64,000 nucleotides of DNA, from the NCBI GenBank assembly GCA_964481195.1, contig CAYZTB010000005.1, forward strand, positions 10,138-74,137. The letters run 5' to 3'. The position numbers and the translations under genes were made by a program. Of this stretch, positions 1 to 64,000 are shown piece after piece. Positions within the stretch are counted from its first letter, which is position 1. Each line of letters begins with the position of its first letter. The stretch comes from an uncultured Bacteroidia bacterium. GTDB taxonomy: Bacteria; Bacteroidota; Bacteroidia; Palsa-948. The notes beneath the pieces are model-generated. The model did not search any database. It saw only the letters and a program-made list of their open reading frames with translations, and was not told the origin of the DNA.

Positions 1-2025
1 GGTACTTCCATCTTCGAAATTTATTTTAATGTTGTTAAAGTAGGGCAACCCAATGTCAAAATAATTATTGCCCGGACAAACAGCATATAAACCCATGGAG
101 CTCATAACATACCAGGCACTCATTTGTCCGCAATCCTCATTTCCTATTAATCCATCGGGTGTAGGTTTGTAAAAATCATCTAAGATTTGCTTTACACGAT
201 ATTTAGTTTTTTCAGGCTTCCCAATGTAGTTATATAGATAAGCCATGTGATGGCTGGGCTCATTGCCATGAGCATACTGACCGATTAACCCAGTAATATC
301 TGCTTGTTCCCTGCCCGTAGTTTTACTGCTAGTCGAAAATAGTTCGTCCATTTTTTTTTCAAACTTATCGGCACCTCCCATTAATTTAATCATTGCCGGA
401 ATATTCTGTGGGACAAAAAAAGTATACTGCCAACTGTTTCCTTCGGTGAAATTATTATCCACCCGTTTGGGGTCAAAATTGTATTGCCAGCCACCGTTGC
501 TACGAGGCTGCATAAATCCAGTTTCTGGATTAAAAATATTTTTCCAGGATTGTGCTCTGCTGCTATACACTTTATAGAGGCTGTCTTTCCCCAAGGCATT
601 GGCAAACTGGGCTATACACCAATCATCGTAAGCATATTCCAACGTTTTCGAAACACTTTCCGATTCATCTTCCACTTCCAGAAATCCATTTTTTCGATAG
701 GAATTCAGCCCACGGTAATTATTTAAATTGCTCATATCAACCATCGCTTGCATAGCAAGTTCAGCATCAAAATCATTTATTCCTTTTGCGTAAGCATCTG
801 CAATAACGCTTACTGCATGGTAACCTATCATACAATCTGTTTCATTCGAGGAAAGCTCCCAAACAGGCAGCCTCCCTGTTTGTTTATACATTTCTAAAAA
901 TGTTTTAATTATATCTAGCACTCGATTTTGCTCTATCAAAGTAAGCAGCGGATGCAATGCCCGAAAGGTATCCCATAAAGAAAAAACAGAATAATAGTTA
1001 AACCCTACTGCCTTGTAAATTTTATTGTCCATGCCTCTATAACTGCCGTCAATATCGGAAGCGATACTAGGATGAATCATGCAATGATACAGAGCCGAGT
1101 AAAAAGTTTTTAGCTTACCTACCTGATCGCTAGAAACTTCAATTTCAGAAAGCTGCTTATCCCACGTTGCAGCTGCATCATTTTTTGTTTTATCAAAATT
1201 CCAATCTGGGATTTCTGCTTCAAGATTTTTCCATGCCCCTACTTCGCTTACAGAAGATATTCCAACTTTTGCATAAATAGTTTTGCCGCTTGATGTGTTA
1301 AAAGAAAAAATGGCCTTAACATTTGAGCCTTCGTATAAATTATTTTTTAAGACCTTACCTCGTACAGCCTCTTCCTCGTCAATAAAAATTTCAAATTCAA
1401 AAGACTGAGAAAATTCGATGGCATAAAAAACTGTTTGCTGTTGCGCCCAGGCTTGACTAATTCTGCATCCTTCAAGTTTGTGATTACCCAGCACTTTTAC
1501 ATAAGAGCCTGGTAATGTTTTATCTCTGTGTGTAAGATCCAAAACAACATTTTTATTACCTGAATTATTAAACACATATTTGTGAAATCCAGCCCTAGTT
1601 GTAGAGGTTAATTCTACCTCAATGTTGTCGTCTTCCAACTTTACTGCATAATATCCTGCATTTGCTTTTTCATTTTTATGTAAAAACTTTGACGAATATA
1701 TTTTTTTATCTACCGAATGTTCGGATGTTGGCATGAGTAGGATGTCTCCCCAGTCGCTAACGCCTGTACCACTTAAATGGGTATGAGAAAACCCATAGAT
1801 AACAGAATCCGAATAATGATAGCCACTACAACCATCCCAACTTCCATCTATGCGAGTATCTGGTGACAGCTGCACCATCCCAAACGGAAGTGTAGCGCCC
1901 GGAAACGTATGTCCATGTCCGCCTGTGCCAGTCATCGGATCTACATACTGAGAATAGTTTTTTTGCTGAGCATTACACAACAGAAAATTAAGTAGCGAAA
2001 AGAAAATTAAAAAAAACTGTTTCAT
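1..2025 (-). CDS. Glycoside hydrolase family 92 alpha-1,2-mannosidase; N-terminus and signal peptide are in the window, C-terminus runs off the window start
   Basis: The ATG at 2025-2023 gives MKQFFLIFFSLLNFLLCNAQ (signal peptide). This is followed by YVDPMTGTGGHGHTFPGATLPFGMVQLSPDT, the classic GH92 N-terminal motif, and later by the YDDW core. The frame stays open for 675 codons down to position 1. It is missing from the ORF track only because no stop lies inside the window. Confidence 0.8.
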   Translation of the reverse strand, partial: MKQFFLIFFSLLNFLLCNAQQKNYSQYVDPMTGTGGHGHTFPGATLPFGMVQLSPDTRIDGSWDGCSGYHYSDSVIYGFSHTHLSGTGVSDWGDILLMPTSEHSVDKKIYSSKFLHKNEKANAGYYAVKLEDDNIEVELTSTTRAGFHKYVFNNSGNKNVVLDLTHRDKTLPGSYVKVLGNHKLEGCRISQAWAQQQTVFYAIEFSQSFEFEIFIDEEEAVRGKVLKNNLYEGSNVKAIFSFNTSSGKTIYAKVGISSVSEVGAWKNLEAEIPDWNFDKTKNDAAATWDKQLSEIEVSSDQVGKLKTFYSALYHCMIHPSIASDIDGSYRGMDNKIYKAVGFNYYSVFSLWDTFRALHPLLTLIEQNRVLDIIKTFLEMYKQTGRLPVWELSSNETDCMIGYHAVSVIADAYAKGINDFDAELAMQAMVDMSNLNNYRGLNSYRKNGFLEVEDESESVSKTLEYAYDDWCIAQFANALGKDSLYKVYSSRAQSWKNIFNPETGFMQPRSNGGWQYNFDPKRVDNNFTEGNSWQYTFFVPQNIPAMIKLMGGADKFEKKMDELFSTSSKTTGREQADITGLIGQYAHGNEPSHHMAYLYNYIGKPEKTKYRVKQILDDFYKPTPDGLIGNEDCGQMSAWYVMSSMGLYAVCPGNNYFDIGLPYFNNIKINFEDGST

Positions 2026-2030
2026 GCTAA

Positions 2031-3473
2031 TTATTTTTGAGCTGAGCCGTAATCAATACCCTGTTTTAAAAGAATGCCTCTAGCTTTCCATCCATAAAAA
2101 GCCAAATAAAGAAAACAACATACTCCTACCAAGTAGCTAGCTTGAATGCCTAGTCTATTATCTCCAGCAAGATATCCCTGCAGCCAGCTTACCAACCCTC
2201 CACCCATTATCATCATAATTAAAAAACTGGAGGCATCGTTTGTATGTTTTCCTAATCCCGCAATTGAAAGTGTAAAAATGCAAGGCCACATGGTAGAACA
2301 AAATAATCCAACACTGATGAAAGCATAAACGCTTACAATGCCATTAGCGAAAATACCAATGAGAAGAGCCAATATTCCCAGCGAAGAGAAGATGATTAAT
2401 TGCTTTGCCGGATTTCCTCTACTGAAAATATCAGCCACAATTATTACTACAATTAGTACGGAATAAATGTAGAAAGGTGCTAAATCATGATTAGCTAAAT
2501 AATTTACAAGTAGAAAAATCCCAAAAGCGGCATAGGGTAAAATAAAATTTAATATGTGCCTAACTCCTTTTTTTACACGGAAGGCACCCACTGCACTAGT
2601 CCACCTGCCAATCATTAGGCTGGCCCAGAAAAGAGAAACGTATGGAGCTACCTCCCCAGTTTGAGTACCTAGGTGCTGACGCATAAACTCTGGGAGATTA
2701 GAAGCTGTGGAAACTTCCACTCCCACATAAAGAAAAATCCCCAGCATACCAAGTCGTAGCTGAGGATAGCTTAACGCAGAAGAATAAGTTGAGGTGTTTT
2801 TTATTTTTTCGAATTGTAATTCCTTTGCTTCTTCCTGATGAATAATTTTATTGGGAATGGAGGAGAATTTGAAAACAATGGCAGCTACAAAAAATGCAAC
2901 TCCTAAAATTAGATAAGGGGTTTTTACAGATTCTAAATTTTCTAATTTTTGACCTGCCGCAAGAGAGCCAAATATCGCTAAGCTTACCAATACTGGACCG
3001 ATGGTAGTACCCACATTATTAATTCCTCCAGCCAAACTTAATCGCTGAGCACCCATTTTGGGATCTCCCATATTGATGGCTAGCGGATTTGCAGCCGTTT
3101 GTTGTAGCGAAAATCCTAGGCCTACAATGAACAAGCCGCATATTATAAAACCAAATGATTCTGTCATAGCAGCAGAATAAAAGAATAATGTGCCCAAAGC
3201 TGAGATAACTAAACCGATGGCAATTCCATTTTTATAGCCAATTCTGTTTAGTAAATTTTCTTTTGTCATCTTGGATATTAAAAAATAAATAATAGAGCCC
3301 ACGGTGTATGCCACATAAAAGGCTACCGAAATCATTTGACTTTGCCACTGTTCCAGCCCTAGTTTTTCCTTAAATACAGGAATAAGAATATCGTTACTGG
3401 CTGCAACAAATCCCCAAAAAAAGAATACAGATATAAGCGTTATAAAAGGTGAAATGGGGGGCTTGTTATTCAT
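2031..3473 (-). CDS. MFS sugar:H+ symporter, FucP/GluP (fucose/glucose/galactose/mannose) family
   Basis: About 12 TM helices. The N-terminal FFWGFVAASNDILIPVFK motif is typical of FucP/GluP permeases. A 5-nt gap to the downstream GH92 gene indicates an operon. Confidence 0.8.
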   Translation of the reverse strand: MNNKPPISPFITLISVFFFWGFVAASNDILIPVFKEKLGLEQWQSQMISVAFYVAYTVGSIIYFLISKMTKENLLNRIGYKNGIAIGLVISALGTLFFYSAAMTESFGFIICGLFIVGLGFSLQQTAANPLAINMGDPKMGAQRLSLAGGINNVGTTIGPVLVSLAIFGSLAAGQKLENLESVKTPYLILGVAFFVAAIVFKFSSIPNKIIHQEEAKELQFEKIKNTSTYSSALSYPQLRLGMLGIFLYVGVEVSTASNLPEFMRQHLGTQTGEVAPYVSLFWASLMIGRWTSAVGAFRVKKGVRHILNFILPYAAFGIFLLVNYLANHDLAPFYIYSVLIVVIIVADIFSRGNPAKQLIIFSSLGILALLIGIFANGIVSVYAFISVGLFCSTMWPCIFTLSIAGLGKHTNDASSFLIMMIMGGGLVSWLQGYLAGDNRLGIQASYLVGVCCFLYLAFYGWKARGILLKQGIDYGSAQK

Positions 3474-3485
3474 GAAGAATGAATA

Positions 3486-4487
3486 CTATCTGATAATTAA
3501 ATTTACAGGCAATGTTATGCGTGTTTCGCTTGTTTTCTTTTCATCAAGTGCTTGCAATAACAGTTTTGCAGATTCTACACCTATCCTTTCTACCGGTTGC
3601 GCAATAGCTGTAATCGGTGGTGAAAAATGTTCGAAAATAGGAATGTCATCAAATGAGCAAAGAGTAAGATTATGATTTAGCTTCAATTCTTTCATACAAG
3701 AATAGGCGGCTAAAGCAAGAACATTATTTACTGTGAAAATGGCATCTGCGAATATTTTTTTAAGATAAATATCCTGAATGATTTTTTTAATTTCATCTTT
3801 CATGTTATCAAAATCCACCTCAATAATTTTGTAAAATGCAATTGATTTTGCATTTCTTTTACATGCTTCGACAAAACCATCCTTTCTTTCTGTGATTGGA
3901 CTAATTAAAGAATTAGAAAAAGTAATCATCGCAATGTGTTTCTTTCCCAGATCGACTAAATGCTTGACCATTAGTTGAGCACCTAGTTTATTTTCGACTG
4001 TAATAGAAACAAATTTTTTGTCTCGGAAAGTTCTATCAATTAGAATAAGAGGCTTTCCAGATTTATTAATTTTATCGTAATTTTTTGAAGAAGCAAAACA
4101 AGAAGCAACAATAAGACCATCAACGTTCCAATTCAGTAGCGTATCAATTAAATTAGACTCCTTTTTCTCCTCCTCGTTTGTATTACATACAATTAGATGA
4201 TACCCCCTTTTAGAAACAATTTCCTCAATTGTTTTTGCAATTACCGAATAAAATGAATTTGAAATATCTGGTATGACGAGCCCAATGATGTTAGTTTTTC
4301 CTGTACGTAAGCTTCTTGCAAAACGATTGGGTTGATAATTCAACTTTTTTACAATAGCAATTACCTTTTTTTGAGTTTCCTTGCTAATCTTATGCTCATC
4401 TCCTTTTCCATTCAATACTAAAGAAACTAAGGTTTTTGATAACCCTAATTTCTCTGCAACCATCTGTAAAGAGACCTTTTTGGACAT
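3486..4487 (-). CDS. LacI-family transcriptional regulator; the internal Met at 4487 is the likely true start (the ORF track starts at 4556)
   Basis: MSKKVSLQMVAEKLGLSKTLVSLVLNGK is a LacI HTH, followed by a periplasmic-binding-protein fold. A TACCTTTG -7 element lies 12 nt upstream of the 4487 ATG. That element would fall inside the longer ORF version. Confidence 0.85.
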   Translation of the reverse strand: MSKKVSLQMVAEKLGLSKTLVSLVLNGKGDEHKISKETQKKVIAIVKKLNYQPNRFARSLRTGKTNIIGLVIPDISNSFYSVIAKTIEEIVSKRGYHLIVCNTNEEEKKESNLIDTLLNWNVDGLIVASCFASSKNYDKINKSGKPLILIDRTFRDKKFVSITVENKLGAQLMVKHLVDLGKKHIAMITFSNSLISPITERKDGFVEACKRNAKSIAFYKIIEVDFDNMKDEIKKIIQDIYLKKIFADAIFTVNNVLALAAYSCMKELKLNHNLTLCSFDDIPIFEHFSPPITAIAQPVERIGVESAKLLLQALDEKKTSETRITLPVNLIIR

Positions 4488-4497
4488 ATTAATTGAG

Positions 4498-4505
4498 CAA
4501 AGGTA
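4498..4505 (-). promoter_or_regulatory. Bacteroidetes sigma-A -7 element TAnnTTTG (TACCTTTG on the minus strand) for the lacI-MFS-GH92 operon
   Basis: Exact TAnnTTTG match 12 nt upstream of the lacI ATG at 4487. Confidence 0.45.
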
Positions 4506-4564
4506 GGAGAATCTAATTAAAATCACATAAGATTTGGTGGTAATAAAATATTTCATACATTTGA

Positions 4565-4599
4565 CTAAATCAATTTAGTTGTTAATTAAATCGATTTAA
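4565..4599. promoter_or_regulatory. Two related palindromes, candidate LacI-family operators. CTAAATCaATTTAG is at 4565-4578 and TTAAATCGATTTAA (perfect, 14 bp, central CG) is at 4586-4599, with centres 21 bp apart.
   Basis: Read directly from the sequence. They sit in the divergent region between the lacI operon and the adhesin gene at 4631. A central CG within an AT-rich palindrome is typical of LacI-family operators. Confidence 0.4.
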
Positions 4600-4630
4600 A
4601 TACACTAGCTAACCCTAACACAACCATACA

Positions 4631-7540
4631 ATGAAAAACTGCATTGGGGAAAATTTCAAAGGAGCTTCGGCTATTACTTTATTACTTTTTTTTTCCTTCT
4701 TTAATTTGAATGGGCAAGTTTGTATTATTTCCCCAATAAATATTACAGCAAACACCACCCCTGCAACCTGTATTATTGGAGGATCAGCAACCGTTAATAT
4801 CACAAATGGTTTTCCACCCTACACCTATTCTTGGTTTCCTAATGTAAGCAGCACTAAATCAGCCAGCAATCTTGCGCCTGGCACCTATTCCGTTAATGTA
4901 ATGGACACGCGATGTCATTCTCAACCAGGTCAGGAACTGGTTGTGAATGGAAATTTTAGTAGTGGCAATACCGGCTTTACAAGTGGCTATACGTATTGCA
5001 ACACCTCTCAATGTCTATTCACTGAAGGATATTATAGTGTTGGATCCAATCCTCAGTTCTATCACTCAAACTTTTTTGGCACCGACCATACAACCGGAAA
5101 CGGGAACTTTATGATTATTAACGGGAACACCATTCAGGGCATTTCCATTTGGTGCCAAACTGTTAATGTTACTCCAAACACTAACTATATATTTTCAACC
5201 TGGCTTAGCGCCATGAATACAACCAGCCCTGCACAACTGCAATTTTCAATAAATGGAACAGCAATAGGGAATAATTTTTTTGCACCTTCCACTACTAATA
5301 GTTGGATTCAGTTTTGCACCGTATGGAATTCTGGCTCTAATACAACTGCAAATATTTGCATCGATAATCAAAGCATTATCCTGGCTGGAAATGATTTTGG
5401 GCTAGATGATATTTCATTTCGCCCCTGCTCTCCTGCTACTTTAACATTCACAATTGCACCTCCTCCACCTGTAGTAAGCGCAGCAAATTCTTCCAACGCG
5501 GTATGTGGAGGATTTGGAACAGCTAATGTTGCTGCTAGCGGAGGAACTCCAACCTATTCCTACTCTTGGAGTAACGGACAAAGTACTTCTTCAGTGGCCG
5601 GGCTGACAACAGGAATATATTCTGTCACAGTAACAGATGGTGCTGGCTGTACATCCACTAACACTGTATCAATTTTAAATACCGGAAGCCTCACAGCAAC
5701 TGCTGGACCAAATACAACAATTTGCTCCGGCTCATCGCAGTCTCTTATTCTCAATGCATCAGGTGGCAGTAATTATTTATGGTCCACTTCGGCTACAACC
5801 AGCTCTATCTCTGTTTCTCCTGCTACTACTACATCGTACTCTGTTATCGTGTCAAAAGGCAACTGCGCAGATACGGGATATGTTACAGTAACCGTTAATC
5901 CACAACCTACGGCAATCCCATCAGGCACAAATATTTGTTTTAATAATCAAACTAATTTTACTGATCTCTCAACAGGAAACAATTCAATTTCTAATTGGGC
6001 CTGGGATTTTGGCGATGGAAATAACTCCAGCATTCAAAACCCCGGGCATACTTATTCAAGCGCAGGACCTTTTACTGTTACATTAATTGTTACAAATAAT
6101 TTTGGATGTAAAGACACAAATTCAGTTGTAGTAAACGTATTTCCACTGCCGCTGGCCAATTTCACCTTCTCAAATGCTTGTTTTGGAAATCCCGTTTCAT
6201 TTACTAACTTATCAAGCGTTTCATCTGGCAGCATCACTGCATGGAGCTGGAATTTTGGTGATCCGAATTCAGGAACAAACAATATTTCAAATACGACATC
6301 CCCAACACATATTTTTTCTGCCGCAGGAAATTACGTTGTTGTTCTTACCGTAACATCCAGCGATGGATGTCAAAACACATTGAATCTTTCAATTGCAATT
6401 AGCTCGCCTCCAGTGGCAATGTTTACGAACATTTCTAGTTGCTTGAATAATCCAACTAGCTACACCAACAACTCTACATCACCTGCTATTGATCCCATAA
6501 ATGCATGGACTTGGAATTTTGGGGATGGCTCCACTAATTCGATATTGCAAACTCCTTCACATACGTACGCAACAGCTGGCACATTCACTACTACATTACT
6601 AGTAACAACGATTGCTGGGTGTAAAGACACCACTACTAACATCGTTACAGTATATAATTTGCCGGTAGTTAACTTTTCTGATTCAGCAAAGGGATGTTCT
6701 CCAGTTTGTGGAAAATTTACTGATCTTTCCTCCGCTACAAGTGGAACTATAAACTCCTGGCTGTGGAGTTTTCCAGGCGGGAATCCTTCCACATCAACCT
6801 CTTCCTCTCCATCCGTTTGCTGGACATCTCCCGGTTCTTATGCCGTACAATTGGTTGTCACTTCTTCAGTAGGTTGCACTGATTCTGTGATTAAACATCA
6901 ATACGTTCAGGTTTACCCCTGGCCTACTGCTGATTTCTGCGTAGCTCCGGATAAAGCACCTGCCACTAATCCAGTATTTAATTTCTGCGATTTATGGTCA
7001 AAGGATGTGGTTCAATGGACTTGGAATTTTGGAGATAACACAACAGATGTCACAAACACAGACCCAACACATTCTTACTTATCTGCAATTACGGGAAATG
7101 ATTTTTACAATTTCAATGTTTGCTTGCAAGTTCAAAATCAATACGGCTGCTGGGATACTACTTGCAAAACTGTGGAATTAATTCCCGAATATGTGTTCTA
7201 TATACCTAATACATTTACGCCAAACTCGGATATGACCAATGATTTTTTCTTTGGGAAAGGAAGGGGAATTAAGGAATATAGCATTTGGTTATTTGACCGA
7301 TGGGGAAATCAAATATGGGACTGCCATATTTCCGAAAATAATAAAGACCTAGATAACAATGGGAAGGATGGACTTTCATCACTTTGCCAATGGAATGGAA
7401 ATGTGGAAGGAGGCGGCATGGATATGGGTGGAAACACCAACAAACTTGCTCAAGAAGATGTGTATGTGTGGAAAGTAAATCTTACTGATATTTTTGATCG
7501 CAGGCATACATACGTTGGGCATGTAAACGTAATAAGGTAG
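4631..7540 (+). CDS. Secreted multidomain adhesin (paralogue A): signal peptide, two SprB repeats, a CBM4/9/22-like beta-sandwich, about five PKD domains, and a T9SS type-B C-terminal sorting domain
   Basis: The SprB-repeat pattern is GGSATVNITNGFPPYTYSW...GTYSVNVMD and ASGGTPTYSYSWSNGQ...GIYSVTVTDGAGC. The CBM-like stretch is LVVNGNFSSGNTGFTSGY...DDISF. The PKD pattern is WAWDFGDGNNSSIQNPGHTY. The type-B CTD is YIPNTFTPNSDMTNDFFFGKGRGIKEYSIWLFDRWGNQIW. Confidence 0.8.
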   Translation: MKNCIGENFKGASAITLLLFFSFFNLNGQVCIISPINITANTTPATCIIGGSATVNITNGFPPYTYSWFPNVSSTKSASNLAPGTYSVNVMDTRCHSQPGQELVVNGNFSSGNTGFTSGYTYCNTSQCLFTEGYYSVGSNPQFYHSNFFGTDHTTGNGNFMIINGNTIQGISIWCQTVNVTPNTNYIFSTWLSAMNTTSPAQLQFSINGTAIGNNFFAPSTTNSWIQFCTVWNSGSNTTANICIDNQSIILAGNDFGLDDISFRPCSPATLTFTIAPPPPVVSAANSSNAVCGGFGTANVAASGGTPTYSYSWSNGQSTSSVAGLTTGIYSVTVTDGAGCTSTNTVSILNTGSLTATAGPNTTICSGSSQSLILNASGGSNYLWSTSATTSSISVSPATTTSYSVIVSKGNCADTGYVTVTVNPQPTAIPSGTNICFNNQTNFTDLSTGNNSISNWAWDFGDGNNSSIQNPGHTYSSAGPFTVTLIVTNNFGCKDTNSVVVNVFPLPLANFTFSNACFGNPVSFTNLSSVSSGSITAWSWNFGDPNSGTNNISNTTSPTHIFSAAGNYVVVLTVTSSDGCQNTLNLSIAISSPPVAMFTNISSCLNNPTSYTNNSTSPAIDPINAWTWNFGDGSTNSILQTPSHTYATAGTFTTTLLVTTIAGCKDTTTNIVTVYNLPVVNFSDSAKGCSPVCGKFTDLSSATSGTINSWLWSFPGGNPSTSTSSSPSVCWTSPGSYAVQLVVTSSVGCTDSVIKHQYVQVYPWPTADFCVAPDKAPATNPVFNFCDLWSKDVVQWTWNFGDNTTDVTNTDPTHSYLSAITGNDFYNFNVCLQVQNQYGCWDTTCKTVELIPEYVFYIPNTFTPNSDMTNDFFFGKGRGIKEYSIWLFDRWGNQIWDCHISENNKDLDNNGKDGLSSLCQWNGNVEGGGMDMGGNTNKLAQEDVYVWKVNLTDIFDRRHTYVGHVNVIR

Positions 7541-7597
7541 TTAATCATTTATATTAAAAATACGAAACGCATAAAATATATAACTAAATATTAAACC

Positions 7598-8839
7598 ATG
7601 AAATTATTTCAAATCCTGTTTGTACTTATCATTTTCTCTTCTATCTGCAAAGCAGATACCACCATTACTGCATTTAACAATGTGCATCAAAAATTTGGAG
7701 GAGGTCTCGATACAAGAACCGTTGTAGATACATTTTTGTTCCCCACTAATTTAGATTCATCTAGTGCAATTAAAATGCACCTTACTTTGAATTGCCCTGC
7801 TGGTGGATGTGACCCATGGGATCGATTTGCGAAAATCCAAGCGTTTCACAACAACGAATGGTTTGAAATTGGTAGATACATGACTCCCTATAAAAAATCC
7901 TGCGGCTGGATATTGGATGTATCGGATTATCGTTCTATGCTTAGCGATACGGTCATCTTAAAATCGTTTATTGATACATGGGTAAATCCAGGCTGGCTTG
8001 TGCATATTGATTTTGAATTTATAAGCGGAACTCCCGCAAATAAAATAATAAAGGTCGAAAATCTTTGGGTAAGCGATAATGTAGTGTATGGCGACAACTC
8101 ACAACCTATTACACTACCGGCAATTACTAAAACAATAGATGCAAGTGCTACACTTGTAAAATTAAGAATGGTAAATACCGGTCATGGACAAGGTAACACA
8201 GATAATGCAGCAGAGTTCTCACAGAAAACTCATAACATACTGGTAAATGGAAGTACTGCTTTTTCACAATTACTATGGAGATCTAATTGCGGTTCAAACC
8301 CATGTTCGCCACAAAGCGGCACCTGGCAGTATAATCGAGCAGGATGGTGTCCTGGAGCAGATGTAATCCCAAACAATTATGATATAACTTCAAAAATTAC
8401 CCCAGGTCAGCCTGCTACGTTAGGGTACCAACTTCAAAACTATACGAATCAATGTAGTCCTAATAACCCCAGTTGTGTTACTGGCAGTACGTGTACCGAT
8501 TGTAAGTATAATTACAACGGACACACTGAACCTCATTATAAAATTTCAGCACAACTTATCTCTTACTTAAGCAACGCAACTGGGATTTCGGGATTACAAA
8601 AAGAAATTGCTCTATCCATATTTCCAAATCCTACAAATGGTTTATTTACCGTAAATCTATCAGAAAAAAACTTACTTGTTACGTTAGCTATTTTTAACGT
8701 GATTGGAAAAAGAATATGGCTTGAAGATTTATTGCCTGGGAACAATTACATAGACCTTTCCACACTGCCTAAAGGAATATATATTTTGTCTTTTAATTCT
8801 GAAAATTCTAATAGCATAAAAAAGCTCGTAATTGAGTAA
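7598..8839 (+). CDS. PNGase F (peptide-N4-(N-acetyl-beta-glucosaminyl)asparagine amidase F) homologue with a T9SS type-A C-terminal sorting domain
   Basis: Signal peptide. The blocks CDPWDRFAKIQAFHNNEWFEIGRYMTPY, ILDVSDYRSMLSD...DTW...IDFEFISGTP and NRAGWCPGADV align with Elizabethkingia PNGase F (CDEWDRYANVYV..GEWYEIGRFITPY; EIDVTDFKSLLSG; DRAGWCPGMAV). The C-terminus LSIFPNPTNGLFTVNL...KGIYILSF...KKLVIE is a Por secretion tail. Confidence 0.8.
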   Translation: MKLFQILFVLIIFSSICKADTTITAFNNVHQKFGGGLDTRTVVDTFLFPTNLDSSSAIKMHLTLNCPAGGCDPWDRFAKIQAFHNNEWFEIGRYMTPYKKSCGWILDVSDYRSMLSDTVILKSFIDTWVNPGWLVHIDFEFISGTPANKIIKVENLWVSDNVVYGDNSQPITLPAITKTIDASATLVKLRMVNTGHGQGNTDNAAEFSQKTHNILVNGSTAFSQLLWRSNCGSNPCSPQSGTWQYNRAGWCPGADVIPNNYDITSKITPGQPATLGYQLQNYTNQCSPNNPSCVTGSTCTDCKYNYNGHTEPHYKISAQLISYLSNATGISGLQKEIALSIFPNPTNGLFTVNLSEKNLLVTLAIFNVIGKRIWLEDLLPGNNYIDLSTLPKGIYILSFNSENSNSIKKLVIE

Positions 8840-8930
8840 TAATATTATTACTTACATCATTGATTCGCATTCAAAAAAACCATTAAAAAATACATATCAT
8901 TCGATATTGTATTCTTCCTACTTTTGATGC

Positions 8931-9842
8931 ATGTTATTATTAACTCCTACCAACTTTCCTGATTACGAACTAATAGACTGCGGTGATTTTGAAAAGTTGG
9001 AACGCTTTGGTAAATACATCACCATTCGCCCAGAGCCACAGGCAGTTTGGAGCAAAAAACTTTCAGCTCATGAATGGGAAAAAACAGCACATGTAAAGTT
9101 TGTTCCAAAAACTAGCAGTGCTGGCGATTGGAAAAAGTTTAAAGAGATGCCAGACCGCTGGACTATGCAGTATCAAGTCCAAAGTCTAAAGTCTAAAGTT
9201 GACCCTTCTACCTTAACCCTTAAGCTTTCCCTAACCTCATTTAAACATGTTGGAGTTTTTCCTGAGCAGGCAGTAAACTGGAATTATATTTACAACAACA
9301 TACGTGCGCTCTCCTCCCCTTCTGGGGGAGGTCGGGAGGGGGTGCCAAAATTCTTAAACCTCTTTGCTTATACTGGAGCAGCCTCTCTAGCTGCAAAAGC
9401 AGCAGGCGCAGATGTAACGCATCTGGATTCCATTAGGCAAGTAGTTACATGGGCTAGAGAAAACATGGAGCTTAGCGGACTAAAAGATATACGCTGGCTG
9501 GTAGAAGATGCTTTAAAATTTGTGAAGCGAGAAGTAAAGCGAGGTAATAAATACCATGGAATAATTTTGGACCCTCCTGCATACGGCAACGGACCAGATG
9601 GTGAAAAATGGAAGTTGGAAGATAACATCAAAGAAATGATGGATCTTGTTTTACAACTGCTTGATGAGAAAGAACATTTTATGATTTTAAATGCTTACTC
9701 CTTGGGCTTCTCCCCTATTGTTATTGAAAATTTATTGAAAGGTTTTGCAAAAAATAATCTTGAAACCGGAGAACTTTACCTTCAGTCAAAAACTGATTTA
9801 AAACTTCCTTTAGGGGTTTTTGGTAGGTTCAGAAATTTTTAA
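8931..9842 (+). CDS. Class I SAM-dependent (rRNA) methyltransferase, RlmI/RlmK-like PF10672 family
   Basis: The SAM-binding block is LNLFAYTGAASLAAKAAGADVTHLDS, with DPPAY downstream. It overlaps the convergent gene at 9810 by 33 nt. Confidence 0.65.
   Translation: MLLLTPTNFPDYELIDCGDFEKLERFGKYITIRPEPQAVWSKKLSAHEWEKTAHVKFVPKTSSAGDWKKFKEMPDRWTMQYQVQSLKSKVDPSTLTLKLSLTSFKHVGVFPEQAVNWNYIYNNIRALSSPSGGGREGVPKFLNLFAYTGAASLAAKAAGADVTHLDSIRQVVTWARENMELSGLKDIRWLVEDALKFVKREVKRGNKYHGIILDPPAYGNGPDGEKWKLEDNIKEMMDLVLQLLDEKEHFMILNAYSLGFSPIVIENLLKGFAKNNLETGELYLQSKTDLKLPLGVFGRFRNF
9311..9346 (+). repeat. GC-rich hairpin-forming insert (CTCCTCCCCTTCTGGGGGAGGTCGGGAGGGGGTGCC) inside the methyltransferase CDS, in frame (encodes SSPSGGGREGVP)
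   Basis: Read directly from the sequence. The CCTCCCC/GGGGAGG inverted repeat and the GGGAGGGGG run are anomalous against the 35% GC surroundings. Confidence 0.5.
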
Positions 9843-11735
9843 ACCCATTTTTTCATTTAGTTTTTCCAGCGCTTTGGGCGCTAAAGGATGACCAAGCTTT
9901 TCTAGTCTTATGTAATCAAGCTTAGCGCTGTCTAACTTTCCAACCACTTCATACACCCAACCGCGATTGAGTAAACAGATCTGACTTTTAGGATTAAGCT
10001 TCAAGCCAGAGCTAAAATCATTAATTGAATTTGCATAATCCTGATTAGTAAAATATGCCATGCCTCTCTTAATATAAGAATAGTCAGTAGCTGTATCACT
10101 TGTAATTTGAATCGAATACCCAATAATTTCATTTTGTAATTGCACTTTTCGCTTAGCATCCTCTTCAAAGTTTTTATCTACTTCGCCACCCATTTTTTTG
10201 TATTGCTGAATATCTATCAAAGCATTTTCAAATTTTCTCGAAAAATAAAAAGCCCTAGCTCTATCTTTATAAAACCCTGTATTTCCCGGCTCTAAAGTAA
10301 TAGCTACATTAAAACTTTCAATGGCTTTATCATACTGTTTCATCCCTAAATACACGGCTCCTTTATTAGCATACGGAATGGCGCTGTTTGTTCTTTTTTC
10401 AATGTAGGCATCGTACCATTTAATAGCTTCTTCGGGCAAATTATTGACTACACAAGCTCTACCAAGTATGATGTAATAATAAATGGAATGTGGAGCCTCT
10501 TCAATGCCTGTTGTTGCCAGCTGGTATGGGTTTTTGTAAACATCGGATCTAATAAAAGTTTTAACGAAAAACAGCAACGCTATAATCGAAAAAAATATCC
10601 AAGTAATTATTTTCTTATTAAAGAAATCAATCTTGGAAAAATTTATTTGCGAAAGCATAATAAAAACTCCTACCATAGGCAGATAGGCTCTCTGCTCGAA
10701 GTGCTCAGCACCGCTACGCATGGAACCTGCAATTAGAGGAATAATAATAAATGTGAAAAACCAAAATATCCCAAAGATTGTCAATCGCTTATTGCTGAAT
10801 TTAAAATAAAATACAATTGTTATTAGCAAAGCAATAACAAAATAAAATGGAAGCATGCTTGTTTCTGCCACCGTAGGTGCAACCGACTGATTAATCGGCA
10901 AAATGATTTTTCCAAAATACATTACTGTGGCTAAGGCCATATCTTGAAAAACATTGAAAAAACTAAGATTGTCTGCAGGTAAATAAACTGGAATTATCTG
11001 GTGACGAATAAAAAACCAAACACCAACAATAGCAACAAGTATTGCAAACAAATAAATAATTTCTTTTCGAATGGTCTTCTTGTTTATCAAGATATAATAA
11101 CCCGTAAAAAGTATCGGCAACACAATGGCATTCTCTTTTGTAAAAAGCGCAAGCACAGTAAATAATGTACAAAACAATAAGTTTTTAATTTTGAAGTTTT
11201 CTAGATAATTTAGAAAGAAAATAAATACAGAAAACGAAAAAATGGCCAGCAAAACATCCACCCTTCCCGGCACAAAAGCGACTGATTGAACATGCAAGGG
11301 ATGAACAGCAAATAAAAGTGAAAAACCAAAAGCAATATTCCTTTTAAGCCCAAGTTTTTGAAAAACAACAAAAAGCAGCACAGAAGCAATGGCATGATAA
11401 ACTATATTAAAAAAGTGAAAAACCATGGGGTTACTTCCACCTATCATAACATCGGGCATATAGGACACTACCCAAATAGGTCTGTAGTAGTTATCGAGTA
11501 TTGCCTCCGAAAAAAATACCTTCAAACTTGAAAGGTCACGATACAGATCAATCCTTTTTACAATAAGCCATTCATCATCCAGCGGAGAAAACGCGAAACT
11601 TAAAGTAGGCAGATATACAATTACAGCTGCTAGGATAATAAACAGATAGTTCCAATATTTCTGCACAACTTCAATAAAATTAAAAGAAGAAGTAAGATTT
11701 TTGTTTTCCAAATCCATAGGGTAAAAGTAAAACAA
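9810..11735 (-). CDS. PMT/TMTC-like (GT-C fold) multi-pass membrane protein with C-terminal TPR repeats; paralogue of 17223 and 19287
   Basis: About 10 N-terminal TM helices. An acidic loop motif FSPLDDEW and a YRP motif appear as in O-mannosyltransferase-like TMTC/PMT proteins. The C-terminal roughly 250 aa are TPR repeats. Confidence 0.55.
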   Translation of the reverse strand: MFYFYPMDLENKNLTSSFNFIEVVQKYWNYLFIILAAVIVYLPTLSFAFSPLDDEWLIVKRIDLYRDLSSLKVFFSEAILDNYYRPIWVVSYMPDVMIGGSNPMVFHFFNIVYHAIASVLLFVVFQKLGLKRNIAFGFSLLFAVHPLHVQSVAFVPGRVDVLLAIFSFSVFIFFLNYLENFKIKNLLFCTLFTVLALFTKENAIVLPILFTGYYILINKKTIRKEIIYLFAILVAIVGVWFFIRHQIIPVYLPADNLSFFNVFQDMALATVMYFGKIILPINQSVAPTVAETSMLPFYFVIALLITIVFYFKFSNKRLTIFGIFWFFTFIIIPLIAGSMRSGAEHFEQRAYLPMVGVFIMLSQINFSKIDFFNKKIITWIFFSIIALLFFVKTFIRSDVYKNPYQLATTGIEEAPHSIYYYIILGRACVVNNLPEEAIKWYDAYIEKRTNSAIPYANKGAVYLGMKQYDKAIESFNVAITLEPGNTGFYKDRARAFYFSRKFENALIDIQQYKKMGGEVDKNFEEDAKRKVQLQNEIIGYSIQITSDTATDYSYIKRGMAYFTNQDYANSINDFSSGLKLNPKSQICLLNRGWVYEVVGKLDSAKLDYIRLEKLGHPLAPKALEKLNEKMGLKISEPTKNP

Positions 11736-11782
11736 CTCTTCAATGCATAACCTACGTTAACCTACAATTAACTATTCCATGC

Positions 11783-11813
11783 AATAAAAGAGGGCGATTA
11801 AAAAAATCGCCCT
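11783..11813 (-). terminator. Rho-independent terminator downstream of tRNA-Pro: stem AGGGCGA/TCGCCCT, followed by a T-run on the minus strand
   Basis: Inverted repeat 11791-11797/11807-11813. The minus-strand tail reads CTTTTATTGC. Confidence 0.55.
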
Positions 11814-11818
11814 CTCTG

Positions 11819-11892
11819 TCGGGTAGACAAGATTTGAACTTGCGACCTCTCCCACCCCAAGGGAGTGCGCTACCGGGCTGCGCCACTACCCG
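11819..11892 (-). tRNA. tRNA-Pro (anticodon GGG), 74 nt, CCA not encoded
   Basis: A manual cloverleaf fits. Acceptor CGGGTAG/CTACCCG, D-stem GCGC/GCGC, anticodon stem CTCCC/GGGAG with loop TTGGGGT (GGG plus G37), T-stem GCAAG/CTTGT with loop TTCAAAT, discriminator A. Confidence 0.8.
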
Positions 11893-11959
11893 AACTAAAC
11901 TCTCGTTTGCCTCTATGAATTTTATAGATTTGCAAAAGTAAAAATAATCACTTGTCTGG

Positions 11960-14458
11960 ATGTTTCGCCTTAGTACATTTAAAATTGTTGTCCTGATTTT
12001 TTTTGGCTATTTTATTATCACAAATAGTAAAACTGCGAGCGCTCAAAAAAAATTCACTCTTAGCGGTTTTATAAAGGAAGAAGCAACTGGTGAATATTCG
12101 ATTGGAGCCAGCGTATATCTCAAAAAAAGTGGGGCTGAAGAAAAAAAGCTTGGCACTACCACAAACCAATATGGTTTTTACTCTATTACTCTAGAGCAAG
12201 GCACCTACAACTTAACCGTTTCTTACGTTGGCTTTGAGGATTATAACAAAGAGATAAAGCTAGAAAAGGATATTCGTCTCAACATGCAGATGAAAGAAAA
12301 GGGATATCTAGCTAACGAAGTTGAGATTTTGGGTGTGCGTCCAGATGAAAACATTAAAAGCACTGAGATGGGTGTGATGACACTAGACATGGAGCAAGTA
12401 AAACAGCTTCCTGCTTTTATGGGCGAGACAGATATTTTAAAAACCATTCAACTCCTACCCGGAGTTCAATCGGCTGGAGAAGGAAATGCTGGATTTTATG
12501 TTCGTGGAGGAGGACCTGATCAAAACTTAGTTCTTCTCGATGAAGCTGTGGTATATAATACCGGGCACTTATTTGGCTTCTTCTCCGTTTTTAATGGGGA
12601 TGCAATAAAAAATGTTGAGTTAATTAAAGGAAACATGCCTGCACAGTATGGGGGACGTCTTTCTTCGGTGCTTGATATATCCATGAAAGATGGTAACAGT
12701 CAAAAATTTCATGGCGAAGGGGGAATAGGAATTATTTCTTCACGCATAACGCTGGAAGGTCCCATAAAAAAAGACACCAGCTCCTTTATTGTTTCCGCTC
12801 GCAGAACGTATGCCGATGTACTTGCACAGCCATTTATAAAGAGTGGATCCAAAGGGTCTGCCTATTATTTTTATGACCTGAACACCAAATTAAATTATCG
12901 CATTTCCGATAAACATCGAATCTTTTTAAGCGGATATTTCGGACGAGATGTTTTTAGATACAGCAACAATAAAACATTTGGCTCAGCATTTAAAGTAGAT
13001 ATTCCTTGGGGTAATGCCACCACTTCCCTTCGCTGGAACTATTTAATAAATAAAAAACTATTTGTAAACACTACAGCTATTTTTAGCGATTATCAATTTG
13101 AATTTGGAGCAACACAAAGTGAATTTGAATTCAGGCTGTTCTCTGGAATACGTGACTGGAGTGGCAAATTGGATTTTAGCTATTACCCAAATACAAAAAA
13201 TAAAATAAAATTTGGCTCTAATTATATTTGGCACACGTTCACCCCAAGTCATGCCAGCGCAAAATCGGGCGATGTGCAGTTTGACTTAGGAGGAATCGTA
13301 AAACTATACGCGCACGAGGCTGCATTGTATTTTTCGGATGAATATGAGATTAGCAACCGCTTAAAAGTAAATGCAGGGATTAGATATTCTTATTTCCAGC
13401 AAGTTGGTCCGTTTAAACGCTACGTAAAAAGTACGGTAGGCAATTTAGTTACCGACTCTATCTTATTTAACAAAGGAGATAAAGTGGCCGAATACCATGG
13501 TCCAGAACCGCGACTCTCTGCACGATTTGAATTAAACAAAAACTCATCTATTAAGGCTGGCTTTGCACAGAACTACCAATACGTGCATCTTGCTTCTATC
13601 TCATCTGTATCACTTCCAACCGATGTTTGGATGCCTAGTACTTCTTCCATTAGGCCACAATTTAGCATTCAATATGCGTTGGGATATTTTAGAAATTTCA
13701 AAGAAGACATGTTCGAAACATCTGTAGAGGTATATTATAAAGACATGCGCAATATGTTGGATTACAAGGAAGGTTCGCTTCCGGATGATAACGTAAACGA
13801 TAACGTTGATAACGCTTTCACCTATGGACGAGGTTGGTCCTACGGTGCTGAATTCTTTGTAAAAAAACGAACAGGGAAATTTAATGGCTGGGTTGGCTAT
13901 ACGCTTTCTTGGAGTTGGAGGCAATTTGATTCTATTAATTTAGGAAGTAATTTTTTAGCGAAGTACGATCGTAGGCATGATGTTTCGGTGGCACTTACAT
14001 ACAACCTAAATAAAAAATGGACCTTTGGTTCTGTGTTTGTATTTGCGACTGGCAACAATGCAACACTTCCTGTTTCCTGGTATTTTATTGAAGGGCAAAT
14101 GGTTCCGGAATATGGAAAACGGAATGATTACCAAATGGCTCCATATCATCGCTTAGATTTATCGGCAACATACACGCCCGATAAACAAAAAAAGCTTGCA
14201 CATAAAAAACAAAAATGGGAAGAAAAAATGGCAAAAAAGAGAATTGATACCAAAGATTTAGAAATGCCTAAAAGAATAAATTCCAAAGTGCAAGGAAGCT
14301 GGAATTTCTCCATCTTTAATGCATATAACCGACATAATCCATTTTTTATATTTTTTGAAACGAATGGAGATCCGTTTGCCGGAACTTTAAATGTTAAAGC
14401 GATGCAAGTTTCATTATTTCCAATTCTTCCATCGGTAACATGGAATTTTAAATTTTGA
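11960..14458 (+). CDS. TonB-dependent outer-membrane receptor with an N-terminal carboxypeptidase-regulatory-like (CarbopepD_reg) domain
   Basis: Signal peptide. A CarbopepD_reg-like beta-sandwich (FTLSGFIKEEATGEYSIGASVYLK...GFYSI) precedes a plug and a large beta-barrel ending WNFKF. A TAGATTTG -7 element lies at 11925-11932. Confidence 0.7.
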   Translation: MFRLSTFKIVVLIFFGYFIITNSKTASAQKKFTLSGFIKEEATGEYSIGASVYLKKSGAEEKKLGTTTNQYGFYSITLEQGTYNLTVSYVGFEDYNKEIKLEKDIRLNMQMKEKGYLANEVEILGVRPDENIKSTEMGVMTLDMEQVKQLPAFMGETDILKTIQLLPGVQSAGEGNAGFYVRGGGPDQNLVLLDEAVVYNTGHLFGFFSVFNGDAIKNVELIKGNMPAQYGGRLSSVLDISMKDGNSQKFHGEGGIGIISSRITLEGPIKKDTSSFIVSARRTYADVLAQPFIKSGSKGSAYYFYDLNTKLNYRISDKHRIFLSGYFGRDVFRYSNNKTFGSAFKVDIPWGNATTSLRWNYLINKKLFVNTTAIFSDYQFEFGATQSEFEFRLFSGIRDWSGKLDFSYYPNTKNKIKFGSNYIWHTFTPSHASAKSGDVQFDLGGIVKLYAHEAALYFSDEYEISNRLKVNAGIRYSYFQQVGPFKRYVKSTVGNLVTDSILFNKGDKVAEYHGPEPRLSARFELNKNSSIKAGFAQNYQYVHLASISSVSLPTDVWMPSTSSIRPQFSIQYALGYFRNFKEDMFETSVEVYYKDMRNMLDYKEGSLPDDNVNDNVDNAFTYGRGWSYGAEFFVKKRTGKFNGWVGYTLSWSWRQFDSINLGSNFLAKYDRRHDVSVALTYNLNKKWTFGSVFVFATGNNATLPVSWYFIEGQMVPEYGKRNDYQMAPYHRLDLSATYTPDKQKKLAHKKQKWEEKMAKKRIDTKDLEMPKRINSKVQGSWNFSIFNAYNRHNPFFIFFETNGDPFAGTLNVKAMQVSLFPILPSVTWNFKF

Positions 14459-14459
14459 T

Positions 14460-15437
14460 ATGACTAATTATAATAAAATATTATCTATGAAATATTTTTC
14501 AATATTGGTTTTTGCAGTAGGTCTCTTTACCACTTCATGCCAAAAAGAAATACAGGTCGACTTACCAACTTACCCGCCAAAAATTGTTGTAGATGGTAAA
14601 ATTGAACCCGGGGTTCCACCTTATGTGATACTCACCTATAATATGCCTTACTTTGGATCAACAGATGTTAACGCAATCCAAAACTCATTCATACACAATG
14701 CATCTATTACCGTTTCGGACGGCTCAAACACTGCCACATTAGTTGAATACTGCTCTAAATCACTGCCCGATTCACTTCTGCCATTAATCGCCTCTTTCAC
14801 CGGCATCGATCCGCTTACCTTAAAAAATTTCGACTACTGCATTTACACAACCTTAAACCCAGCCCTCTTTGGTCAATCTGGAAAAACCTATACGTTAAAG
14901 ATTTTGGCTAATGGAAAAAATCTCACTTCCACTACATCTATCTTACCTGCAATACCCTTAGATACAGCATGGATCCGCTATGAAAAAGTGAATAAAACCG
15001 GAGATTCCCTTGGATTTATGTGGGGACACCTAACCGAGCCCGGCAATACATACAACGCATACCGCTGGTTGACTAAAAGAAATACCAAAGACTATTCTTT
15101 TATTGCTCCTCCGGGCGCAGCATCCGATGATAAATATTATAATGGGCAAAGCTTTGACTTCGCCTATAGCAGAGGATCTGCACAAAATTCAGACGCGAAG
15201 GATGACAATAACGAGGAACGAGGATATTTCAAATCGGGCGATACAGTTGTTATAAAATTTTGTACTATTGAACGAGCAACTTATAGTTTTTACCGAAGCT
15301 TGGATATCATACTAAATAATAACGGAAACCCTTTTGCTTCACCTTCATCAGTTGAATCAAATATTTACCCTAAAGAAGAAAGCTTGGGTATTTGGTGCGG
15401 CTATGGTGTTGCAACACATACTGTAATTTGTAAATAA
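14460..15437 (+). CDS. DUF4249-family lipoprotein, the usual partner of CarbopepD_reg-type TonB receptors
   Basis: The lipoprotein signal is LFTTSC. KIVVDGKIEPG is typical of DUF4249. A 1-nt gap from the upstream receptor gene indicates co-transcription. Confidence 0.55.
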   Translation: MTNYNKILSMKYFSILVFAVGLFTTSCQKEIQVDLPTYPPKIVVDGKIEPGVPPYVILTYNMPYFGSTDVNAIQNSFIHNASITVSDGSNTATLVEYCSKSLPDSLLPLIASFTGIDPLTLKNFDYCIYTTLNPALFGQSGKTYTLKILANGKNLTSTTSILPAIPLDTAWIRYEKVNKTGDSLGFMWGHLTEPGNTYNAYRWLTKRNTKDYSFIAPPGAASDDKYYNGQSFDFAYSRGSAQNSDAKDDNNEERGYFKSGDTVVIKFCTIERATYSFYRSLDIILNNNGNPFASPSSVESNIYPKEESLGIWCGYGVATHTVICK

Positions 15438-15454
15438 AATAATAAATACTTTTT

Positions 15455-16396
15455 ATGAGCGAACATGTAAAATGCCTTATCATCGGATCCGGACCTGCAG
15501 GATACACTGCTGCTATTTACGCTGCACGAGCAGATTTAAAACCATTAATGATTGCAGGTATGGAACCGGGCGGTCAATTAATGACAACTACTGAAGTTGA
15601 AAATTATCCAGGCTATCCGGATGGAATTCAAGGGCCGGAGATGATGGAACATTTTCGCAAACAAGCAGAGCGATTTAAAACTGATATCCGATATTCATTT
15701 GTCTCTTCAGTAGATTTTTCTTCAAAGCCATTTAAAGTAGTAGTGGACGAAAAAGAAACTATTCTATCAGACTCTATAATAATTTCTACTGGCGCTACGG
15801 CTAAGTGGTTGGGCTTGGAATCCGAACAGCGCTTAAGAAAATTAAGCGGTGGGGTTTCGGCATGTGCTGTTTGTGATGGATTTTTTTATAAAGGTCAAGA
15901 TGTTGTAATTGTTGGAGGGGGAGATACAGCTGCTGAAGAAGCTACTTACCTAGCTAAGCTTTGCAAAAAAGTATATATGTTGGTTCGAAAGGATCATTTT
16001 AAAGCTTCAAAAGCAATGCAACATAGAGTAGAAAACACTGCAAATATTGAATTACTTTATAACCACGAAACCAAAGAAGTATTAGGTGATGCAGGTGTTA
16101 CCGGAGTATTAGTTAAGAATGTTAAAACCGGAGAAGAAAGAACACTTATAGCAACCGGTTTTTTTGTTGCAATTGGACACAAGCCAAATACCGATATTTT
16201 TAAAGGGGCCCTTGACTTAGATGAACAAGGGTACATCAAAACTGTTCCCGGAACTACCAAAACTAATGTTGAGGGTGTTTTTGCTTCGGGCGATGTTCAA
16301 GACAAACACTACAGGCAAGCAGTTACTGCGGCAGGTAGTGGTTGTATGGCCGCTTTAGATGCAGAAAGGTACTTGAGTGCCAAGGGAATTCATTAA
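15455..16396 (+). CDS. trxB: Thioredoxin-disulfide reductase
   Basis: GSGPAGYTAA FAD motif, CAVCD redox-active site, and GGGDTAAEEA NADPH motif. Confidence 0.9.
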   Translation: MSEHVKCLIIGSGPAGYTAAIYAARADLKPLMIAGMEPGGQLMTTTEVENYPGYPDGIQGPEMMEHFRKQAERFKTDIRYSFVSSVDFSSKPFKVVVDEKETILSDSIIISTGATAKWLGLESEQRLRKLSGGVSACAVCDGFFYKGQDVVIVGGGDTAAEEATYLAKLCKKVYMLVRKDHFKASKAMQHRVENTANIELLYNHETKEVLGDAGVTGVLVKNVKTGEERTLIATGFFVAIGHKPNTDIFKGALDLDEQGYIKTVPGTTKTNVEGVFASGDVQDKHYRQAVTAAGSGCMAALDAERYLSAKGIH

Positions 16397-16462
16397 ATTT
16401 CTTATCGATTTTTTTACTAGTTTTAATGCTATAAATATGGCATTAATTTTGCAAATTTTACA

Positions 16463-17194
16463 TTGTTGAGATACATTCGACACATACTTGCTTCTTTACT
16501 ATTTCTATCGTTTTTCACCTCTGCATTCTCTCAGGTAAAAAAGGGTGATACTTTTGAATTTAATGCAGTTTATGATTCTACTTACGGCATAAATATTTAC
16601 GAGCCCTTAAATATGAATACAGGTGGCGACTCTACTCGTAGTGGCGCAAAAGGATATGCCCTTCAAGGATGGATTGAAGATTATTATCCTGGAGGAGAAG
16701 TATTGCATAAAGGATATTACATTGACGGGCAGTTAAAAGCCTATAAAAATTTTTATCCATCCGGTCAAGCGGAAAGAGAATTTAAAATGGTAAATCTTTC
16801 AAAAAGTGAACTCAACGTATATTATGATAACGGCAAACCGAGATCGATCATTTCTTACATTACCTCCAACGCAATAAAAGAAGAAGATTATTTTATTACT
16901 GGGCAGATAGAATACATAGAGGAATACGATAAAAATTGCGTCTATTACCTGCAAAGAAAATTTTTTAACGAAAATGGAAACCCAACTTCTACACTAGAAT
17001 TAGTTGACAGCAAAAAACTTATCTATAATAGTAAAGATTATCACGAAAATGGAAAGCTGAAAGAAGAAGGTCAGATGGTATTTAATGAAGGGATGGGCGA
17101 CTACCAAAAAAATGGTAAATGGAAATTTTATAAAGAAGACGGAAGCCTGAAAGAAGAAAAAACTTTTTCTAGAGGCGGTGATGAAGCGGAATAA
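16463..17194 (+). CDS. Secreted MORN-variant repeat protein (YwqK-like family)
   Basis: Signal peptide. Repeated G-rich units YYPGGEVLHKGYYIDGQLKAYKNFYPSGQ and YHENGKLKEEGQMVFNEGMGDYQKNGKWKFYKEDGSLKEE. A TAATTTTG -7 element lies at 16444-16451. Confidence 0.5.
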   Translation: MLRYIRHILASLLFLSFFTSAFSQVKKGDTFEFNAVYDSTYGINIYEPLNMNTGGDSTRSGAKGYALQGWIEDYYPGGEVLHKGYYIDGQLKAYKNFYPSGQAEREFKMVNLSKSELNVYYDNGKPRSIISYITSNAIKEEDYFITGQIEYIEEYDKNCVYYLQRKFFNENGNPTSTLELVDSKKLIYNSKDYHENGKLKEEGQMVFNEGMGDYQKNGKWKFYKEDGSLKEEKTFSRGGDEAE

Positions 17195-17222
17195 TTCCTT
17201 CTAGATATATTCTAATTTTTTA

Positions 17223-19277
17223 ATGCAGAAACGAGTCCATTATTTTTCGGTTTTCTTATTATTTTTTGGGTTGCTGTTAGTTTATTCTAACCACTTTCAC
17301 AATTCTTTTCATTTTGACGACTCGCATACCATCGTCAACAATATTTACATTAAAAAAATCAGCAACATCCCCTTGTTTTTTAAAGACGGGACTACCTTTA
17401 GCTCACTTCCCTCTAATCAGTCATACAGGCCAGTTGTCACAACCTCTTTAGCCATCGATTATTGGCTAGGGAATGGGTTGGATACCTACTATTTTCATCT
17501 TTCTACTTTTATACTTTTTATACTGCTGGGAATATTAATATTTTTTCTGTGTAAAAAAATATACTCGCATGCAGCGTCAGCCAAAAACGTATTTCTTGTT
17601 AGCATACTAACTACCGCTTGGTATCTCCTCCACCCAGCCAATGCAGAAACAATCAACTATGTGATAGCTCGTAGCGATTCACTCTCAACTCTTTTTGTAG
17701 TACTTGCATTTGTTATCTATGCTTACTCACCGCTTTCCAGAAGATATTACCTGTATGTAATTCCCATAGCTATTGGAATACTTGCAAAAATATCTGCCAT
17801 TATGTTTGCGCCCATCCTTTGGGTGTACATCCTACTTTTTGAAAAAGAGAAATCTTTTGTGGAATTAATGGAAAAGAAAAACATCAACCTTCTCTTCTCC
17901 TCAATGAAAGCTGTTATACCGATTTTTATTTTTTGTGGCGCTGCATACCTTTTCGTTCAAAAAATGGAATCGAGCACTTGGTCTCCAGGCGGCACTTCTA
18001 CTTACTTGTATATTATCACACAGCCATTTGTAATATGGCATTACTTTAAAACTTTTTTCTTCCCGCTTTGGCTATCGGCAGATACCGACTGGACTACGTT
18101 TGAATCGATATTAAACCTCAAAGCAATTGCAGGATTTATTTTTGTTGGATTGCTCCTTGTCATCGCGATTATTACTTCAAAAAAATCCATTCATAGACCC
18201 ATTTCTTTTGGGGTTTGCTGGTTTCTGCTTGCGCTAGTTCCTTCATCTAGTGTTATCCCACTTGCAGAAGTGATGAATGACCATCGAGTTTTTTTTCCTT
18301 ACATTGGATTAGCAATTGCCGTATGCTGGACTTTATACTTAGGTTATCTAGAAATTATTAAAAGAATATCTAAGCCTTTTGAAATAAAAGTTGCTGTATT
18401 TACAACCTCACTGTTATTTTTATCAGCTTATGGGTACGGCACTTTTCAGCGCAACGAAATCTGGAAAACGGATGAATCGCTTTGGTATGATGCTACAATA
18501 AAAAGTCCAAAAAATGCAAGAGCCTTAATGAATTACGGACTAAGCTTAATGGCAAAAGGCGATTACATAGGAGCAGAAAAATATTTTACCGATGCATTAA
18601 CTCTTTGGCCACAGTATGCTTACCTACATGTAAATATGGGAATATTAAAAAACGCCATTGGTGATGCTGCATCTGCCGAACAATATTATCGCACTGCGTT
18701 AACCTACCGCTCTGATATTCCCGAACTATATTTTTTTTATGCCGAGTTCCTTCATAAGCAACAACGAAATTCAGAAGCTATTGGGTTGTTAAAAAAATCG
18801 ATAGAACTCTACCGCGCTAACCCGCAATCACGCTATTTGCTTATGACCGTTTATGCAGAAAATAACGAGAATGAAAACCTAGTGGCATTAGCTCAAGAAA
18901 CACTACAAATTATTCCTGGCGATATAACAGCATTAGCTTTCTTAAACACACCAACAGGAAATAAATCCAAACTTGAAACTACTTTAGATTATGCAATAGC
19001 AAACCCTACTGCAGAAAATTATTTAAACTTATCACTCGAATATTATAATGCCGGTAAATTTCTTGAATGTGTTGCAGCTTGCGAAGAAGCCTTGAAGATA
19101 AATCCAAACTTTGATCTTGCCTATAACAATATTTGCAGTGCGTATAATATGCTATCCAACTGGGACAAGGCCATAGAAGCAGGACAAAAGGCAGTTGATA
19201 TTAACCCCAACAATCAATTAGTAAAAAATAATTTAGAATTCTCCAAAAAACAAAAAGCATCTCAGGCGACTAAATAA
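17223..19277 (+). CDS. PMT/TMTC-like (GT-C fold) multi-pass membrane protein with C-terminal TPR repeats
   Basis: FHFDDSHTIVNN acidic loop and SYRPVVTTSLAIDYW motif. About 11 TM helices are followed by a TPR array. The C-terminal TPR block (CVAACEEALKINPNFDLAYNNICSAYNM) is paralogous to that of 19287. Confidence 0.55.
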   Translation: MQKRVHYFSVFLLFFGLLLVYSNHFHNSFHFDDSHTIVNNIYIKKISNIPLFFKDGTTFSSLPSNQSYRPVVTTSLAIDYWLGNGLDTYYFHLSTFILFILLGILIFFLCKKIYSHAASAKNVFLVSILTTAWYLLHPANAETINYVIARSDSLSTLFVVLAFVIYAYSPLSRRYYLYVIPIAIGILAKISAIMFAPILWVYILLFEKEKSFVELMEKKNINLLFSSMKAVIPIFIFCGAAYLFVQKMESSTWSPGGTSTYLYIITQPFVIWHYFKTFFFPLWLSADTDWTTFESILNLKAIAGFIFVGLLLVIAIITSKKSIHRPISFGVCWFLLALVPSSSVIPLAEVMNDHRVFFPYIGLAIAVCWTLYLGYLEIIKRISKPFEIKVAVFTTSLLFLSAYGYGTFQRNEIWKTDESLWYDATIKSPKNARALMNYGLSLMAKGDYIGAEKYFTDALTLWPQYAYLHVNMGILKNAIGDAASAEQYYRTALTYRSDIPELYFFYAEFLHKQQRNSEAIGLLKKSIELYRANPQSRYLLMTVYAENNENENLVALAQETLQIIPGDITALAFLNTPTGNKSKLETTLDYAIANPTAENYLNLSLEYYNAGKFLECVAACEEALKINPNFDLAYNNICSAYNMLSNWDKAIEAGQKAVDINPNNQLVKNNLEFSKKQKASQATK

Positions 19278-19286
19278 AAGACCCTA

Positions 19287-21302
19287 ATGAATGTTGAAGT
19301 AAAATATATTAAAGAATGGAAGATTGCATTTATTGTACTGTCAGTAATCGTTGCTATTTTAATTCCATACCTGAGTTTTGACTACGGCATTACCGAGGAT
19401 GAACAAGCACATTGCCAGCACGGAAAAAGCATCTTAGATTACTTTACTGGAAAAAATAATATTGCTGCTCGTAGTCCGATAGATAGTACCGGAAAGCTTC
19501 AAATCATTTCTTTCGATGATAACATGAATGACATTTCCGGAGAAATGAATATTTATGGCGGCACCTTTGACTTGCTATGCGCCATCGCAAACGAATATGT
19601 TTTTTCTTTTGGAGAATACGAGACTAGGCACTTTATTAATTCTCTTTTTGGGGTATTACTTATAGTTTTTACCGGACTATTTACAACTTATTTAGGAGGC
19701 TGGAGAGCTGGAACAATCGCACTACTCTTAATGGCATTAACTCCACGCATTATTGCTCATTCCATGAACAATCCAAAGGACATTCCTTTTGCTGCTCTTT
19801 ACATCATCTGTTTGTATTTTATTTTTCGTTTTGTAGAGGAACTTCCAAAACCTAAATTAAAAACATGGCTTCCATTACTAATTTGCATTCCGCTAGCTGC
19901 TGACATACGGATATCAGGACTGCTACTTATCGTATATCTTATTTTATTTGTTTGCTACCGATGGAACAATTTGTTTTTTGAAAAAAATATAAATAAAGAA
20001 GAAGTAAGAATATTTTTTCGTTCCTTAACCTATGCTGTTGTGTTATCCGTTTGCAGTTACCTTCTTATTTCTATTTTATGGCCCTTTGCACAAACAAATC
20101 CACTTAAAGTTCCCTACTTAGCATTAAGCAAACTTTCAGATCTCGATATCACTTGGGATTCACACGATTTATTTGAAGGAAAATGGATTGTTAGGTCAGA
20201 GATGCCTTGGTACTTGGGATTAAAATGGTTGTTTATTGGAAACCCTCTTTTCCTACCACTTGGATTAGCAACATCAGTATTTATTTTTATTCACACCAGC
20301 AACATAGAAGATTCTTTTCCAATTAAAAAAATACTGATGCTTGTTTTCACTTTTGCATTTCCTGTTTTGTATGTTATTTTCAGAGGATCCTATTTGTATA
20401 ACGATACACGCCACATACTTTTTGTTGTTCCATGCATCTTGGCACTTTCTGCATTATCATTCGAAAACTTATTTCGGATACTTCCTAACAAATTCTTGAA
20501 ATATGGATTTGCAATACTAGTTTCACTTACAATGCTGCAGCCACTTATTTGGATGAATCGAAATCACCCACACGAAGTAGCATACTTCAGTCCACTTATT
20601 GGAGGCACCGATGGCGCCTGGAAAAAATACGAAACAGATTTTTGGGGCAACGCTGTAAGACATGCCGCAGAATGGATTCATGAAAACGTGCCTCCAGGCG
20701 ATGATAAAAACCCTGTTAAAGTTAGAATTTGGTATGGGAATTTCTTAAAAGGCTCTTATTATATTGAGAAGAAGAAAGGATATAAAGCAATGCGCGATTA
20801 TGAAAACTCTCCAAACTGGGATTATTATATCATGCAAACTACTGCCGCAAAAAATTTTCCTGATTGGCTTACTAATTGGCCACCTCCCGGCACGATACAT
20901 GAGATTAAAGCTGACAATATACCCTTATGTGCTATCATTAAAAATCCATGGAAAACCCAACCAATATTACTTACTCAAGAAGATAGTATCCTGATAGAAA
21001 AACAGAACTTACCAAAAAATCTCTCCTTTGATGATTATATGAATTTGAGTTTTAAAAAATATGAGTCTAAACAGTTTGAAGCATGTGTAGGAGCTTGCTT
21101 GCTTGCGCTACAACTAAACCCATCAAGCGATGTTGCATACAATAATATTTGCGCAGCGTACAATGAACTTAAAGAATGGGAAAAAGCAAAAAAAGCTTGT
21201 CAAGAAGCTCTACGAATAAATTCCGAATTTACATTAGCAAAAAATAATTTAAACTGGGCCAGCGATATGATTTCCAAACAATCAATCTCAGGTAAAAAAT
21301 AA
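19287..21302 (+). CDS. Divergent GT-C-like multi-pass membrane protein with C-terminal TPR repeats (tandem paralogue)
   Basis: N-terminal TM region with an acidic ITEDEQ loop. The C-terminal TPR block CVGACLLALQLNPSSDVAYNNICAAYNE is near-identical in pattern to that of 17223. Confidence 0.45.
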   Translation: MNVEVKYIKEWKIAFIVLSVIVAILIPYLSFDYGITEDEQAHCQHGKSILDYFTGKNNIAARSPIDSTGKLQIISFDDNMNDISGEMNIYGGTFDLLCAIANEYVFSFGEYETRHFINSLFGVLLIVFTGLFTTYLGGWRAGTIALLLMALTPRIIAHSMNNPKDIPFAALYIICLYFIFRFVEELPKPKLKTWLPLLICIPLAADIRISGLLLIVYLILFVCYRWNNLFFEKNINKEEVRIFFRSLTYAVVLSVCSYLLISILWPFAQTNPLKVPYLALSKLSDLDITWDSHDLFEGKWIVRSEMPWYLGLKWLFIGNPLFLPLGLATSVFIFIHTSNIEDSFPIKKILMLVFTFAFPVLYVIFRGSYLYNDTRHILFVVPCILALSALSFENLFRILPNKFLKYGFAILVSLTMLQPLIWMNRNHPHEVAYFSPLIGGTDGAWKKYETDFWGNAVRHAAEWIHENVPPGDDKNPVKVRIWYGNFLKGSYYIEKKKGYKAMRDYENSPNWDYYIMQTTAAKNFPDWLTNWPPPGTIHEIKADNIPLCAIIKNPWKTQPILLTQEDSILIEKQNLPKNLSFDDYMNLSFKKYESKQFEACVGACLLALQLNPSSDVAYNNICAAYNELKEWEKAKKACQEALRINSEFTLAKNNLNWASDMISKQSISGKK

Positions 21303-21315
21303 TTTAGCTACTTTT

Positions 21316-21657
21316 CTACTCCTTTTTCCCTTCCTTATTTTTTAATAATGCTAGCTCCTGAGCCAGAACTTTACTTTGCTTTTGCAACCTTGAAACGGTA
21401 ACTGATAAATGCAATAAATAAATTAACATTATAAAAATTGCTCCGGTAAAAATCATATTAGGAGGAGCAATAATGCCCAACATATTAGAAACAATATCTA
21501 TCCCCTCTCTCCAAAAAGAAAACAGAATGAGAACAAAGGTGGAAACAATCCATACAATTGCATACTCTTCACGAAGCTTGCCCTTTACAATAAGCCAAGC
21601 GATATAAAGTAAAAAAAGCAAGCTAGCTGCAATGGCAATAATTTGTATTCTTTCCAT
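21316..21657 (-). CDS. DUF2304-family small membrane protein, usually paired with polyprenyl-phosphate glycosyltransferases
   Basis: Three TM helices. It lies immediately downstream of the GT2 gene with a 4-nt gap. Family assignment is from memory of the conserved gene pair. Confidence 0.5.
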   Translation of the reverse strand: MERIQIIAIAASLLFLLYIAWLIVKGKLREEYAIVWIVSTFVLILFSFWREGIDIVSNMLGIIAPPNMIFTGAIFIMLIYLLHLSVTVSRLQKQSKVLAQELALLKNKEGKKE

Positions 21658-21661
21658 GATT

Positions 21662-22378
21662 TTATCTATTGTTGGTTCGTATAAATGTAAATATTATTCC
21701 CAAAGTAACTTTCCACATATAATAGATGCTGGAAAAAAAACCAATTGAAGAAACTCCTCCTTGTCGCTCACTCATACTAACGGGGAGCTCTCCTATTTTA
21801 ATTTTGTTCTTAGCAAATAATATTATGGATTCCGGCTCTGGGTATTCATCGGGGTAAGTTTCGCATACTAGCTCAAGTGATTTTCGATTTAACACCCTAA
21901 AGCCTGAAGTGCAATCATAAATACGTTGTCCGGTTAAGATCTTTAACAGCAAACTAAACCACACAATGCCTGCTCTACGAATAAAGGAAGATTGAAATCC
22001 TTTGTGAGTAATAAATCGGGACCCTATGATTATATCTAAATTGTATTTTATAAGCTCCGAAACCAGAGTTGGTATTTCCACCGAAGGGTGTTGTCCATCC
22101 CCATCTACTTGAACCGCATAGTCAAAGTCATTCTCTAAAGCATATTTGAAACCAGTTTGCATGGCACCACCTATACCTAAATTGACTGGAAGATGAAGTG
22201 AAACACAATTAAGACTATTTATAATCAAAGCAGTTGCATCAGTAGAACAATCATTAACAACAATTACGCTGACTTGAAATTCTTTGTATAAAGAAGTTGC
22301 TAAAACATCATTTACTACATTAGAGATAGATTTTTCTTCATTATAAGCAGGAATAATAATAGCGAGTGAATGGCTCAT
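21662..22378 (-). CDS. GT2-family polyprenyl-phosphate hexose (mannose/glucose) synthase, DPM1/ArnC-like
   Basis: IIIPAYNEE...VVNDCSTD...QVDGDGQHP are the hallmark GT2 DPM1-like motifs. It has a soluble catalytic domain of 238 aa. Confidence 0.75.
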   Translation of the reverse strand: MSHSLAIIIPAYNEEKSISNVVNDVLATSLYKEFQVSVIVVNDCSTDATALIINSLNCVSLHLPVNLGIGGAMQTGFKYALENDFDYAVQVDGDGQHPSVEIPTLVSELIKYNLDIIIGSRFITHKGFQSSFIRRAGIVWFSLLLKILTGQRIYDCTSGFRVLNRKSLELVCETYPDEYPEPESIILFAKNKIKIGELPVSMSERQGGVSSIGFFSSIYYMWKVTLGIIFTFIRTNNR

Positions 22379-22521
22379 CCTAAGAATGGGGAAATAATTT
22401 CAAAATATTTTGCAAAACTCTTTTTTGAGTGTTTAAATTTATTGTATATTCACTATAGAAAGAATAAAATAAAATAAATTTACTTTCCAAACAAAAGTAA
22501 TCCAAAATTCGTTAGTGTAAT

Positions 22522-24729
22522 ATGGCATCCGCTACGCAGCAACTCTCTCTAAAAGGTCACCTCAAAAAAATCTTTGGATTTTCAAAATTCAAAGGCGAGC
22601 AAGAGCAGATCATGGAGAATGTTTTAAACGGCAAAGATACATTCGTTATTATGCCTACTGGCGGTGGCAAATCGCTCTGCTACCAACTACCAGCATTAAT
22701 AAGTGAAGGAACTGCCATTGTAGTATCGCCATTAATAGCCTTGATGAAAAATCAAGTAGATCTTATCCGCGGATTTGGCACAAAAGATAATATTGCACAC
22801 TTTCTAAATTCTTCCTTAGCAAAAGCAGAGATAATAAAAGTAAAGGAAGAGCTAACAGCAGGAAAAACCAAGATTTTATATGTAGCTCCCGAATCCTTGG
22901 CAAAAGAGGCCAACGTAGAGTTTTTTAAAAATATTAAAATCTCTTTTATTGCAATTGACGAAGCACATTGCATTTCGGAATGGGGTCATGATTTCCGTCC
23001 TGAATATCGCAGAATAAGAGAGTTGATCGATGAAATTGGAAGAGTGCCTATCATTGCACTAACAGCTACTGCCACTCCTAAGGTGCAGCAAGATATTTTA
23101 AAAAATCTTTGCATTCCAGAAGCTACCGTATTCAAAGCTTCTTTTAATCGCCCGAATTTATATTACGAAGTACGATCTAAAATTGAAGCTCCTAGGCAAA
23201 TCATACAATACATTCGAAAAAACCAAGGCAAATCAGGAATTATTTATTGCCTGAGCAGAAAACAAACCGAGGCACTTGCCAGCACCCTTAATGTAAATGG
23301 AATTCGTGCAGTACCCTATCATGCCGGGTTAGAAAAAGATATTCGTTCAAAAACACAGGATCAGTTTTTAATGGAAGATGTGGAAGTAATTGTAGCTACG
23401 ATTGCTTTTGGAATGGGCATTGACAAACCGGATGTTCGTTTTGTGATGCACTACGATATTCCAAAATCGCTCGAAGGCTATTATCAGGAAACTGGTCGAT
23501 CTGGAAGAGATGGTGGTGAGGGGCATTGCATTGCTTTTTATAGCGAGGCTGATATTCAAAAGCTTGAAAAATTTCTGAAAGGAAAGCCAGTTGCTGAGCA
23601 GGAAATAAACAAACAACTTATACAGGAAGTAGTTACCTATTCTGAATCATCTGTTTGCAGAAGAAAAACGCTGCTTCATTATTTTGGAGAAAAATACGAA
23701 CAAGAAAATTGTGGCAACTGCGATAACTGTACAAATCCTAAGAAAAAGTTTGAAGGAAAAGACGATGTTGAGTTGTTGCTTGAAGCAATTATTGAGATGA
23801 AGGAAAAGTTTAAACCCAAGCACGTGGTGCAGGTTTTAACAGGCACATTAACTTCCTTCATCAAGCAATATAAGCACAACGATCTTGAAATATTTGGCAA
23901 AGGACTGGAAGATGGTAAAAACGAAAAATTTTGGAACGCTGTAATTCGACAAGCACACGTTGAAGGATTATTATCTAAAGACATCGACAACTATGGGCTT
24001 TTAAAAGTTACTAAAGCAGGAAGGAAGTTTTTAGAAAAACCTACTTCTTTTATGCTTACCAAGGATCATAGTTTTGACTTGTCGGAAAACGAAGCGGATG
24101 ATGTAATAGTTGCAGGAGGCCAAGGCGGTGCTGCATTGGATCAACCACTTTACAAAATGCTTAAAGACCTTGTTAAGCAAGTATCCAAGAAAGAAAAGCT
24201 TCAGCCATGGATTATATTCCAAGAGACTTGCTTATCAGAAATGGCAACTACCTACCCTACAACATTAGATGAAGTAGCAAAAGTATCGGGTGTTGGTCCG
24301 GGCAAAGCGCAGCGATACGGAAAGCCTTTTGCTGAATTGATTGCTAAATATGTAAAAGAAAATAAGATTGAACGTCCACAAGATTTAGTTGTTAAATCTA
24401 CTGTGAATAAATCTGGACTTAAAGTTTTCCTTATTCAAGCCATAGACAGAAAGTTAAGCTTGGAAGATATAGCAGATGCAAAAGGATTATCAATGAATGT
24501 ACTTATCGGAGAGCTTGAAAGCATTGTTTCGGCAGGTACCCGGGTTAATATTGAGCACTATATTGACGAAGTAATTGACGAAGATGTTCAAGATGATATT
24601 TACGAGCATTTTAAGAGTGCCGAATCTGACTCTGTTGAACTTGCCATGAAAGAACTTGGCGAAGACGAATACGATGAAGAAGATGTTAGGCTGGTGCGAA
24701 TCAAGTTTATATCCGAATTCGGGAACTAG
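22522..24729 (+). CDS. recQ: ATP-dependent DNA helicase RecQ
   Basis: FGFSKFKGEQEQI...PTGGGKSLCYQLPAL, a DEAH box, the RecQ zinc-binding Cys cluster, and C-terminal HRDC-like regions. Confidence 0.9.
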   Translation: MASATQQLSLKGHLKKIFGFSKFKGEQEQIMENVLNGKDTFVIMPTGGGKSLCYQLPALISEGTAIVVSPLIALMKNQVDLIRGFGTKDNIAHFLNSSLAKAEIIKVKEELTAGKTKILYVAPESLAKEANVEFFKNIKISFIAIDEAHCISEWGHDFRPEYRRIRELIDEIGRVPIIALTATATPKVQQDILKNLCIPEATVFKASFNRPNLYYEVRSKIEAPRQIIQYIRKNQGKSGIIYCLSRKQTEALASTLNVNGIRAVPYHAGLEKDIRSKTQDQFLMEDVEVIVATIAFGMGIDKPDVRFVMHYDIPKSLEGYYQETGRSGRDGGEGHCIAFYSEADIQKLEKFLKGKPVAEQEINKQLIQEVVTYSESSVCRRKTLLHYFGEKYEQENCGNCDNCTNPKKKFEGKDDVELLLEAIIEMKEKFKPKHVVQVLTGTLTSFIKQYKHNDLEIFGKGLEDGKNEKFWNAVIRQAHVEGLLSKDIDNYGLLKVTKAGRKFLEKPTSFMLTKDHSFDLSENEADDVIVAGGQGGAALDQPLYKMLKDLVKQVSKKEKLQPWIIFQETCLSEMATTYPTTLDEVAKVSGVGPGKAQRYGKPFAELIAKYVKENKIERPQDLVVKSTVNKSGLKVFLIQAIDRKLSLEDIADAKGLSMNVLIGELESIVSAGTRVNIEHYIDEVIDEDVQDDIYEHFKSAESDSVELAMKELGEDEYDEEDVRLVRIKFISEFGN

Positions 24730-24757
24730 ACAACCCATTAATCTGAAATATATCACA

Positions 24758-24793
24758 TAAAAAAAGCGCTGATATTATTCAGCGCTTTAAAAT
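24758..24793. terminator. Bidirectional rho-independent terminator between convergent recQ and the zinc-ribbon gene
   Basis: Stem AGCGCTGA/TCAGCGCT (24765-24772/24779-24786), flanked by an A-run upstream and a T-run downstream. Confidence 0.65.
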
Positions 24794-24807
24794 TTTGTGA
24801 GCTTTAA

Positions 24808-25584
24808 TTAAGCTTCTTCTTTCATTTTATCAGCAATGTCTGGAGCCACTAATACTCTTCCGCAATGCTCGCAAACTAATAGTTTTTTATGTGTTTTAAT
24901 ATCTAACTGGCGCTGTGGTGGTATCTTAGAAAAACATCCTCCGCAAGCATCACGCTCTACAGGAACAACAGCTAAGCCATTTCTGGTATTGGATCTAATT
25001 CTTTTATAAGAACTCAATAAACGTTCTTCGATTAATGCTTCAGCAGTTTGAGAACGCTTTAGTAAAGCAGTTTCTTCTTTTTCTGTTTCAGCAATAATCT
25101 CATCTAACTCACCTTGCTTTTCTTTAAGACGATTTTTTCTTTCTTTTAACTCCTCTTCAAGTTCTTTTAACTGTTCTTTTTTAGTTGCCAAAGAAGTTTT
25201 GAAATCTTTTATTTTTCGTTCAGCAAGTTGAATCTCCAATGTTTGGTATTCAATCTCTTTAGTTAGTGATTCGTATTCGCGGTTATTTCGAACTTTGCTC
25301 TGCTGCGTTTTGTATTTTTTAATCATCACTTCAGCTTCCTTCATCAAGTTCTTTTTCTCATTGATTACTTCTTCGCTGGCACGATAATCTTCGTTCATTT
25401 TTTCTAATCGGGTAGCTAGCGCTTCAACAGATTCTTCCAACTCTTTAATTTCCAAAGGAAGTTCTCCTCTAACAGTACGTATTTTGTCGATTTTAGAATC
25501 AATAAATTGAAGTTCGAAAAGAGCGCTTAGCTTTTTTTCTACTGACGAATCAATTTTCTCTCTTTCTGATAGTGTTTTTGCCAT
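24808..25584 (-). CDS. COG1579-type coiled-coil zinc-ribbon protein, the conserved partner of Nif3
   Basis: A long coiled coil is followed by a C-terminal CGGC...CEHCGR zinc ribbon. It is adjacent to the Nif3 gene. Confidence 0.7.
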   Translation of the reverse strand: MAKTLSEREKIDSSVEKKLSALFELQFIDSKIDKIRTVRGELPLEIKELEESVEALATRLEKMNEDYRASEEVINEKKNLMKEAEVMIKKYKTQQSKVRNNREYESLTKEIEYQTLEIQLAERKIKDFKTSLATKKEQLKELEEELKERKNRLKEKQGELDEIIAETEKEETALLKRSQTAEALIEERLLSSYKRIRSNTRNGLAVVPVERDACGGCFSKIPPQRQLDIKTHKKLLVCEHCGRVLVAPDIADKMKEEA

Positions 25585-25613
25585 ATTTATAAATATTGAT
25601 CGGAAGTTTAGAT

Positions 25614-26414
25614 TTACAAGTAATTTACCGGATTTGTATTAATTTTCGTCAAACGGGGCACGAAGATAGGAAATTTTTGCTTCAATAAATCACGTATTAG
25701 CTCTTTAGTATATTGCTCACTTTCATAGTGCCCAATATCGATGACAACTATTTGATTATCAGCATCAAAGAACTGATGATATTTGAAATCTGAAGTCACA
25801 AAAACATCTGCTCCAGAGGCAATTGCATCTTCCAAAAGGAAACTTCCAGAACCGCCACAAACTGCAACTTTGCCAACTTTTTTTCCAAGCAAAGGAGTGT
25901 ATCGTAAAGAGCCAACCTTCATTATTTTTTTAACCTTATTTAAAAAATCAATTTCAGACATTGGCTTTTGCAAAACACCAACCATCCCTGAACCCACTTT
26001 CTTTTTTGAAGAAGATAGCGCGTGATTTTTTTTCTCGGAAAGTATTTTACAATTTGATAATCCAAGCTTATCGCAAATCATTTTATTAACGCCAACAGGA
26101 ACATTATCCAAATTGGTGTGAATGGCATAAATGGAAATATTATTTTTTATTGCTTTCAGGATGACCCTTTCTACGTAAGTAAGGCCAGTAATTTTTTTTA
26201 ATCCGGAAAAAATAATGGGGTGATGAGAAATAATAAGATTACAATTAGTAGCTATTGCTTCATCTACAACGGCTTCGGTGCAGTCAATGCTGATTAGAGC
26301 TCCTGTAAGTTCGGAATCTTCTCCTCCAGTAATAAAACCAGCATTATCATAATCTTCTTGCAGTGATAATGGAGCAATACTTTCCAAATAGGATGTAATG
26401 ACTTTTATCTTCAT
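25614..26414 (-). CDS. Nif3-family dinuclear metal centre protein (YqfO/YbgI-like)
   Basis: N-terminal DYDNAGF and ISHHP motifs, plus C-terminal GHYESE. Confidence 0.8.
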   Translation of the reverse strand: MKIKVITSYLESIAPLSLQEDYDNAGFITGGEDSELTGALISIDCTEAVVDEAIATNCNLIISHHPIIFSGLKKITGLTYVERVILKAIKNNISIYAIHTNLDNVPVGVNKMICDKLGLSNCKILSEKKNHALSSSKKKVGSGMVGVLQKPMSEIDFLNKVKKIMKVGSLRYTPLLGKKVGKVAVCGGSGSFLLEDAIASGADVFVTSDFKYHQFFDADNQIVVIDIGHYESEQYTKELIRDLLKQKFPIFVPRLTKINTNPVNYL

Positions 26415-26459
26415 TGAGCAAAAAAGTATTTTCCTTTTTAAAACGAAAGGAATAAGGTT

Positions 26460-28259
26460 TTACTTCTTATCGTTACGCTTTCTTTCGTTCTCGTCAAGAA
26501 CAATTTTTCTCATACGAATATGCTTGGGCGTGATTTCCACCAGCTCGTCCTTTTGAATATATTCCATGGCTTCCTCAAGCGAAAATTTAATTTTAGGAGC
26601 AATGCGCATTTTATCCTCACTGCCTGTTGCACGCATATTAGTTAGCTTTTTTTCTGTGCAAATGTTAATAGTAAGATCATCTGGTCGAATGTGTTCGCCA
26701 ATAACTTGACCGGAATAAATTTCATCTCCTGGCTCTACAAAATATTTTCCTCTGTCTTGTAAACGATCGATCGAATAAGCAATAGCTGGACCTTTTTCTT
26801 TTGAAATTAATACACCTGATATTCTACCTGGAATATTTCCTTTCCAAGGCTCAAAACCTTTAAAACGGTGAGCCATAATTGCCTGTCCTGCTGTTGCTGT
26901 TAAAACGGCATTTCTCAAGCCAATTAATCCTCTTGCAGGAATATCAAACTCAAGTCTTGTTAAATCACCTTTAGGCTCCATGGAAAGCATTTCGCCTTTG
27001 CGCTGCGATACAAACTCAATAACTTTTCCTGAGTAATCTTGCGGAACATCAACAGTAAGCACCTCAATAGGTTCGTTCTTAGCTCCATCAATTTCTTTTA
27101 TGATTACTTGTGGTTGACCAATTTGCAATTCATATCCTTCTCTTCTCATGGTTTCAATAAGAATTGCTAGATGAAGAATTCCTCTTCCAAATACCATATA
27201 TGCATCTGGCGAGTTGGTAGGCTCTACACGTAATGCAAGATTTTTCTCTAACTCTTTATCCAGCCTTTCTTTTAAATGTCTGGAGGTTACAAATTTCCCG
27301 TCTTTACCAAAAAATGGAGAGGTATTAATTGTAAACAACATACTCATAGTAGGCTCATCAATTGCAATTGGCTTTAGGCCTTCTGGATTGTCAAAATCTG
27401 CAATGGTATCTCCAATATCAAAACCTTCAATTCCGGTTACTGCACAAATATCGCCTGACTTAACTACGGTTTCTTTTTTCTTTGCTAATCCATCAAAAGA
27501 AAACACTTCTCTAATTCTTGACTTTACAATTTTACCATCTCGTTTAACTAACGAGAAAGGCATATTCTCTTTTATTTCTCCTCTAAAAACTCTACCAACA
27601 GCAATACGACCAATAAAGGAAGAATAATCCAAAGAGGTAATTTGCATTTGCGGAGTTCCTTCACGAGATGGAGCAGAAGGAATGTGTTCAATAATTGCAT
27701 CTAATAATGGGAGAATATCAGTAGTAGCATCTTTCCAATCCGTACTCATCCACCCTTGCTTAGAAGACCCATAGATAGTAGGAAAATTAAGTTGCTCTTC
27801 GGTAGCGCCAAGGTTAAAAAAAAGTTCGAATACACCATCGTGCACTTCGTCTGGTCTGCAATTTGGTTTATCAACTTTATTGATTACAACAATTGCTTTA
27901 AGTCCATGTGATAATGCTTTTTGTAGCACGAAACGTGTTTGAGGCATAGGTCCTTCAAAAGCATCTACTAACAACAATACTCCATCAGCCATATTTAATA
28001 CACGCTCCACCTCTCCACCAAAATCTGCGTGACCGGGAGTGTCAATAATATTAATCTTAGTGTCTTTGTATTTTACCGAAACGTTCTTTGCTAGAATAGT
28101 GATTCCACGCTCTCTTTCTAAATCGTTGTTATCTAGAATAAGCTCTCCGGTTTCTTGGTTTTCTCTAAAAAGCTGACACTGATGTAAGATTTTATCAACC
28201 AAAGTTGTTTTGCCATGGTCAACGTGTGCAATAATGGCGATGTTTCTGATTTTTTGCAT
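26460..28259 (-). CDS. typA: Translational GTPase TypA/BipA
   Basis: IRNIAIIAHVDHGKTTLVD G1 motif, DTPGHADF, NKVD, and a 599-aa length. Confidence 0.9.
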   Translation of the reverse strand: MQKIRNIAIIAHVDHGKTTLVDKILHQCQLFRENQETGELILDNNDLERERGITILAKNVSVKYKDTKINIIDTPGHADFGGEVERVLNMADGVLLLVDAFEGPMPQTRFVLQKALSHGLKAIVVINKVDKPNCRPDEVHDGVFELFFNLGATEEQLNFPTIYGSSKQGWMSTDWKDATTDILPLLDAIIEHIPSAPSREGTPQMQITSLDYSSFIGRIAVGRVFRGEIKENMPFSLVKRDGKIVKSRIREVFSFDGLAKKKETVVKSGDICAVTGIEGFDIGDTIADFDNPEGLKPIAIDEPTMSMLFTINTSPFFGKDGKFVTSRHLKERLDKELEKNLALRVEPTNSPDAYMVFGRGILHLAILIETMRREGYELQIGQPQVIIKEIDGAKNEPIEVLTVDVPQDYSGKVIEFVSQRKGEMLSMEPKGDLTRLEFDIPARGLIGLRNAVLTATAGQAIMAHRFKGFEPWKGNIPGRISGVLISKEKGPAIAYSIDRLQDRGKYFVEPGDEIYSGQVIGEHIRPDDLTINICTEKKLTNMRATGSEDKMRIAPKIKFSLEEAMEYIQKDELVEITPKHIRMRKIVLDENERKRNDKK

Positions 28260-28363
28260 ATAAATTATACCTATAAATTTTGAGGCGCGAAGGTAGTCAA
28301 ATCGGGCTTACGACAATAGTTATTATTAAGCACTTAAAATATAGGCTTCAAGTTTTCTTTAAA

Positions 28364-28374
28364 GGGGGGGGGGG
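28364..28374. repeat. Homopolymeric G tract (11 G) in the divergent typA/lpxK promoter region
   Basis: Read directly from the sequence. It lies 105 nt upstream of the typA start and 91 nt upstream of the lpxK start. Confidence 0.9.
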
Positions 28375-28465
28375 TCCATAACAAAGCCAATATTAAAAGC
28401 ATCCAGTATCATGATAATTAAACTGATAGCAACACCCTTCGGGATACTATTCGTATTTTTATAAA

Positions 28466-29554
28466 ATGGAATTCTTGAAACTTTTTTTATTCCCTTTTGC
28501 ATTTATTTACGGGTTGGCTGTTTTTGTTCGCAATTGGCTGTATGACAGCGGCATTCTACCTTCAAAAGAATTTAGCAATTCAGTGATTTCTATTGGAAAT
28601 CTTTCTGCCGGAGGTACCGGAAAATCACCTATGACAGAATACCTTGTTCGATTAATTAAAAGCAAATACACAGTTGCTACGCTGAGCCGAGGATATAAAA
28701 GACAGACCAGCGGATTCATCATTGCTGATGCCAATTCTACTTCTAATCAGATAGGCGATGAGCCTCTCCAGTTCAAAAAAAAATTCCCTGATACTATTAT
28801 TTCGGTCGATGAAAACAGAAGACATGGAATTCAAAAGCTCCTACAAGCACATCCGGAGTTAGAGGTAATTCTACTGGACGATGCTTTTCAACACAGAAGA
28901 ATAAAACCTGGCATAAGCATTTTATTATCCGACTATGGTAAAATGTTTTACGATGATTATTTACTGCCTGTTGGTACGCTGCGCGAATGGCGTTCAGGTA
29001 AAAAAAGGGCCGATATTATTTTAGTCACAAAGTGTCCTGCAAATTTAACGCCTGTGGAAAAAAGAATTATTCTTAAAAAAATAAATCCCGACCCTCATCA
29101 ACACATCTACTATTCACACATTCGCTACGGTAATCCTATTGTTGTTTTCCCAGCCACTAGGCCACTTTTACTAAACGAAAAAGCAGAAAAAGATGAGACT
29201 GCTATTTTGCTAACTGGAATATCTAATCCAAGACCTTTGGAAGATTATTTGCTAAAGAAAAAAATAAATATTGTGTCTCTAACCTATCCCGATCACCACC
29301 AATATACGCTTGTTGACGCTAACGGGCTGATAGAAAAGTTTAACTCAATTACTAGCTCCAAGAAGTATATTATTACAACCGAGAAAGATGCAATGCGGCT
29401 AGACAAATTAGGCTTAATAGAAATATTAAATAAATTACCTATCTATTACATTCCTATAGAAACAGATTTTAATGAAAAAGAAAAAATAGATTTTGAAAAA
29501 TTAATTATCGACTATGTCCTTAGAACAAATCAAAAAAACAGCAGCATTCATTAA
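28466..29554 (+). CDS. lpxK: Tetraacyldisaccharide 4'-kinase
   Basis: SIGNLSAGGTGKSPMTEYL P-loop, and an N-terminal membrane anchor. Confidence 0.85.
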   Translation: MEFLKLFLFPFAFIYGLAVFVRNWLYDSGILPSKEFSNSVISIGNLSAGGTGKSPMTEYLVRLIKSKYTVATLSRGYKRQTSGFIIADANSTSNQIGDEPLQFKKKFPDTIISVDENRRHGIQKLLQAHPELEVILLDDAFQHRRIKPGISILLSDYGKMFYDDYLLPVGTLREWRSGKKRADIILVTKCPANLTPVEKRIILKKINPDPHQHIYYSHIRYGNPIVVFPATRPLLLNEKAEKDETAILLTGISNPRPLEDYLLKKKINIVSLTYPDHHQYTLVDANGLIEKFNSITSSKKYIITTEKDAMRLDKLGLIEILNKLPIYYIPIETDFNEKEKIDFEKLIIDYVLRTNQKNSSIH

Positions 29555-30326
29555 GGATAAAGTAACCTTTAGTCCAGAAGTAGGAATTGTTTTAGGAACT
29601 GGGCTTGGAGCACTTGCAAAAGAAATCGAAGTTCAACATACTATTCCTTACGAAGAAATTCCTTCCATGCCACTTTCTACGGTAGAAGGTCATTCTGGGA
29701 AATTATTATTTGGCATTTTAGGAGGGAAAAAGGTGATGGCTATGCAAGGCAGGTTTCATTTCTACGAAGGCTATACGATGGAGCAAGTTGTGTTTCCAAT
29801 TCGAGTAATGAAGCAACTGGGCATTCAAACACTGTTGGTTTCTAATGCAAGTGGAGGGGTTAATCCGGATTTCGAAATAGGCGACTTGATGATAATTACC
29901 GATCATATAAATTTAATGCCAAACCCTTTAATTGGAAAAAATGAAGAACAACTTGGAGTGCGCTTTCCGGATATGAGTGAAGCCTATGATAAATCATTGA
30001 TTCAAAAAGCAATTAACATTGCTACAAAACACAAAATACCCGTTCAACAGGGCGTATATATTGGGTTAACAGGTCCAACACTTGAAACTCCTGCCGAATA
30101 CAAATACATGCGTGCCATTGGCGGAGATACCGTAGGAATGAGCACTACATCTGAAGTAATTGCTGCTGTACATATGGGAATTCCAGTTTTTGCAATGAGT
30201 ATTATTACTGATCTTGGTGTTGAGGGTAAAATTAAAAAGGTGACTTTAAATGATATTTTAAGAACCGCTGAAAAATCAGAGCCAAAGATGACGGTTATAA
30301 TGAAAGAGCTACTAAAGGCGCTGTAA
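29514..30326 (+). CDS. Purine nucleoside phosphorylase (trimeric PNP/PunA-type)
   Basis: GIVLGTGLG...VEGHSGKLLFG...MQGRFHFYEGY...VSNASGGVN. It overlaps the lpxK 3' end by 41 nt. Confidence 0.85.
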   Translation: MSLEQIKKTAAFIKDKVTFSPEVGIVLGTGLGALAKEIEVQHTIPYEEIPSMPLSTVEGHSGKLLFGILGGKKVMAMQGRFHFYEGYTMEQVVFPIRVMKQLGIQTLLVSNASGGVNPDFEIGDLMIITDHINLMPNPLIGKNEEQLGVRFPDMSEAYDKSLIQKAINIATKHKIPVQQGVYIGLTGPTLETPAEYKYMRAIGGDTVGMSTTSEVIAAVHMGIPVFAMSIITDLGVEGKIKKVTLNDILRTAEKSEPKMTVIMKELLKAL

Positions 30327-30455
30327 AATCACTTCGACTTATCTCTGATATAATTCAAATTTTATAACATAAATTAACACTCATAAATTTGTCTGTTATT
30401 TATATTATTGTACTTTCGAAACCTCTTACTATTTAACACTTTTAGTTAACCAGCA

Positions 30456-31901
30456 ATGAAATATCGTTTAGCATTCATTTCATTTTTAAGCCTTTTTCTA
30501 TTTAATAAATCCGGCTCCGCCCAATATGCTTCTCAAGGCATTAGCCTTCTTTCTAAGTGGGATACGGTTGTTACTATTGCAGAACCAATTTACAGAATAC
30601 GTTACAATAGCGTTTGGGGTTGGGTAAATCCTACAGATAGTATAGAGTACGCCATTTTAGGTTCTTCCGATGGTACTTATTTTTTAAATCTGAGCAACCC
30701 TGTAAACCCCGTATTAAGTGATTATGTAAAAGGTAGGAGAGATTCTTGCATTTGGCGCGAATACAAAACGTACCAAAATTATTTATACACCGTGAGCGAT
30801 GATCAGGTTAATTCCTATAATCAAAACTCTTTACAAATAATTGACCTTAGCTATCTTCCTGATTCAGTTCATGTAGTGTATGACACAGATACACTTTTTG
30901 CGCGAGCTCACACACTTTATATAGAAGGAGACAAAATGTATTGCGGATATGTACATTCTACAACAGTAGCATTTTCAATGGCCGTATATAGCCTTACCAA
31001 TCCAGTTGCCCCAAAATATTTACGCGACTTAAATTCAGATTACCCATCCATTGGCACCGTACATGATATGTTTGTTAAAAACGATACAGTATACGCCTCT
31101 TGCGGATACGATGGATTACATATTTATAAATTCAACTCCAATAATAAGTTTACAGAAATTGGCTCCCTAACTAATTATGCAAATTTTGGTCAAGGATATA
31201 ATCATAGCAGCTACCTAACTGCAGATAGAAAAACATTAATTTTTGCAGATGAGGTTCCGGTAAATTTAGCTGTGAAGTCTCTGGATGTTTCCAATTTTGG
31301 AAACATTGCAATCGTAGATACCTTTCGTTCAACTCCTACAACTATTGCTACCCCACACAATGTATATATTCCGGAGGGAAGTAACTCTAGAGTTGTGGTT
31401 GCCTATTATCAAGATGGGGTACAAGTATTCGACATCAGTAATCCATCCAATGTAACTCGCACAGGTTTTTTTGATACGGCTCCGTTAAATTGCCCCACCT
31501 GCCCTAACCCAAACTATTCTGGCTGCTGGGGTGCTTATATTGATCTTCCTAGCGGAATCATGCTAGCAAGCGATATGCAAAATGGACTGTTTGTTTTAAA
31601 ATCTACGGGTGCGCTAGGGGTGAATGAATCAATAATAAACTCTCCTGTAACTATTGAAATATTTCCAAATCCATCTACTACAGATTTTAATGTTTCAATT
31701 TCATTAAAAACCCCAGAAAATATATTAATGACTTTAACAGATATGAATGGTAAAATAATATTAAACAATAACTATTCGTTTCAAAAAGGAAATTCTATCA
31801 TTATTATTAGCAGCTTAAATTTAAGTACTGGTATTTACTCTCTTACTGCGAAAGGAGAAAATTTCTCATTCACTAAAAAATTAATAAAACCAAACAAATA
31901 A
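30456..31901 (+). CDS. LVIVD-repeat beta-propeller (choice-of-anchor B-like) protein with a T9SS type-A C-terminal sorting domain
   Basis: Signal peptide. LVIVD-like repeats (LYIEGDKMYCGY, GLHIYKF, GVQVFDISNP). The C-terminus IEIFPNPSTTDFNVSI...GIYSLTAKGENFSFTKKLIK is a Por secretion tail. Confidence 0.55.
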   Translation: MKYRLAFISFLSLFLFNKSGSAQYASQGISLLSKWDTVVTIAEPIYRIRYNSVWGWVNPTDSIEYAILGSSDGTYFLNLSNPVNPVLSDYVKGRRDSCIWREYKTYQNYLYTVSDDQVNSYNQNSLQIIDLSYLPDSVHVVYDTDTLFARAHTLYIEGDKMYCGYVHSTTVAFSMAVYSLTNPVAPKYLRDLNSDYPSIGTVHDMFVKNDTVYASCGYDGLHIYKFNSNNKFTEIGSLTNYANFGQGYNHSSYLTADRKTLIFADEVPVNLAVKSLDVSNFGNIAIVDTFRSTPTTIATPHNVYIPEGSNSRVVVAYYQDGVQVFDISNPSNVTRTGFFDTAPLNCPTCPNPNYSGCWGAYIDLPSGIMLASDMQNGLFVLKSTGALGVNESIINSPVTIEIFPNPSTTDFNVSISLKTPENILMTLTDMNGKIILNNNYSFQKGNSIIIISSLNLSTGIYSLTAKGENFSFTKKLIKPNK

Positions 31902-31906
31902 ATCAC

Positions 31907-34771
31907 ATGAATTCAAAGTCAATCTTAACAGCAACGGTTGCAGCAATTTCATTATCATTTGCTACAACCCTATCTTTCTCCCAGCAAACTACACCTGGCG
32001 GATCTAAAATGATAGAAAAAATTACAAAAAAGCCGGGAGAACTTCTTATTCCATATGAGAAGTGGCTAATGGCTAACGGACTAACAATTGTTATTCATGA
32101 AGACCACTCAGATCCTATCGTTTATACAGATGTTACTTACCACGTAGGTTCAAACCGCGAACAAGTTGGAAGATCTGGGTTTGCACACTTTTTTGAACAC
32201 ATGATGTTTCAAGGCTCTGATAACGTTGCGGACGAAGAACATTTTAAAACAGTTTCTGAAGCCGGTGGGACACTAAACGGATCTACAAACTTTGATAGAA
32301 CAAATTATTTTGAAACAGCACCATCAAATTATTTAGAAAGAATGCTTTGGCTTGAAGCAGATCGCATGGGCTTTTTATTAGATGCCGTTACTCAACCAAA
32401 ATTTGAAGTACAACGCGCAACTGTAAAAAATGAAAGAGGACAGAATTACGATAACCGTCCGTATGGTTTAGTATTTGAAAAAACCTTAGAGGCTTTATAC
32501 CCTTATGGCCACCCCTACTCTTGGTCTACCATTGGATATTTGGAAGATTTAGATCGTGTAGATGTTGGAGATTTAAAAAGATTCTTCATGCGTTGGTACG
32601 GACCAAACAATGCAACACTTACTGTTGCCGGAGATGTAAAACCAGCCGATGTAGTTAAGCTGGCAGAAAAATATTTTGGCCCTATTCCTAGGGGTCCAGA
32701 AGTAAAAAATCTTGCCAAGCAAAATCCTGTTTTAGACAAAGACAGATACATTTCGTACGAAGACAACATTCGTTTTCCGATGCTAAGCATTACCTACCCT
32801 ACTGTCCCAGCCTACGATAAAGATGAAGCTGCAATAGATGTATTATGCTCCATCCTTGCTGAAGATAAAAATTCAATTTTTTATCAAAACTTTGTAAAAA
32901 AACAAGTTGCTTACGATGCAAGTGTTAGCAATTACTCTGCTGAAGTTGCCGGAATGCTATTCGTTTCTGTACGTGCCATGCCAGGAAAAACGCTGCCTCA
33001 AATGGACTCGTTGGTTCGTGCATCGTTTGTTGAATTCGAAAAGAGAGGAGTAAAAGATGAGGACCTAAAAAAGTACAAGGCAAACTACGAATCTAACACT
33101 GTAAATTCTTTAAGCAGCGTACGCGGGAAAGGGTCAAGCTTGGCTGCTTATCAAACTTATACCAACAACCCTAATCAAATGAAAGTTGATTGGGACAGGT
33201 ATATGAAAGTTTCAAAAGAAGATGTGATGCGAGTTTATAACCAATACATCAAAAACAAACATGCTGTATATTTAAGTGTAGTAGCTAAAGGAAAATCATC
33301 AGAAGTTGCTAAGCCAAATAATTTTGAAATTCCAAAACGAAATCCAGAAGACGGAAAAGAAAGTGCGGAGTACAAAAACCTTTCTTACAACAAAGCTAAA
33401 GATACTTTTGACCGAAGTAAAAAACCTGCAGGTGGACCTAACCCGGTTGTAAAGGTTCCCGACTATTGGACAGAGAATTTCCCTAATGGAATGAAAGCAA
33501 TTGGGATGAAGAGCGATGAAATTCCTACTGTGAATATTTCAATTACCATAGAAGGCGGTCATCGCACGGATGCCTTAGCAAAAACTGGGTTAGCAAATTT
33601 AACATCCAGCATGATGAATGAGGACACTGAAAATTATACTGCCGAACAAATTAGCGAAATGCTTAATTCCATTGGCAGCAGTGTTAGCATTTATACAGGA
33701 GAAGAAGATATCACTATGAATATCTCTTCCTTAACCAAAAACTTAGATGCTACACTTAAAATTGCGCAAGAGATGCTCTTCAAACCAAAATTTGAAAAAG
33801 CTGATTTTGACAGACTAAAAGAAGAGCAAATTCAAACGATTGACAATCAAGCTACTCAACCTAGAGTGATTGCCAGCAATGTGTATAGCAAGCTTCTTTA
33901 TGGAAATGGACATATTCTTTCCACTCCATTAATAGGAAACAAAAAATCTGTTGAGTCTATTACTTTGGATGACGTTAAAAATTTCTACAAAACATATTTT
34001 TCCCCATCCATTTCCAAAGTGGTTATTGTGGGCGATGTTAGCAAAGAGTCTATACTTCCTAAGTTAGATTTCTTGAAGACTTGGCCTGCAAAAGAAGTTA
34101 CATTGACAAATCAACCACCTACTCCTGCAATAAATAAAACTAAAATTTATTTTATCAATAAAGATAAAGCGCCACAATCTGAGGTTCGTATTGGGTATAT
34201 GTCTACCATGCCGTATGATGCAACTGGAGAATATTTCAAAACATCATTAACTAATTTTGTACTTGGTGGGGCTTTCAATAGCCGTATAAATATTAACCTT
34301 CGTGAGACCAAGGGCTGGACGTATGGAGCACGTAGTGGTTTCCGTAGCAGCAAATATGCAGGACCATTTACAGCAAGCGGAGGAATAAAAGGCGAAGCTA
34401 CAGATAGCTCTATAGTAGAATTTATGAAGGAAATAAAAACCTATGCCGAGTCGGGCATTAAAGACGATGAGTTATCATTCATGAAGAACTCTATTGGACA
34501 ACAAGATGCGCTTAAATATGAAACCGCAGGACAAAAAGCAGGTTTCATAGAGCGCATTTTAGATTACAACCTTTCTAAAGACTTTGTTGACAAACAACAA
34601 GAAATAATAAAAGGAATAACTACTCAAGAGGTAAATGCTTTGGCAAAAAAACATTATCCATACAATAATATGTCAATTGTAATTGTAGGAGATAAAGCCA
34701 AACTCTTTGAACGAGTTAAGGGCCTTGGCTATGAGGTAGTAGAATTAGATGCTGACGGAAATCAACTTTAA
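31907..34771 (+). CDS. M16 (pitrilysin/insulinase) family zinc peptidase, fused active plus inactive halves, secreted
   Basis: Signal peptide, HFFEHMMFQGS inverted zincin motif, 954 aa. Confidence 0.85.
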   Translation: MNSKSILTATVAAISLSFATTLSFSQQTTPGGSKMIEKITKKPGELLIPYEKWLMANGLTIVIHEDHSDPIVYTDVTYHVGSNREQVGRSGFAHFFEHMMFQGSDNVADEEHFKTVSEAGGTLNGSTNFDRTNYFETAPSNYLERMLWLEADRMGFLLDAVTQPKFEVQRATVKNERGQNYDNRPYGLVFEKTLEALYPYGHPYSWSTIGYLEDLDRVDVGDLKRFFMRWYGPNNATLTVAGDVKPADVVKLAEKYFGPIPRGPEVKNLAKQNPVLDKDRYISYEDNIRFPMLSITYPTVPAYDKDEAAIDVLCSILAEDKNSIFYQNFVKKQVAYDASVSNYSAEVAGMLFVSVRAMPGKTLPQMDSLVRASFVEFEKRGVKDEDLKKYKANYESNTVNSLSSVRGKGSSLAAYQTYTNNPNQMKVDWDRYMKVSKEDVMRVYNQYIKNKHAVYLSVVAKGKSSEVAKPNNFEIPKRNPEDGKESAEYKNLSYNKAKDTFDRSKKPAGGPNPVVKVPDYWTENFPNGMKAIGMKSDEIPTVNISITIEGGHRTDALAKTGLANLTSSMMNEDTENYTAEQISEMLNSIGSSVSIYTGEEDITMNISSLTKNLDATLKIAQEMLFKPKFEKADFDRLKEEQIQTIDNQATQPRVIASNVYSKLLYGNGHILSTPLIGNKKSVESITLDDVKNFYKTYFSPSISKVVIVGDVSKESILPKLDFLKTWPAKEVTLTNQPPTPAINKTKIYFINKDKAPQSEVRIGYMSTMPYDATGEYFKTSLTNFVLGGAFNSRININLRETKGWTYGARSGFRSSKYAGPFTASGGIKGEATDSSIVEFMKEIKTYAESGIKDDELSFMKNSIGQQDALKYETAGQKAGFIERILDYNLSKDFVDKQQEIIKGITTQEVNALAKKHYPYNNMSIVIVGDKAKLFERVKGLGYEVVELDADGNQL

Positions 34772-34789
34772 AATTAATTTTGTGTGGTT

Positions 34790-34826
34790 AAAAAAAAGCA
34801 GTAGGAAAAAACCTACTGCTTTTTTC
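34790..34826. terminator. Bidirectional rho-independent terminator overlapping the tadA stop codon
   Basis: Stem GCAGTAGG/CCTACTGC (34798-34805/34812-34819), A-run upstream, T-run downstream. Confidence 0.6.
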
Positions 34827-35280
34827 TTTTAGATCGAAAAAAATCTTGCATTAGCGCTGCACACTCTTCTGCCAAAACACCCGAAATTATTTTAGTTTTA
34901 GGATGAATAATACTAGGATTTAGTGTAGAGTAACCTCTTTTATCATCCTTTGCACCATAAACTATCTTTCCCAACTGTGTCCAAAATCCAGCACCGGCAC
35001 ACATCGCGCAAGGCTCCAAAGTAACATAGAGAGTACATTCATTTAAATACTTCCCTCCTAAATAGGACGATGCTGAAGTAAAAGCTTGCATCTCTGCGTG
35101 AGCAGTAGCGTCAGTTAGCCTTTCAGATAGGTTATGAGCACGCGCGATAATCTTTCCTGCACAAACTACCACAGCACCAACAGGCACTTCATCTGCATCA
35201 AAAGCCTTTCGAGCCTCTTTCAAAGCTTCTTGCATAAAAAATACAACTTCATTATTCTCCATATCAATACGAATGTACAA
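34813..35280 (-). CDS. tadA: tRNA adenosine(34) deaminase
   Basis: HAEMQAF and PCAMCAGA CDA zinc motifs. Confidence 0.9.
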   Translation of the reverse strand: MYIRIDMENNEVVFFMQEALKEARKAFDADEVPVGAVVVCAGKIIARAHNLSERLTDATAHAEMQAFTSASSYLGGKYLNECTLYVTLEPCAMCAGAGFWTQLGKIVYGAKDDKRGYSTLNPSIIHPKTKIISGVLAEECAALMQDFFRSKRKKQ

Positions 35281-35330
35281 ATATCATGTACCCAAAATGA
35301 CAATGAATATTCACATAAGCGTATTTTTGC

Positions 35331-35786
35331 ATGATGGAAATTCAATGGTCTTGTAAAGAATTTAGCAATCTTACAAAGGAAGAACTATGTGAGATTTTTC
35401 ACTTAAGAATAGCAGTATTTATTATTGAGCAAAATTGTCCCTATCAAGATGTGGATGGGAAGGATCTAAAATCGCTTCATGTGCAAGGCAGGTTAAATGG
35501 TAAATTAGTTGCATACACTAGAATTGTATTACCCGGAGTTTCTTATAAGGAAATATCCATAGGCCGGGTTCTAACATCCATCGATGTTAGAAGGAATGGC
35601 ACTGGCAAGGTTTTAATGAATAAATCAATGGAGTACATTAAAGAAAAATTTGGAGCACAGCCCATTCGCATAGGCGCACAAGAATATTTGAAGAAATTTT
35701 ATAAGAGTTTTGGCTTTATTAAGGAAGGTGATGGCTATTTGGAAGATGGAATTCCTCACATCATTATGCTTTATTCGCCAAAGTAA
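35331..35786 (+). CDS. GNAT-family N-acetyltransferase
   Basis: GNAT motif-A-like RRNGTGKVLM; size is right for the family. Confidence 0.65.
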   Translation: MMEIQWSCKEFSNLTKEELCEIFHLRIAVFIIEQNCPYQDVDGKDLKSLHVQGRLNGKLVAYTRIVLPGVSYKEISIGRVLTSIDVRRNGTGKVLMNKSMEYIKEKFGAQPIRIGAQEYLKKFYKSFGFIKEGDGYLEDGIPHIIMLYSPK

Positions 35787-35851
35787 AATTCTCTGCACTA
35801 AGTCTATAACTCACTAAAGCATTTTCTTACCTTCGCTCAACAAAAAAAATC

Positions 35852-37600
35852 ATGTTACGGACTCATACCTGTGGTGAATTAACCACAAAAAATATTGGAA
35901 ATTCTGTTACGCTTTGCGGATGGATGGCACGCTCACGCGACCTAGGTGGAATGACTTTCATTGATTTACGTGATAGATATGGAATTACTCAGTTGGTATT
36001 TAATATGGAAACCAACAAAGAGCTTTGCGAACAAGCCAGGAAATTAGGCAGGGAGTTTGTTTTAAAAGTTGGAGGAAAAGTTGCTGAACGAAGCAGCAAA
36101 AATTTAAAAATTAGCACTGGAGAAATCGAAATTATTGTAGCTAATTTAGAGATTCTAAATAAGTCCGAAACCCCACCTTTTACCATTGAAGATGACACCG
36201 ATGGCGGTGACGAGTTGCGAATGAAATACCGCTATTTGGATTTAAGGAGAAATTCTGTAAAGCAAAATTTATTGCAGCGCCATAAAGTAGGCCAAGCCGT
36301 AAGAGAATATTTTGACGCACAAGGCTTTGCAGATGTTGAAACACCTTTTTTAATAAAATCTACCCCTGAAGGTGCAAGAGATTTTGTTGTCCCTTCCAGG
36401 TTAAATCCTGGAGAATTTTATGCGCTACCTCAATCTCCTCAAACCTTTAAGCAGCTGCTAATGGTTTCTGGCTTTGATAGATATTATCAAATTGTTAGAT
36501 GTTTTAGAGATGAAGATTTACGAGCAGACAGACAACCAGAGTTTACGCAGATAGATTGTGAAATGAGTTTTGTAGAGCAAGAAGATGTCATGTCCATGTT
36601 TGAAGGTATGGTAAAGCATGTATTTAAAAAAGTACGGGGATTAGAACTTCCTACATTTTCCAGGATGACCTATGCCAATGCGATGAAATATTATGGCATT
36701 GACAAGCCAGATATTCGTTTTGAAATGAAAATTTCTGAGTTGAACGATGTTGTGAAAGGAAAAAAATTCAAGGTTTACGATGATGCTGAATTAATAGGTG
36801 GCATTTGCGCTAAAGGTTGTTCTGAATATACCCGCAAGCAGCTTGATGAACTTACTGAATGGGTGAAACGCCCTCAAATAGGAGCTGGCGGTTTAGGGTA
36901 CATTAAATACAATTCGGATGGAACTTTAAAATCATCCTTTGATAAATTTTTTGATGAGCCATCACTAAAAATAATAGCAGAAAAATTTTCGGCAGTTTCT
37001 GGAGATTTAATCTTGGTTCTTGCAGGAGCAGAAACAAAAACTCGCAAAGCACTAGGTGAATTACGTCTTGAGATGGGAAATAAATTAGGGCTTCGCGATA
37101 AAAATAAATTTGAATGCCTTTGGGTGCTTGACTTTCCGTTGCTTGAGTGGAACGAAGATGAAAAACGATGGTTCGCTATGCATCATCCATTTACATCGCC
37201 ACATAAAGACGATATTGGCTTGTTTAACTCCTTACCAGCTGGCAAGATTTCTCCTCGAGCAAATGCCTATGATGTAGTAATTAATGGTGTTGAAGTTGGT
37301 GGAGGCTCCATCCGAATTCATAATAAAGAGATGCAGCAGCAAATGTTTAAAGTGTTGGGGCTATCTAAGGAGGAAACGGAGCAAAAATTCAGTTTTATAC
37401 TTAATGCTTTTGAGTACGGAGCTCCTCCTCATGGAGGTATAGCTTTTGGCTTTGACCGCTTAAGCTCCATGGTTATTAATAATGAAGATTACATACGAGA
37501 TTACATAGCCTTTCCTAAGAATAATTCAGGGCGCGATGTGATGCTTGACTCTCCTTCTGCCATAGATGATTTACAGAAAAAAGAGTTGGGGTTGAAATAA
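35852..37600 (+). CDS. aspS: Aspartate--tRNA ligase
   Basis: N-terminal OB anticodon-binding fold, class II motifs ([18 protein letters not shown]; GGGSIRIH), 582 aa. Confidence 0.95.
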
Positions 37601-37723
37601 TTCCCTTACTCACTTTAGGTACCCTATAAATATTGCTTATAGCACAATATTCTTCATAAATTCGTGTTTAGTTTTTGGGCTAATTAACCTGAAACTTGTA
37701 ACTTTAAACCTGAAAAAAAATTT

Positions 37724-39562
37724 ATGTGCGGCATAGTAGCATACATCGGAAATAGGGAAGCATACCCCATATTAATTAAGGGCTTGCAACGGTTAGAATA
37801 CAGGGGTTATGACAGCGCTGGCGTTGCACTCTTAAATTCAAAACTAAATGTTTATAAGTGTAAAGGAAAGGTTTCCGATTTACAAAAGTTTATTGCAAAA
37901 AAAGATATTACTGGCAACATAGGTATTGGGCATACTCGCTGGGCTACACACGGCCCACCCAACGATGTGAACGCACATCCACATTTTTCACAAACAAAAA
38001 ATCTGGTAATTATCCACAATGGTATTATCGAAAATTATGCTCCTATTAAGAAGGAGATGCAAAAGAGAGGACATAAGTTTCAGAGCGATACAGATACTGA
38101 AGTACTGATTCACCTGATTGAGGATATTCAAAAAAATGAGAAAGTACCTCTTGCAGAAGCAGTACGTCAGGCATTAAATGAAGTAATTGGAGCCTATGCC
38201 ATAGTGGTTTTATCAAAAGATAATCCCGATGAATTAATAGCAGCTAAAAAATCAAGTCCCTTAGTTATTGGAATTGGGAAAGATGAATTTTTTGTTGCAT
38301 CAGATGCTACTCCAATTGTAGAGTACACCAAAAACGTAGTTTATTTGGGCGATGAAGAAGTTGCTATTATTCCTAGAAAAGGCAAACTAACTATTAAAAC
38401 TATTAAGAATAAAAAGAAGACTCCTTACATACAAGAGTTGGAATTAAAATTAGAAGCCCTTGAGAAAGGAGGCTTTCCACATTTTATGCTCAAAGAAATA
38501 TATGAGCAGCCGCGTTCTGTGAAAGACAGTATGCGCGGAAGATTAGTTGCCAAAGAAGGAAAAGTTATTTTGGGTGGAATAAAAGAATACGAACAGAAGA
38601 TTATCAACGCAAAGCGCATCATCATTGTTGCTTGCGGAACATCCTGGCACGCAGGTTTAGTTGGAGAGTATTTAATAGAAGATTTGGCTCGCATACCCGT
38701 AGAAGTAGAATATGCCTCTGAGTTTCGCTACAGAAATCCAATTATTGGAGAAGAAGATGTGGTGATTGCCATATCACAATCTGGCGAAACGGCAGATACG
38801 CTTGCAGCAATAGAGCTAGCAAAATCCAAAGGCGCAACTATTATTGGAATCTGCAATGTTGTTGGATCTACCATTCCAAGAACAACGCATGCTGGCTCGT
38901 ATACACATGCCGGTCCAGAAATTGGAGTTGCCTCTACAAAAGCATTTACAGCTCAAATAACACTTTTAACATTAATGGCATTACGCCTAGCCAAAAAGAA
39001 AGGTACTATTTCCCAAACTCGCTATTTTGAACTTTTAAATGAACTGGAAGAAATACCTTCTAAAATCGAAAAAGTTCTTAAGAAGAATGATGAAATAAAG
39101 AAACTTGCTAAAATATTTAAAAACGTACATCACTTTTTATACTTAGGAAGAGGTTATGCTTTCCCCGTTGCACTTGAGGGCGCATTAAAATTAAAAGAGA
39201 TCTCTTACATTCATGCCGAAGGGTATCCTGCTGCTGAAATGAAACATGGACCCATTGCTCTTATTGATAAGAATATGCCCGTAGTGGTAATTGCCACCAA
39301 AGGTGCATCGTATGAAAAAGTAATGAGCAATATTCAGGAAGTAAAAGCCAGAAAAGGAAAAGTAATTGCTATTGTTACTGAAAGAGATAAATCTGCAAAA
39401 CAATATGCAGACTATGTGATAGAAATCCCTGAGACAGACGAAATTCTTGTGCCTCTAATTTCAGTTGTTCCTTTACAACTTTTAGCATATCACATAGCAG
39501 TAATGCGAGGTTGTAATGTTGACCAGCCTCGCAACCTCGCCAAGTCAGTTACAGTTGAATAA
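37724..39562 (+). CDS. glmS: Glutamine--fructose-6-phosphate aminotransferase (isomerising)
   Basis: MCGIVAYIG N-terminal nucleophile, two SIS domains, and the canonical C-terminus CNVDQPRNLAKSVTVE. Confidence 0.95.
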   Translation: MCGIVAYIGNREAYPILIKGLQRLEYRGYDSAGVALLNSKLNVYKCKGKVSDLQKFIAKKDITGNIGIGHTRWATHGPPNDVNAHPHFSQTKNLVIIHNGIIENYAPIKKEMQKRGHKFQSDTDTEVLIHLIEDIQKNEKVPLAEAVRQALNEVIGAYAIVVLSKDNPDELIAAKKSSPLVIGIGKDEFFVASDATPIVEYTKNVVYLGDEEVAIIPRKGKLTIKTIKNKKKTPYIQELELKLEALEKGGFPHFMLKEIYEQPRSVKDSMRGRLVAKEGKVILGGIKEYEQKIINAKRIIIVACGTSWHAGLVGEYLIEDLARIPVEVEYASEFRYRNPIIGEEDVVIAISQSGETADTLAAIELAKSKGATIIGICNVVGSTIPRTTHAGSYTHAGPEIGVASTKAFTAQITLLTLMALRLAKKKGTISQTRYFELLNELEEIPSKIEKVLKKNDEIKKLAKIFKNVHHFLYLGRGYAFPVALEGALKLKEISYIHAEGYPAAEMKHGPIALIDKNMPVVVIATKGASYEKVMSNIQEVKARKGKVIAIVTERDKSAKQYADYVIEIPETDEILVPLISVVPLQLLAYHIAVMRGCNVDQPRNLAKSVTVE

Positions 39563-39571
39563 GATGGGTCT

Positions 39572-39639
39572 GTCAACCCTGAGCATGTCGAAGGGTTGAC
39601 CAGCCTAGTAATCTGGCAAAGAACGTTACTATGGAATAA
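39572..39639 (+). repeat. Hairpin (GTCAACCC/GGGTTGAC) followed by a degenerate in-frame duplicate of the glmS 3' end (encodes VDQPSNLAKNVTME-stop)
   Basis: Read directly from the sequence. Positions 39595-39639 match the last 45 nt of glmS (39518-39562) at about 30 of 45 positions, including an identical 12-mer GTTGACCAGCCT. The stop codon is retained. Confidence 0.6.
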
Positions 39640-39681
39640 AATTCCTTACTCTTTACATACAAAGAGCGTACTTTTTTACCT

Positions 39682-42126
39682 TTGCCCAATATGAAAATCT
39701 CATTTAACTGGCTTAAAAATCATCTTCCACTAGATATTTCTGCTGAAGAAACAGCAGTATTATTAACTGACTGCGGACTAGAAGTAGAAAGTGTAGAAAA
39801 GCACGAATCTGTAAAAGGCGGGTTAGCTGGTTGTGTTATAGGTGAAGTAAAAAGCAAAGAAAAACATCCTGATGCAGATAGATTAAACTTAACAACGGTA
39901 GATACCGGAACTGGCACGTTATTAAATATTGTTTGTGGTGCCGCTAATGTTGCAGTAGGACAAAAAGTTGTGGTTGCCACAGTAGGTAGCACAATCTATC
40001 CTTCAAAAGGCGAACCAATTACACTTAAAAAAGTAAAAATAAGAGGTGCAGTATCTGAAGGAATGATTTGCGCTGAAGATGAGCTGGGCTTAGGAGAATC
40101 TCACGAAGGCATTATGGTTCTTAGCCCTGATGCAAAAATTGGTTCTTCTGCAAAAGGTTATTTTAAAGTTGAGGAAGATTATACCATAGAAATTGGACTA
40201 ACGCCAAATCGTGGTGATGCAGCCTCTCACCGAGGAGTTGCTAGAGATTTGTTTACTGTGCTCAACTGGACATTACAGGAAAATAAATATTCACTAAATA
40301 TTCCATCCGTAGCGCAATTAAAGGTTGGAAATAAAACTGGTAGTATTCAAGTTACGGTTGAAGATGCTGAGGCTTGTCCTCGGTATTCTGGAGTTTCTAT
40401 TACGGGAATTACTGTTAAAGAATCTCCTGATTGGTTAAAGAAAAGATTGTTATCCATTGGGCTTAAACCAATTAATAACATTGTAGATGCAACAAACTTT
40501 ATTTTGCATGATCTTGGACAACCACTACATGCTTTTGATGCAGATAAAATTGCAGGAAATCACGTTATTGTAAAAAAACTAAAAGAAGGAACTAAATTTA
40601 TTTCTTTAGATGGGGTTGAGCGTAAGTTAAGTGCTGAAGATTTAATGATTTGCTCTGCAGAAGAGCCTATGTGTATTGCGGGCGTATTTGGAGGTTTACA
40701 TTCAGGAGTAAGTGGCGTAACAAAAAATATATTTTTAGAAAGCGCTTATTTCTCTTCTGTAACAATCCGAAGATCTTCCAAGCATCATTTGTTAAAAACA
40801 GATGCATCTTTTAGGTTTGAAAGAGGTACGGATCCAACTATTACAACCTATACACTAATGCGTGCCGCTTTGCTTATTCAGGAAATTGCTGGAGGCACCT
40901 TAGCACCAGAAATGATAGATATTTACCCAAATATTATAGAAAATAAAAAGGTGACTTTTTCTTTTTACAATTGCAATCGTCTCATCGGACAAGAAATAAA
41001 CAGAAATAAGATAAAACGAATTTTAGAATTATTAGACATTAACATTATTACCGAAGGCGGGGAAACATTACTGCTATCTATTCCAACCTGTAAATCAGAT
41101 ATTTCCATTGAGGAAGATATTATTGAAGAGATATTAAGAGTTTACGGTTGCAACAACATTGAAATTCCAACAGCTGTACACTCTTCATTATCATATATTT
41201 CAAAACCAGATACCGAAAAAATTAGAAATACAATTTCAGATCAACTATGCGCAAGTGGGTTTACCGAAATAATGTCGAACTCACTTACCAATTCAAAATA
41301 TACTGCTCTTGTTCAAACAGATACTGCAAACACAGTTGAATTACTTAATCCTCTTAGCCCGGAATTAAATGTTTTACGCACCACTCTTCTCTTTAGCGGA
41401 TTAGAAGCAATCGCATATAATCAAAACCGAAAAAATACTGACCTTAAGCTTTTTGAATTTGGAAAAATATATCAGAAATCTTCCAGCAATGGATTTTTTG
41501 AAGAAAACCATTTGGCACTATTTTTATACGGCTCTGCATCGGCAGAAAGATGGTCTGGCAAGCAAGAGCCGGTAAATTTTTATTTACTGAAGGCATTTGT
41601 AGATAATATTTTGGAAAGATTGGCTGTAAATGTTAGCCAAATCTCCGAAATGAGTTCCGATTTTTTTTCATCAGGACTAAGTTACCACGTTAAAAAGAAA
41701 AAAGTTGTTGAGTTCGGATTTGTTAAAAAACAACTTTCAAAATCATTAGATGTAAAGCAAGAAGTTTTTTATGCAGATTTTAACTGGGATGCTGTTGTTG
41801 AGCTAACAAAAGATTCTAAAATAAAATATAAAGAAATTTCTAAATTTCCTGACGTAAGAAGAGACTTAGCTTTGGTAGTTGATAAAAACATAAAGTATGA
41901 TCAACTGGAAAAATTAGCTTTCCAATCAGAAAAAAATCTACTCAAAAAAGTAAATCTATTTGATGTGTACGAAGGGGATAAAATAGAACAAGGCAAAAAA
42001 TCATACGCACTAAGCTTCATCATTCAAAACAACAACGCTACGCTGACCGATTCTGAGGTAGATAAAGTAATACAGAAGCTAATAAAAGTTTATCAGGATC
42101 AAGCTGGAGCAGTCATTCGCTCTTAA
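39682..42126 (+). CDS. pheT: Phenylalanine--tRNA ligase beta subunit
   Basis: N-terminal tRNA-binding domain, B3/B4, B5 and FDX-ACB domains, 814 aa. Confidence 0.95.
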   Translation: MPNMKISFNWLKNHLPLDISAEETAVLLTDCGLEVESVEKHESVKGGLAGCVIGEVKSKEKHPDADRLNLTTVDTGTGTLLNIVCGAANVAVGQKVVVATVGSTIYPSKGEPITLKKVKIRGAVSEGMICAEDELGLGESHEGIMVLSPDAKIGSSAKGYFKVEEDYTIEIGLTPNRGDAASHRGVARDLFTVLNWTLQENKYSLNIPSVAQLKVGNKTGSIQVTVEDAEACPRYSGVSITGITVKESPDWLKKRLLSIGLKPINNIVDATNFILHDLGQPLHAFDADKIAGNHVIVKKLKEGTKFISLDGVERKLSAEDLMICSAEEPMCIAGVFGGLHSGVSGVTKNIFLESAYFSSVTIRRSSKHHLLKTDASFRFERGTDPTITTYTLMRAALLIQEIAGGTLAPEMIDIYPNIIENKKVTFSFYNCNRLIGQEINRNKIKRILELLDINIITEGGETLLLSIPTCKSDISIEEDIIEEILRVYGCNNIEIPTAVHSSLSYISKPDTEKIRNTISDQLCASGFTEIMSNSLTNSKYTALVQTDTANTVELLNPLSPELNVLRTTLLFSGLEAIAYNQNRKNTDLKLFEFGKIYQKSSSNGFFEENHLALFLYGSASAERWSGKQEPVNFYLLKAFVDNILERLAVNVSQISEMSSDFFSSGLSYHVKKKKVVEFGFVKKQLSKSLDVKQEVFYADFNWDAVVELTKDSKIKYKEISKFPDVRRDLALVVDKNIKYDQLEKLAFQSEKNLLKKVNLFDVYEGDKIEQGKKSYALSFIIQNNNATLTDSEVDKVIQKLIKVYQDQAGAVIRS

Positions 42127-42498
42127 TCAAATAAAATTTCTGGAAGAGTAATGTGACGAATGTCTGGTAAATCGTTCACACAGGCGAGTATCTGAAAAAT
42201 CTACTTTGATATTTTTTTTTGCTGGCATAGCTGCTTCATGCCTGTTAATCTTTTTAAACAAAACACTTTTTAGGTTTGTTGACTGCAACACCGTTCGGGA
42301 AACATTTTTAAAATACTTTTTTGCGGCCTTAACACGTGTTGTTTGCAAACTCATTGATCGTAGCTTTTTAATTATTCAAAGGTAATTAGCTGAATGCCAA
42401 AGTCAAATATTCATTCGAATAGTTATTAACCAAATACATTCAAAAATAACCCTCGGACAGCAATCTCTGTAAGGTGAGCAAAGTATAGAGAATCCAAA

Positions 42499-45400
42499 CT
42501 ACCTAACTACATTTACATTTCCAACATAAATAAACTGTTGGCTAAACACATCTACTAAGCTTACTTTCCAAACATATACGTCTTCTTGCATTAAAATTCC
42601 ACTTTGTCCATTCATATCAGACCCACCAGGTTTAACTATGCCATCCCATTGACAATAAGAAGATAAACCATCTTGACCAGGGCTGTCCCAATCTGTATTT
42701 TTTCCTGTATGATGACAATCCCAAATCATATTTCCCCATCTATCAAATATCCAAATATCGTATTCTTTTATTCCTCTACCCTTTCCAAAGAACATATCAT
42801 TAGTTCCGTCTTTATTGGGTGTAAAGGTGTTAGGTATATAAAAAGTAACTTCTGGCAAGATCTCAATTACTTTAGAAATTGTATCCCAGCAACCATAAAT
42901 GTTTTGAACAGTTAATGTAACCGTATAAGAGTAAAAATTATTCGTAGTGGTGGTTGCTGAATAACTATGAATTGGATCCGTATGCGTACTGTCTAATGAT
43001 GATCCATCGCCAAAATTCCACATCCAATTTGTAACATTGGTTGACCATAAATCACAAAAATTAAATGTTGGGTCTGTGATACTTGCAAAATTTGGAGTCA
43101 CACAAAATTGAGCATCGGGCCAGTCATAAATAGTAATGTATAGTGGAGCAGATATTGAATCTACACAACCATAAGTAGAAGTAACAATTAATGAGGCGTT
43201 GTAACTTCCTGGCTTGCTCCAACAAATTGTAGGATTTTGAGAAGTAGAAAAACTTGGATTACCTCCCGGGAATGACCATTGCCAGCTTGTTATAGTACCG
43301 TCAACTGACGTAGACAAATCAGAAAAAGTTGCGCAGGATGGAGCACATCCTTTTACTGAATCAGAAAATAATGCAATGGGTGACTGGTATATTGTAATTG
43401 CACTTGTTGTAGTATCCTTACAGCCGTTTATGGTTGTTACAATAAGTGTGACCGTATAGGCGCCAGAAGATACATACGTATGAGTTGGATGTTGATTTAT
43501 ATCGTTGGGTGAGCCATCGCCAAAATTCCAATTCCAAGCATTGATAGCATTTCCTGCTTGCGTTGTAGAAGCATCAGTAAAATTAGTTGGCGCATTCAAA
43601 CATCCGCTTTGAGAAACAATTGCAGCAGCAGGAATTGGATATACCTGAATAGGAATAGAAGTAACATTTTGACAACCACTATCAGATGTAACTGTTAAAA
43701 TCACAGAAAAAGTTCCTGATAAACTAAATGCATGACATGGGCTTTGCAATGCAGAAGTATTTGCAATTCCGGTGCTAGGATCACCAAAATTCCAACTCCA
43801 AGAAATAATATTGCCTGGATTTACTGTTGAATTATCTGTAAAACATGTCTGCGATCCAAAACAAACTGACGTAGAAGTAAACAATGCAGTGGGCAAAGGA
43901 TTTACAATTGCAAGAAGTTGAATGGAATCCGAACATCCTTCAGCATTGGACACTGTAAGACTTACAGAAAAAGTACCCGGATTATTATATGTATGTGTTG
44001 GATTTTGTATTGAAGAAGTGTTTCCATCGCCAAAATTCCAGCTCCACTGGATTGGAGCACCTGTTGATAAATCCATAAATACAGTAGGATTATTGAAACA
44101 AACAATGGATGAAGAAAAATTAGCAACCGGACTTGGATTTACTGTAACAGTTTGGCTTATAGTATCTGCACATCCGGTGATTGTTGTTACTATTAAAGTA
44201 ACAGAGTAAGTTCCAGGTGAAGCAAAAATATGAGATGGATTCTGTAGCGTATCGAGCGCACTTCCATCGCCAAAATTCCAGCTCCAAGTAGCAATTGGGT
44301 CGCCTATTTGAGCAACAGTTGAATCAATAAAAAAAGTTGTAGCTCCTATACATACTGGGCCAGATCCAAATGCAGCTGCAGGTGTCAATCCTCCAACACC
44401 TCCAGTAACAGCAACTGTTGCTGTATAAGCAACATTGCAACTAGTTGATGCTGTCACAGTATAATTCCCTGGACATAAACCTGTAATCGTTTGAGTGGTT
44501 TGCCCACCAGGAGACCACATTAACAAATAGTTAACCTGATTACAACAAGCTATAATATTCGCAGTAGCAGTACCATTGCAAGTACCACCACAACCCGTAT
44601 TAGAAGGAGTTGAAGTAACAGTAAAATTTTGAACAACAGTAATTGGAGGTATATCAATTTCAGTTACAAAAGCAGTTCCACATGCATACAATTTATTATT
44701 GGGGCCAAGCTTAACATCTGCACAAGTGTTTGAAAGTGAATAGCTAGCTAACGCCACAAGTGAAGAATCATAAACCTGAACATTACTCCCTATACCAACA
44801 TACACTTTGTCGCATTTATCCACGGATAAACCACCTGAGGAAAACATAATACCTCCCGTATTTACTTGGCTTTTAAATGCTCCGGTATTTTTATTCCATT
44901 TCTTAAGTACGTTACCGTCATAGCTATATAAATTACAATAGCTGCAAGTCATTCCGTTGTACCCATTAGCACGATTTGCAACTCCTCCTACATATGTTAC
45001 GCTGTTCCACTCATAAAAAGAATATCCTGTAGGAACTAAAAAAGTATACGGAGCAAGTGCAGGTATAGGAACTTTAAACATTTCATTACTAAACTGTAAG
45101 CCATGAACCAAGCTACGAGCAGTTGACATGTATGCAAAAGTTCCTAATGGATCGATTGTCAATAATACAATATCATGATAACCAATATTTGTTGTAGCAA
45201 TTGAATTAACTGGAGAAATACTTAATAAATTTGTATCAAGCATACAAGTTTGATTGGAAGTATTTGTTCCTCCTCCCCCAATAACAATTTTATTTGTGCA
45301 ACTATTGTATTCAGCACGCCACATTTCTACAAAAGTAGTTGAACCAGGAAATATTGCAGTTTGTATACCGAGTGTATTCACTTTTAATGCTCTAGATCCA

Positions 45401-46407
45401 ACACCGGCATTGTACCCTTCAACTAAATAACTTGTACCTGTATTTTCATCCACTGTAAAATCTCCATATTGCAGTGGACCTAAACCTGCTGCATTAAACA
45501 CCCATAATAGCGCACCTGCAGGACTAAATTTTGCAAGCTTAAAGGGCGTGTGTGATCCATAAGCGTAAACATTTCCATTCTTATCAAAGTTTACATCATA
45601 AGCAACATTGTATCCAGCAAAAGTTGGGTTTGTAACCCAAGGGTCAATTACTATTGTCTTCTTGTTGTTATAACTATCAACATAAAAAAATAATTCATTT
45701 CCTTTTAGAATATAATTTGACTTTAGAATGGTTTTTTCATTTTCATATGTTGTAATTGGTGCATGATCAACAAAATCGCCAAATAAACTTTTTGAAATAA
45801 TGTCGCCATTTGAATTCAAAACCATTCCTGTGGTATTGGGTAATTGTAATCTAACTTTTGATATATCCGCTCCCGGCCTTACAATTATATTATACTTTAT
45901 GCCCTCCTTATTTTTTGGAAAAAAATATTCTACGTCAATGTTTTTGTAAATATTTTTGTAAATTATTTTACTATAGCCTTTAGCTTTTATTGGATTTCCT
46001 AACGAATCAGCATAGGAATAATAATGCGAAACCTCTTCTTCTGCAATAATGTTTACAGCTGGATTTGCGCCTATCCAATGAGCGCTGTAAAAAAATACTT
46101 CAGAATTAGTTTCAGCCTGCTCATTCTCTTCTTGGTTATCTTCCTTTTTTCTTACAGAGGCTTTATCATATCTGTATGTAATTTCTTCTCTGGTAAAAAA
46201 CACTTCAACGCCCGAACTATTAGTAGAAAATAATATTTGCGAAGAGCCTGTATTGCTTTTTCCATCAAACTGTCCTTTATTTTCTATAAATACCTTATGC
46301 CCAAAAGGATTAGTAGCATCCCATCGTTCCTGACTAATGCCCACCAAAGAAAGTAGGAAGCTTCCAATAAATAAAAAAGACTTGCCATGGAGGTTAATTA
46401 CTCTCAT
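42499..46407 (-). CDS. Large secreted adhesin (paralogue B): signal peptide, beta-propeller-like head of about 600 aa, an SprB-like repeat, five PKD domains, and a T9SS type-B CTD
   Basis: The PKD pattern WSWNFGDG... appears five times. The C-terminus YIPNTFTPNKDGTNDMFFGKGRGIKEYDIWIFDRWGN is a type-B CTD. The last 450 aa are about 75% identical to paralogue C. Confidence 0.8.
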   Translation of the reverse strand: MRVINLHGKSFLFIGSFLLSLVGISQERWDATNPFGHKVFIENKGQFDGKSNTGSSQILFSTNSSGVEVFFTREEITYRYDKASVRKKEDNQEENEQAETNSEVFFYSAHWIGANPAVNIIAEEEVSHYYSYADSLGNPIKAKGYSKIIYKNIYKNIDVEYFFPKNKEGIKYNIIVRPGADISKVRLQLPNTTGMVLNSNGDIISKSLFGDFVDHAPITTYENEKTILKSNYILKGNELFFYVDSYNNKKTIVIDPWVTNPTFAGYNVAYDVNFDKNGNVYAYGSHTPFKLAKFSPAGALLWVFNAAGLGPLQYGDFTVDENTGTSYLVEGYNAGVGSRALKVNTLGIQTAIFPGSTTFVEMWRAEYNSCTNKIVIGGGGTNTSNQTCMLDTNLLSISPVNSIATTNIGYHDIVLLTIDPLGTFAYMSTARSLVHGLQFSNEMFKVPIPALAPYTFLVPTGYSFYEWNSVTYVGGVANRANGYNGMTCSYCNLYSYDGNVLKKWNKNTGAFKSQVNTGGIMFSSGGLSVDKCDKVYVGIGSNVQVYDSSLVALASYSLSNTCADVKLGPNNKLYACGTAFVTEIDIPPITVVQNFTVTSTPSNTGCGGTCNGTATANIIACCNQVNYLLMWSPGGQTTQTITGLCPGNYTVTASTSCNVAYTATVAVTGGVGGLTPAAAFGSGPVCIGATTFFIDSTVAQIGDPIATWSWNFGDGSALDTLQNPSHIFASPGTYSVTLIVTTITGCADTISQTVTVNPSPVANFSSSIVCFNNPTVFMDLSTGAPIQWSWNFGDGNTSSIQNPTHTYNNPGTFSVSLTVSNAEGCSDSIQLLAIVNPLPTALFTSTSVCFGSQTCFTDNSTVNPGNIISWSWNFGDPSTGIANTSALQSPCHAFSLSGTFSVILTVTSDSGCQNVTSIPIQVYPIPAAAIVSQSGCLNAPTNFTDASTTQAGNAINAWNWNFGDGSPNDINQHPTHTYVSSGAYTVTLIVTTINGCKDTTTSAITIYQSPIALFSDSVKGCAPSCATFSDLSTSVDGTITSWQWSFPGGNPSFSTSQNPTICWSKPGSYNASLIVTSTYGCVDSISAPLYITIYDWPDAQFCVTPNFASITDPTFNFCDLWSTNVTNWMWNFGDGSSLDSTHTDPIHSYSATTTTNNFYSYTVTLTVQNIYGCWDTISKVIEILPEVTFYIPNTFTPNKDGTNDMFFGKGRGIKEYDIWIFDRWGNMIWDCHHTGKNTDWDSPGQDGLSSYCQWDGIVKPGGSDMNGQSGILMQEDVYVWKVSLVDVFSQQFIYVGNVNVVR

Positions 46408-46455
46408 TAATTATTGTTTAAAAAAATAGTACTCAAAAAAAGTAATCCGCAATAA

Positions 46456-49400
46456 TTACCTTACCACATTAACATGTCCGATGTATGCATGTCGTTTATT
46501 AAACACATCTATTAATCTTACTTTCCAAACATATACGTCTTCCTGCATTAGTTGGCCGCTTTGTCCGCTCATGTCCATGCCGCCTCCTACTACTTTGCCA
46601 TCCCATTTACAAAATGAACTTAATCCATCTTGTCCGGGGCTGTCAAAATCTGTATTCTTTCCTGTATGTTCACAGTTCCAAAGTAAATTGCCCCAACGAT
46701 CGAATACCCATATTTCATATTCTTTAATACCTCGACCTTTACCAAAAAACAATTCATTCATACCATCTTGGTTGGGAGTAAATGTATTGGGAATGTAAAA
46801 TGTAAACTCTGGTAAAATCTCTATTGTCTTGCTTATGGTATCCCAACATCCATAAATATTTTGTACTGCCAATGAAATAGTAAAATAATAAAAATCATTA
46901 TTTAGTACAGAAAGAGAATAAGAGTGTGCTGGGTCTGTATTGATGCTATCTTTTGGAGAGCCATCACCAAAATCCCACATCCAACTTGTTACACTATTTG
47001 ACCAAAGATCGCAGAAAACAAAATTAGGATCTGTAATTGAAGCAACAGTAGGAGCTACACAGAAATTTGCAACCGGCCAATCATATACCGTTATATAAAG
47101 TGGGGTAGCTACGGAATCTACACATCCGTAGCTTGAAGTAACAATTAAGGAAGCACCATATACTCCGGGTTTGTTCCAACAAACTTTTGGATTTTGTAAT
47201 CCTGAAATTGCTGGGTTTCCTCCAGGGAATGACCATTGCCAAGACGCGATGGTTCCATCTATCGAAGTAGATAAATCATTAAAGGTTGCACAAACAGGAG
47301 CGCATCCTTTTACTGAATCCGAATAAAGTGCAATGGGTGGATTGTATATTACTGCTGTGCTTGTGGTTGTGTCTTTACAGCCCTGTACGGTAGTTACAAT
47401 TAAGGTAATGGTATAAGTTCCTAGCGTTGAGTATGTATGAGATGGATTTTGATTTACATCATTGGGTGATCCATCGCCAAAATTCCAGCTCCAAGCATTT
47501 ATTGGACTGCCTGCAGGAGAAGTAGATGCATCAGTAAATGGTGTTAAAGCATTTAAACAAACATTCTTTGGTGTGATAGCAGCTGTTGGCAATGGATATA
47601 CATTGGCAGGCAACATCGTTGTGCTTTGACATCCGCTATCGGTAGTGGCTGTTAAAATTACGGTGAATGTGCCAGGGCCCGAAAATGTATGACATGGGTT
47701 TTGTGCTGTAGATATATTTGCTGCACCGGATGTTGGATCTCCAAAATTCCAACTCCAACCTGTGATGGTGCCAGGTGTTACAGTGGAAGCATCCGTAAAG
47801 CAAGACTGATTGCCTACGCATACGGGCGTGGAGCTAAATAATGCTAAGGGTAAAGGATTAATTATAGCTAATAAATTTACAGTGTCAACACAACTCGAAG
47901 TGTTAGTAATAATTAAAGTTACCGAATAAGTTCCTGGTGCTCCGTAGGTATGTGATGGGTTTTGCGAAGTTGAAGTGCTGCCATCGCCAAAATTCCAATT
48001 CCATTGTGCAACAGTAGGATTCCCTACAGATTGATCAGTAAATAGAGTTGGGTTATTAAAACAAACAGGTGCAGTTATTGCAGCAGCAACGGGGTCAATT
48101 CCTGCTGACACTATAATTGGTATTATAACCGTATCAATACATCCTTGCTGGGATGTAACAATTAAAGAAACCGAATAAGTTCCTGGAGAATATATAATGC
48201 CAGATGGATTTTGCGATATTGAACTTGTTGGTGATCCTCCAGGGAAACTCCAATTCCATACTACAATTGGAGTACCATTGGGAGTGTAGCTTGAATCTGT
48301 AAATGATACAACTCCACTTCCACAAGTCCCTAAAGGTGTGTAATTAAAATTTGATGTTACTTGCATCGGGGTAGGAACATAAGTAATGTAAAACGGACAG
48401 CCAGATGGTTGTGAAACAAGTACAGCAAAAGTATCGCCTGGCTGAGGGAAAGGAATAATAGTTTGTGAGGTAGAATTTGGAGCACCAGTATATGGTTGTC
48501 CGTTATGAGACCACTGATATGTGTAATTAATTATCGGATCGGTAGGTGCAGTAATTGTTACAGAATTTCCTACACAGTATGATGCAGGATTTGTAGAAAG
48601 TGAACCACATGAGAAATCCCAATATGAATAGCAGTAGTGTCCGCCTAACGCACAATCTGAATTTGTAATTACAACAGTCAAATTTTGACCAACAAAAGCC
48701 GATAGATTTACCCCTTCCAAAGTCCACGGCTTATAAGAAACAATCATGCCAGCCGGAGGATATCCCGGATTTAGCGAACCAGCACAAGATGCTTGAAAAA
48801 AACCATTTCCTACTCCTCCATTTAAGTCCGCAATGTATTTTCTATGACTACAGGGAACAGTATCTCCATTGGCTTTTAAAATATAAATTTCTGAAAATGG
48901 CGCTTCTGCTGCCGTATGCCCACCAGGTGGATTCTCAAGCACTAAAGCATATGCATAAATAAAATTTGTATCCTGTGGTCCAACAGTTAGCGGGTATCGA
49001 AGTTGCTCCGAACATCCGTTTCCAGCTGCACCAACGCCCGGAGGTGGGTATGGCAAACTATTGGCACATCCCCCGTTTAAGCCACTTGTATTTGGTTGCC
49101 CTAATTGAATTGATGCATTTCCAAAACCAGGACAAACTAGAGGTATTGGTGGGCCTGTTGTTCCTTGAGTGCAAGGATCTACTCCGGCACCACTAGTAAG
49201 ATTAAACCGAGGTGTAACAGGTGCAACGGGTGCAAAAAATGTAGGATCAGGTGAGCCTCCTTTCTGGTGAAACCCTGTAGCTGCTGTGTAGCTACTCCAT
49301 CCATTTTCTCCGCCTAAATCACTACATGCTGCAAACGGACTTACAGGTATATTTTTTTTTACGATTGGATTTGTACCAGGAGCACTCTCACCATTTTGTA

Positions 49401-49518
49401 TTTGAATTTTATTAGAAGTAGCTTTGTTAGTAGATTGCGCAAATAAAGTTTGTGTACAAAAAAATGTTACACCAACAATAAAAACAAAGAAAATCCAGTT
49501 TCTGTAATACTTATTCAT
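46456..49518 (-). CDS. Large secreted adhesin (paralogue C): signal peptide, MAM-like head domain, PKD domains, and a T9SS type-B CTD
   Basis: The head contains CSDLGGENGWS...RFNLTSGAGVDPCT...PGFGNASIQLGQP...YKPWTLEGVNL...SYWDFSCG, shared with D and E. The C-terminal cassette is shared with B. Confidence 0.8.
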   Translation of the reverse strand: MNKYYRNWIFFVFIVGVTFFCTQTLFAQSTNKATSNKIQIQNGESAPGTNPIVKKNIPVSPFAACSDLGGENGWSSYTAATGFHQKGGSPDPTFFAPVAPVTPRFNLTSGAGVDPCTQGTTGPPIPLVCPGFGNASIQLGQPNTSGLNGGCANSLPYPPPGVGAAGNGCSEQLRYPLTVGPQDTNFIYAYALVLENPPGGHTAAEAPFSEIYILKANGDTVPCSHRKYIADLNGGVGNGFFQASCAGSLNPGYPPAGMIVSYKPWTLEGVNLSAFVGQNLTVVITNSDCALGGHYCYSYWDFSCGSLSTNPASYCVGNSVTITAPTDPIINYTYQWSHNGQPYTGAPNSTSQTIIPFPQPGDTFAVLVSQPSGCPFYITYVPTPMQVTSNFNYTPLGTCGSGVVSFTDSSYTPNGTPIVVWNWSFPGGSPTSSISQNPSGIIYSPGTYSVSLIVTSQQGCIDTVIIPIIVSAGIDPVAAAITAPVCFNNPTLFTDQSVGNPTVAQWNWNFGDGSTSTSQNPSHTYGAPGTYSVTLIITNTSSCVDTVNLLAIINPLPLALFSSTPVCVGNQSCFTDASTVTPGTITGWSWNFGDPTSGAANISTAQNPCHTFSGPGTFTVILTATTDSGCQSTTMLPANVYPLPTAAITPKNVCLNALTPFTDASTSPAGSPINAWSWNFGDGSPNDVNQNPSHTYSTLGTYTITLIVTTVQGCKDTTTSTAVIYNPPIALYSDSVKGCAPVCATFNDLSTSIDGTIASWQWSFPGGNPAISGLQNPKVCWNKPGVYGASLIVTSSYGCVDSVATPLYITVYDWPVANFCVAPTVASITDPNFVFCDLWSNSVTSWMWDFGDGSPKDSINTDPAHSYSLSVLNNDFYYFTISLAVQNIYGCWDTISKTIEILPEFTFYIPNTFTPNQDGMNELFFGKGRGIKEYEIWVFDRWGNLLWNCEHTGKNTDFDSPGQDGLSSFCKWDGKVVGGGMDMSGQSGQLMQEDVYVWKVRLIDVFNKRHAYIGHVNVVR

Positions 49519-49533
49519 TTTTTTGTATAAATT

Positions 49534-52155
49534 TTACCTTACCACATTAACATGCCCAATATACATGTGTTTTTTATCAAAAATATCAACTAATCTAACT
49601 TTCCAAACATAAACGTCTTCCTGTGCTAGTTGATTGCTACCTCCGCCCATATCAACACCACCTTTTACAACCTTGCCATCCCACTTACAAAACGAAGGCA
49701 ATCCTTCTTGTTTTGGATTAGTGGCATCGTTATCCCAGTTTGTGTTTTTATCTTCGTGATGACAATCCCAAATTTGATTTCCCCATCTATCGAACAACCA
49801 GATATTATATTCTTTAATGCCTCTTCCTTTACCATAAAATAACTCGTTTACAAAATCGCCATTAGGCGTGAATGTATTTGGAATATAAAATGTAAACTCA
49901 GGCATCAACTCTACTATTTTACAAATAGTATCCCAACATCCATACTGATCCTCTACCCTTAAGCACACGTTGAAAGCATAGAAGTCATTTTGCGTAGCTG
50001 TTGCTGAGTAACTATGAATTGGGTCTGTGTTTACATAGTCAGAATCATTATCTCCAAAATTCCAAGACCACGATATTACATTTGAAGTCCACAGGTCACA
50101 AAAATTAAATACCGGATTGGTTACAGGCTGCATAGTCGGAGTTACACAAAAATTTGCTTTAGGACCTGGTACTGTAGAAATCATAGGAAGAGTAAGCGTG
50201 TCCTTACAACCATAGTTAGTTGTAACCAATAAAGTTGCATTATAATTTCCTGGCGTGTAGTAACAAATATTAATAGGATTTTGAGCGGCAGAACCAGTAG
50301 GTGTGCCTCCAGGGAATGTCCATTGCCAATTAACAATATTGCCATCTACTGGCTGAGATAAATCTGTGTAATCATTACAAATTACACCGCAGCCACTATC
50401 AGGAGCAGAGAAATTAGCAAGAGGAGGATTGTAAACAACTACCTGTTGAACTACAGTATCTATACAACCATTTTTAGATGTTACCACTAAAGTAACCATA
50501 TGAGTACCAGCTGTTAAATAGCTGGTAGCTGTATTTTGAGAAGTAGCAGAAGTTGGAGTACCACCCGGCATTGACCAGTTCCAAGCTGTTATCGGATCTC
50601 CTTGCAATCCAACAGAACCATCTGTTAATGATGTAGCATTTCCTAAACATGGCGTTGATGGGGTAAGTGCTGCGGTAGGAAATCCTCCCGTTGTGACAGA
50701 ATGGGTAACATTAGCTGAACACCCATTCGATGCTGTGATAGTTAACGATGCAGTATAATTACCCGGAGGGTATGTTACATTAACAGTAGGCGTAGTTGCT
50801 GTTGCTGGTGAACCGCCAGGAAACGACCAACTATATCCGGTAATATTTGCAGATCCTTGAGGTGAAACAAAGCTGCTATCTTTAAAAATATAATTACCAC
50901 AAACACCCGTAAAATTAAAGTTAGGCAATGCTAGTCCTGGGGCATAAGTAAGATAAAAATTACAACCTGATGGTTGAATAACTTGAAGCTGAAACGTATC
51001 TCCTTGTACTGGGTTAACAACATAGGTTTGGTTAGTTTGACCCGGTACAACTACACCATTATGATACCATTGATAAGTAAATGGATTATTGGGGTCAGAG
51101 ATAGGGCCTGTCATTGTGGAAGTACCACCTATACAGCCTAGAGAAAGAGGTACAGGACCACACTTGAAATCCCAATAGGAGTGAGCATAATGACCACATT
51201 GTGCACAATCCACGTTTGTAATAATAATAGTTAAATTTTGTCCTACATATTGTTTAAGATTTACTCCAACTGTAGTCCAAGGTTTGTATGACGTACTAGT
51301 ACCTCCAAGACATCCTCCTGTTCCTGCAGCAGTAAAAAATCCTGGGAGTGGGCCAGAACCTCCAGGGGCTACATATTTTTGGTAAGAACAATCCACTGTG
51401 TCTCCATTTGGAGCAAGAATTAAAAATTCTGCAAATGGGCGCTGGGTTTGAGAATGCGAAGATCCTGGATCGAATAATACAACCGCATAAGCGTAAACAA
51501 AGTTTGTATCTTGTACAGTAGGAACAAAATTATAAGTCATTTGTTCTACCCAACATCCAGTTTTTTGAGGACATCCAAGTTGCAACGATGCGTTACCAAA
51601 ACCAGGAGCAACTAATGGAATTGTTGGACCAGGGCCACCTCCAATAGGATTAGTTCCGGGAGTACAAGGATCTATTCCAGTACCTGAAGTCATTGTAAAA
51701 CAAGTAGTAGTAGAGTTTGTATTTACAGGAGGGGATACAGAAGCACTCATGGTAGGAATACCTGTAGTACCATTTGTAGTACCCGGTGCACCTGCCCACG
51801 TACTCCATCCGTTTTCAAATCCAACATCACCGCAAGCCATTACAGATGGAGGGTTGCCGGACTTATCTTTTAGCACACTTAGATCTTCTTTGTGTACATT
51901 TTTAAAGTCTTTAAAAAATTGCTTTCTATTGGCTATTAACTTATCAATAACTACAGATGGAACTCCATCTTTTTTCATAACCTCTCTCTCTTTTGCTTCA
52001 TTAAAATATTGGGGAGAAATTCTGTAGTCCCCTAAAAGCTTAGGCTCATTTGATGGATTTGTCTGAGCGTTTGTTGTAGTCGAAATTAACATCGCTACGG
52101 TAAATGCTCCAACAATAATTGAAGCAAACGATAATTTGTTTTTTAATGTATTCAT
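49534..52155 (-). CDS. Large secreted adhesin (paralogue D): signal peptide, MAM-like head, PKD domains, and a T9SS type-B CTD
   Basis: It has the same head-domain motifs as C and E (MACGDVGFENGWSTW; RFN-like; SYWDFKCG). The CTD is YIPNTFTPNGDFVNELFYGKGRGIKEYNIWLFDRWGNQIW. An 11-nt gap to the upstream gene indicates an operon. Confidence 0.8.
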   Translation of the reverse strand: MNTLKNKLSFASIIVGAFTVAMLISTTTNAQTNPSNEPKLLGDYRISPQYFNEAKEREVMKKDGVPSVVIDKLIANRKQFFKDFKNVHKEDLSVLKDKSGNPPSVMACGDVGFENGWSTWAGAPGTTNGTTGIPTMSASVSPPVNTNSTTTCFTMTSGTGIDPCTPGTNPIGGGPGPTIPLVAPGFGNASLQLGCPQKTGCWVEQMTYNFVPTVQDTNFVYAYAVVLFDPGSSHSQTQRPFAEFLILAPNGDTVDCSYQKYVAPGGSGPLPGFFTAAGTGGCLGGTSTSYKPWTTVGVNLKQYVGQNLTIIITNVDCAQCGHYAHSYWDFKCGPVPLSLGCIGGTSTMTGPISDPNNPFTYQWYHNGVVVPGQTNQTYVVNPVQGDTFQLQVIQPSGCNFYLTYAPGLALPNFNFTGVCGNYIFKDSSFVSPQGSANITGYSWSFPGGSPATATTPTVNVTYPPGNYTASLTITASNGCSANVTHSVTTGGFPTAALTPSTPCLGNATSLTDGSVGLQGDPITAWNWSMPGGTPTSATSQNTATSYLTAGTHMVTLVVTSKNGCIDTVVQQVVVYNPPLANFSAPDSGCGVICNDYTDLSQPVDGNIVNWQWTFPGGTPTGSAAQNPINICYYTPGNYNATLLVTTNYGCKDTLTLPMISTVPGPKANFCVTPTMQPVTNPVFNFCDLWTSNVISWSWNFGDNDSDYVNTDPIHSYSATATQNDFYAFNVCLRVEDQYGCWDTICKIVELMPEFTFYIPNTFTPNGDFVNELFYGKGRGIKEYNIWLFDRWGNQIWDCHHEDKNTNWDNDATNPKQEGLPSFCKWDGKVVKGGVDMGGGSNQLAQEDVYVWKVRLVDIFDKKHMYIGHVNVVR

Positions 52156-52166
52156 CTTTGTTTAAT

Positions 52167-53432
52167 TTAATCTGTAATTGTAATTAAGCCTTGTTGGTAA
52201 ATATCTCTTCCATTTTTGTTTTTTACTACTGCTTTCCATAAATAAGTTTCTCCTTTTCTTGTGTTATTTCCTTCCCATACTAGATTTTTATCTGATGTTT
52301 TATATACGATGTTCCCTTGTGCATCTGAGATAGTAATTGTAAATTCATAATCTCCCGACTGAAGAGTAATAGGCATCCAAGTATCATTAATCCCGTTTCC
52401 ATCTGGGCTAAATGCATTAGGGGCTAACAAGTCTAATTCGTTTTTCAGATTCACTTCTTTTACTACAACACCCACACATCCAATTTGATTTTTTACATAT
52501 AAAGTAACTTTGTACGATCCATACTTTTTATACGAGTGACTAGGGCTTGGCATGAAAGAAGTTTGCTTATCTCCAAAATCCCATTTCCAATCTGCAGCAT
52601 CGCTATAGTCAGAATCAAAATTAACCAGTAACTCATTTTCTGCCGAAACCAATGTGTTTATTCTTGGATCTGGAGCAGCAGAAACAATAATATTGTTTTT
52701 CTCCTCTGCTTTTTTTCTGTCTACTTCCGAAATGATTTGAAGTTTTACTGTAAAGGAACCTGCCTCTTTATAGATATGTTTGGGGCTTGCTTCTGTAGAT
52801 GATTGACCATCGCCAAAATACCATTTGTAGGAGCAAACAGCCTCATTTTTTGCAGGCAAAAACTGCACTTCTTCTCCTTCGCAAATTGCACGCTTGCTTG
52901 TTTGGAAAGAAGCCGATAAGACAACCGGAATAGTTTCTTGTTTCTGCGCAGTGGTTGTTTGAGTAGGAACAGTAGGAGTGTTTTTGTTATCTGAAACTAA
53001 AACTTCATTTTTCTTTTGATTATTTTCTACTTCAGGAGATTTTCCCAAAACCACATTATTGTTTTCTACTTTTCTAGTCTCCTCTTTATTAGAATTCACT
53101 GCAGCATGCTGATTGTTTAAATTTATTTTTCTATTAGAAGGATCAGCATTTTGAATTTGTGTGTTTTCTTCAGAAACAACTGGCATACTTGTTTTCTCAA
53201 CAACATCTTTTGGTGCATTAACCGAATTGCTTTCAGTACTAAAGTAATAGAATAGCCCAGATGCTAAAATAACTGAGGCAGCAATTAAAATATTTCTTGT
53301 AATTTTTGATGTAGGATTACTAACCGCAGCAGTGTCAAGTTTACGTTCTAGCGCTTTCCAATCCGCTGCATTATAATCCACCTCGAAGTTTTCAAGCGAC
53401 TCTTTAATGTGTTTATCTAACTGGCCTTTCAT
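52167..53432 (-). CDS. Signal-anchored (N-in, single TM) protein with a low-complexity linker, two PKD domains and a T9SS type-B CTD; candidate anti-sigma factor or sensor for the adjacent ECF sigma
   Basis: A 44-aa hydrophilic N-terminus precedes one TM helix (ILIAASVILASGLFYYF). The PKD patterns are KWYFGDGQSS...HIY and WKWDFGDKQTS...HSY. The CTD is LLAPNAFSPDGNGINDTWMPI. A 1-nt gap to the sigma stop codon indicates translational coupling. The anti-sigma role is inferred from position and topology only. Confidence 0.45.
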   Translation of the reverse strand: MKGQLDKHIKESLENFEVDYNAADWKALERKLDTAAVSNPTSKITRNILIAASVILASGLFYYFSTESNSVNAPKDVVEKTSMPVVSEENTQIQNADPSNRKINLNNQHAAVNSNKEETRKVENNNVVLGKSPEVENNQKKNEVLVSDNKNTPTVPTQTTTAQKQETIPVVLSASFQTSKRAICEGEEVQFLPAKNEAVCSYKWYFGDGQSSTEASPKHIYKEAGSFTVKLQIISEVDRKKAEEKNNIIVSAAPDPRINTLVSAENELLVNFDSDYSDAADWKWDFGDKQTSFMPSPSHSYKKYGSYKVTLYVKNQIGCVGVVVKEVNLKNELDLLAPNAFSPDGNGINDTWMPITLQSGDYEFTITISDAQGNIVYKTSDKNLVWEGNNTRKGETYLWKAVVKNKNGRDIYQQGLITITD

Positions 53433-53433
53433 T

Positions 53434-54015
53434 TTATTTTTGATGTGCTGTTACTATCTTTTCGAGATCTTTTTTTAAGTGTGCTTTTGCTTTAGACAAA
53501 TTAGATTTTGAAGTGCCTATATTAATTCCTAACTGATCTGCAATTTCCTGATGCGAAAAACCGTCAACAACAAATAAGTTGAAAACTGTTCGGTAGGCCT
53601 CTGGTAATTGTTGAACTGCTTGCATGATTTCTTTAGTGCTTAACTGTAAATATTCGCTTTCGTCTGTTGTTTCGTCTGCTTTATCTTCTATAAAATCCGA
53701 ACTTGTATGATTAATAAATTGCTTATTCTTTCTTATATAATCTAGTGCTGTATTAACAATAATTTTTCTTACCCAACCTTCAAATGATCCTTTTCCTTGA
53801 TATGATTTAATACTTGTGAATACTTTTAAAAACCCATCTTGTAATATATCTTTTGCTTCTTCATTATTAGCTGAGTATCTCAAACAAGCTCCCATCATTT
53901 TGCCATACAATTTCTGATATACTAATTGCTGGTATTTTCTTTCCCCTTTAATACAACCTTCAATTATGTCAAAAAACGGATCTTTTTTATCTTCACTCAT
54001 CACATCTGTACTCAT
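53434..54015 (-). CDS. ECF (sigma-70 family group IV) RNA polymerase sigma factor; the true start is probably the second ATG at 54000
   Basis: Region 2 is DILQDGFLKVF...W..I..N...D. Region 4 is AYRTVFNLFVVDGFSHQEIADQLGINIGTSKSNLSKA. The promoter motif overlaps the first ATG. Confidence 0.85.
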   Translation of the reverse strand: MSTDVMSEDKKDPFFDIIEGCIKGERKYQQLVYQKLYGKMMGACLRYSANNEEAKDILQDGFLKVFTSIKSYQGKGSFEGWVRKIIVNTALDYIRKNKQFINHTSSDFIEDKADETTDESEYLQLSTKEIMQAVQQLPEAYRTVFNLFVVDGFSHQEIADQLGINIGTSKSNLSKAKAHLKKDLEKIVTAHQK

Positions 54016-54045
54016 AAGACGTTAATATTACAAAAGGTTGCCTTA
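54016..54045 (-). promoter_or_regulatory. ECF-type promoter on the minus strand: TAAGGCAACC-N15-CGTCTT followed by a conserved AGTACA box; a candidate autoregulatory promoter of the sigma operon
   Basis: The minus-strand reading is ATAAGGCAACCTTTTGTAATATTAACGTCTTATGAGTACAGAT. The identical architecture recurs at 56790-56820. GGAAC/CGTC-like spacing is typical of ECF sigma promoters. Confidence 0.5.
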
Positions 54046-54131
54046 TTACCTATCCAAAATCAATGATTATTACAAAAAAAGACGAAAATTCATAAATACT
54101 TGAAAATAAATTAAATAAAACACAATACTTC

Positions 54132-54167
54132 AAAAAAAAACCCGTAAGAGAACTTACGGGTTTTTTT
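54132..54167. terminator. Bidirectional rho-independent terminator separating paralogue E from the sigma operon
   Basis: A9 run, then CCCGTAAG-AGAA-CTTACGGG, then T7 run (54141-54160 stem-loop). Confidence 0.75.
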
Positions 54168-54183
54168 ATTGATAGTCAAACAA

Positions 54184-56745
54184 TTACTTTACAATGTTAA
54201 CGTGACCTATATAAAGGTGTTTTTTATCAAATATATCAGTCAGTCTAACTTTCCATACATAAACATCCTCTTGAGCAAGTTGGTTGCTACCACCTCCCAT
54301 ATCTACTCCTCCTTTTACAACTTTTCCGTCCCATTTGCAATAGGATGAAAGTCCATCTTGTTTAGGATTTGTAGCATCATTATCCCAATTGGTATTTTTA
54401 TCTTCTACATGACAATCCCAAATTTGATTTCCCCATCTGTCAAAAAGCCAGATGTTATATTCTTTCACACCACGACTTTTCCCAAAAAACATTTCATTAA
54501 TAAAATCGCCATTAGGAGTAAATGTGTTAGGTATATAGAATGTAAACTCAGGAATAAGCTCCACAATTTTACAGGTTGTATCCCAACATCCGTATTGATT
54601 CTGAACATTAATACAAATTTTATAAGAATAAAAATCATTTGATGTTGCAGTTGCAGAATACGAATGTGAAGGATCTGTATTAATGATATCAGTCGTGTTA
54701 TCGCCAAAATCCCAAGTCCACTGAACTACATCCGTTGACCAAAGGTCACAAAAATAAAATACTGGGTTAGTAGTTGGCGCTATAGTTGGAGTAACACAAA
54801 AATCTGCATTAGGCCATGGGTATACTTCAACCATTGGAAGCTGAATGGAAGCCTTACAGCCAAAGTTTGTAGTCACACTAAGTGAAACGCTATAGGATCC
54901 AGGAGTATAATAACAAATATTAGTTGGGTTTTGAGATGAAGATGAAGATGGTGTTCCTCCAGGAAAAGACCAAGACCAAGAATTTACTGTTCCATCAACA
55001 GCTTGTGATAAATCAGTATAGTTAGCGCACACTGGAGAACAGCCACTATCTGGCGCAGAAAAATTAGCAATAGGAAGATTGTAAACCAATACCTGCTGAA
55101 TAATCGTATCAATACATCCAGCGACAGAAGTAACAATCAAAGAGACGGTATGCGTTCCCGCTATATTGTAAGTTGTTGAGGTATTTTGACTGGTAGCTGA
55201 AGCAGGATTTCCGCCAGGCATATTCCAATTCCAAGATGCAATGGGATCCCCTTGAACAGCCACAGATCCATCTGTTAATGTAGTAGCAACTCCTAAACAA
55301 GGAATAGTAGGAACAACTGCAGCTGTTGGAAACCCACCTACAGTAAGTGGTTGAGAAATAGTTGCCGTACATCCTTCAGATGAAGTAACTGTAATAGATG
55401 CTGTATAATTTCCAGGCGGGTATGTCACATTGGCTGTTTGGGTATTTGCCGTTGATGGACTGCCACCCGGAAAGCTCCAATTCCAATTAGTTATAGTTGA
55501 AGAAGTTGATGGAGTAACAATGCTATTATCTACAAACACATAGTTGCCGCAATTGCCTGTGTAAGTAAAGTTGGGTTGTACAACCGCAGGTGCATATTTC
55601 AAAAAGAAATTACAACCTGATGGCTGGATTACTTGAACAGCAAAAGTATCATTGGGAGTTGGTGTAACTAATAATGTTTGATTTGTTGCACCTGGCATTA
55701 AGGTGCCATTTTGATACCATTGATAATTATAGGGTACAGTAGAAGTCGAAGCTGGTCCAACAATAGAAGATTGGTTTCCAACACAACCCGCTGCTAAAGG
55801 CACTGGGCCACATTGCACATCCCAATAAGAGTGCGCATAGTGTCCACAGAATACACAATCATGATTATCAATTACACAAGTCAATTGCTGTCCTACATAT
55901 GCAGATAGATTTACGCCAACAATTGTCCAAGGCTTGTAAAAAGTACTATTTCCACCTAGGCATCCTGCAGCTGCTGTATACCATCCCGGTAAATTTGGGT
56001 CACTAATATAACGCTGAAAAGAGCAAGGAACTGTATCTCCATTTTGGTCTAATATTTTAAACTCTACATAAGGCTTTTCATTAAATGCATGTCCACTGGA
56101 AGGATCATAAAGTACAGCTGCAAATGCATAAACTAAATTTGTATCCTGTGCAGTTGGAGTGAAGGGAAACGTAAGTTGTTCTGTCATGCAACCAGTAGTT
56201 TGTGGTTGACCTAATTGAATAGAAGAGTTTCCAAACCCTGGAGCAACAACAGGTATTGTTGGAGCTCCTGCTGCAGCTCCTGGCGTACACGGATCTATTC
56301 CCGCTCCTGTTGTTATATTAAATCGAGGTGCTGGTGGATTAGGTACTGCTGGTTGTAATGTGCCGGGATTTCCTCCACTGTTCGAACCTATTGCTCCTAC
56401 CCATTGACTCCAACCATTTTCTACGCCTAAATCAGTACATGCTAAAGGAACAGGATTAGGATCTTTCTTTTTTGAGAATTGGGTAGAAGAAACAATTGAC
56501 TTATACTTTTGAAGATATAATTTTCTATCTGCTAATACTCTATCAATTTCCGGATCTGATAATCCGTCTTTTTTCATCATTTTTCTAAGCTCTTCATCGC
56601 TGGTACCAGTAACTATTGTTGCCTTTTCAGGAGAGTTTTTGCTAATAGTTTGTTGAGCAAACAACTCATTAAAAAAAAATGGTGAACAAAAAAAAGCAGT
56701 GATAAAAAAAATTACAGATAATCTAGCTGTTGTTTGGTTTTTCAT
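54184..56745 (-). CDS. Large secreted adhesin (paralogue E): signal peptide, MAM-like head, PKD domains, and a T9SS type-B CTD; monocistronic
   Basis: LACTDLGVENGWSQW, RFNITTGAGIDPCT, SYWDVQCG. The CTD is YIPNTFTPNGDFINEMFFGKSRGVKEYNIWLFDRWGNQIW. The DNA is about 80% identical to D over the 3' 400 nt. Confidence 0.8.
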   Translation of the reverse strand: MKNQTTARLSVIFFITAFFCSPFFFNELFAQQTISKNSPEKATIVTGTSDEELRKMMKKDGLSDPEIDRVLADRKLYLQKYKSIVSSTQFSKKKDPNPVPLACTDLGVENGWSQWVGAIGSNSGGNPGTLQPAVPNPPAPRFNITTGAGIDPCTPGAAAGAPTIPVVAPGFGNSSIQLGQPQTTGCMTEQLTFPFTPTAQDTNLVYAFAAVLYDPSSGHAFNEKPYVEFKILDQNGDTVPCSFQRYISDPNLPGWYTAAAGCLGGNSTFYKPWTIVGVNLSAYVGQQLTCVIDNHDCVFCGHYAHSYWDVQCGPVPLAAGCVGNQSSIVGPASTSTVPYNYQWYQNGTLMPGATNQTLLVTPTPNDTFAVQVIQPSGCNFFLKYAPAVVQPNFTYTGNCGNYVFVDNSIVTPSTSSTITNWNWSFPGGSPSTANTQTANVTYPPGNYTASITVTSSEGCTATISQPLTVGGFPTAAVVPTIPCLGVATTLTDGSVAVQGDPIASWNWNMPGGNPASATSQNTSTTYNIAGTHTVSLIVTSVAGCIDTIIQQVLVYNLPIANFSAPDSGCSPVCANYTDLSQAVDGTVNSWSWSFPGGTPSSSSSQNPTNICYYTPGSYSVSLSVTTNFGCKASIQLPMVEVYPWPNADFCVTPTIAPTTNPVFYFCDLWSTDVVQWTWDFGDNTTDIINTDPSHSYSATATSNDFYSYKICINVQNQYGCWDTTCKIVELIPEFTFYIPNTFTPNGDFINEMFFGKSRGVKEYNIWLFDRWGNQIWDCHVEDKNTNWDNDATNPKQDGLSSYCKWDGKVVKGGVDMGGGSNQLAQEDVYVWKVRLTDIFDKKHLYIGHVNIVK

Positions 56746-56789
56746 TTTGTTTATATTATTGGGGATTAAAAAATCTGATTTGTACTTTA

Positions 56790-56820
56790 AAGACGTAGTT
56801 ATTGCAAAAGGGTTGCCTTA
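56790..56820 (-). promoter_or_regulatory. Second copy of the ECF-type promoter (TTAAGGCAACCC-N16-CGTCTTTAAAGTACAAAT on the minus strand), 45 nt upstream of the paralogue E start codon
   Basis: Read directly from the sequence. It is near-identical to the motif at 54016-54045, including the downstream AGTACA.AT box. Confidence 0.5.
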
Positions 56821-56912
56821 AATTTCAAAATAATAATCAACCAAAGAAGTGAATTTTAAACAAAAAATTGAGCTTTATTACAGAAAACCCATTTTTAAAC
56901 AAATCAGATGCT

Positions 56913-58532
56913 TTAATTTTTAACCATTTTAGATGTAACAACTCCATTCTTAAATTTAAATTGAAGAAAATAAACTCCAGCAGGCTGTTTTGTTAAATTT
57001 AATTCTGATATTTCATTTTGAGAAGAGACTTGCTGCACCTTTCTTCCAAAAACATCAAATACTTCTACAGAAAATATTTTCTCATTTTGGGAATTTAACA
57101 GCACTTTTCCAGAAGACGGATTAGGTGTGATTTGTACAAAATTCATGTTACTATAATCTTCATAAACACTTGTATTCCAGCAATTCCCAGGCATATTTGC
57201 ATCCATCCAAACAAGACGTTTACCAATCCAAGTTTTTAAATTATTTACTTCTGTTTGATAGTTAAGAGTTAAATTAAATTGTGAGTAATGCCTTGCGCTA
57301 GCTACAGAAACATAATTGGCAACGCTATCCATTATATGATAAATGTTTGCGTTACTCAATACTGTTGAGCGTAGCTGTGTCCACCTGCATTTCATATCGC
57401 GCGTATAAACCGTATCCTGCAATAATCGTTTCCACCAAAATGGGACTGGAAACGATGCATTTACCCAGCAAGTTAGAGGATAGGTCCATCCCGTATCTGT
57501 CGCAAAGGGTTCACAGCCACCAACTTTTACTTCCCAAGCTGAATTATAATCCCAGTGTGGGCTAGCCATCAATTTACCTCCTTTGTTGATTCTGTCTTTT
57601 GTTAAATATGAGCTACGTTTATACGCGTCAATATTTTTACTCATCTCCTGAATAAAAAAGAAATCCATAAAGGTTGTAGACTCCATGTATTTTCTGTAAC
57701 CGTTTATTGGATCGGCAAAATTTGTACTTGACAACGCATTCTCAAAGCTATCTACATATGCTTGAATATATTTTTTTTGCTGCAAAGTAATATCAGCCCC
57801 TTTAGGATATTTATACGTTAGAAATAAATTTGCACTTTGAGGATGTGCTGAAAACCAACCACTATCCGATGCGTTTATATTTTGATCTACAGCAATAATA
57901 TAACCTCCTGTGAGTGAATCTCCGGCATTGTCATCGAAATCCAATTTTGAAATATCCACACGGTTTTTGTCTTTTTTAATTTTTTCCATCATTACATACA
58001 CCCCATTATATTTCCAAGTGAATCCTGTTTTAAGCATTACTTCACAATATTTAGTTCTGGAAACCCAATATCCTAACTCACGAACTAATTGATAGGTAAG
58101 AACATTTTTCATCAAGGTCGATTCGTTAAAAGGACCGTAAAGAATCCAATCATTTTCTTTAGGCATACCTAAAATGCTAACGTTGGTATCAATGTTTAAT
58201 GGATTTCTAGTTTCAAAACCATAACTTTTCTGTGTCCACCACCATTGCTGCGATATGGAACCACGTTGCTCTATTCCAATTTTTCCGTTGTACTTATAAC
58301 TGACATCTGTAACATGATTCATCAGATTGTAACCTTTATCCAAGATTGCCATGTTAGCATCAATCTTTGGCTCATCTACAATTGCCTGAAAGTTTGTATT
58401 AATGAAAACTATTGGTAGCCTTGTTGAATCCAATGTGGCAAGTGGTAAATGTCCATCTCCCTGCTTTTGAATGCTTTGAGCATTGGAAAAAATTGTGCTT
58501 AAAAAGAAAAGACCAAGTAAATATTTCTTCAT
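56913..58532 (-). CDS. CotH kinase-family protein with a T9SS type-A C-terminal sorting domain
   Basis: Signal peptide. The CotH-like core is LTYQLVRELGYWVSRTKYCEVMLKTGFTWKYNGVYVMMEKI. The C-terminus ITPNPSSGKVLLNS...GVYFLQFKFKNGVVTSKMVK is a Por secretion tail. Confidence 0.5.
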   Translation of the reverse strand: MKKYLLGLFFLSTIFSNAQSIQKQGDGHLPLATLDSTRLPIVFINTNFQAIVDEPKIDANMAILDKGYNLMNHVTDVSYKYNGKIGIEQRGSISQQWWWTQKSYGFETRNPLNIDTNVSILGMPKENDWILYGPFNESTLMKNVLTYQLVRELGYWVSRTKYCEVMLKTGFTWKYNGVYVMMEKIKKDKNRVDISKLDFDDNAGDSLTGGYIIAVDQNINASDSGWFSAHPQSANLFLTYKYPKGADITLQQKKYIQAYVDSFENALSSTNFADPINGYRKYMESTTFMDFFFIQEMSKNIDAYKRSSYLTKDRINKGGKLMASPHWDYNSAWEVKVGGCEPFATDTGWTYPLTCWVNASFPVPFWWKRLLQDTVYTRDMKCRWTQLRSTVLSNANIYHIMDSVANYVSVASARHYSQFNLTLNYQTEVNNLKTWIGKRLVWMDANMPGNCWNTSVYEDYSNMNFVQITPNPSSGKVLLNSQNEKIFSVEVFDVFGRKVQQVSSQNEISELNLTKQPAGVYFLQFKFKNGVVTSKMVKN

Positions 58533-58623
58533 GATGGAGAATTAAAGTTGAGTACACAAGGTGAATCACCTTGTGACGCTACACAAATATAAAAAGTTAC
58601 AGGGGAATAGAGAAATAATTACC

Positions 58624-59793
58624 CTATATCAGCTTTTGATAGGACTGCCACCAACGATCTGGCACTTCTTCCCTGGTTGCTGCTTCATAATCGGAATAGG
58701 AGCATGGAACGAGGCAATGTCTTTCAAATTTTAACTTTTTCTGCGTTGGATAAGGCACTTCCATCCACCAGCGATCAGAGCGTTTGGATTTATAAAATAC
58801 AATTTCGTTTTTGTGATCTTTGATAGAAACTCGATATTTTATATAATCCGATTTTTTTCTGAAAGGGAAATCCTGGTAACGCTTATAGTATCCTTCAATA
58901 AAATACCAAATCATTTGGGCTACTAAGTGCGCTGTTTGTCCATGTTTATCTTTCGAAGGATTAATTTCAAAAAATCCGATTGCACTTAGTTTATCGCTAA
59001 GTCCAGCGTAACGTGTAATCTGGCATGCTTCTTCGCCATAAAATCCGTTGGGTGTTGCGTTTCCATTTCCAGGAGCATCGCTCATTCGAATAGCAGAGAT
59101 ATCGAACGATAACATATCGGCACTGCGCACAATGGGCTCCACCTCTTCCATCTTACTTCTTACTTCTCCTAATCTATACGCATCAAAATACAATTTATGA
59201 AAAAGTTCAATTTCTTTTTGTGCTACAAAATAAGTTTGATAACCAATGTTACTATAGTTAAATAATATGTTTGGCTGATGTAAAATTATTTTACCCACGT
59301 AGGCCGAAGAATTGAATTCAGAATCCGGTCCGCCTATATCAAACTTTGCATCCACATCAACTAAATTAATAGTCGGTTCAATTTTATTAAATGCTTTGTA
59401 AATTGGAAAAGTCAGGTCTTGTCCGCCACCAATAACAATCGGAAGTATTTTATTTTTTATTAACTCATGGCAAACACTAGTCAATGCAAAATAGGAATCT
59501 TTAACAGTATGCCCTTGCTTGATATTCCCTAGGTCAACTATTCTTGCTTTATATTTTCCTTTAAATAAATTATATAAGTACGGCCTCACTGCATTGGCTG
59601 CTTCACCGGCACCTTCGTTATTTACTGCTCGCCTGTCTTCTTCCACCCCAACGATAGCCAAGTGCACGCCCTTCAACTCCGGGAATTGTTTGCCTGAAAG
59701 ATATTTACGAATGGCTGCCCCCAGTGTATTTTCCGGAAATTTTACTTCTCCTTCTAACTCAATGGGTGAAAAAAATTGGGATATGTCTTCCAT
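58624..59793 (-). CDS. Arginase/agmatinase/formiminoglutamase (ureohydrolase) family protein with a C-terminal extension
   Basis: GGGQDLTF (a GGDHS variant), DVDAKFD, and SFDISAIRMSDAPG (S.D.D..DP) manganese-binding motifs. Confidence 0.55.
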   Translation of the reverse strand: MEDISQFFSPIELEGEVKFPENTLGAAIRKYLSGKQFPELKGVHLAIVGVEEDRRAVNNEGAGEAANAVRPYLYNLFKGKYKARIVDLGNIKQGHTVKDSYFALTSVCHELIKNKILPIVIGGGQDLTFPIYKAFNKIEPTINLVDVDAKFDIGGPDSEFNSSAYVGKIILHQPNILFNYSNIGYQTYFVAQKEIELFHKLYFDAYRLGEVRSKMEEVEPIVRSADMLSFDISAIRMSDAPGNGNATPNGFYGEEACQITRYAGLSDKLSAIGFFEINPSKDKHGQTAHLVAQMIWYFIEGYYKRYQDFPFRKKSDYIKYRVSIKDHKNEIVFYKSKRSDRWWMEVPYPTQKKLKFERHCLVPCSYSDYEAATREEVPDRWWQSYQKLI

Positions 59794-59948
59794 AGATTAC
59801 AAATAACTAAGCAATTACAGATTTACTGTTGGTTAATGTGTACACAAAAATAAAGTGAAACACTCTGATAACAGAGCCCTAAAATCTCAGTTATCAACAG
59901 AGTTTTGAGTACTTAAGAAATAAACTTGTAAAATGAAGTGTAAAAGAA

Positions 59949-62573
59949 TTACTTCTTCTTAGCATACTTCTTCTTAGCCTTAATTATTTTCAATTTAGGC
60001 GTTTTGGTTTTCGCTGCAGTTTTTACTTTGGGCGCAGGAGCTTTCATTTCAGATATAGTCGCTTTGGGTTCTGCCTTTTTTGATTTTGCAGTTTTAGACT
60101 TCTTCCCTTTGCTGGCTTTCTTAAATCCTGCAATTTGCAAACACTCTTCAAGCTCTAGCTCTTGCGGATCTTTGCCGGCTGGTATGCTGAAATATTTTTT
60201 ACCCGACTGAATAGAAGGCTTGCCCCAACGATTAAAAACCACTTTCACTCTTCGTTCCCCTTCCCAGGATTTAATGTGCTTTTCTTTATCTTTTTGAATT
60301 TTTGCTGCTAATATTGGAATCGCCTCTTCAAGCGTTATCGTAAAAGGATCAAATACTTTAGGCATGGAAGCATTGGTGTTTCCGTGTTTGATATAATTTC
60401 CAAAAAAACCCTTAGCTGCCATTATATCCTGTCCTTCATACTGCCCTATTGTTCTTGGCAAACGAGGCCCATCCATAATTTCTGTAGCCCGTTCAAGCGT
60501 AATATTATATGGGTCTTCAGTTTTGGGAAGTGAAGTGAATGCTTCTTTATGCTTGATGTATGGACCAAACCTTCCTATGCTAATTATCAAATCCTCTCCT
60601 TGATATTTTCCAAGTGTTCGAGGAAGTTTAAATAAATCTAATGCTTCTTCTAAAGAAATGGTATCAATGCGTTGTCCTTTTCTGAGTGAAGCAAATTTCT
60701 GCTTCTCTTCTTCGTCCTGTCTGCCAATTTGTGCCATGGGACCAAACCTTCCAACACGAACCAAAATATCTCTTCCGCTTTTAGGGTCTTTCCCAAGTAC
60801 CCGTTCACCAGAGGCACGCTCCGAATCTTGTGTAGTAGTTTCTACAGTTTTATGAAAAGGAGTATAAAACTCTCTGAGCATATCCTTCCAAGATAATTTC
60901 CCTTCAGCAATAATATCAAACTCCTCCTCTACCTTTGCTGTAAAATGGTAGTCCATTATTTGAGGAAAATATTTTTCTAGAAAATCATTTACCACAATTC
61001 CAATATCTGTTGGGTATAACTTTCCCTTTTCAGCTCCTGTAATTTCTGTTTTTATTTCGGAAGTGATCTTTGTCTCTTTTAACAAGATAACGTTGTAATT
61101 TCTTTCTCTTCCTTCTCTCAATTCCTTATCAACATACAAACGTTTTATAATAGTAGATATAGTAGGAGCATAGGTAGAAGGCCTGCCTATTCCAAGAGAT
61201 TCTAATTTTTTTACCAAGCTAGCTTCCGTGAAACGTGCAGGAGGCAATGTAAAACGTTGGGTGGCAGAAATCTCTTGCATGCCCACGTCCTGTCCTACGG
61301 TAACTGCCGGAAGAATACCTTCTTCTTTTTCTTCTTCCTCATCTGTGCTTTCCATGTACACTTTCAAAAATCCATCAAATAAAATAATTTCTCCTAAAGC
61401 AAGAAAAATATTTTCTGTTTTATTTTGAGAAATAGTAATGGTAGTTTTCTCGAGTTCAGCATCTGCCATTTGGGAGGCAACCGTTCTTTTCCAAATTAGC
61501 TCATATAATTTTCTTTCACGATCATCTTCCGCTTCAATTGTTTTTGCATTCAAAAAAGTTGGTCGAATTGCTTCGTGTGCCTCTTGAGCATTTGCAGATT
61601 TGGTAGTGTATTGTCTTTTTTTCCAATATCCATCACCAAACAAGCGCTGAATTTCATTTCTTGCTGCGTTCAATGCAAATCCCGAAAGATTCACGGAATC
61701 AGTACGCATGTAAGTAATCTTACCTGCCTCGTATAAAGTTTGTGCAACACGCATAGTTTGCGATACCGAAAATCCAAGTTTCCTACTTGCTTCTTGCTGT
61801 AATGTAGAGGTAGTAAATGGAGCTGCGGGAGTACGTTTAGATGGCTTCTTTTCAATATTTTTTATTGAGAAGATTGCCCCGTTTAGCTTCTCCAACAAAT
61901 CATTTGCTTCTTTTTCAGATTTTAACTTATCTGATAAATCTGCCTTCAGTATCGTATCCTTTCCTTTTTCGTCTTTTACAGTAAACAAGCCTGTTACCTT
62001 ATAATAGGAAGAAACTTCAAATACGTTAATCTCTCTTTCGCGTTCCACTAGCAATCTTACCGATACGGATTGTACTCTGCCTGCCGAAAGTGATGGCTTA
62101 ACTTTTTTCCAAAGAATTGGCGACAGTTCGTATCCAACTAATCTATCCAACACCCTACGTGCCTGCTGGGCATCTACTAAATTCCTATCTATGGTGCGAG
62201 GGTTTCCAAACGCTTCCTGAATGGCAGTCTTTGTAATCTCGTGATACACAATACGTCTTGTTTTCTTTTCATCTAGACCCAACGCTTCCAACAAGTGCCA
62301 AGCAATGGCTTCGCCTTCTCGGTCTTCGTCCGTTGCTAGCCATACTATTTCAGATGCTTTTGCTAATTTTTTTAGCTCACTAACTACCTGCTTTTTTTCG
62401 GGAGATATTTCATAGGCTGGCTCAAAGTTGTTTTCTACATCAACGCCCATGTTCTTTTTAGGAAGATCGCGTATGTGGCCTATACTGGATTTTACAATAT
62501 AGTCATCGCCCAAAAACTTTCCAATGGTTTTGGCTTTGGCTGGTGACTCGACTATTACTAGATTTTTTGCCAT
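59949..62573 (-). CDS. topA: DNA topoisomerase I with a lysine-rich C-terminal tail
   Basis: MAKNLVIVESPAKAKTIGKFLG Toprim N-terminus, an active-site Tyr region, repeated C-terminal zinc-ribbon-like/Topo_C repeats, and a KKAKK-rich tail. Confidence 0.9.
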   Translation of the reverse strand: MAKNLVIVESPAKAKTIGKFLGDDYIVKSSIGHIRDLPKKNMGVDVENNFEPAYEISPEKKQVVSELKKLAKASEIVWLATDEDREGEAIAWHLLEALGLDEKKTRRIVYHEITKTAIQEAFGNPRTIDRNLVDAQQARRVLDRLVGYELSPILWKKVKPSLSAGRVQSVSVRLLVEREREINVFEVSSYYKVTGLFTVKDEKGKDTILKADLSDKLKSEKEANDLLEKLNGAIFSIKNIEKKPSKRTPAAPFTTSTLQQEASRKLGFSVSQTMRVAQTLYEAGKITYMRTDSVNLSGFALNAARNEIQRLFGDGYWKKRQYTTKSANAQEAHEAIRPTFLNAKTIEAEDDRERKLYELIWKRTVASQMADAELEKTTITISQNKTENIFLALGEIILFDGFLKVYMESTDEEEEKEEGILPAVTVGQDVGMQEISATQRFTLPPARFTEASLVKKLESLGIGRPSTYAPTISTIIKRLYVDKELREGRERNYNVILLKETKITSEIKTEITGAEKGKLYPTDIGIVVNDFLEKYFPQIMDYHFTAKVEEEFDIIAEGKLSWKDMLREFYTPFHKTVETTTQDSERASGERVLGKDPKSGRDILVRVGRFGPMAQIGRQDEEEKQKFASLRKGQRIDTISLEEALDLFKLPRTLGKYQGEDLIISIGRFGPYIKHKEAFTSLPKTEDPYNITLERATEIMDGPRLPRTIGQYEGQDIMAAKGFFGNYIKHGNTNASMPKVFDPFTITLEEAIPILAAKIQKDKEKHIKSWEGERRVKVVFNRWGKPSIQSGKKYFSIPAGKDPQELELEECLQIAGFKKASKGKKSKTAKSKKAEPKATISEMKAPAPKVKTAAKTKTPKLKIIKAKKKYAKKK

Positions 62574-62752
62574 AATGAAAACTGAAATTCAAACTGCATT
62601 TAATTAACAACCATACTTATAAAGATGCAAAAACTTGAAAATCGGTTGCAAAGGAAAACAATTTTTTAGTACAAAAAATATTGTGGACTTTTTTAAACTC
62701 AGTTTCTGCTATGAAAAAATGGGGGTAAAATAATTTTTAAAAGCACCCCAAA

Positions 62753-64000
62753 TTATTTCAAAACGAGTTTTACAACACTTTCTACATGTGCGGTGTGCGG
62801 AAACATATCAACCGGCTGAATTTTTTCAACGCGATACTTTTCGCTCATCCAAGCTATGTCCCTTGCCTGTGTTGCGGGGTTGCAACTTACATACACTATT
62901 GTTTGTGGCGCTAACTCCACAATTTTCTTTACAACATCTTCATGCATCCCTGCGCGAGGAGGATCAGTAATAATTACGTTGGGCGTTCCGTGCGTTGCAA
63001 TGAATTCGTTTGTCAATATGTCTTTAATATCTCCAGCAAAGAATTTTGTATTTGAAATTCCATTGATTTGAGAGTTAATTTTAGCGTCTTCAATGGCTGC
63101 TTCAATGTATTCTATACCAATAATCTTACTTGCTTTTTTGGCTATGAAATTCGCGATAGTGCCTGTGCCAGTATAAAGATCATAAACCACTTCGTTTCCT
63201 TTGAAAGCTGCAAAATCTATCGCTACCTTATATAACTCAAGTGCCTGACTAGAATTAGTCTGAAAAAAAGATTTGGCACTAATGCGGAACTTTAAGCCCT
63301 CCATCTCCTCGCTTATAAAATCTGAGCCTTTATAAAGCTTTACCTCTTGATCAAAAATACTATCGTTCTTTTTAGCATTAATCACATAAAGCAATGAAGT
63401 TATTTCCGGAAATGTTTTAGCAAGGTGTGCTAATAGATTTTCTCTGGCCTCAACGTCTTCATAAAAAAAACAAACTACCACCATCCACTCTCCCGTACTG
63501 GTGCTGCGCAGAATAAGATTACGCAGGAACCCGTTTTGCTTTCGGATATCAAAAAAAGTGAGTTTGTTTTCTACCGCATATTTTCTAACCTCCAACCTAA
63601 TTTTATTGGAGGGCTCTTTCTGTAAATAACATTCATTGATGTCCAGCACCTTATCAAATAATTTAGGAATATGGAAACCTAAAGCATAAGCAGCACTCCC
63701 AAGATCTTCGCCAATGTTTAATATTTTGAAATCCTCTTGCGTTAGCCATCTTTTGTTTGAAAAAGTGTACTCTAGTTTATTTCGATAATGAAATTGCTCT
63801 TTCGAAGGAATAATAGGCAGCAACTCAAGCGTGCTTCCGCTTGCTACCGAAAGTGGAATATGTCCTATTCGTTCAATGGCATCGGTCACGTATTTCTGTT
63901 TAAAAAAAAGTTGAGAGTCGTAACTCATATTTTGCCACCTACAACCTCCACAAACTCCAAAATGAGAACATACTGGGATTGTACGTTTTGCAGATAACGT
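62753..64000 (-). CDS. rlmD: 23S rRNA (uracil-5-)-methyltransferase RlmD/RumA family; N-terminus runs off the window end (the Met at 63928 in the ORF track is internal)
   Basis: The frame stays open upstream of the 63928 Met through the window end. It encodes TLSAKRTIPVCSHFGVCGGCRWQN, the TRAM/Fe-S cysteine cluster. The C-terminus carries the SAM-MTase motifs DLYTGTGTIA and DPPRAG. Confidence 0.8.
   Translation of the reverse strand, partial: TLSAKRTIPVCSHFGVCGGCRWQNMSYDSQLFFKQKYVTDAIERIGHIPLSVASGSTLELLPIIPSKEQFHYRNKLEYTFSNKRWLTQEDFKILNIGEDLGSAAYALGFHIPKLFDKVLDINECYLQKEPSNKIRLEVRKYAVENKLTFFDIRKQNGFLRNLILRSTSTGEWMVVVCFFYEDVEARENLLAHLAKTFPEITSLLYVINAKKNDSIFDQEVKLYKGSDFISEEMEGLKFRISAKSFFQTNSSQALELYKVAIDFAAFKGNEVVYDLYTGTGTIANFIAKKASKIIGIEYIEAAIEDAKINSQINGISNTKFFAGDIKDILTNEFIATHGTPNVIITDPPRAGMHEDVVKKIVELAPQTIVYVSCNPATQARDIAWMSEKYRVEKIQPVDMFPHTAHVESVVKLVLK

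What the first reader, a model, noticed from the sequence alone, without database searches (positions are those of the whole stretch)
1..8839. Compact N-glycan-type harvesting block without SusC/SusD: LacI, FucP-like MFS, GH92, divergent CBM/SprB adhesin, and PNGase F with a T9SS CTD
The PNGase F homologue (7598-8839) shows the diagnostic blocks of the Elizabethkingia enzyme. Unlike that enzyme it ends in a T9SS type-A sorting domain, so it is predicted to be surface-attached or secreted via T9SS. Upstream is adhesin A, whose head contains a CBM-like galactose-binding-type sandwich next to SprB repeats. On the other strand is a LacI-controlled operon encoding a FucP/GluP-type hexose symporter and a GH92 alpha-mannosidase. 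Together these suggest capture of glycoproteins, release of N-glycans at the surface, mannose trimming, and MFS import rather than TonB-dependent PUL import. Whether A is functionally part of this block is unclear. It also belongs to the adhesin family described above.
Basis: partly seen in the sequence, partly recalled or inferred. Interest (0 to 1): 0.6.

Follow-up and report, generated by a model that had tools for sequence, protein, structure and literature searches.

The report
LacI-controlled N-glycan scavenging locus without SusC/D
An uncultured Bacteroidota bacterium carries a small sugar-repressor-controlled gene block that probably strips N-linked sugar chains off proteins outside the cell; it is a trimmed, rearranged version of glycan-harvesting loci already known in this phylum, not a new kind of system.

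Summary
Window 1-8839 encodes, on the minus strand, LacI, a FucP/GluP-family MFS transporter and GH92. On the plus strand it encodes a 969-aa adhesin (SprB repeats, five PKD domains, type-B T9SS CTD) and a 413-aa PNGase F homologue with a type-A T9SS CTD.

The PNGase keeps the catalytic Asp and Glu. The adhesin head is a confidently modelled CBM4/16/22-like jelly roll. No SusC/D lies within 8 kb left or 3 kb right.

The N-glycan reading is supported by comparison:
- A 71%-identical relative inserts a ROK kinase, glycosylasparaginase, CutC and GH2 beta-mannosidase between the MFS and GH92 genes.
- More distant PNGase-CTD genes sit in LacI-SusC-SusD-lectin-PNGase loci with GH92, GH2, GH85 and the same MFS.

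Two 14-bp LacI-type palindromes lie just downstream of a Bacteroidetes-type promoter facing the adhesin. They are present only in relatives that carry the adhesin, so adhesin and PNGase are probably LacI targets.

"MFS import instead of TonB-dependent import" is not supported. GH92 looks periplasmic, so an outer-membrane importer must be encoded elsewhere. PNGases with T9SS CTDs are already published (PNGaseL, 2025). Verdict: ordinary in kind, a new variant in layout.

The parts
1..2025 (-). GH92 alpha-mannosidase, N-terminal 675 of 947 aa. The gene runs off the left edge of the window. The missing C-terminus carries an F5/8-type-C-like domain and no T9SS CTD.
   Evidence: Pfam and TIGR01180. 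(full gene L001:11449-14292); the C-terminus matches the C-terminal domain of GH20 6Q63 at E 6e-14 and F5_F8_type_C at E 1e-5. BT3130 -1 subsite residues G92, D353, W390 and M400 and the GNEPSHH motif are conserved. The N-terminus MKQFFLIFFSLLNFLLCNA|QQ reads as a Sec signal (inspection).
2031..3473 (-). MFS transporter of the FucP/GluP/NagP (fucose-hexose symporter) family; inferred inner-membrane monosaccharide importer.
   Evidence: Homologues (29-37% identity) sit in PNGase loci L036, L037, L041 and L042. It is followed by a ROK kinase in L091.
3486..4487 (-). LacI-family repressor. The ORF extends to 4556, but the conserved start is the ATG at 4487.
   Evidence: Relatives align from this Met.
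4498..4505 (-). Candidate Bacteroidetes -7 box TACCTTTG for lacI-MFS-GH92, 10 nt before the lacI ATG.
   Evidence: L086 and L091 have TACCTTTA at the same place (read). Inference only.
4533..4563 (+). Candidate Bacteroidetes promoter facing adhesin A: -33 TTTG (4533-4536), a 19-nt spacer, then -7 TACATTTG (4556-4563).
   Evidence: The same TAnnTTTG lies directly 5' of operator box 1 in L086 (TACCTTTG) and L091 (TATCTTTG). The consensus comes from established knowledge of Bacteroidetes promoters.
4565..4578 (.). Operator box 1, CTAAATCAATTTAG (LacI-type palindrome).
4586..4599 (.). Operator box 2, TTAAATCGATTTAA (perfect 14-bp palindrome with central CG), 21 bp from box 1.
   Evidence: These are the only two matches in the 64-kb window within 1 mismatch.
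4631..7540 (+). Adhesin A: signal peptide, SprB repeat, CBM-like head, SprB repeat, five PKD domains, type-B T9SS CTD.
   Evidence: Orthologues lie next to lacI in L086 and L091.
4928..5434 (+). Head domain of adhesin A (aa 100-268): beta-jelly-roll of the CBM4/9/16/22 type. Ligand unknown.
7202..7537 (+). C-terminal region of adhesin A with a CHU_C / type-B T9SS sorting domain (borderline score).
   Evidence: 27.9 bits against cutoff 27. (TIGR04131 20.3 bits against cutoff 35). It is 50-55% identical to the C-termini of four other adhesins in the window.
7598..8839 (+). PNGase F-type peptide-N4-(GlcNAc)asparagine amidase: signal peptide, two-jelly-roll catalytic core with a Cys-rich C-terminal extension, type-A T9SS CTD.
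   Evidence: TM 0.82-0.83 normalised to 1PGS/1PNF..
8618..8836 (+). Type-A T9SS C-terminal sorting domain of the PNGase (aa 341-413).
   Evidence: The model matches the NucA CTD in the T9SS complex 8GLK_D at TM 0.88.

Best explanation
The block is a two-unit, LacI-governed locus for scavenging N-glycans from glycoproteins or glycopeptides.

Unit 1 (plus strand: adhesin A, then PNGase after 57 bp with no terminator). Both proteins are exported by the T9SS.
- Adhesin A is a long PKD stalk carrying a CBM-like jelly-roll head. It is inferred to hold glycosylated material at the cell surface.
- The PNGase F-type amidase cuts the GlcNAc-Asn bond and releases whole N-glycans.

Unit 2 (minus strand: lacI-MFS-GH92).
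- GH92 is a Sec-exported, probably periplasmic, Ca-dependent exo-alpha-mannosidase of the alpha-1,3-type clade, with a discoidin-like C-terminal domain. It removes mannose from imported glycans.
- The MFS carries the released monosaccharide (mannose and/or GlcNAc) across the inner membrane.
- LacI, in the absence of a glycan-derived effector, binds the two palindromes just downstream of the adhesin promoter and blocks unit 1.

The outer-membrane uptake step and the rest of core degradation (beta-mannosidase, hexosaminidase, kinase) are not in the block. They must be encoded elsewhere.

Shown: gene identities, folds, catalytic residues, sorting domains, conserved palindromes and synteny. Inferred: substrate, localisation, co-transcription, LacI binding, and a capture role for the adhesin.
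For: 1. The PNGase is a real PNGase F-type enzyme. E 1e-38 to 1PNF. The AF2 model has TM 0.83 to 1PGS. The W74-D75-R76 motif, E206, W128, R247 and W250 are invariant or nearly so in 42 homologues. Asp at the E118 position matches BF0811, which acts like PNGase F (PMC9522356).
2. T9SS export. The type-A CTD scores above cutoff. PNGaseL and PNGaseDo have the same architecture (PMC12381499).
3. Relative L091 (LacI, MFS and GH92 each 70-71% identical) has LacI-MFS-ROK-Asparaginase_2-CutC-GH2 beta-mannosidase-GH92. The Asparaginase_2 and GH2 proteins carry signal peptides. This is an N-glycan core and glycoasparagine operon.
4. Among 80 genome loci of the PNGase-CTD family, 29 carry SusC, SusD, another TonB-dependent receptor, GH2, GH92, this MFS or this LacI within 10 kb. 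L041, L051 and L083 are LacI-SusC-SusD-(Laminin_G_3 lectin with CTD)-PNGase. L036 and L042 add MFS plus a roughly 1000-aa GH92. L037 adds GH85.
5. The same palindrome type (CTAAAACGATTTAG or CTAAACGGATTTAG) lies just upstream of lacI in L051, L083 and L041.
6. In the window, L086 and L091, the promoter-like TAnnTTTG plus the two boxes are conserved in otherwise diverged spacers.
7. In L092 and L093 (LacI 61% identical) there is no adhesin and no PNGase, and the palindromes are absent.
8. The adhesin head has a CBM fold. In the PUL-type loci a T9SS-exported lectin occupies the equivalent partner position.
9. The nearest solved GH92 structures are BT3130 and the plant-N-glycan alpha-1,3-mannosidase 7ZGM, which is itself encoded next to a PNGase.
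Against: - Linkage is not conserved in the nearest PNGase relatives. At 57-62% identity the gene is an orphan among housekeeping genes or sits next to unrelated T9SS proteins.
- L091 keeps the adhesin and the operon but has no PNGase. L092 and L093 keep the operon alone. Adhesin plus PNGase is therefore an accessory insertion into a conserved MTase|LacI-MFS-GH92-GlnS backbone.
- No outer-membrane importer, beta-mannosidase, hexosaminidase or kinase lies in the window.
- No operator was found for lacI-MFS-GH92 itself. The boxes lie roughly 70-110 bp upstream of the lacI promoter.
- The ligand of the CBM-like head is unknown. Its homologues are uncharacterised small surface proteins.
- Promoters, operators, localisation and activity are all in silico.
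Confidence: 0.6

Rival explanations
1. Two independent neighbours. LacI-MFS-GH92 is a self-contained mannoside or hexose operon of the conserved backbone. The adhesin-PNGase pair is an unrelated accessory island that happened to insert beside it. In this reading the PNGase serves mainly to strip glycans so that secreted peptidases can digest proteins, and the glycans are not the nutrient.
For: L092 and L093 have MTase|LacI-MFS-GH92-GlnS with no adhesin, no PNGase and no palindromes. L091 lacks the PNGase. The closest PNGase homologues are orphans. GH92 within 10 kb of a PNGase occurs in only 4 of 80 loci, which is near the rate expected for a multi-copy family (my estimate).
Against: LacI-type palindromes sit in front of the adhesin and next to lacI in all three relatives that have the adhesin. 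The same motif and a homologous LacI head the SusC-SusD-lectin-PNGase operons. MFS and the long GH92 recur together in PNGase loci of other lineages.
Confidence: 0.22
2. Adhesin A is an ordinary SprB-like gliding or attachment adhesin with no role in glycoprotein capture. Only PNGase, GH92, MFS and LacI would form the glycan system.
For: The window holds four more adhesins with the same PKD stalk and CTD (50-55% identity) but different heads, so this is a variable family. The head's ligand is unknown and its homologues are uncharacterised. L091 keeps the adhesin without a PNGase.
Against: The head orthologue (64-68% identical) stays next to lacI in three relatives. The operators lie between its promoter and its start codon. 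A T9SS lectin occupies the analogous position in the PUL-type loci. The head has a CBM fold.
Confidence: 0.3
3. The PNGase acts on the bacterium's own, or its neighbours', N-glycosylated T9SS cargo rather than on eukaryotic glycoproteins. It would serve processing or recycling of surface glycoproteins.
For: In Cytophaga hutchinsonii, T9SS cargo CTDs carry PNGase F-sensitive N-glycans (PMC11611037). In this clade the PNGase gene often lies beside large T9SS proteins (window, L086, L007, L009, L089). Adhesin A has 30 N-x-S/T sequons. A PMT_2-type glycosyltransferase lies 1 kb downstream.
Against: LacI sugar-repressor control, and the recurrent association with SusC/D, GH2, GH85, GH92 and transporters, point to nutrient acquisition. 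The sequon count is expected in an Asn/Ser/Thr-rich protein. Adhesins are so numerous here that adjacency is weak evidence. No oligosaccharyltransferase was seen.
Confidence: 0.06

Closest known systems
PNGase F of Elizabethkingia meningoseptica (PDB 1PNF/1PGS)
   Same: Same two-jelly-roll fold (TM 0.83, 28% identity). The W-D-R motif with catalytic Asp, the catalytic Glu206, W120, R248 and W251 equivalents are all conserved.
   Different: E118 is Asp, W207 is Phe and W191 is His. The C204-C208 disulfide is absent. A Cys-rich roughly 40-aa C-terminal extension replaces residues 288-314. A T9SS type-A CTD is added.
PNGaseL (Flavobacterium akiainvivens) and PNGaseDo (Draconibacterium orientale), PMC12381499
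   Same: PNGase F-superfamily enzymes from Bacteroidota with C-terminal T9SS signals. PNGaseL was shown to be active on high-mannose, complex, plant and invertebrate N-glycans. His rather than Trp in the 'cyan loop' is the general pattern, and it is seen here (H196).
   Different: Their genomic context was not described in the parts of the paper I read.
Bacteroides group-1 PNGases (BF0811, PDB 3KS7) and the Phocaeicola massiliensis PNGase-GH92 pair (7ZGN/7ZGM), PMC9522356
   Same: Asp at the E118 position, as in group 1, whose member BF0811 behaves like PNGase F. A PNGase encoded beside a GH92 of the same clade as the window's GH92 (7ZGM, E 1e-154). Some of those PNGase genes are orphans or lie in loci with SusC/D, GH92 and GH130, as seen here across relatives.
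   Different: The Bacteroides enzymes lack a T9SS CTD and are predicted periplasmic or lipoproteins. Sequence similarity to them is much lower (E 5e-14 to 8e-8). There is no adhesin partner and no LacI operator arrangement.
Bacteroidota polysaccharide utilization loci for N-glycans, for example the high-mannose N-glycan PUL of B. thetaiotaomicron (own knowledge), and the PNGase PULs found here in L036, L041, L042, L051 and L083
   Same: A surface deglycosylating enzyme, a surface glycan-binding protein, periplasmic exo-mannosidases, an inner-membrane sugar transporter and a dedicated regulator.
   Different: There is no SusC/SusD pair. The position between lacI and the PNGase is held by a stalked T9SS type-B adhesin instead of SusC-SusD-lectin. 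The enzyme set is minimal (one GH92).
BT3130 / BT3965 clade of GH92 (PDB 6F8Z, 6F91), PMC5930347
   Same: E 1.5e-167 to BT3130. The -1 subsite residues are conserved. The clade is described as alpha-1,3-specific or multi-specific including alpha-1,3.
   Different: The window enzyme has an extra roughly 200-aa C-terminal region, with an F5/8-type-C-like domain related to the C-terminus of GH20 6Q63. Its linkage specificity is untested.

Membership tests
PNGase F superfamily (Pfam N-glycanase_N/_C) | Two eight-stranded antiparallel beta-jelly-roll domains. | tested here: met
   N-glycanase_C 74 bits (cutoff 25) and N-glycanase_N 24.4 bits (cutoff 22.4). The AF2 model aligns to 1PGS/1PNF with target-normalised TM 0.82-0.83 and rmsd 3.1 A.
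PNGase F superfamily (Pfam N-glycanase_N/_C) | Catalytic Asp60 and Glu206 (PNGase F numbering) and the aromatic-Asp-basic motif. | tested here: met
   W74-D75-R76 and E206 are present and invariant in alignments A1 and A3.
PNGase F superfamily (Pfam N-glycanase_N/_C) | An acidic residue at the Glu118 position, which determines core-fucose tolerance. | tested here: met
   D126 here. Asp is the group-1 Bacteroides state, with PNGase F-like specificity.
PNGase F superfamily (Pfam N-glycanase_N/_C) | Amidase activity releasing intact N-glycans. | not testable with these tools
   Needs a recombinant enzyme assay.
T9SS type-A cargo | A C-terminal Por_Secre_tail / TIGR04183 domain together with an N-terminal Sec signal. 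| tested here: met
   52.8 bits (cutoff 27) and 50.6 bits (cutoff 23). The CTD model matches 8GLK_D at TM 0.88. The signal peptide MKLFQILFVLIIFSSICKA|D was judged by inspection.
T9SS type-A cargo | T9SS machinery present in the same genome. | tested here: inconclusive
   A PorP/SprF gene lies on the same contig and there are several type-B CTD adhesins. Core genes (SprA, PorK-N) were not seen in the sequence available.
Polysaccharide utilization locus (PUL) in the strict sense | An adjacent SusC-like and SusD-like gene pair. | tested here: not met
   There is none in window 1-11900 nor in the 8 kb left of the window. The TonB-dependent receptor at 11960-14458 is paired with DUF4249. It belongs to a backbone conserved in L093 without a PNGase.
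Polysaccharide utilization locus (PUL) in the strict sense | Co-located CAZymes and a dedicated regulator. | tested here: met
   GH92, PNGase and LacI.
GH92 exo-alpha-mannosidase | GH92 N-terminal and catalytic domains with conserved -1 subsite residues. | tested here: met
   TIGR01180 618 bits against cutoff 250. BT3130 G92, D353, W390 and M400 equivalents and the GNEPSHH motif are conserved.
GH92 exo-alpha-mannosidase | Linkage specificity (alpha-1,2, 1,3, 1,4 or 1,6). | not testable with these tools
   Only clade proximity to BT3130, 7ZGM and BT3965 is available.
LacI/GalR repressor with palindromic operator | An N-terminal HTH plus a periplasmic-binding-protein-like effector domain. | tested here: met
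   Pfam LacI 40.7 bits, Peripla_BP_1 70 bits, Peripla_BP_3 66.8 bits and Peripla_BP_4 58.6 bits.
LacI/GalR repressor with palindromic operator | A 14-20 bp palindromic operator with a central CG near regulated promoters. | tested here: met
   Two sites at 4565-4578 and 4586-4599 are the only ones in 64 kb. They are conserved in L086 and L091. The related motif lies next to LacI homologues in L041, L051 and L083. Binding itself is not testable here.
FucP/GluP/NagP (FHS) subfamily of MFS | A score above an equivalog or subfamily cutoff, allowing a substrate to be assigned. | tested here: not met
   GluP 177 bits (cutoff 203), FucP 173 bits (cutoff 280) and NagP 156 bits (cutoff 625). Family-level relation only (3O7Q, E 8e-33). 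The substrate is unassigned.
SprB-type T9SS type-B adhesin | SprB repeats and a type-B (CHU_C / TIGR04131) C-terminal domain. | tested here: inconclusive
   SprB 30.7 bits (cutoff 28). CHU_C 27.9 bits (cutoff 27), but TIGR04131 20.3 bits (cutoff 35).

The most novel reading that the evidence does not exclude
In this clade the T9SS-exported PNGase may be partnered with large T9SS adhesins because it acts on bacterial N-glycoproteins. These would be the organism's own or its neighbours' N-glycosylated T9SS cargo, of the PNGase F-sensitive type reported for Cytophaga hutchinsonii. The LacI-gated adhesin-PNGase unit would then remodel or recycle the cell-surface glycoprotein coat rather than forage eukaryotic glycans. 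A milder novel reading is that a stalked T9SS type-B adhesin with a CBM head functionally replaces the SusC/D-associated binding apparatus, giving a Sus-independent N-glycan foraging mode.
Probability: 0.06. Interest if true: 0.75.

Novelty: new variant of a known kind. Interest (0 to 1): 0.38.

Why it matters
N-glycan foraging has been worked out almost entirely in gut Bacteroides and a few pathogens. This locus and its relatives show three things:
- PNGase F-type enzymes with T9SS sorting domains are widespread in environmental Bacteroidota, Ignavibacteria and Marinimicrobia.
- They recur with a recognisable gene set: SusC/D or other TonB-dependent receptors, a T9SS lectin, GH92, GH2, GH85, an FHS-type MFS and a LacI with a conserved operator.
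- The set can be reduced and rearranged, with a T9SS adhesin in the place of SusC/D-lectin.

The practical gains are modest. They are a candidate operator motif for finding the rest of the regulon, a candidate glycan-binding module (the adhesin head family), and another PNGase for specificity screening.

Tried and rejected
- **SusC/D just off the window edge.** I fetched the same contig (L001-L005). GH92 is followed by GlnS, a 226-aa DUF4412-like protein, SecA and PorP/SprF. There is no SusC/D.
- **Missing core enzymes.** I searched the window for ROK, glycosylasparaginase, CutC and GH2 homologues of L091. None were found.
- **TonB-dependent receptor at 11960-14458 as the importer.** It is only 22-30% identical to receptors near other PNGase genes. 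It belongs to a backbone that L093 keeps without a PNGase. Rejected as specific evidence, but kept as a candidate.
- **Operator motif upstream of PNGase genes in the 80 genome loci.** There is no enrichment: one odd hit, against a background of 13 per 1.07 Mb. Only L089 shows one.
- **Sigma-70 promoter scan.** 44 hits against 39.9 expected. Uninformative, as expected for Bacteroidota. The terminator scan gave 4 hits against 7.9 expected, none of them between adhesin A and the PNGase.
- **Metagenome scan with LacI.** It returned a single locus, L091.
- **LacI homologues at 42-44% identity (L094, L095).** Their contexts have no glycan genes, so the subfamily boundary lies above that level unless the operator is present.
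- **PNGase_F-II N-terminal domain hit in the 226-aa flanking protein.** E 7e-4, below cutoff. Relatives are annotated DUF4412. Not pursued.
- **Organism name.** The cluster look-up gave no names.

Full report
**What is in the sequence**

Window 1-8839 holds five genes in two divergent groups.

On the minus strand:
- A LacI-family regulator at 3486-4556 as an ORF. The conserved start is the ATG at 4487.
- An MFS transporter at 2031-3473. It scores as GluP/FucP/NagP-like, but below every equivalog cutoff.
- A GH92 gene that starts at 2025 and runs off the left edge.

On the plus strand:
- A 969-aa protein, 'adhesin A', at 4631-7540. It has two SprB repeats, five PKD domains and a borderline type-B T9SS C-terminal domain.
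- After a 57-bp AT-rich spacer with no terminator-like hairpin, a 413-aa PNGase F homologue at 7598-8839 with a clear type-A T9SS sorting domain.

**The PNGase**

- It aligns to PNGase F (1PNF) over residues 8-287 at E 1e-38.
- An AlphaFold model built on 42 homologues superposes on 1PGS/1PNF with target-normalised TM 0.82-0.83. Its tail superposes on a T9SS-bound CTD, 8GLK_D, at TM 0.88.
- The W-D-R motif with the catalytic Asp (D75), the catalytic Glu (E206) and the W120, R248 and W251 equivalents are invariant or nearly so in the family.
- The Glu118 position is Asp. This is the state of the Bacteroides group-1 enzymes, one of which (BF0811) behaves like PNGase F (PMC9522356).
The enzyme looks active.

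The architecture is not rare. The protein search returned 799 clusters, nearly all with the T9SS CTD. The genome scan found 338 loci in Flavobacteriales, Cyclobacteriaceae, Bacteroidales, Ignavibacteria and Marinimicrobia MAGs. T9SS signals on PNGases have been published: PNGaseL and PNGaseDo, with PNGaseL biochemically characterised (PMC12381499).

**The adhesin head**

- Pfam gives only a sub-threshold CBM_4_9 hit (E 0.026).
- Homologues of the 169-aa head exist as roughly 220-aa stand-alone proteins. They end in T9SS CTD, PEP-CTERM or MYXO-CTERM signals.
- A model built on 30 of them has pLDDT 95.8.
- It matches CBM16, CBM22 and CBM4 jelly rolls with Foldseek probability 1.0 and TM 0.57-0.64.

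The 'CBM-like sandwich' is real as a fold. Its ligand is unknown. The other four adhesins in the window share the stalk and CTD but not this head.

**GH92 and what lies beyond the window edge**

The same contig was recovered from public metagenomes.
- GH92 is 947 aa. Its extra C-terminal region resembles the C-terminal domain of the N-glycan-active GH20 6Q63 and, weakly, an F5/8 type C domain. It has no T9SS CTD.
- Its N-terminus reads as a Sec signal, so a periplasmic location is the simplest inference.
- Its nearest solved relatives are BT3130, the plant-N-glycan alpha-1,3-mannosidase 7ZGM (encoded next to a PNGase) and BT3965. This clade is described as mainly alpha-1,3. It is not the alpha-1,2 clade of BT3990.
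- The -1 subsite residues are conserved.
- Downstream come GlnS, a 226-aa protein, SecA and PorP/SprF. There is no SusC/SusD.

**Comparative evidence for the N-glycan theme**

Five close relatives of the locus were found. L086, L091, L092 and L093 are compared here with the window.
- L091 (LacI, MFS and GH92 each 70-71% identical) has MTase - adhesin 2 - 499-aa gene - adhesin A - LacI - MFS - ROK kinase - Asparaginase_2 (glycosylasparaginase type) - CutC - GH2 beta-mannosidase - GH92 - GlnS. It has no PNGase. The asparaginase and GH2 carry signal peptides; the kinase does not.
- That operon is a periplasmic N-glycan core and glyco-asparagine finishing pathway, with monosaccharide import and phosphorylation. 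It gives the window's shorter LacI-MFS-GH92 operon its most likely meaning.
- L086 (PNGase 74%, LacI 71%) repeats LacI | adhesin A - PNGase.
- L092 and L093 (LacI 61%) have only MTase | LacI-MFS-GH92-GlnS. In L093 the TonB-dependent receptor-DUF4249-Pyr_redox-MORN genes that lie at 11960-17194 in the window follow directly.
- So LacI-MFS-GH92 is a conserved backbone. Adhesin A, with or without the PNGase, is an accessory insertion between the methyltransferase and lacI.

In more distant genomes the PNGase-CTD gene sits in recognisable PULs.
- L041, L051 and L083: LacI-SusC-SusD-(Laminin_G_3 lectin with T9SS CTD)-PNGase.
- L036: GH92-MFS divergent from SusC-SusD-PNGase-lectin.
- L042: SusD-PNGase-lectin-CutC-GH2-GH92-MFS.
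- L037 and L072 (Cyclobacteriaceae): SusC/D, MFS, GH92, GH2 and SSS followed by the PNGase, then L037 continues with GH92, GH85, GH92 and ROK. L072 has a sulfatase in place of GH85, and no MFS or ROK was detected there.

Overall 29 of the 80 loci carry at least one of these uptake or CAZyme families within 10 kb. The nearest PNGase relatives (57-62% identity) are orphans or lie beside other T9SS proteins.

**Regulation**

- The only two matches in the 64-kb window to TAAATCGATTTA within one mismatch lie 21 bp apart between lacI and adhesin A. They are CTAAATCAATTTAG (4565-4578) and TTAAATCGATTTAA (4586-4599).
- Both boxes are conserved in the otherwise diverged spacers of L086 and L091.
- Immediately 5' of box 1, on the adhesin strand, all three have a TAnnTTTG motif with a TTTG about 20 nt upstream. 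This is the Bacteroidetes -7/-33 consensus, which I take from established knowledge.
- The boxes would therefore lie between the transcription start and the adhesin start codon.
- lacI has its own -7-like box 10 nt before the ATG at 4487.
- L092 and L093, which lack the adhesin, also lack the palindromes.
- LacI homologues (33-41% identical) heading the SusC-SusD-lectin-PNGase operons have the same motif type just upstream: CTAAAACGATTTAG or CTAAACGGATTTAG.

I infer that this LacI subfamily gates the surface capture and deglycosylation unit. Adhesin A, and by probable co-transcription the PNGase, would then be LacI targets rather than targets of an ECF sigma factor. No binding was tested, and no operator was found for lacI-MFS-GH92 itself.

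- An inner-membrane MFS cannot stand in for outer-membrane uptake.
- With a periplasmic GH92, released glycans of more than 1 kDa must cross the outer membrane. Relatives use SusC/D for this.
- Here the importer, the beta-mannosidase, the hexosaminidase and the kinase are absent from the 64-kb window. They must be elsewhere in the genome.
- CAZyme clusters co-regulated with a distant PUL are a known arrangement (PMC9522356).
- The block is therefore incomplete rather than demonstrably Sus-independent.

**Comparison with what is known, and novelty**

- The enzyme is a new member of the PNGase F superfamily, of the already noted T9SS-CTD type.
- PNGase-GH92 neighbourhoods and N-glycan PULs are known.
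- Not described, to my knowledge, are three things. First, the conserved LacI operator-promoter arrangement. Second, the substitution of a stalked, CBM-headed T9SS type-B adhesin for the SusC-SusD-lectin segment. Third, the breadth of PNGase-CTD loci in Ignavibacteria and Marinimicrobia.
- I rate it a new variant of a known kind, of moderate interest.

The most novel reading not excluded is that the PNGase acts on bacterial N-glycosylated T9SS cargo, as reported for C. hutchinsonii (PMC11611037). I give it about 6%.

Noticed in passing
window 4928-5434 (adhesin A head) and proteins P0121-P0190: The head is a member of an uncharacterised roughly 170-aa CBM4/9/16/22-like module. Elsewhere it forms roughly 220-aa stand-alone proteins ending in three different sorting signals: T9SS CTD, PEP-CTERM and MYXO-CTERM. 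These occur in Bacteroidota, Acidobacteriota and myxobacteria-like sources. It appears to be a surface-display module shared between sorting systems.
   Followed up: partly
L001:15986-16666 (about 4.3 kb left of the window start, after GlnS): [quoted passage not shown] Its counterparts in L092 and L093 are annotated DUF4412.
   Followed up: partly
L089:9912-9925: An orphan PNGase gene (61% identical) among housekeeping genes has the palindrome TTAAAATGATTTAA about 89 bp upstream of its start. This hints at control in trans by the same LacI type. It is a single case and was not seen in the 80 genome loci.
   Followed up: partly
window 8931-17194 compared with L093:918-7231: The methyltransferase, TonB-dependent receptor, DUF4249, Pyr_redox_2 and MORN genes are a conserved backbone that in L093 abuts lacI directly. 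The PMT_2/TPR gene (window 9810-11735) is absent from L093, so it is a second insertion relative to that relative.
   Followed up: partly
window 42499-56745: Four further large adhesins share adhesin A's PKD stalk and C-terminal region at 50-55% identity but have different N-terminal heads.
   Followed up: no
loci L015-L038 (Marinimicrobia / Neomarinimicrobiota MAGs): A 560-aa form of the PNGase-CTD protein recurs next to a TonB-dependent receptor, a GDSL esterase, an unannotated 287-aa protein, an SSS transporter and a GH2 beta-mannosidase. This suggests an N-glycan uptake locus in a phylum without SusC/D-type PULs.
   Followed up: partly
L036:11202-12680, L042:11627-13123, L051:7183-8913, L083:7372-8928: In the PUL-type loci the PNGase is always paired with a roughly 500-aa Laminin_G_3 (ConA-like) protein carrying its own T9SS type-A CTD. 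It is a candidate T9SS-delivered surface glycan-binding protein.
   Followed up: partly
window 4631-7540: Adhesin A contains 30 N-x-S/T sequons in 969 aa. This is probably just its Asn/Ser/Thr-rich composition. It is noted because T9SS cargo N-glycosylation has been reported in Cytophaga hutchinsonii.
   Followed up: no

What the first reader, a model, noticed from the sequence alone, without database searches (positions are those of the whole stretch)
17223..22378. Putative protein O-mannosylation-type system: tandem PMT/TMTC-like TPR glycosyltransferase candidates next to a polyprenyl-phosphate hexose synthase and DUF2304
Two adjacent genes (17223-19277 and 19287-21302) encode proteins with about 10-11 TM helices, an acidic first-loop motif (FHFDDSH; ITEDEQ), a YRP motif and C-terminal TPR arrays. 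The TPR ends are near-identical between the two. A third paralogue (9810-11735; FSPLDDEW, YRP) lies 6 kb away. This architecture matches eukaryotic TMTC/TMEM260-type GT-C O-mannosyltransferases, whose bacterial homologues are essentially uncharacterised. Directly downstream on the opposite strand is a DPM1-like GT2 enzyme (polyprenyl-phosphate-mannose/glucose synthase) with its usual DUF2304 partner. This is the enzyme that would make the lipid-linked sugar donor GT-C enzymes require. A lipid-linked-donor protein glycosylation system distinct from the known Bacteroidetes general O-glycosylation pathway would be notable. T9SS adhesins rich in Ser/Thr/PKD repeats, as in this window, are plausible substrates.
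Basis: inference. Interest (0 to 1): 0.7.

Follow-up and report, generated by a model that had tools for sequence, protein, structure and literature searches.

The report
TPR-bearing membrane glycosyltransferases with lipid-sugar donor synthase
This locus most likely makes a sugar attached to a membrane lipid carrier and hands it to TPR-tailed membrane enzymes that glycosylate a target outside the cytoplasm; the gene set is widespread and unstudied in Bacteroidota, but neither the sugar (probably not mannose) nor the target is known.

Summary

P2 (19287-21302) is not a paralogue of P1. It belongs to a different GT-C family (PMT_2/GT39-like, DE motif, no YRP). It shares only a 2-TPR C-terminal module with P1 (45% identity, not near-identical). 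P3 (9810-11735) is a PMT_2+TPR relative of P1.

GT2 plus DUF2304 is the GacI/GacJ or PpgS/Rv3632 type of polyprenyl-phosphate sugar synthase. Both characterised pairs make HexNAc-P-lipid, not Man-P-lipid.

The strongest new evidence is linkage. In 35 of 69 species-level genomes the orthologous DUF2304-GT2 pair lies convergent within 6 kb of the P1 orthologue, while the other flanking genes vary. Natural fusions also exist (GT2+GtrA+P1-type GT-C+TPR; GT2+P2-type GT-C+TPR).

Verdict: this is a lipid-linked-donor periplasmic glycosylation system with TMTC-like TPR transferases. A protein acceptor is plausible but unproven. "O-mannosylation" is not supported.

The parts
17223..19277 (+). P1, 684 aa. 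Residues 1-428 form an 11-TM GT-C glycosyltransferase domain. Periplasmic-loop motifs are D32-D33, S64-N-Q-S-Y-R-P70, R150-x-D152, K189, D289-W290 and H354-R355. Residues about 430-684 form roughly six TPRs predicted to face the periplasm.
19287..21302 (+). P2, 671 aa. A second GT-C glycosyltransferase from a different family (PMT_2/GT39-like). It has a D38-E39 first-loop motif, a periplasmic domain at about residues 425-560, and a C-terminal 2-TPR module shared with P1.
   Evidence: PMT_2 28.4 bits against a cut-off of 26.1. 21 of 26 relatives hit PMT_2 and 13 of 26 hit PMT. NCBI names one homologue (P0122) 'glycosyltransferase family 39 protein'. Homologues fused to an N-terminal GT2 domain. 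No similarity to the P1 TM half. Present beside P1 in only 7 of 80 genomes.
21316..21657 (-). DUF2304 small membrane protein, 113 aa. Predicted membrane anchor and activator of the GT2 enzyme, the GacJ/Rv3632 counterpart.
   Evidence: Pfam DUF2304 91.8 bits. Hydrophobic helices. GacJ and Rv3632 roles. Found with GT2 beside P1 orthologues in 32-33 of 80 genomes.
21662..22378 (-). GT2 (GT-A fold) polyprenyl-phosphate glycosyltransferase, 238 aa, with no TM helix and a D-G-D-G-Q-H-P catalytic motif. Predicted to make the undecaprenyl-phosphate sugar donor, most likely a HexNAc.
   Evidence: Glycos_transf_2 83.6 bits. Best NCBIfam match is PpgS, 87.8 bits, below the equivalog cut-off of 370. Collinear with ArnC and Pyrococcus DPMS catalytic domains, including DADLQ(N/H)P, but it stops before their TM helices. 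No hydrophobic peak.
9810..11735 (-). P3, 641 aa (635 aa from the ATG at 11717). A third TPR-bearing GT-C (PMT_2) distantly homologous to P1. Whether it uses the same donor is unknown.
   Evidence: PMT_2 34 bits plus TPRs. hhalign of the P1 profile against P3 gives probability 94%, E 1.4e-7, 361 columns, aligning DD, YRP, RxD, K and R. A P3-like gene lies within 10 kb of P1 in only 8 of 80 genomes.

Best explanation
This is a lipid-linked-donor, extracytoplasmic glycosylation system.

1. At the cytoplasmic face, the soluble GT2 enzyme transfers one sugar from a nucleotide sugar to undecaprenyl phosphate. It is held at the membrane and activated by the small DUF2304 protein. The sugar is most likely GlcNAc or GalNAc, judging from the closest characterised relatives.
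2. The lipid-linked sugar is flipped by a flippase that is not encoded here.
3. At the periplasmic face, P1 uses it as donor. P1 is a TMTC-like GT-C enzyme. D32/D33 would serve as catalytic/acceptor-binding residues, and K189, D289 and R355 would bind phosphate/metal.
4. P1's periplasmic TPR array selects the acceptor, which I take most likely to be Ser/Thr of exported proteins.
5. P2 is a second, unrelated GT-C inserted between P1 and the donor genes in this lineage. It probably draws on the same or a similar donor. It shares a terminal TPR docking module with P1.

Shown: the folds, motifs, family assignments, conserved linkage and fusions. Inferred: the sugar identity, the flipping step and the acceptor.
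For: - TMTC-type motifs are collinear and conserved across 68 relatives at under 50% identity. 5 of 68 relatives weakly hit Pfam TMTC_DUF1736.
- P2 and P3 pass the Pfam PMT_2 cut-off.
- GT2 aligns over the full catalytic domain with ArnC and DPMS and lacks their TM helices. Its best curated family is PpgS. Its neighbour is DUF2304.
- In the two studied cases the DUF2304 protein binds and/or stimulates such a synthase. With GacJ, Km for Und-P falls from 18.7 to 1.1 uM and Vmax rises from 54 pmol to 18.5 nmol/min/mg.
- Linkage: orthologous GT2 (at least 45% identity) lies within 6 kb downstream of P1, always convergent, in 35 of 69 usable species genomes (Mucilaginibacter, Pedobacter, Emticicia, Hydrotalea, Chitinophagaceae and many MAGs). 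Of all window neighbours only GT2 (44 of 80) and DUF2304 (32 of 80) recur; RecQ recurs in 15 and TrxB in 1.
- Fusions: P0430 is GT2 + GtrA_DPMS_TM + P1-type GT-C + TPR. P0176, P0188, P0232 and P0234 are GT2 + P2-type GT-C + TPR.
- In the closest syntenic relative, the DUF2304/GT2 slot holds a different GT2 + FAD-oxidoreductase + epimerase cassette. This fits a swappable donor module.
- 67 of 68 P1-type relatives carry TPRs.
- GT2 + GT-C protein O-glycosylation is known in streptococci.
Against: - No flippase gene (GtrA or Wzx type) was found in the window genes I examined.
- Only about half of the genomes keep the pair beside P1.
- The GT2 scores far below the PpgS equivalog cut-off (87.8 against 370), so the sugar is not established.
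- Both characterised DUF2304-type synthases feed enzymes that modify polysaccharides (streptococcal rhamnan, mycobacterial arabinogalactan), not proteins.
- TPRs also occur in polysaccharide-export scaffolds, so they do not prove a protein acceptor.
- No structure was predicted for P2.
Confidence: 0.5

Rival explanations
1. The machinery is the same (Und-P-sugar synthase plus GT-C transferases), but the acceptor is a glycan or lipid rather than a protein: LPS/lipid A, O-antigen, capsule, exopolysaccharide or peptidoglycan. The TPRs would dock the enzyme onto envelope-assembly machinery.
For: Every characterised DUF2304-partnered synthase serves glycan modification: GacI/J with GacL on rhamnan, and PpgS/Rv3632 with Rv3779 on arabinogalactan. 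Three-component systems are best known for periplasmic glycan decoration. Recurrent neighbours in other genomes include a short-chain dehydrogenase, a methyltransferase and a GT87-like membrane glycosyltransferase, which suggests glycan building or tailoring. The swapped donor cassette in L084 resembles serotype-type variability.
Against: Known glycan- or lipid-modifying GT-Cs of these systems (ArnT, GacL, GtrC-type enzymes) lack TPR arrays (my own knowledge). P1-type enzymes carry TPRs almost without exception (67 of 68). The P1 motif set matches TMTC protein O-mannosyltransferases more closely than any other described family.
Confidence: 0.3
2. One reading: a protein O-mannosylation system. 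The GT2 would make polyprenyl-phosphate mannose, and P1/P2/P3 would be O-mannosyltransferases acting on Ser/Thr-rich T9SS adhesins.
For: TMTC-like motifs and architecture. JGI labels some P1 homologues 'protein O-mannosyl-transferase'. PMT_2 matches for P2 and P3. The GT2 is homologous to DPMS. Bacteroidota O-glycans have mannose at the reducing end. T9SS/PKD proteins are encoded nearby.
Against: The best curated match of the GT2 is a GalNAc-P-polyprenol synthase. The DUF2304 pairing is known only for HexNAc donors. PpgS cannot substitute for a PPM synthase in vivo. The His-Lys of the TMTC SHKSYRP motif, modelled as mannose contacts, is Asn-Gln in P1. Nothing ties the nearby adhesins to the locus, and they are not conserved neighbours.
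Confidence: 0.12
3. The adjacency is incidental. The GT2/DUF2304 pair serves another pathway, and the TPR membrane proteins are not active transferases; they would be scaffolds or chaperones.
For: About half of the P1 orthologues lack the pair nearby. P1 has no Pfam glycosyltransferase hit. Its profile finds nothing among PDB sequences.
Against: Linkage in 35 of 69 diverse genomes with changing flanks is far beyond chance. Fusion proteins exist. The catalytic-type residues are invariant across relatives below 50% identity. The fold is unambiguously GT-C.
Confidence: 0.05

Closest known systems
Animal TMTC1-4 (CAZy GT105; cadherin/protocadherin O-mannosyltransferases)
   Same: An 11-TM GT-C domain followed by TPRs on the non-cytoplasmic side. 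Collinear motifs: DD in loop 1, SxxSYRP in loop 1, RxD in loop 2, Lys in loop 3, DW after an amphipathic helix in loop 4, Arg in loop 5. Some P1-type relatives touch Pfam TMTC_DUF1736.
   Different: The window protein has no DUF1736 hit. The Glu of KE(T/Q)xxT and the Glu/Tyr of ERxxY are replaced, and the His-Lys of SHKSYRP is Asn-Gln. The genetically linked donor synthase is of the HexNAc-P-lipid type rather than Dol-P-Man. The host is bacterial and the compartment is the periplasm. The acceptor is unknown.
GacI/GacJ/GacL of Streptococcus pyogenes, and PpgS/Rv3632/Rv3779 of Mycobacterium tuberculosis
   Same: A short GT2 synthase without its own TM helices is encoded next to a DUF2304 membrane protein of about 113 aa. 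Together they make a polyprenyl-phosphate monosaccharide used by a GT-C enzyme outside the cytoplasm.
   Different: Their GT-C partners have no TPRs and decorate polysaccharides. Here the partner is a TMTC-like TPR enzyme, and the GT2 scores well below the PpgS equivalog threshold.
Streptococcal GtrB/PgtC2 and PgfS/PgfM1 protein O-glycosylation
   Same: A GT2 Und-P-sugar synthase plus a GT-C transferase adds single Glc or GalNAc residues to Ser/Thr-rich regions of extracytoplasmic proteins. This is the nearest bacterial precedent for the proposed protein acceptor.
   Different: Those GT-Cs are YfhO-family enzymes without TPRs, and no DUF2304 partner is described in the passages read. The hosts are Firmicutes, not Bacteroidota.
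PMT (GT39) protein O-mannosyltransferases and ArnT (GT83)
   Different: There is no MIR domain and TPRs are present instead. Sequence identity to solved members is about 10-13%. The donor and acceptor are unverified.

Membership tests
GT-C fold glycosyltransferases (P1) | Polytopic membrane fold superposable on solved GT-C enzymes | tested here: met
GT-C fold glycosyltransferases (P1) | Conserved acidic residue(s) in the first extracytoplasmic loop | tested here: met
   D32 and D33 are invariant in 68 relatives below 50% identity.
TMTC / GT105 | Pfam TMTC_DUF1736 match at or above the gathering score | tested here: not met
   There is no hit for the window protein even at E<10. 5 of 68 relatives hit weakly; the best is 23.9 bits against a cut-off of 27.
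TMTC / GT105 | Seven motifs M1-M7 (DD, SHKSYRP, RxD, KE(T/Q)xxT, DW, PxxP, ERxxY) | tested here: inconclusive
   M1, M3 and M5 are intact. M2 is 5 of 7 (SNQSYRP). M4 keeps only the Lys, M7 only the Arg (HRxxF), and M6 has altered spacing (P340...P346). I had no TMTC sequence for a direct alignment.
TMTC / GT105 | 11 TM helices with a C-terminal TPR array on the non-cytoplasmic side | tested here: met
   Helix map of the AlphaFold model. Lys/Arg-rich short loops alternate with the conserved-motif loops. The sidedness itself is inferred from this, not measured.
TMTC / GT105 | Transfers mannose from Dol/Und-P-Man to protein Ser/Thr | not testable with these tools
   Needs biochemistry. The linked synthase points to HexNAc instead.
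PMT_2 / GT39-like (P2, P3) | Pfam PMT_2 at or above the gathering score | tested here: met
   P2 scores 28.4 and P3 scores 34.0 against a cut-off of 26.1. 21 of 26 P2 relatives match PMT_2 at E<=0.01 and 13 of 26 match PMT.
GacI/GacJ - PpgS/Rv3632 type synthase | A GT2 without TM helices encoded next to a DUF2304 protein | tested here: met
   The pair is kept together in 32-33 genomes.
GacI/GacJ - PpgS/Rv3632 type synthase | NCBIfam PpgS equivalog score | tested here: not met
   87.8 bits against a cut-off of 370. PpgS is still the best of 22 families.
GacI/GacJ - PpgS/Rv3632 type synthase | Product is HexNAc-P-polyprenol | not testable with these tools
   Requires an enzyme assay.
Three-component periplasmic glycosylation system | Synthase and GT-C genes genetically linked | tested here: met
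   35 of 69 genomes within 6 kb. Fusion proteins exist.
Three-component periplasmic glycosylation system | Dedicated flippase (GtrA or Wzx type) in the locus | tested here: not met
   None was found among the genes annotated in the window region. A GtrA_DPMS_TM domain is present only in the fusion P0430.
Bacteroidota general O-glycosylation (D-S/T-A/I/L/V/M/T) | Phylum-wide presence, including Bacteroides, Porphyromonas, Tannerella and Flavobacterium | not tested
The best 80 hits contain none of these genera, but weaker hits were not listed.

The most novel reading that the evidence does not exclude
P1-type TPR/GT-C enzymes would be the prokaryotic counterparts of animal TMTCs. They would be the so-far undiscovered transferases that put the first sugar on exported proteins in Bacteroidota, that is, the missing initiating step of the phylum's protein O-glycosylation. 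The donor would be an Und-P-monosaccharide rather than an en bloc oligosaccharide.
Probability: 0.1. Interest if true: 0.85.

Novelty: new variant of a known kind. Interest (0 to 1): 0.55.

Why it matters
A 2025 review states that the transferase, flippase and core-glycan machinery of Bacteroidota protein O-glycosylation are still unknown, and it suggests looking for relatives of eukaryotic O-mannosylation enzymes. This locus defines a very large uncharacterised family. The profile finds 2,770 clusters at E<=1e-30 and 54,174 at E<=1e-3. The family is TMTC-like, and its donor-synthesis partner can now be named from gene linkage and fusions. That gives a concrete three-gene knockout and enzyme-assay target. 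If the acceptors turn out to be proteins, it would also give a bacterial model for TMTC enzymes, whose mechanism is still inferred from models. If the acceptor is a glycan, the locus is an unusual TPR-guided variant of periplasmic glycan decoration.

Tried and rejected
- Foldseek with the full-length P1 model returned only TPR proteins. I re-predicted the TM half alone.
- The AlphaFold-database library (afdb50) was unavailable, so no structural ranking against TMTC models was possible.
- A profile of the P1 TM half against all PDB sequences gave no hit.
- Pfam on the P1 TM half at E<10 gave nothing.
- P1 and P2 as paralogues: rejected by BLASTP and hhalign.
- The P2 family profile against PDB was swamped by TPRs.
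- The homologue search for GT2 gave only generic names.
- A cluster look-up for taxon names of distant P1-type proteins yielded almost none; one was Oligoflexia.
- The promoter/terminator scan was at background level, and its consensus is not suited to Bacteroidota.
- Literature searches for Bacteroidota TMTC-like or TPR GT-C enzymes found nothing relevant.
- From memory I first took Rv3630 to be the mycobacterial GT-C partner. The paper names Rv3779 instead.
Full report
**Observation.**
- P1: 17223-19277 (+), 684 aa
- P2: 19287-21302 (+), 671 aa
- DUF2304 protein: 21316-21657 (-), 113 aa
- GT2 enzyme: 21662-22378 (-), 238 aa
- P3: 9810-11735 (-), 641 aa

The window matches a 95-kb contig from JGI metagenome 3300020596 that carries the same genes.

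Hydropathy gives about 10-11 membrane helices in each of P1, P2 and P3, none in GT2, and hydrophobic helices in the DUF2304 protein. The acidic first-loop motifs are real and conserved. YRP is present in P1 and P3 but absent from P2. The C-terminal TPR ends of P1 and P2 are 45% identical over 89 residues and 62% at the DNA level. That is a shared module, not near-identity.

**What the three membrane proteins are.**

P1 matches only TPR families in Pfam. Its first 428 residues match nothing even at E<10. A profile of that half finds nothing among PDB sequences.

After these, scores fall to 5.5 or below. Foldseek agrees.

The helix map gives 11 TM helices. Short Lys/Arg-rich loops alternate with the long conserved loops, and the TPRs follow TM11. 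From this I infer an N-in, C-out topology. That topology puts the TPRs and all conserved motifs in the periplasm.

Seven TMTC motifs have been published (PMC7801869). P1 compares as follows:

| TMTC motif | P1 |
|---|---|
| M1 DD | D32-D33 |
| M2 SHKSYRP | S-N-Q-S-Y-R-P (64-70) |
| M3 RxD | R150-x-D152 |
| M4 KE(T/Q)xxT | K189 only |
| M5 DW | D289-W290, after an amphipathic helix |
| M6 PxxP | altered spacing (P340...P346) |
| M7 ERxxY | H354-R355 (Arg kept) |

The motifs occur in the same order and with similar spacing. D32, D33, P70, K189 and R355 are invariant, and R69, R150, D289 and H354 are at least 90% conserved, in 68 relatives that are below 50% identical to one another.

Five of those 68 weakly match Pfam TMTC_DUF1736 (best 23.9 bits, cut-off 27). 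It is the only family in the listed top 25 that is not a TPR or TPR-like helical-repeat family.

I therefore call P1 TMTC-like. I do not file it as a TMTC member, because the Pfam criterion is not met.

P3 passes PMT_2 (34 bits). It aligns with the P1 profile over 361 columns at 94% probability.

P2 also passes PMT_2 (28.4 against 26.1), as do 21 of 26 of its relatives. It has a D38-E39 loop-1 pair. Its membrane half shows no relation to P1. So the "tandem paralogues" are two different GT-C families that share only a terminal TPR module.

**The donor genes.** The GT2 protein aligns over its whole length with the catalytic domains of ArnC and of Pyrococcus dolichol-phosphate mannose synthase. 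This includes D-G-D-G-Q-H-P opposite their D-A-D-L-Q-(N/H)-P. It ends before their membrane helices begin.

Among curated NCBI families its best match is PpgS, the mycobacterial polyprenyl-P-GalNAc synthase. The score is 87.8 bits, ahead of AglJ, ArnC, PgfS and a haloarchaeal Dol-P-hexose transferase. It is far below the equivalog cut-off of 370.

Its neighbour is a clear DUF2304 protein (91.8 bits). Two such pairs have been studied:
- GacI/GacJ make GlcNAc-P-undecaprenol. [quoted passage not shown]
- PpgS/Rv3632 make polyprenyl-P-GalNAc. PpgS cannot replace the polyprenyl-P-mannose synthase in vivo (PMC3485146).

"DPM1-like" is therefore right as a fold and reaction class. The best-supported guess for the sugar is a HexNAc, not mannose. 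This is inference from relatives.

**Are the genes functionally linked?** I fetched 80 species-representative genomes that encode P1 orthologues at 45-55% identity. They include Mucilaginibacter, Pedobacter, Emticicia, Hydrotalea, Chitinophagaceae, Aquimarina and many MAGs.
- In 35 of the 69 loci with enough downstream DNA, an orthologous GT2 (at least 45% identity) lies within 6 kb downstream of P1. It is always on the opposite strand and usually comes with DUF2304.
- Among all genes within 10 kb of P1 in the window, only GT2 (44 of 80 loci) and DUF2304 (32 of 80) recur. RecQ recurs in 15, P3-like in 8, P2-like in 7 and TrxB in 1. The link therefore survives where the flanks have changed.
- Natural fusions point the same way. 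P0430 is GT2 + GtrA/DPMS membrane domain + P1-type GT-C + TPRs in one 1,038-aa protein. Several proteins of about 1,000 aa join a GT2 domain to a P2-type GT-C and TPRs.
- A distant P1-type gene also has a 227-aa GT2 divergently adjacent.
- In the closest syntenic relative the gene order is TrxB-MORN-P1-P2-...-RecQ. There the DUF2304/GT2 slot holds a different cassette: a GT2, a 130-aa protein, an FAD-type oxidoreductase and an NAD epimerase. It looks like an exchangeable donor module.

P2 is a lineage-specific insertion between P1 and the donor genes. The conserved unit is P1 + DUF2304 + GT2.

**Mechanism proposed.**
1. GT2, held and activated by DUF2304, makes Und-P-sugar at the inner face.
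2. An unidentified flippase moves it across. None is encoded among the window genes I examined.
3. P1 transfers the sugar in the periplasm to an acceptor chosen by its TPRs. P2 probably does likewise.

The acceptor is the weakest link. For a protein acceptor:
- 67 of 68 P1-type relatives carry TPRs.
- The motif set is TMTC-like.
- Streptococci already show GT2 + GT-C O-glycosylation of Ser/Thr-rich protein regions.

For a glycan acceptor:
- Both studied DUF2304 systems decorate polysaccharides.
- Recurrent neighbours elsewhere include a short-chain dehydrogenase (23 loci), a methyltransferase (15) and a GT87-like membrane protein (8).

My confidence estimates: the full model with a protein acceptor, 0.5. 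The same machinery with a glycan acceptor, 0.3. Literal O-mannosylation, 0.12. Incidental adjacency, 0.05.

**Comparison with the known, and novelty.** The system works like the three-component periplasmic glycosylation systems (Gtr, Arn, Gac, PpgS). The transferase resembles animal TMTCs. I found no paper describing such enzymes in Bacteroidota.

The family is very large. The P1 membrane-domain profile finds 54,174 clusters (50% identity level) at E<=1e-3, 26,983 at E<=1e-10 and 2,770 at E<=1e-30. It is not confined to Bacteroidota: one hit is from Oligoflexia, and others are from MAGs labelled Blastocatellia, Nitrospirota and Kapaibacterium.

A 2025 review states that the transferase, flippase and core-glycan machinery of the Bacteroidota general O-glycosylation system remain undiscovered. 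It notes that the reducing-end sugar is a hexose (mannose) and that homologues of eukaryotic O-mannosylation should be sought (PMC12871550). These enzymes could even belong to it.

I rate that reading at about 0.1 for three reasons. The donor looks like HexNAc. The family extends beyond the phylum. I also could not test whether Bacteroides, Porphyromonas, Tannerella or Flavobacterium carry it.

Classification: a new variant of a known kind. Interest: 0.55.

Noticed in passing
window 7598-8839 (+): A 413-aa protein with a PNGase F-type N-glycanase_C domain and a T9SS C-terminal sorting domain. It follows a 969-aa SprB/PKD-repeat protein at 4631-7540 (Pfam marks). A secreted peptide-N-glycanase-like enzyme lies close to three putative glycosyltransferases.
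   Followed up: no
L084 6759-10431 (GCA_016195025.1, the closest syntenic relative): The slot occupied here by DUF2304/GT2 instead holds a 288-aa GT2, a 130-aa protein without a Pfam hit, a 533-aa FAD-type oxidoreductase and a 268-aa NAD epimerase/RmlD-like protein. They sit between P1-P2 and RecQ. This may be an alternative lipid-linked-sugar donor cassette with an oxidase/reductase epimerisation step. A GT4 gene and a YfhO-family GT-C gene follow RecQ.
   Followed up: partly
e.g. L005 7862-8638 (-); 28 of 80 P1 loci: A small N-terminally anchored TPR protein of about 261 aa is often encoded just upstream of P1 orthologues. It carries the same terminal module (AYNNIG..AY / LAKNNL.W) that ends both P1 and P2 in the window (tblastn 35-37% identity to 18921-19256 and 21018-21266). 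No such separate gene was found in the window.
   Followed up: partly
e.g. L004 5553-6236 (+), L027 2682-3548 (+), L005 6436-7839 (+): Other recurrent neighbours of P1 orthologues that are absent from this window: a classical short-chain dehydrogenase (adh_short, 23 loci, usually between P1 and DUF2304), a class I methyltransferase (15 loci), and a 462-aa membrane protein weakly matching GT87 (8 loci).
   Followed up: partly
P0430 (L089 6001-9117); P0176, P0188, P0232, P0234: Single polypeptides combine GT2 + GtrA/DPMS membrane domain + P1-type GT-C + TPRs, or GT2 (with the DTQCGFKLY motif) + P2-type GT-C + TPRs. Donor synthase and transferase are in one chain.
   Followed up: partly
window 16463-17194 (+): A MORN-repeat protein with a signal-peptide-like N-terminus ends 29 bp before P1 on the same strand and may be co-transcribed. 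It is kept in the closest relative (L084) but in none of the 80 species genomes.
   Followed up: partly
window 9810-9842: The 3' end of P3 (- strand) overlaps by 33 bp the 3' end of the convergent 303-aa gene at 8931-9842 (weak methyltransferase-family Pfam marks). The listed TTG start of P3 at 11735 is 18 bp upstream of the ATG (11717) used by the public gene call.
   Followed up: no

What the first reader, a model, noticed from the sequence alone, without database searches (positions are those of the whole stretch)
28364..28374. 11-G homopolymer in the typA / lpxK divergent promoter region, a potential slipped-strand switch
An uninterrupted G11 run is very unusual at this base composition. 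No other G run longer than 5 is visible in the 64 kb. It lies between the divergent starts of typA (105 nt away) and lpxK (91 nt away). Length variation of such tracts changes promoter element spacing in many bacteria, giving phase-variable expression. lpxK affects lipid A 4'-phosphorylation, so variable expression could have envelope consequences. The tract could also be part of a small RNA in this 205-nt intergenic region.
Basis: seen in the sequence. Interest (0 to 1): 0.5.

Follow-up and report, generated by a model that had tools for sequence, protein, structure and literature searches.

The report
Strain-variable G11 tract between typA and lpxK
A real run of eleven G's lies between two housekeeping genes of an uncultured Bacteroidota bacterium and differs between co-occurring strains, but it lies outside the conserved promoter-proximal DNA and is absent from all relatives, so it is most likely a slippage-prone accident and not a genetic switch.

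Summary
G11 is at 28364-28374, in the 206-nt spacer between typA (26460-28259, -) and lpxK (28466-29554, +). It is a clear outlier: the next longest G/C run is 6 in the window, and 7 in 217 kb of related loci.

The tract is real and not an artefact. Three assemblies carry it with unique flanks on both sides. It is also polymorphic: a second strain haplotype, marked by three linked SNPs, has G9TT instead of G11T. Five contigs from other assemblies break within about 55 nt of it.

The functional reading is weak.
- Two relatives that keep typA next to lpxK have no tract (L012, 78-nt spacer; L055, 190-nt spacer). Neither do about 35 other lpxK loci.
- Only about 60 nt next to typA and about 21-35 nt next to lpxK are conserved. 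The tract sits 40-70 nt beyond both blocks, so it is not between promoter elements.
- Both genes are housekeeping genes.
- No RNA family, stable fold, terminator, flanking inverted repeats or other simple repeats were found.

Best reading: a young, hypermutable and probably near-neutral homopolymer, at most a weak expression modulator. A true phase switch is possible (about 0.2) but unsupported. Read pile-ups and mapping of transcription start sites would decide.

The parts
28364..28374 (+). G11 homopolymer (C11 on the typA-sense strand). This is the focal feature.
   Evidence: It is G11 in L001, L002 and L003, and G9TT in L004 and L005.
26460..28259 (-). typA/bipA, a translational GTPase of 599 aa.
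   Evidence: TIGR01394, 895 bits against a cut-off of 757. The start codon is conserved in L012, L046 and L055.
28466..29554 (+). lpxK, tetraacyldisaccharide 4'-kinase of 362 aa.
   Evidence: TIGR00682, 145.5 bits against a cut-off of 92. The start context ATGGAATT is conserved in seven relatives.
28260..28320 (-). Conserved block next to typA. I infer that it holds the 5' UTR and core promoter of typA. It includes a -7-like box, TAnCTTCG, at 28295-28288.
   Evidence: It aligns with L012, L044, L046 and L055 whatever lies further upstream. The motif scan is. The promoter assignment is inference; no transcription start data exist.
28445..28465 (+). Conserved block next to lpxK, TACTATTCGTATTTTTATAAA. 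It includes a -7-like TATTTTTA at 28454-28461, 4 nt before the ATG.
   Evidence: It is nearly invariant in L012, L044, L046, L047, L048, L054 and L055. The promoter or leaderless-transcript reading is inference.
28321..28444 (.). Non-conserved central part of the spacer, which carries the tract. It is replaced by 12 nt in L012 and by mostly unalignable sequence in L055.
   Evidence: It has no significant similarity to relatives' spacers, apart from the 16-mer listed next.
28343..28358 (+). 16-mer AGGCTTCAAGTTTTCT, 5 nt to the left of the tract. It matches the L055 spacer at 14 of 16 positions. Its role is unknown.
   Evidence: Smith-Waterman score 22, p about 0.001 against 1000 shuffles. This was one of several tests.

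Best explanation
The G11 is a real, lineage-specific G:C mononucleotide tract. It arose recently in the dispensable middle of the typA-lpxK spacer and mutates faster than its surroundings by slipped-strand mispairing, gaining or losing single G's.

Shown:
- The tract exists with unique flanks on both sides.
- It differs between two strain haplotypes of one population.
- Assemblies break at it.
- It is absent from all relatives.
- It lies outside the blocks conserved next to each start codon.

Inferred:
- The conserved blocks hold the core promoters and leaders of typA and lpxK.
- A change in tract length therefore alters only the distance and helical phase between two back-to-back promoters (about 34 degrees per base pair), not the spacing inside either promoter.
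- Because both genes are housekeeping genes, the tract has little or no regulatory role. It is a near-neutral hypermutable site, at most a weak tuner of expression.
For: The tract is real.
- G11 has identical unique flanks in three contigs, from JGI 3300020596, Logan SRR6448212 and Logan SRR6448209.
- The two-colour-chemistry poly-G artefact sits only at the 3' ends of reads. It therefore cannot produce a G run flanked by real sequence on both sides on the same strand (inference).

It is polymorphic.
- L004 and L005 carry G9TT in a 205-nt spacer, on a haplotype that also has SNPs at 24458, 28909 and 29007.
- Over 27.4 kb compared between the two haplotypes there are 7 SNPs and one 25-nt indel. 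The only 1-nt indel is in the tract. No A8-9 or T8-9 run changed length.
- L011 begins with TTCCAT, directly at the tract's right edge.

Assemblies break here.
- L006 ends in the tract.
- L007 and L008 end 22 nt to its left.
- L011 starts at its right edge.
- L050 starts 53 nt to its right.

It is not conserved.
- L012 (TypA 92% identical, LpxK 73%) has a 78-nt spacer without the tract.
- L055 (LpxK 73%) has a 190-nt spacer without it.
- In 36 related loci totalling 217 kb the longest G/C run is 7.

It lies outside the conserved blocks.

No other signal was found.
- No Rfam match.
- No stable fold.
- No terminator-like site, and sigma-70-like hits no more frequent than in shuffles.
- No inverted repeats that would flank an invertible promoter.
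- No other simple repeats in the window.
- No further G/C run of 7 or more in 8 kb more of the contig.
Against: - A G11 in a 37% GC genome is hard to reach by point mutation alone, and long G tracts are normally selected against. Its persistence on at least two haplotypes could therefore hint at selection.
- No transcription start sites are known for this organism. A lineage-specific promoter inside the central spacer cannot be excluded. For example, the -7-like TATATTTT at 28343-28336 (-) would put its -33 position on the edge of the tract.
- The G9TT and G11T difference comes from assembly consensus sequences, not reads. Part of it could be Illumina error at a homopolymer.
- Several Logan and JGI contigs probably derive from the same reads, so the number of independent observations is small.
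Confidence: 0.55

Rival explanations
1. This is a functional simple-repeat switch or rheostat. Slippage in the tract changes transcription of lpxK, typA or both. It could do so by shifting the helical phase or distance between an upstream site and a core promoter. Alternatively the tract could overlap the -33 region of a lineage-specific upstream typA promoter, as the poly-C of Neisseria opc overlaps its -35.
For: - G11 exceeds the published mutability cut-offs of poly-G/C 7-8 or more (PMC6321876).
- The length differs between haplotypes.
- It lies between divergent starts.
- A 1-mismatch -7-like box, TATATTTT at 28343-28336 (-), lies 20 nt from the tract, so its -33 position would fall on the tract edge.
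- A 16-mer 5 nt from the tract is shared with L055 and could be a protein-binding site.
- There is precedent. Treponema pallidum tprL has an upstream poly-G that varies from 7 to 11 G, and a reporter was active with 8 G and near background with 10 G (PMC7864442).
Against: - The tract is absent from all relatives, including L012 and L055, which have the same gene arrangement.
- It lies outside the conserved promoter-proximal blocks.
- 1-mismatch -7-like motifs are common here: 8 in 321 nt on both strands. The one near the tract lacks the consensus final G.
- typA and lpxK are housekeeping genes, and lpxK is essential in most Gram-negative bacteria (general knowledge). That is unlike the surface or modification genes that normally phase-vary.
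- There is only one such tract in about 72 kb and no other simple repeats.
- A literature search found no report of homopolymer phase variation in Bacteroidota and none linked to lpxK.
Confidence: 0.2
2. The tract is a scar of a rearrangement. The typA-lpxK spacer is a structural hot spot, and the tract marks the junction left when a DUF4139 gene, present here in several relatives, was lost. It has no function of its own. This concerns origin and is compatible with the best explanation.
For: - Relatives at 70-78% LpxK identity carry a 542-544-aa DUF4140/DUF4139 gene at this site. In L044, L046 and the P0011 contig it is seen between typA and lpxK. In L045, L048/L049 and L054 it is seen divergent to lpxK, but the contigs end before typA could be reached.
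- The window, L012 and L055 lack that gene.
- The left flank of the tract resembles the L055 spacer.
- The right flank begins (G/T)TCCATAA. TTCCATAA recurs 50-60 nt upstream of the DUF4139 start in L044, L046, L048 and L054.
Against: - The similarity of the right flank to the DUF4139-lpxK spacers is no better than shuffled controls (p>0.5).
- No remnant of DUF4139 coding sequence is found in the window.
- No known deletion mechanism leaves a poly-G.
Confidence: 0.1
3. The tract is a sequencing or assembly artefact: poly-G from lost signal, or a chimeric join.
For: - Contigs break at or near the tract in several assemblies.
- L006 ends in G16 followed by CGATCT and unrelated sequence. From memory, CGATCT is the 3' end of an Illumina adapter. 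That points to an artefactual contig tip.
- Poly-G junk contigs exist in such data (L043).
Against: - G11 has the same unique flanks on both sides in three contigs made by two assembly pipelines.
- The typA-lpxK adjacency and both ends of the spacer are confirmed in L012 and L055.
- A second allele is linked to SNPs.
- The 3'-end poly-G artefact cannot be followed by genuine sequence on the same strand (inference).
Confidence: 0.05
4. The tract is a structured nucleic-acid element: part of a small RNA or a long lpxK 5' UTR, or a two-tetrad G-quadruplex in DNA or RNA that acts on transcription or translation.
For: - The G's are on the lpxK sense strand.
- A promoter-like pair on the + strand, TTTG then 17-18 nt then TAAATTTTG at 28253-28282, could in principle yield a 180-nt leader containing G11.
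- An 11-nt G run can in principle form GG-G-GG-G-GG-G-GG (my own reasoning).
Against: - No Rfam match at E<=10.
- No terminator-like site.
- The spacer folds less stably than shuffles on both strands, with z +1.32 and +0.87.
- The tract is not conserved.
- The + strand promoter-like motif is also present in L044 and L046, where no downstream gene exists on that strand. It is therefore explained as the complement of the typA leader.
Confidence: 0.05

Closest known systems
Promoter-associated poly-G tracts of Treponema pallidum tpr genes (tprL, and tprE, G, J, F, I)
   Same: A poly-G of similar length lies upstream of a gene start and varies by single G's. In tprL it ranges from 7 to 11 G (PMC7864442).
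   Different: - There the tract lies in the mapped promoter region, is shared across subspecies, flanks outer-membrane protein genes, and has a measured effect (a reporter was active with 8 G and near background with 10 G).
- Here no transcription start site is known, the tract is absent from relatives, the genes are housekeeping genes, and no expression data exist.
Neisseria meningitidis porA (poly-G between -10 and -35) and opc (poly-C over -35)
   Same: A homopolymeric G:C tract in an upstream region that is prone to slippage (as summarised in PMC7864442).
   Different: - In porA and opc the tract sits inside the core promoter, so its length sets the element spacing or the -35 context.
- Here the tract lies 44 nt and about 57-70 nt outside the conserved promoter-proximal blocks.
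- Bacteroidota promoters use -33/-7 elements (general knowledge), and none flanks the tract convincingly.
Campylobacter poly-G/C contingency loci (the 'phasome')
   Same: The tract type and length class are the same (poly-G of 7 or more). About 20% of phase-variable gene groups include homologues with intergenic tracts (PMC6321876).
   Different: - Campylobacter genomes carry many such tracts, mostly inside genes for surface modification.
- Here there is a single tract in about 72 kb, and it is intergenic between housekeeping genes.
Invertible-promoter phase variation, the usual Bacteroidota mechanism
   Same: It would also give variable expression from an intergenic region.
   Different: No inverted repeats flank the spacer and no recombinase gene is adjacent. 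This is not that mechanism.

Membership tests
Simple-repeat transcriptional phase-variation (contingency) locus | The repeat tract is at or above the empirically mutable length (poly-G/C of 7-8 or more). | tested here: met
   G11. The cut-off is from PMC6321876.
Simple-repeat transcriptional phase-variation (contingency) locus | The tract length varies between or within strains. | tested here: inconclusive
   G11T and G9TT occur on two haplotypes, and contigs break at the tract. This rests on assembly consensus only. Within-sample read heterogeneity could not be examined.
Simple-repeat transcriptional phase-variation (contingency) locus | The tract lies inside a core promoter (between the two promoter elements or over the upstream one) or another defined regulatory element. 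| tested here: not met
   The tract lies in the non-conserved centre of the spacer, 44 nt beyond the typA block and about 57-70 nt beyond the lpxK block. Caveat: no transcription start data, so a lineage-specific promoter is not excluded.
Simple-repeat transcriptional phase-variation (contingency) locus | The controlled gene is dispensable or environment-facing (surface structure, modification system, restriction-modification). | tested here: not met
   The flanking genes are typA and lpxK. That they are housekeeping genes is general knowledge.
Simple-repeat transcriptional phase-variation (contingency) locus | The tract is retained at the orthologous site in related strains or species. | tested here: not met
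   It is absent in L012 and L055, which have the same gene arrangement, and in all other lpxK loci. The longest G/C run in 217 kb is 7.
Simple-repeat transcriptional phase-variation (contingency) locus | Expression changes reversibly with tract length. | not testable with these tools
   This needs reporter fusions or single-cell expression data.
Simple-repeat transcriptional phase-variation (contingency) locus | The genome carries a set of such tracts (a phasome). | tested here: inconclusive
   There is one tract of 7 or more in 64 kb plus 8 kb of the contig, and no other simple repeats. The rest of the genome was not available.
Described small RNA or cis-regulatory RNA (Rfam) | A match to a covariance model, or a stable conserved structure with a terminator. 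| tested here: not met
   No hit at E<=10 or at gathering thresholds. Folding z-scores are +1.32 and +0.87. No terminator-like site.
Invertible promoter (Bacteroidota type) | Inverted repeats flank the promoter segment, with a site-specific recombinase nearby. | tested here: not met
   Only weak inverted repeats of 10-20 nt at 70-90% identity, none flanking the spacer sensibly. No recombinase gene among the neighbouring genes.
Intramolecular G-quadruplex | Four G-runs of at least 2-3 G separated by short loops. | not tested
   A single G11 could give only a two-tetrad fold with G loops. There are no neighbouring G-runs and no quadruplex predictor was available.

The most novel reading that the evidence does not exclude
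An environmental, non-pathogenic Bacteroidota bacterium uses a slippage-prone G tract as a stochastic rheostat. It would act on the back-to-back promoters of the lipid A 4'-kinase gene and the translational GTPase gene typA, producing subpopulations with different envelope or translation (stress or cold) states. That would extend contingency loci of this kind to housekeeping genes and to a phylum known for invertible promoters.
Probability: 0.12. Interest if true: 0.55.

Novelty: new member of a known kind. Interest (0 to 1): 0.27.

Why it matters
If the tract did tune lpxK or typA, it would be an unusual case: simple-repeat phase variation acting on core envelope or translation genes, in a free-living Bacteroidota bacterium.

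As the evidence stands, the value is mainly practical.
- It is a verified hypermutable homopolymer that fragments metagenome assemblies at this locus.
- It marks strain haplotypes within the population.
- It shows that a long homopolymer between divergent genes should not be read as a switch without promoter mapping and comparison with relatives.

Tried and rejected
1. Small RNA. There was no Rfam hit at E<=10 on 27900-28800 or at gathering thresholds on the whole window (only a tRNA at 11819-11892). RNA folds of both strands were less stable than shuffles. No terminator-like site was found. Rejected.

2. Mobile or repeated element. The central spacer has no second copy in the window or in related loci. 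Rejected.

3. Invertible promoter. No suitable inverted repeats. Rejected.

4. Metagenome-wide scan for the left flank plus G6 (AGTTTTCTTTAAAGGGGGG). It returned only two unrelated chance hits, L042 and L043.

5. Homology of the central spacer to relatives' typA-DUF4139 and DUF4139-lpxK spacers. Not significant against shuffles. The recurring TTCCATAA next to the tract is therefore treated as unproven.

6. Sigma-70-type promoter scan. It gave 3 hits against 1.8 expected, which is uninformative and the wrong consensus for Bacteroidota. My TAnnTTTG scan gave only 1-mismatch hits.

7. ORFs across the tract. Only mechanical ORFs of 20-47 aa, with no support.

8. Literature. No report of homopolymer phase variation in Bacteroidota or involving lpxK. 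The sample accession numbers were not found in the paper library, so the habitat is not documented here. From memory the JGI Ga01631xx series may be Antarctic lake microbial mats; this is unverified.

9. The NCBI copy of the contig (95,390 nt) and other contigs marked 'similar places not shown' could not be displayed, so their tract lengths are unknown.

Full report
**Observation**

The window carries an uninterrupted G11 at 28364-28374 on the + strand. It lies in the 206-nt spacer (28260-28465) between two divergent genes:
- a 599-aa ORF at 26460-28259 (-), which is TypA/BipA (TIGR01394, 895 bits);
- a 362-aa ORF at 28466-29554 (+), which is LpxK (TIGR00682, 145.5 bits).

Two details are slightly off. 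The spacer is 206 nt, not 205. There is one G6 at 3456-3461, so the statement that no other G run exceeds 5 is not quite correct.

The window has 36.8% GC. G/C run lengths fall as 104 (length 4), 10 (length 5), 1 (length 6), and then this single run of 11. Several estimates of chance apply:
- With independent bases, a G11 is expected 3e-4 times per 64 kb.
- A first-order estimate from the run table gives about 0.007 G/C runs of 11 or more per 64 kb.
- Dinucleotide shuffles give 0.62 G8 words per window.
- In 217 kb from 36 related loci the longest G/C run is 7.

The tract is an outlier by every measure, although under the loosest null one per genome would not be extraordinary.

**Source and reality of the tract**

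The window is identical to JGI metagenome contig 3300020596 Ga0163149_10000129, which is 95 kb long. T9SS sorting domains and the nearest LpxK and TypA relatives place it in an uncultured Bacteroidota lineage. The nearest non-identical LpxK is only 78% identical.

Exact-protein look-ups found the same locus in other assemblies:

| Locus (source) | What is seen at the tract |
|---|---|
| L001 (JGI 3300020596), L002 (Logan SRR6448212), L003 (Logan SRR6448209) | G11 with identical flanks |
| L004 (Logan SRR6448211), L005 (JGI 3300020213) | G9TT, spacer 205 nt |
| L006 (JGI 3300015360) | Contig ends in G16, then CGATCT and unrelated bases |
| L007 (JGI 3300020186), L008 (Logan SRR6448210) | Contigs end 22 nt left of the tract |
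| L011 (ENA ERZ505514) | Contig starts TTCCAT at the right edge of the tract |
| L050 (JGI 3300015360) | Contig starts 53 nt right of the tract |

The L006 end looks like an artefactual tip. From memory, CGATCT is the 3' end of an Illumina adapter.

The G9TT contigs carry three further SNPs, at 24458, 28909 and 29007, so they represent a distinct strain haplotype. I compared these two haplotypes over 27.4 kb. They differ by 7 SNPs and one 25-nt indel, and the only 1-nt indel is in the G tract. No A or T run of 8-9 changed length.

The tract is therefore real. It has unique flanks on both sides in several assemblies, and both ends of the spacer and the gene adjacency are confirmed in relatives. 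It is also the most variable and most assembly-breaking point of the region. Two caveats apply:
- Some Logan and JGI contigs probably come from the same reads. L004 and L005 are identical, and L007 and L008 share an end.
- Consensus sequences cannot separate true within-sample heterogeneity from Illumina error at a homopolymer.

**Comparison with relatives**

Among the 30 lpxK loci recovered from reference genomes, only L012 has typA next to lpxK. L012 is the MAG FW215_bin.19, with TypA 92% and LpxK 73% identical. Its spacer is 78 nt and has no G run. It keeps the 45 nt next to typA and the 21 nt next to lpxK, joined by 12 nt.

L055 (LpxK 73% identical) also has typA adjacent, with a 190-nt spacer and no G run.

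Other relatives at 70-78% identity carry a 542-544-aa DUF4140/DUF4139 gene at this site:
- In L044, L046 and the P0011 contig the gene is seen between typA and lpxK.
- In L045, L048/L049 and L054 it is seen divergent to lpxK, but the contigs end before typA could be reached.

The spacer is thus structurally plastic in this clade.

Two blocks are conserved whatever lies between them.
- About 60 nt next to typA (28260-28320). This block includes a TAnCTTCG box at 28295-28288 (-) that is present in the four lineages scanned for it (window, L012, L044, L046).
- About 21-35 nt next to lpxK (28431/28445-28465). This block includes TATTTTTA at 28454-28461, 4 nt before the ATG, nearly invariant in seven lineages.

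The central 28321-28444, which carries the tract, has no significant similarity to relatives' spacers. The exception is a 16-mer, AGGCTTCAAGTTTTCT at 28343-28358, 5 nt left of the tract. It matches L055 at 14 of 16 positions (p about 0.001 against shuffles). At the corresponding point L055 continues with GCATCATTGC, not with G's.

The tract therefore arose within the window's own lineage.

**Other signals sought**

- Rfam gave nothing at E<=10 around the spacer. At gathering thresholds the whole window gave only a tRNA elsewhere.
- Both strands of the spacer fold less stably than shuffles, with z +1.32 and +0.87.
- No terminator-like site was found. Sigma-70-like hits numbered 3 against 1.8 expected.
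- No inverted repeats suitable for an invertible promoter were found.
- ORFs crossing the tract are 20-47 aa and purely mechanical.
- The central spacer is not repeated in the window.
- No other simple repeats were found in the window. There is no further G/C run of 7 or more in 8 kb of additional contig.

**Mechanism**

A homopolymer of 11 G:C pairs is well above the lengths at which slipped-strand mispairing gives high indel rates. Working cut-offs are 7 or more (PMC6321876). The T. pallidum tprL tract varies from 7 to 11 G (PMC7864442). That the tract is hypermutable is therefore the best-supported step, and it agrees with the allele difference and the contig breaks.

The regulatory step is not supported.
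- In the classical cases the tract lies between the two promoter elements (porA) or over the upstream one (opc), as summarised in PMC7864442.
- Here the conserved DNA that most plausibly holds each core promoter and leader lies next to each start codon.
- In L012 both promoters must fit in or around 78 nt made of just those blocks.
- The tract lies 44 nt beyond the typA block and about 57-70 nt beyond the lpxK block. A change of one base pair would only rotate one promoter relative to the other.
- Both genes are housekeeping genes, and lpxK is essential in most Gram-negative bacteria (general knowledge).
- The tract is not conserved in any relative.

One geometry remains open. A 1-mismatch -7-like TATATTTT at 28343-28336 (-) would have its -33 position on the edge of the tract. 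However, such 1-mismatch motifs are frequent here, with 8 in 321 nt on both strands. This one also lacks the consensus final G.

**Verdict**

- Most likely (0.55): a young, slippage-prone, near-neutral homopolymer in the dispensable middle of a plastic spacer.
- A functional switch or rheostat: 0.2.
- A sequencing or assembly artefact: 0.05.
- A structured RNA or G-quadruplex element: 0.05.

This is a new instance of a known kind of sequence feature, not a new kind of system. Read pile-ups, transcription start mapping and reporter fusions with G8 to G13 would settle the question.

Noticed in passing
window 28411-28464 (+): A 17-aa hydrophobic upstream ORF (MIIKLIATPFGILFVFL) has its stop codon 1 nt before the lpxK ATG. 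Most of it lies in the lineage-specific part of the spacer, so it is probably a chance ORF in AT-rich DNA.
   Followed up: partly
window 28260-28465, and loci L012, L055, L044-L049, L054: The typA-lpxK junction is a structural hot spot in this clade. The spacer is 78, 190 or 206 nt, or a 542-544-aa DUF4140/DUF4139 gene sits at the site, divergent to lpxK. No DUF4139 homologue is found anywhere in the 64-kb window.
   Followed up: partly
window 28375-28381; L044, L046, L048, L054 upstream of the DUF4139 gene: The octamer TTCCATAA recurs 50-60 nt upstream of the DUF4139 start in four relatives. The window has (G/T)TCCATAA directly after the G tract, and the G9TT allele restores the full TTCCATAA. 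By shuffle tests this is not significant.
   Followed up: partly
window 28343-28358: The 16-mer AGGCTTCAAGTTTTCT matches the typA-lpxK spacer of L055 at 14 of 16 positions (p about 0.001). It could be a protein-binding site of unknown role.
   Followed up: partly
window 29514-29554: lpxK and the downstream purine-nucleoside phosphorylase gene (29514-30326) overlap by 41 nt. The same overlap is called in the relatives L047, L048/L049 and the P0011 contig, which suggests co-transcription or coupled translation. L044/L045, L046 and L055 instead have a 71-128-nt gap.
   Followed up: no
L051 16796-16820 (same contig, about 3.3 kb before the window start): The two strain haplotypes (JGI 3300020596 and 3300020213) differ by a 25-nt indel in the intergenic region upstream of secA.
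   Followed up: no
L044 about 193-662 and L046 about 172-436 (between typA and the DUF4139 gene): Several near-perfect hairpins, for example GTCAGGGTTTTAAACCCTGAC and CAGACCAGATAGGTTTTCAGAACCTGTCTGGTCT. They could be terminators of the DUF4139 gene or small repeat elements.
   Followed up: no
L006 1-30 (JGI 3300015360 contig end): The contig ends with G16 followed by CGATCT and an A-rich unrelated stretch. It looks like a chimeric or adapter-derived tip created at the homopolymer.
   Followed up: partly
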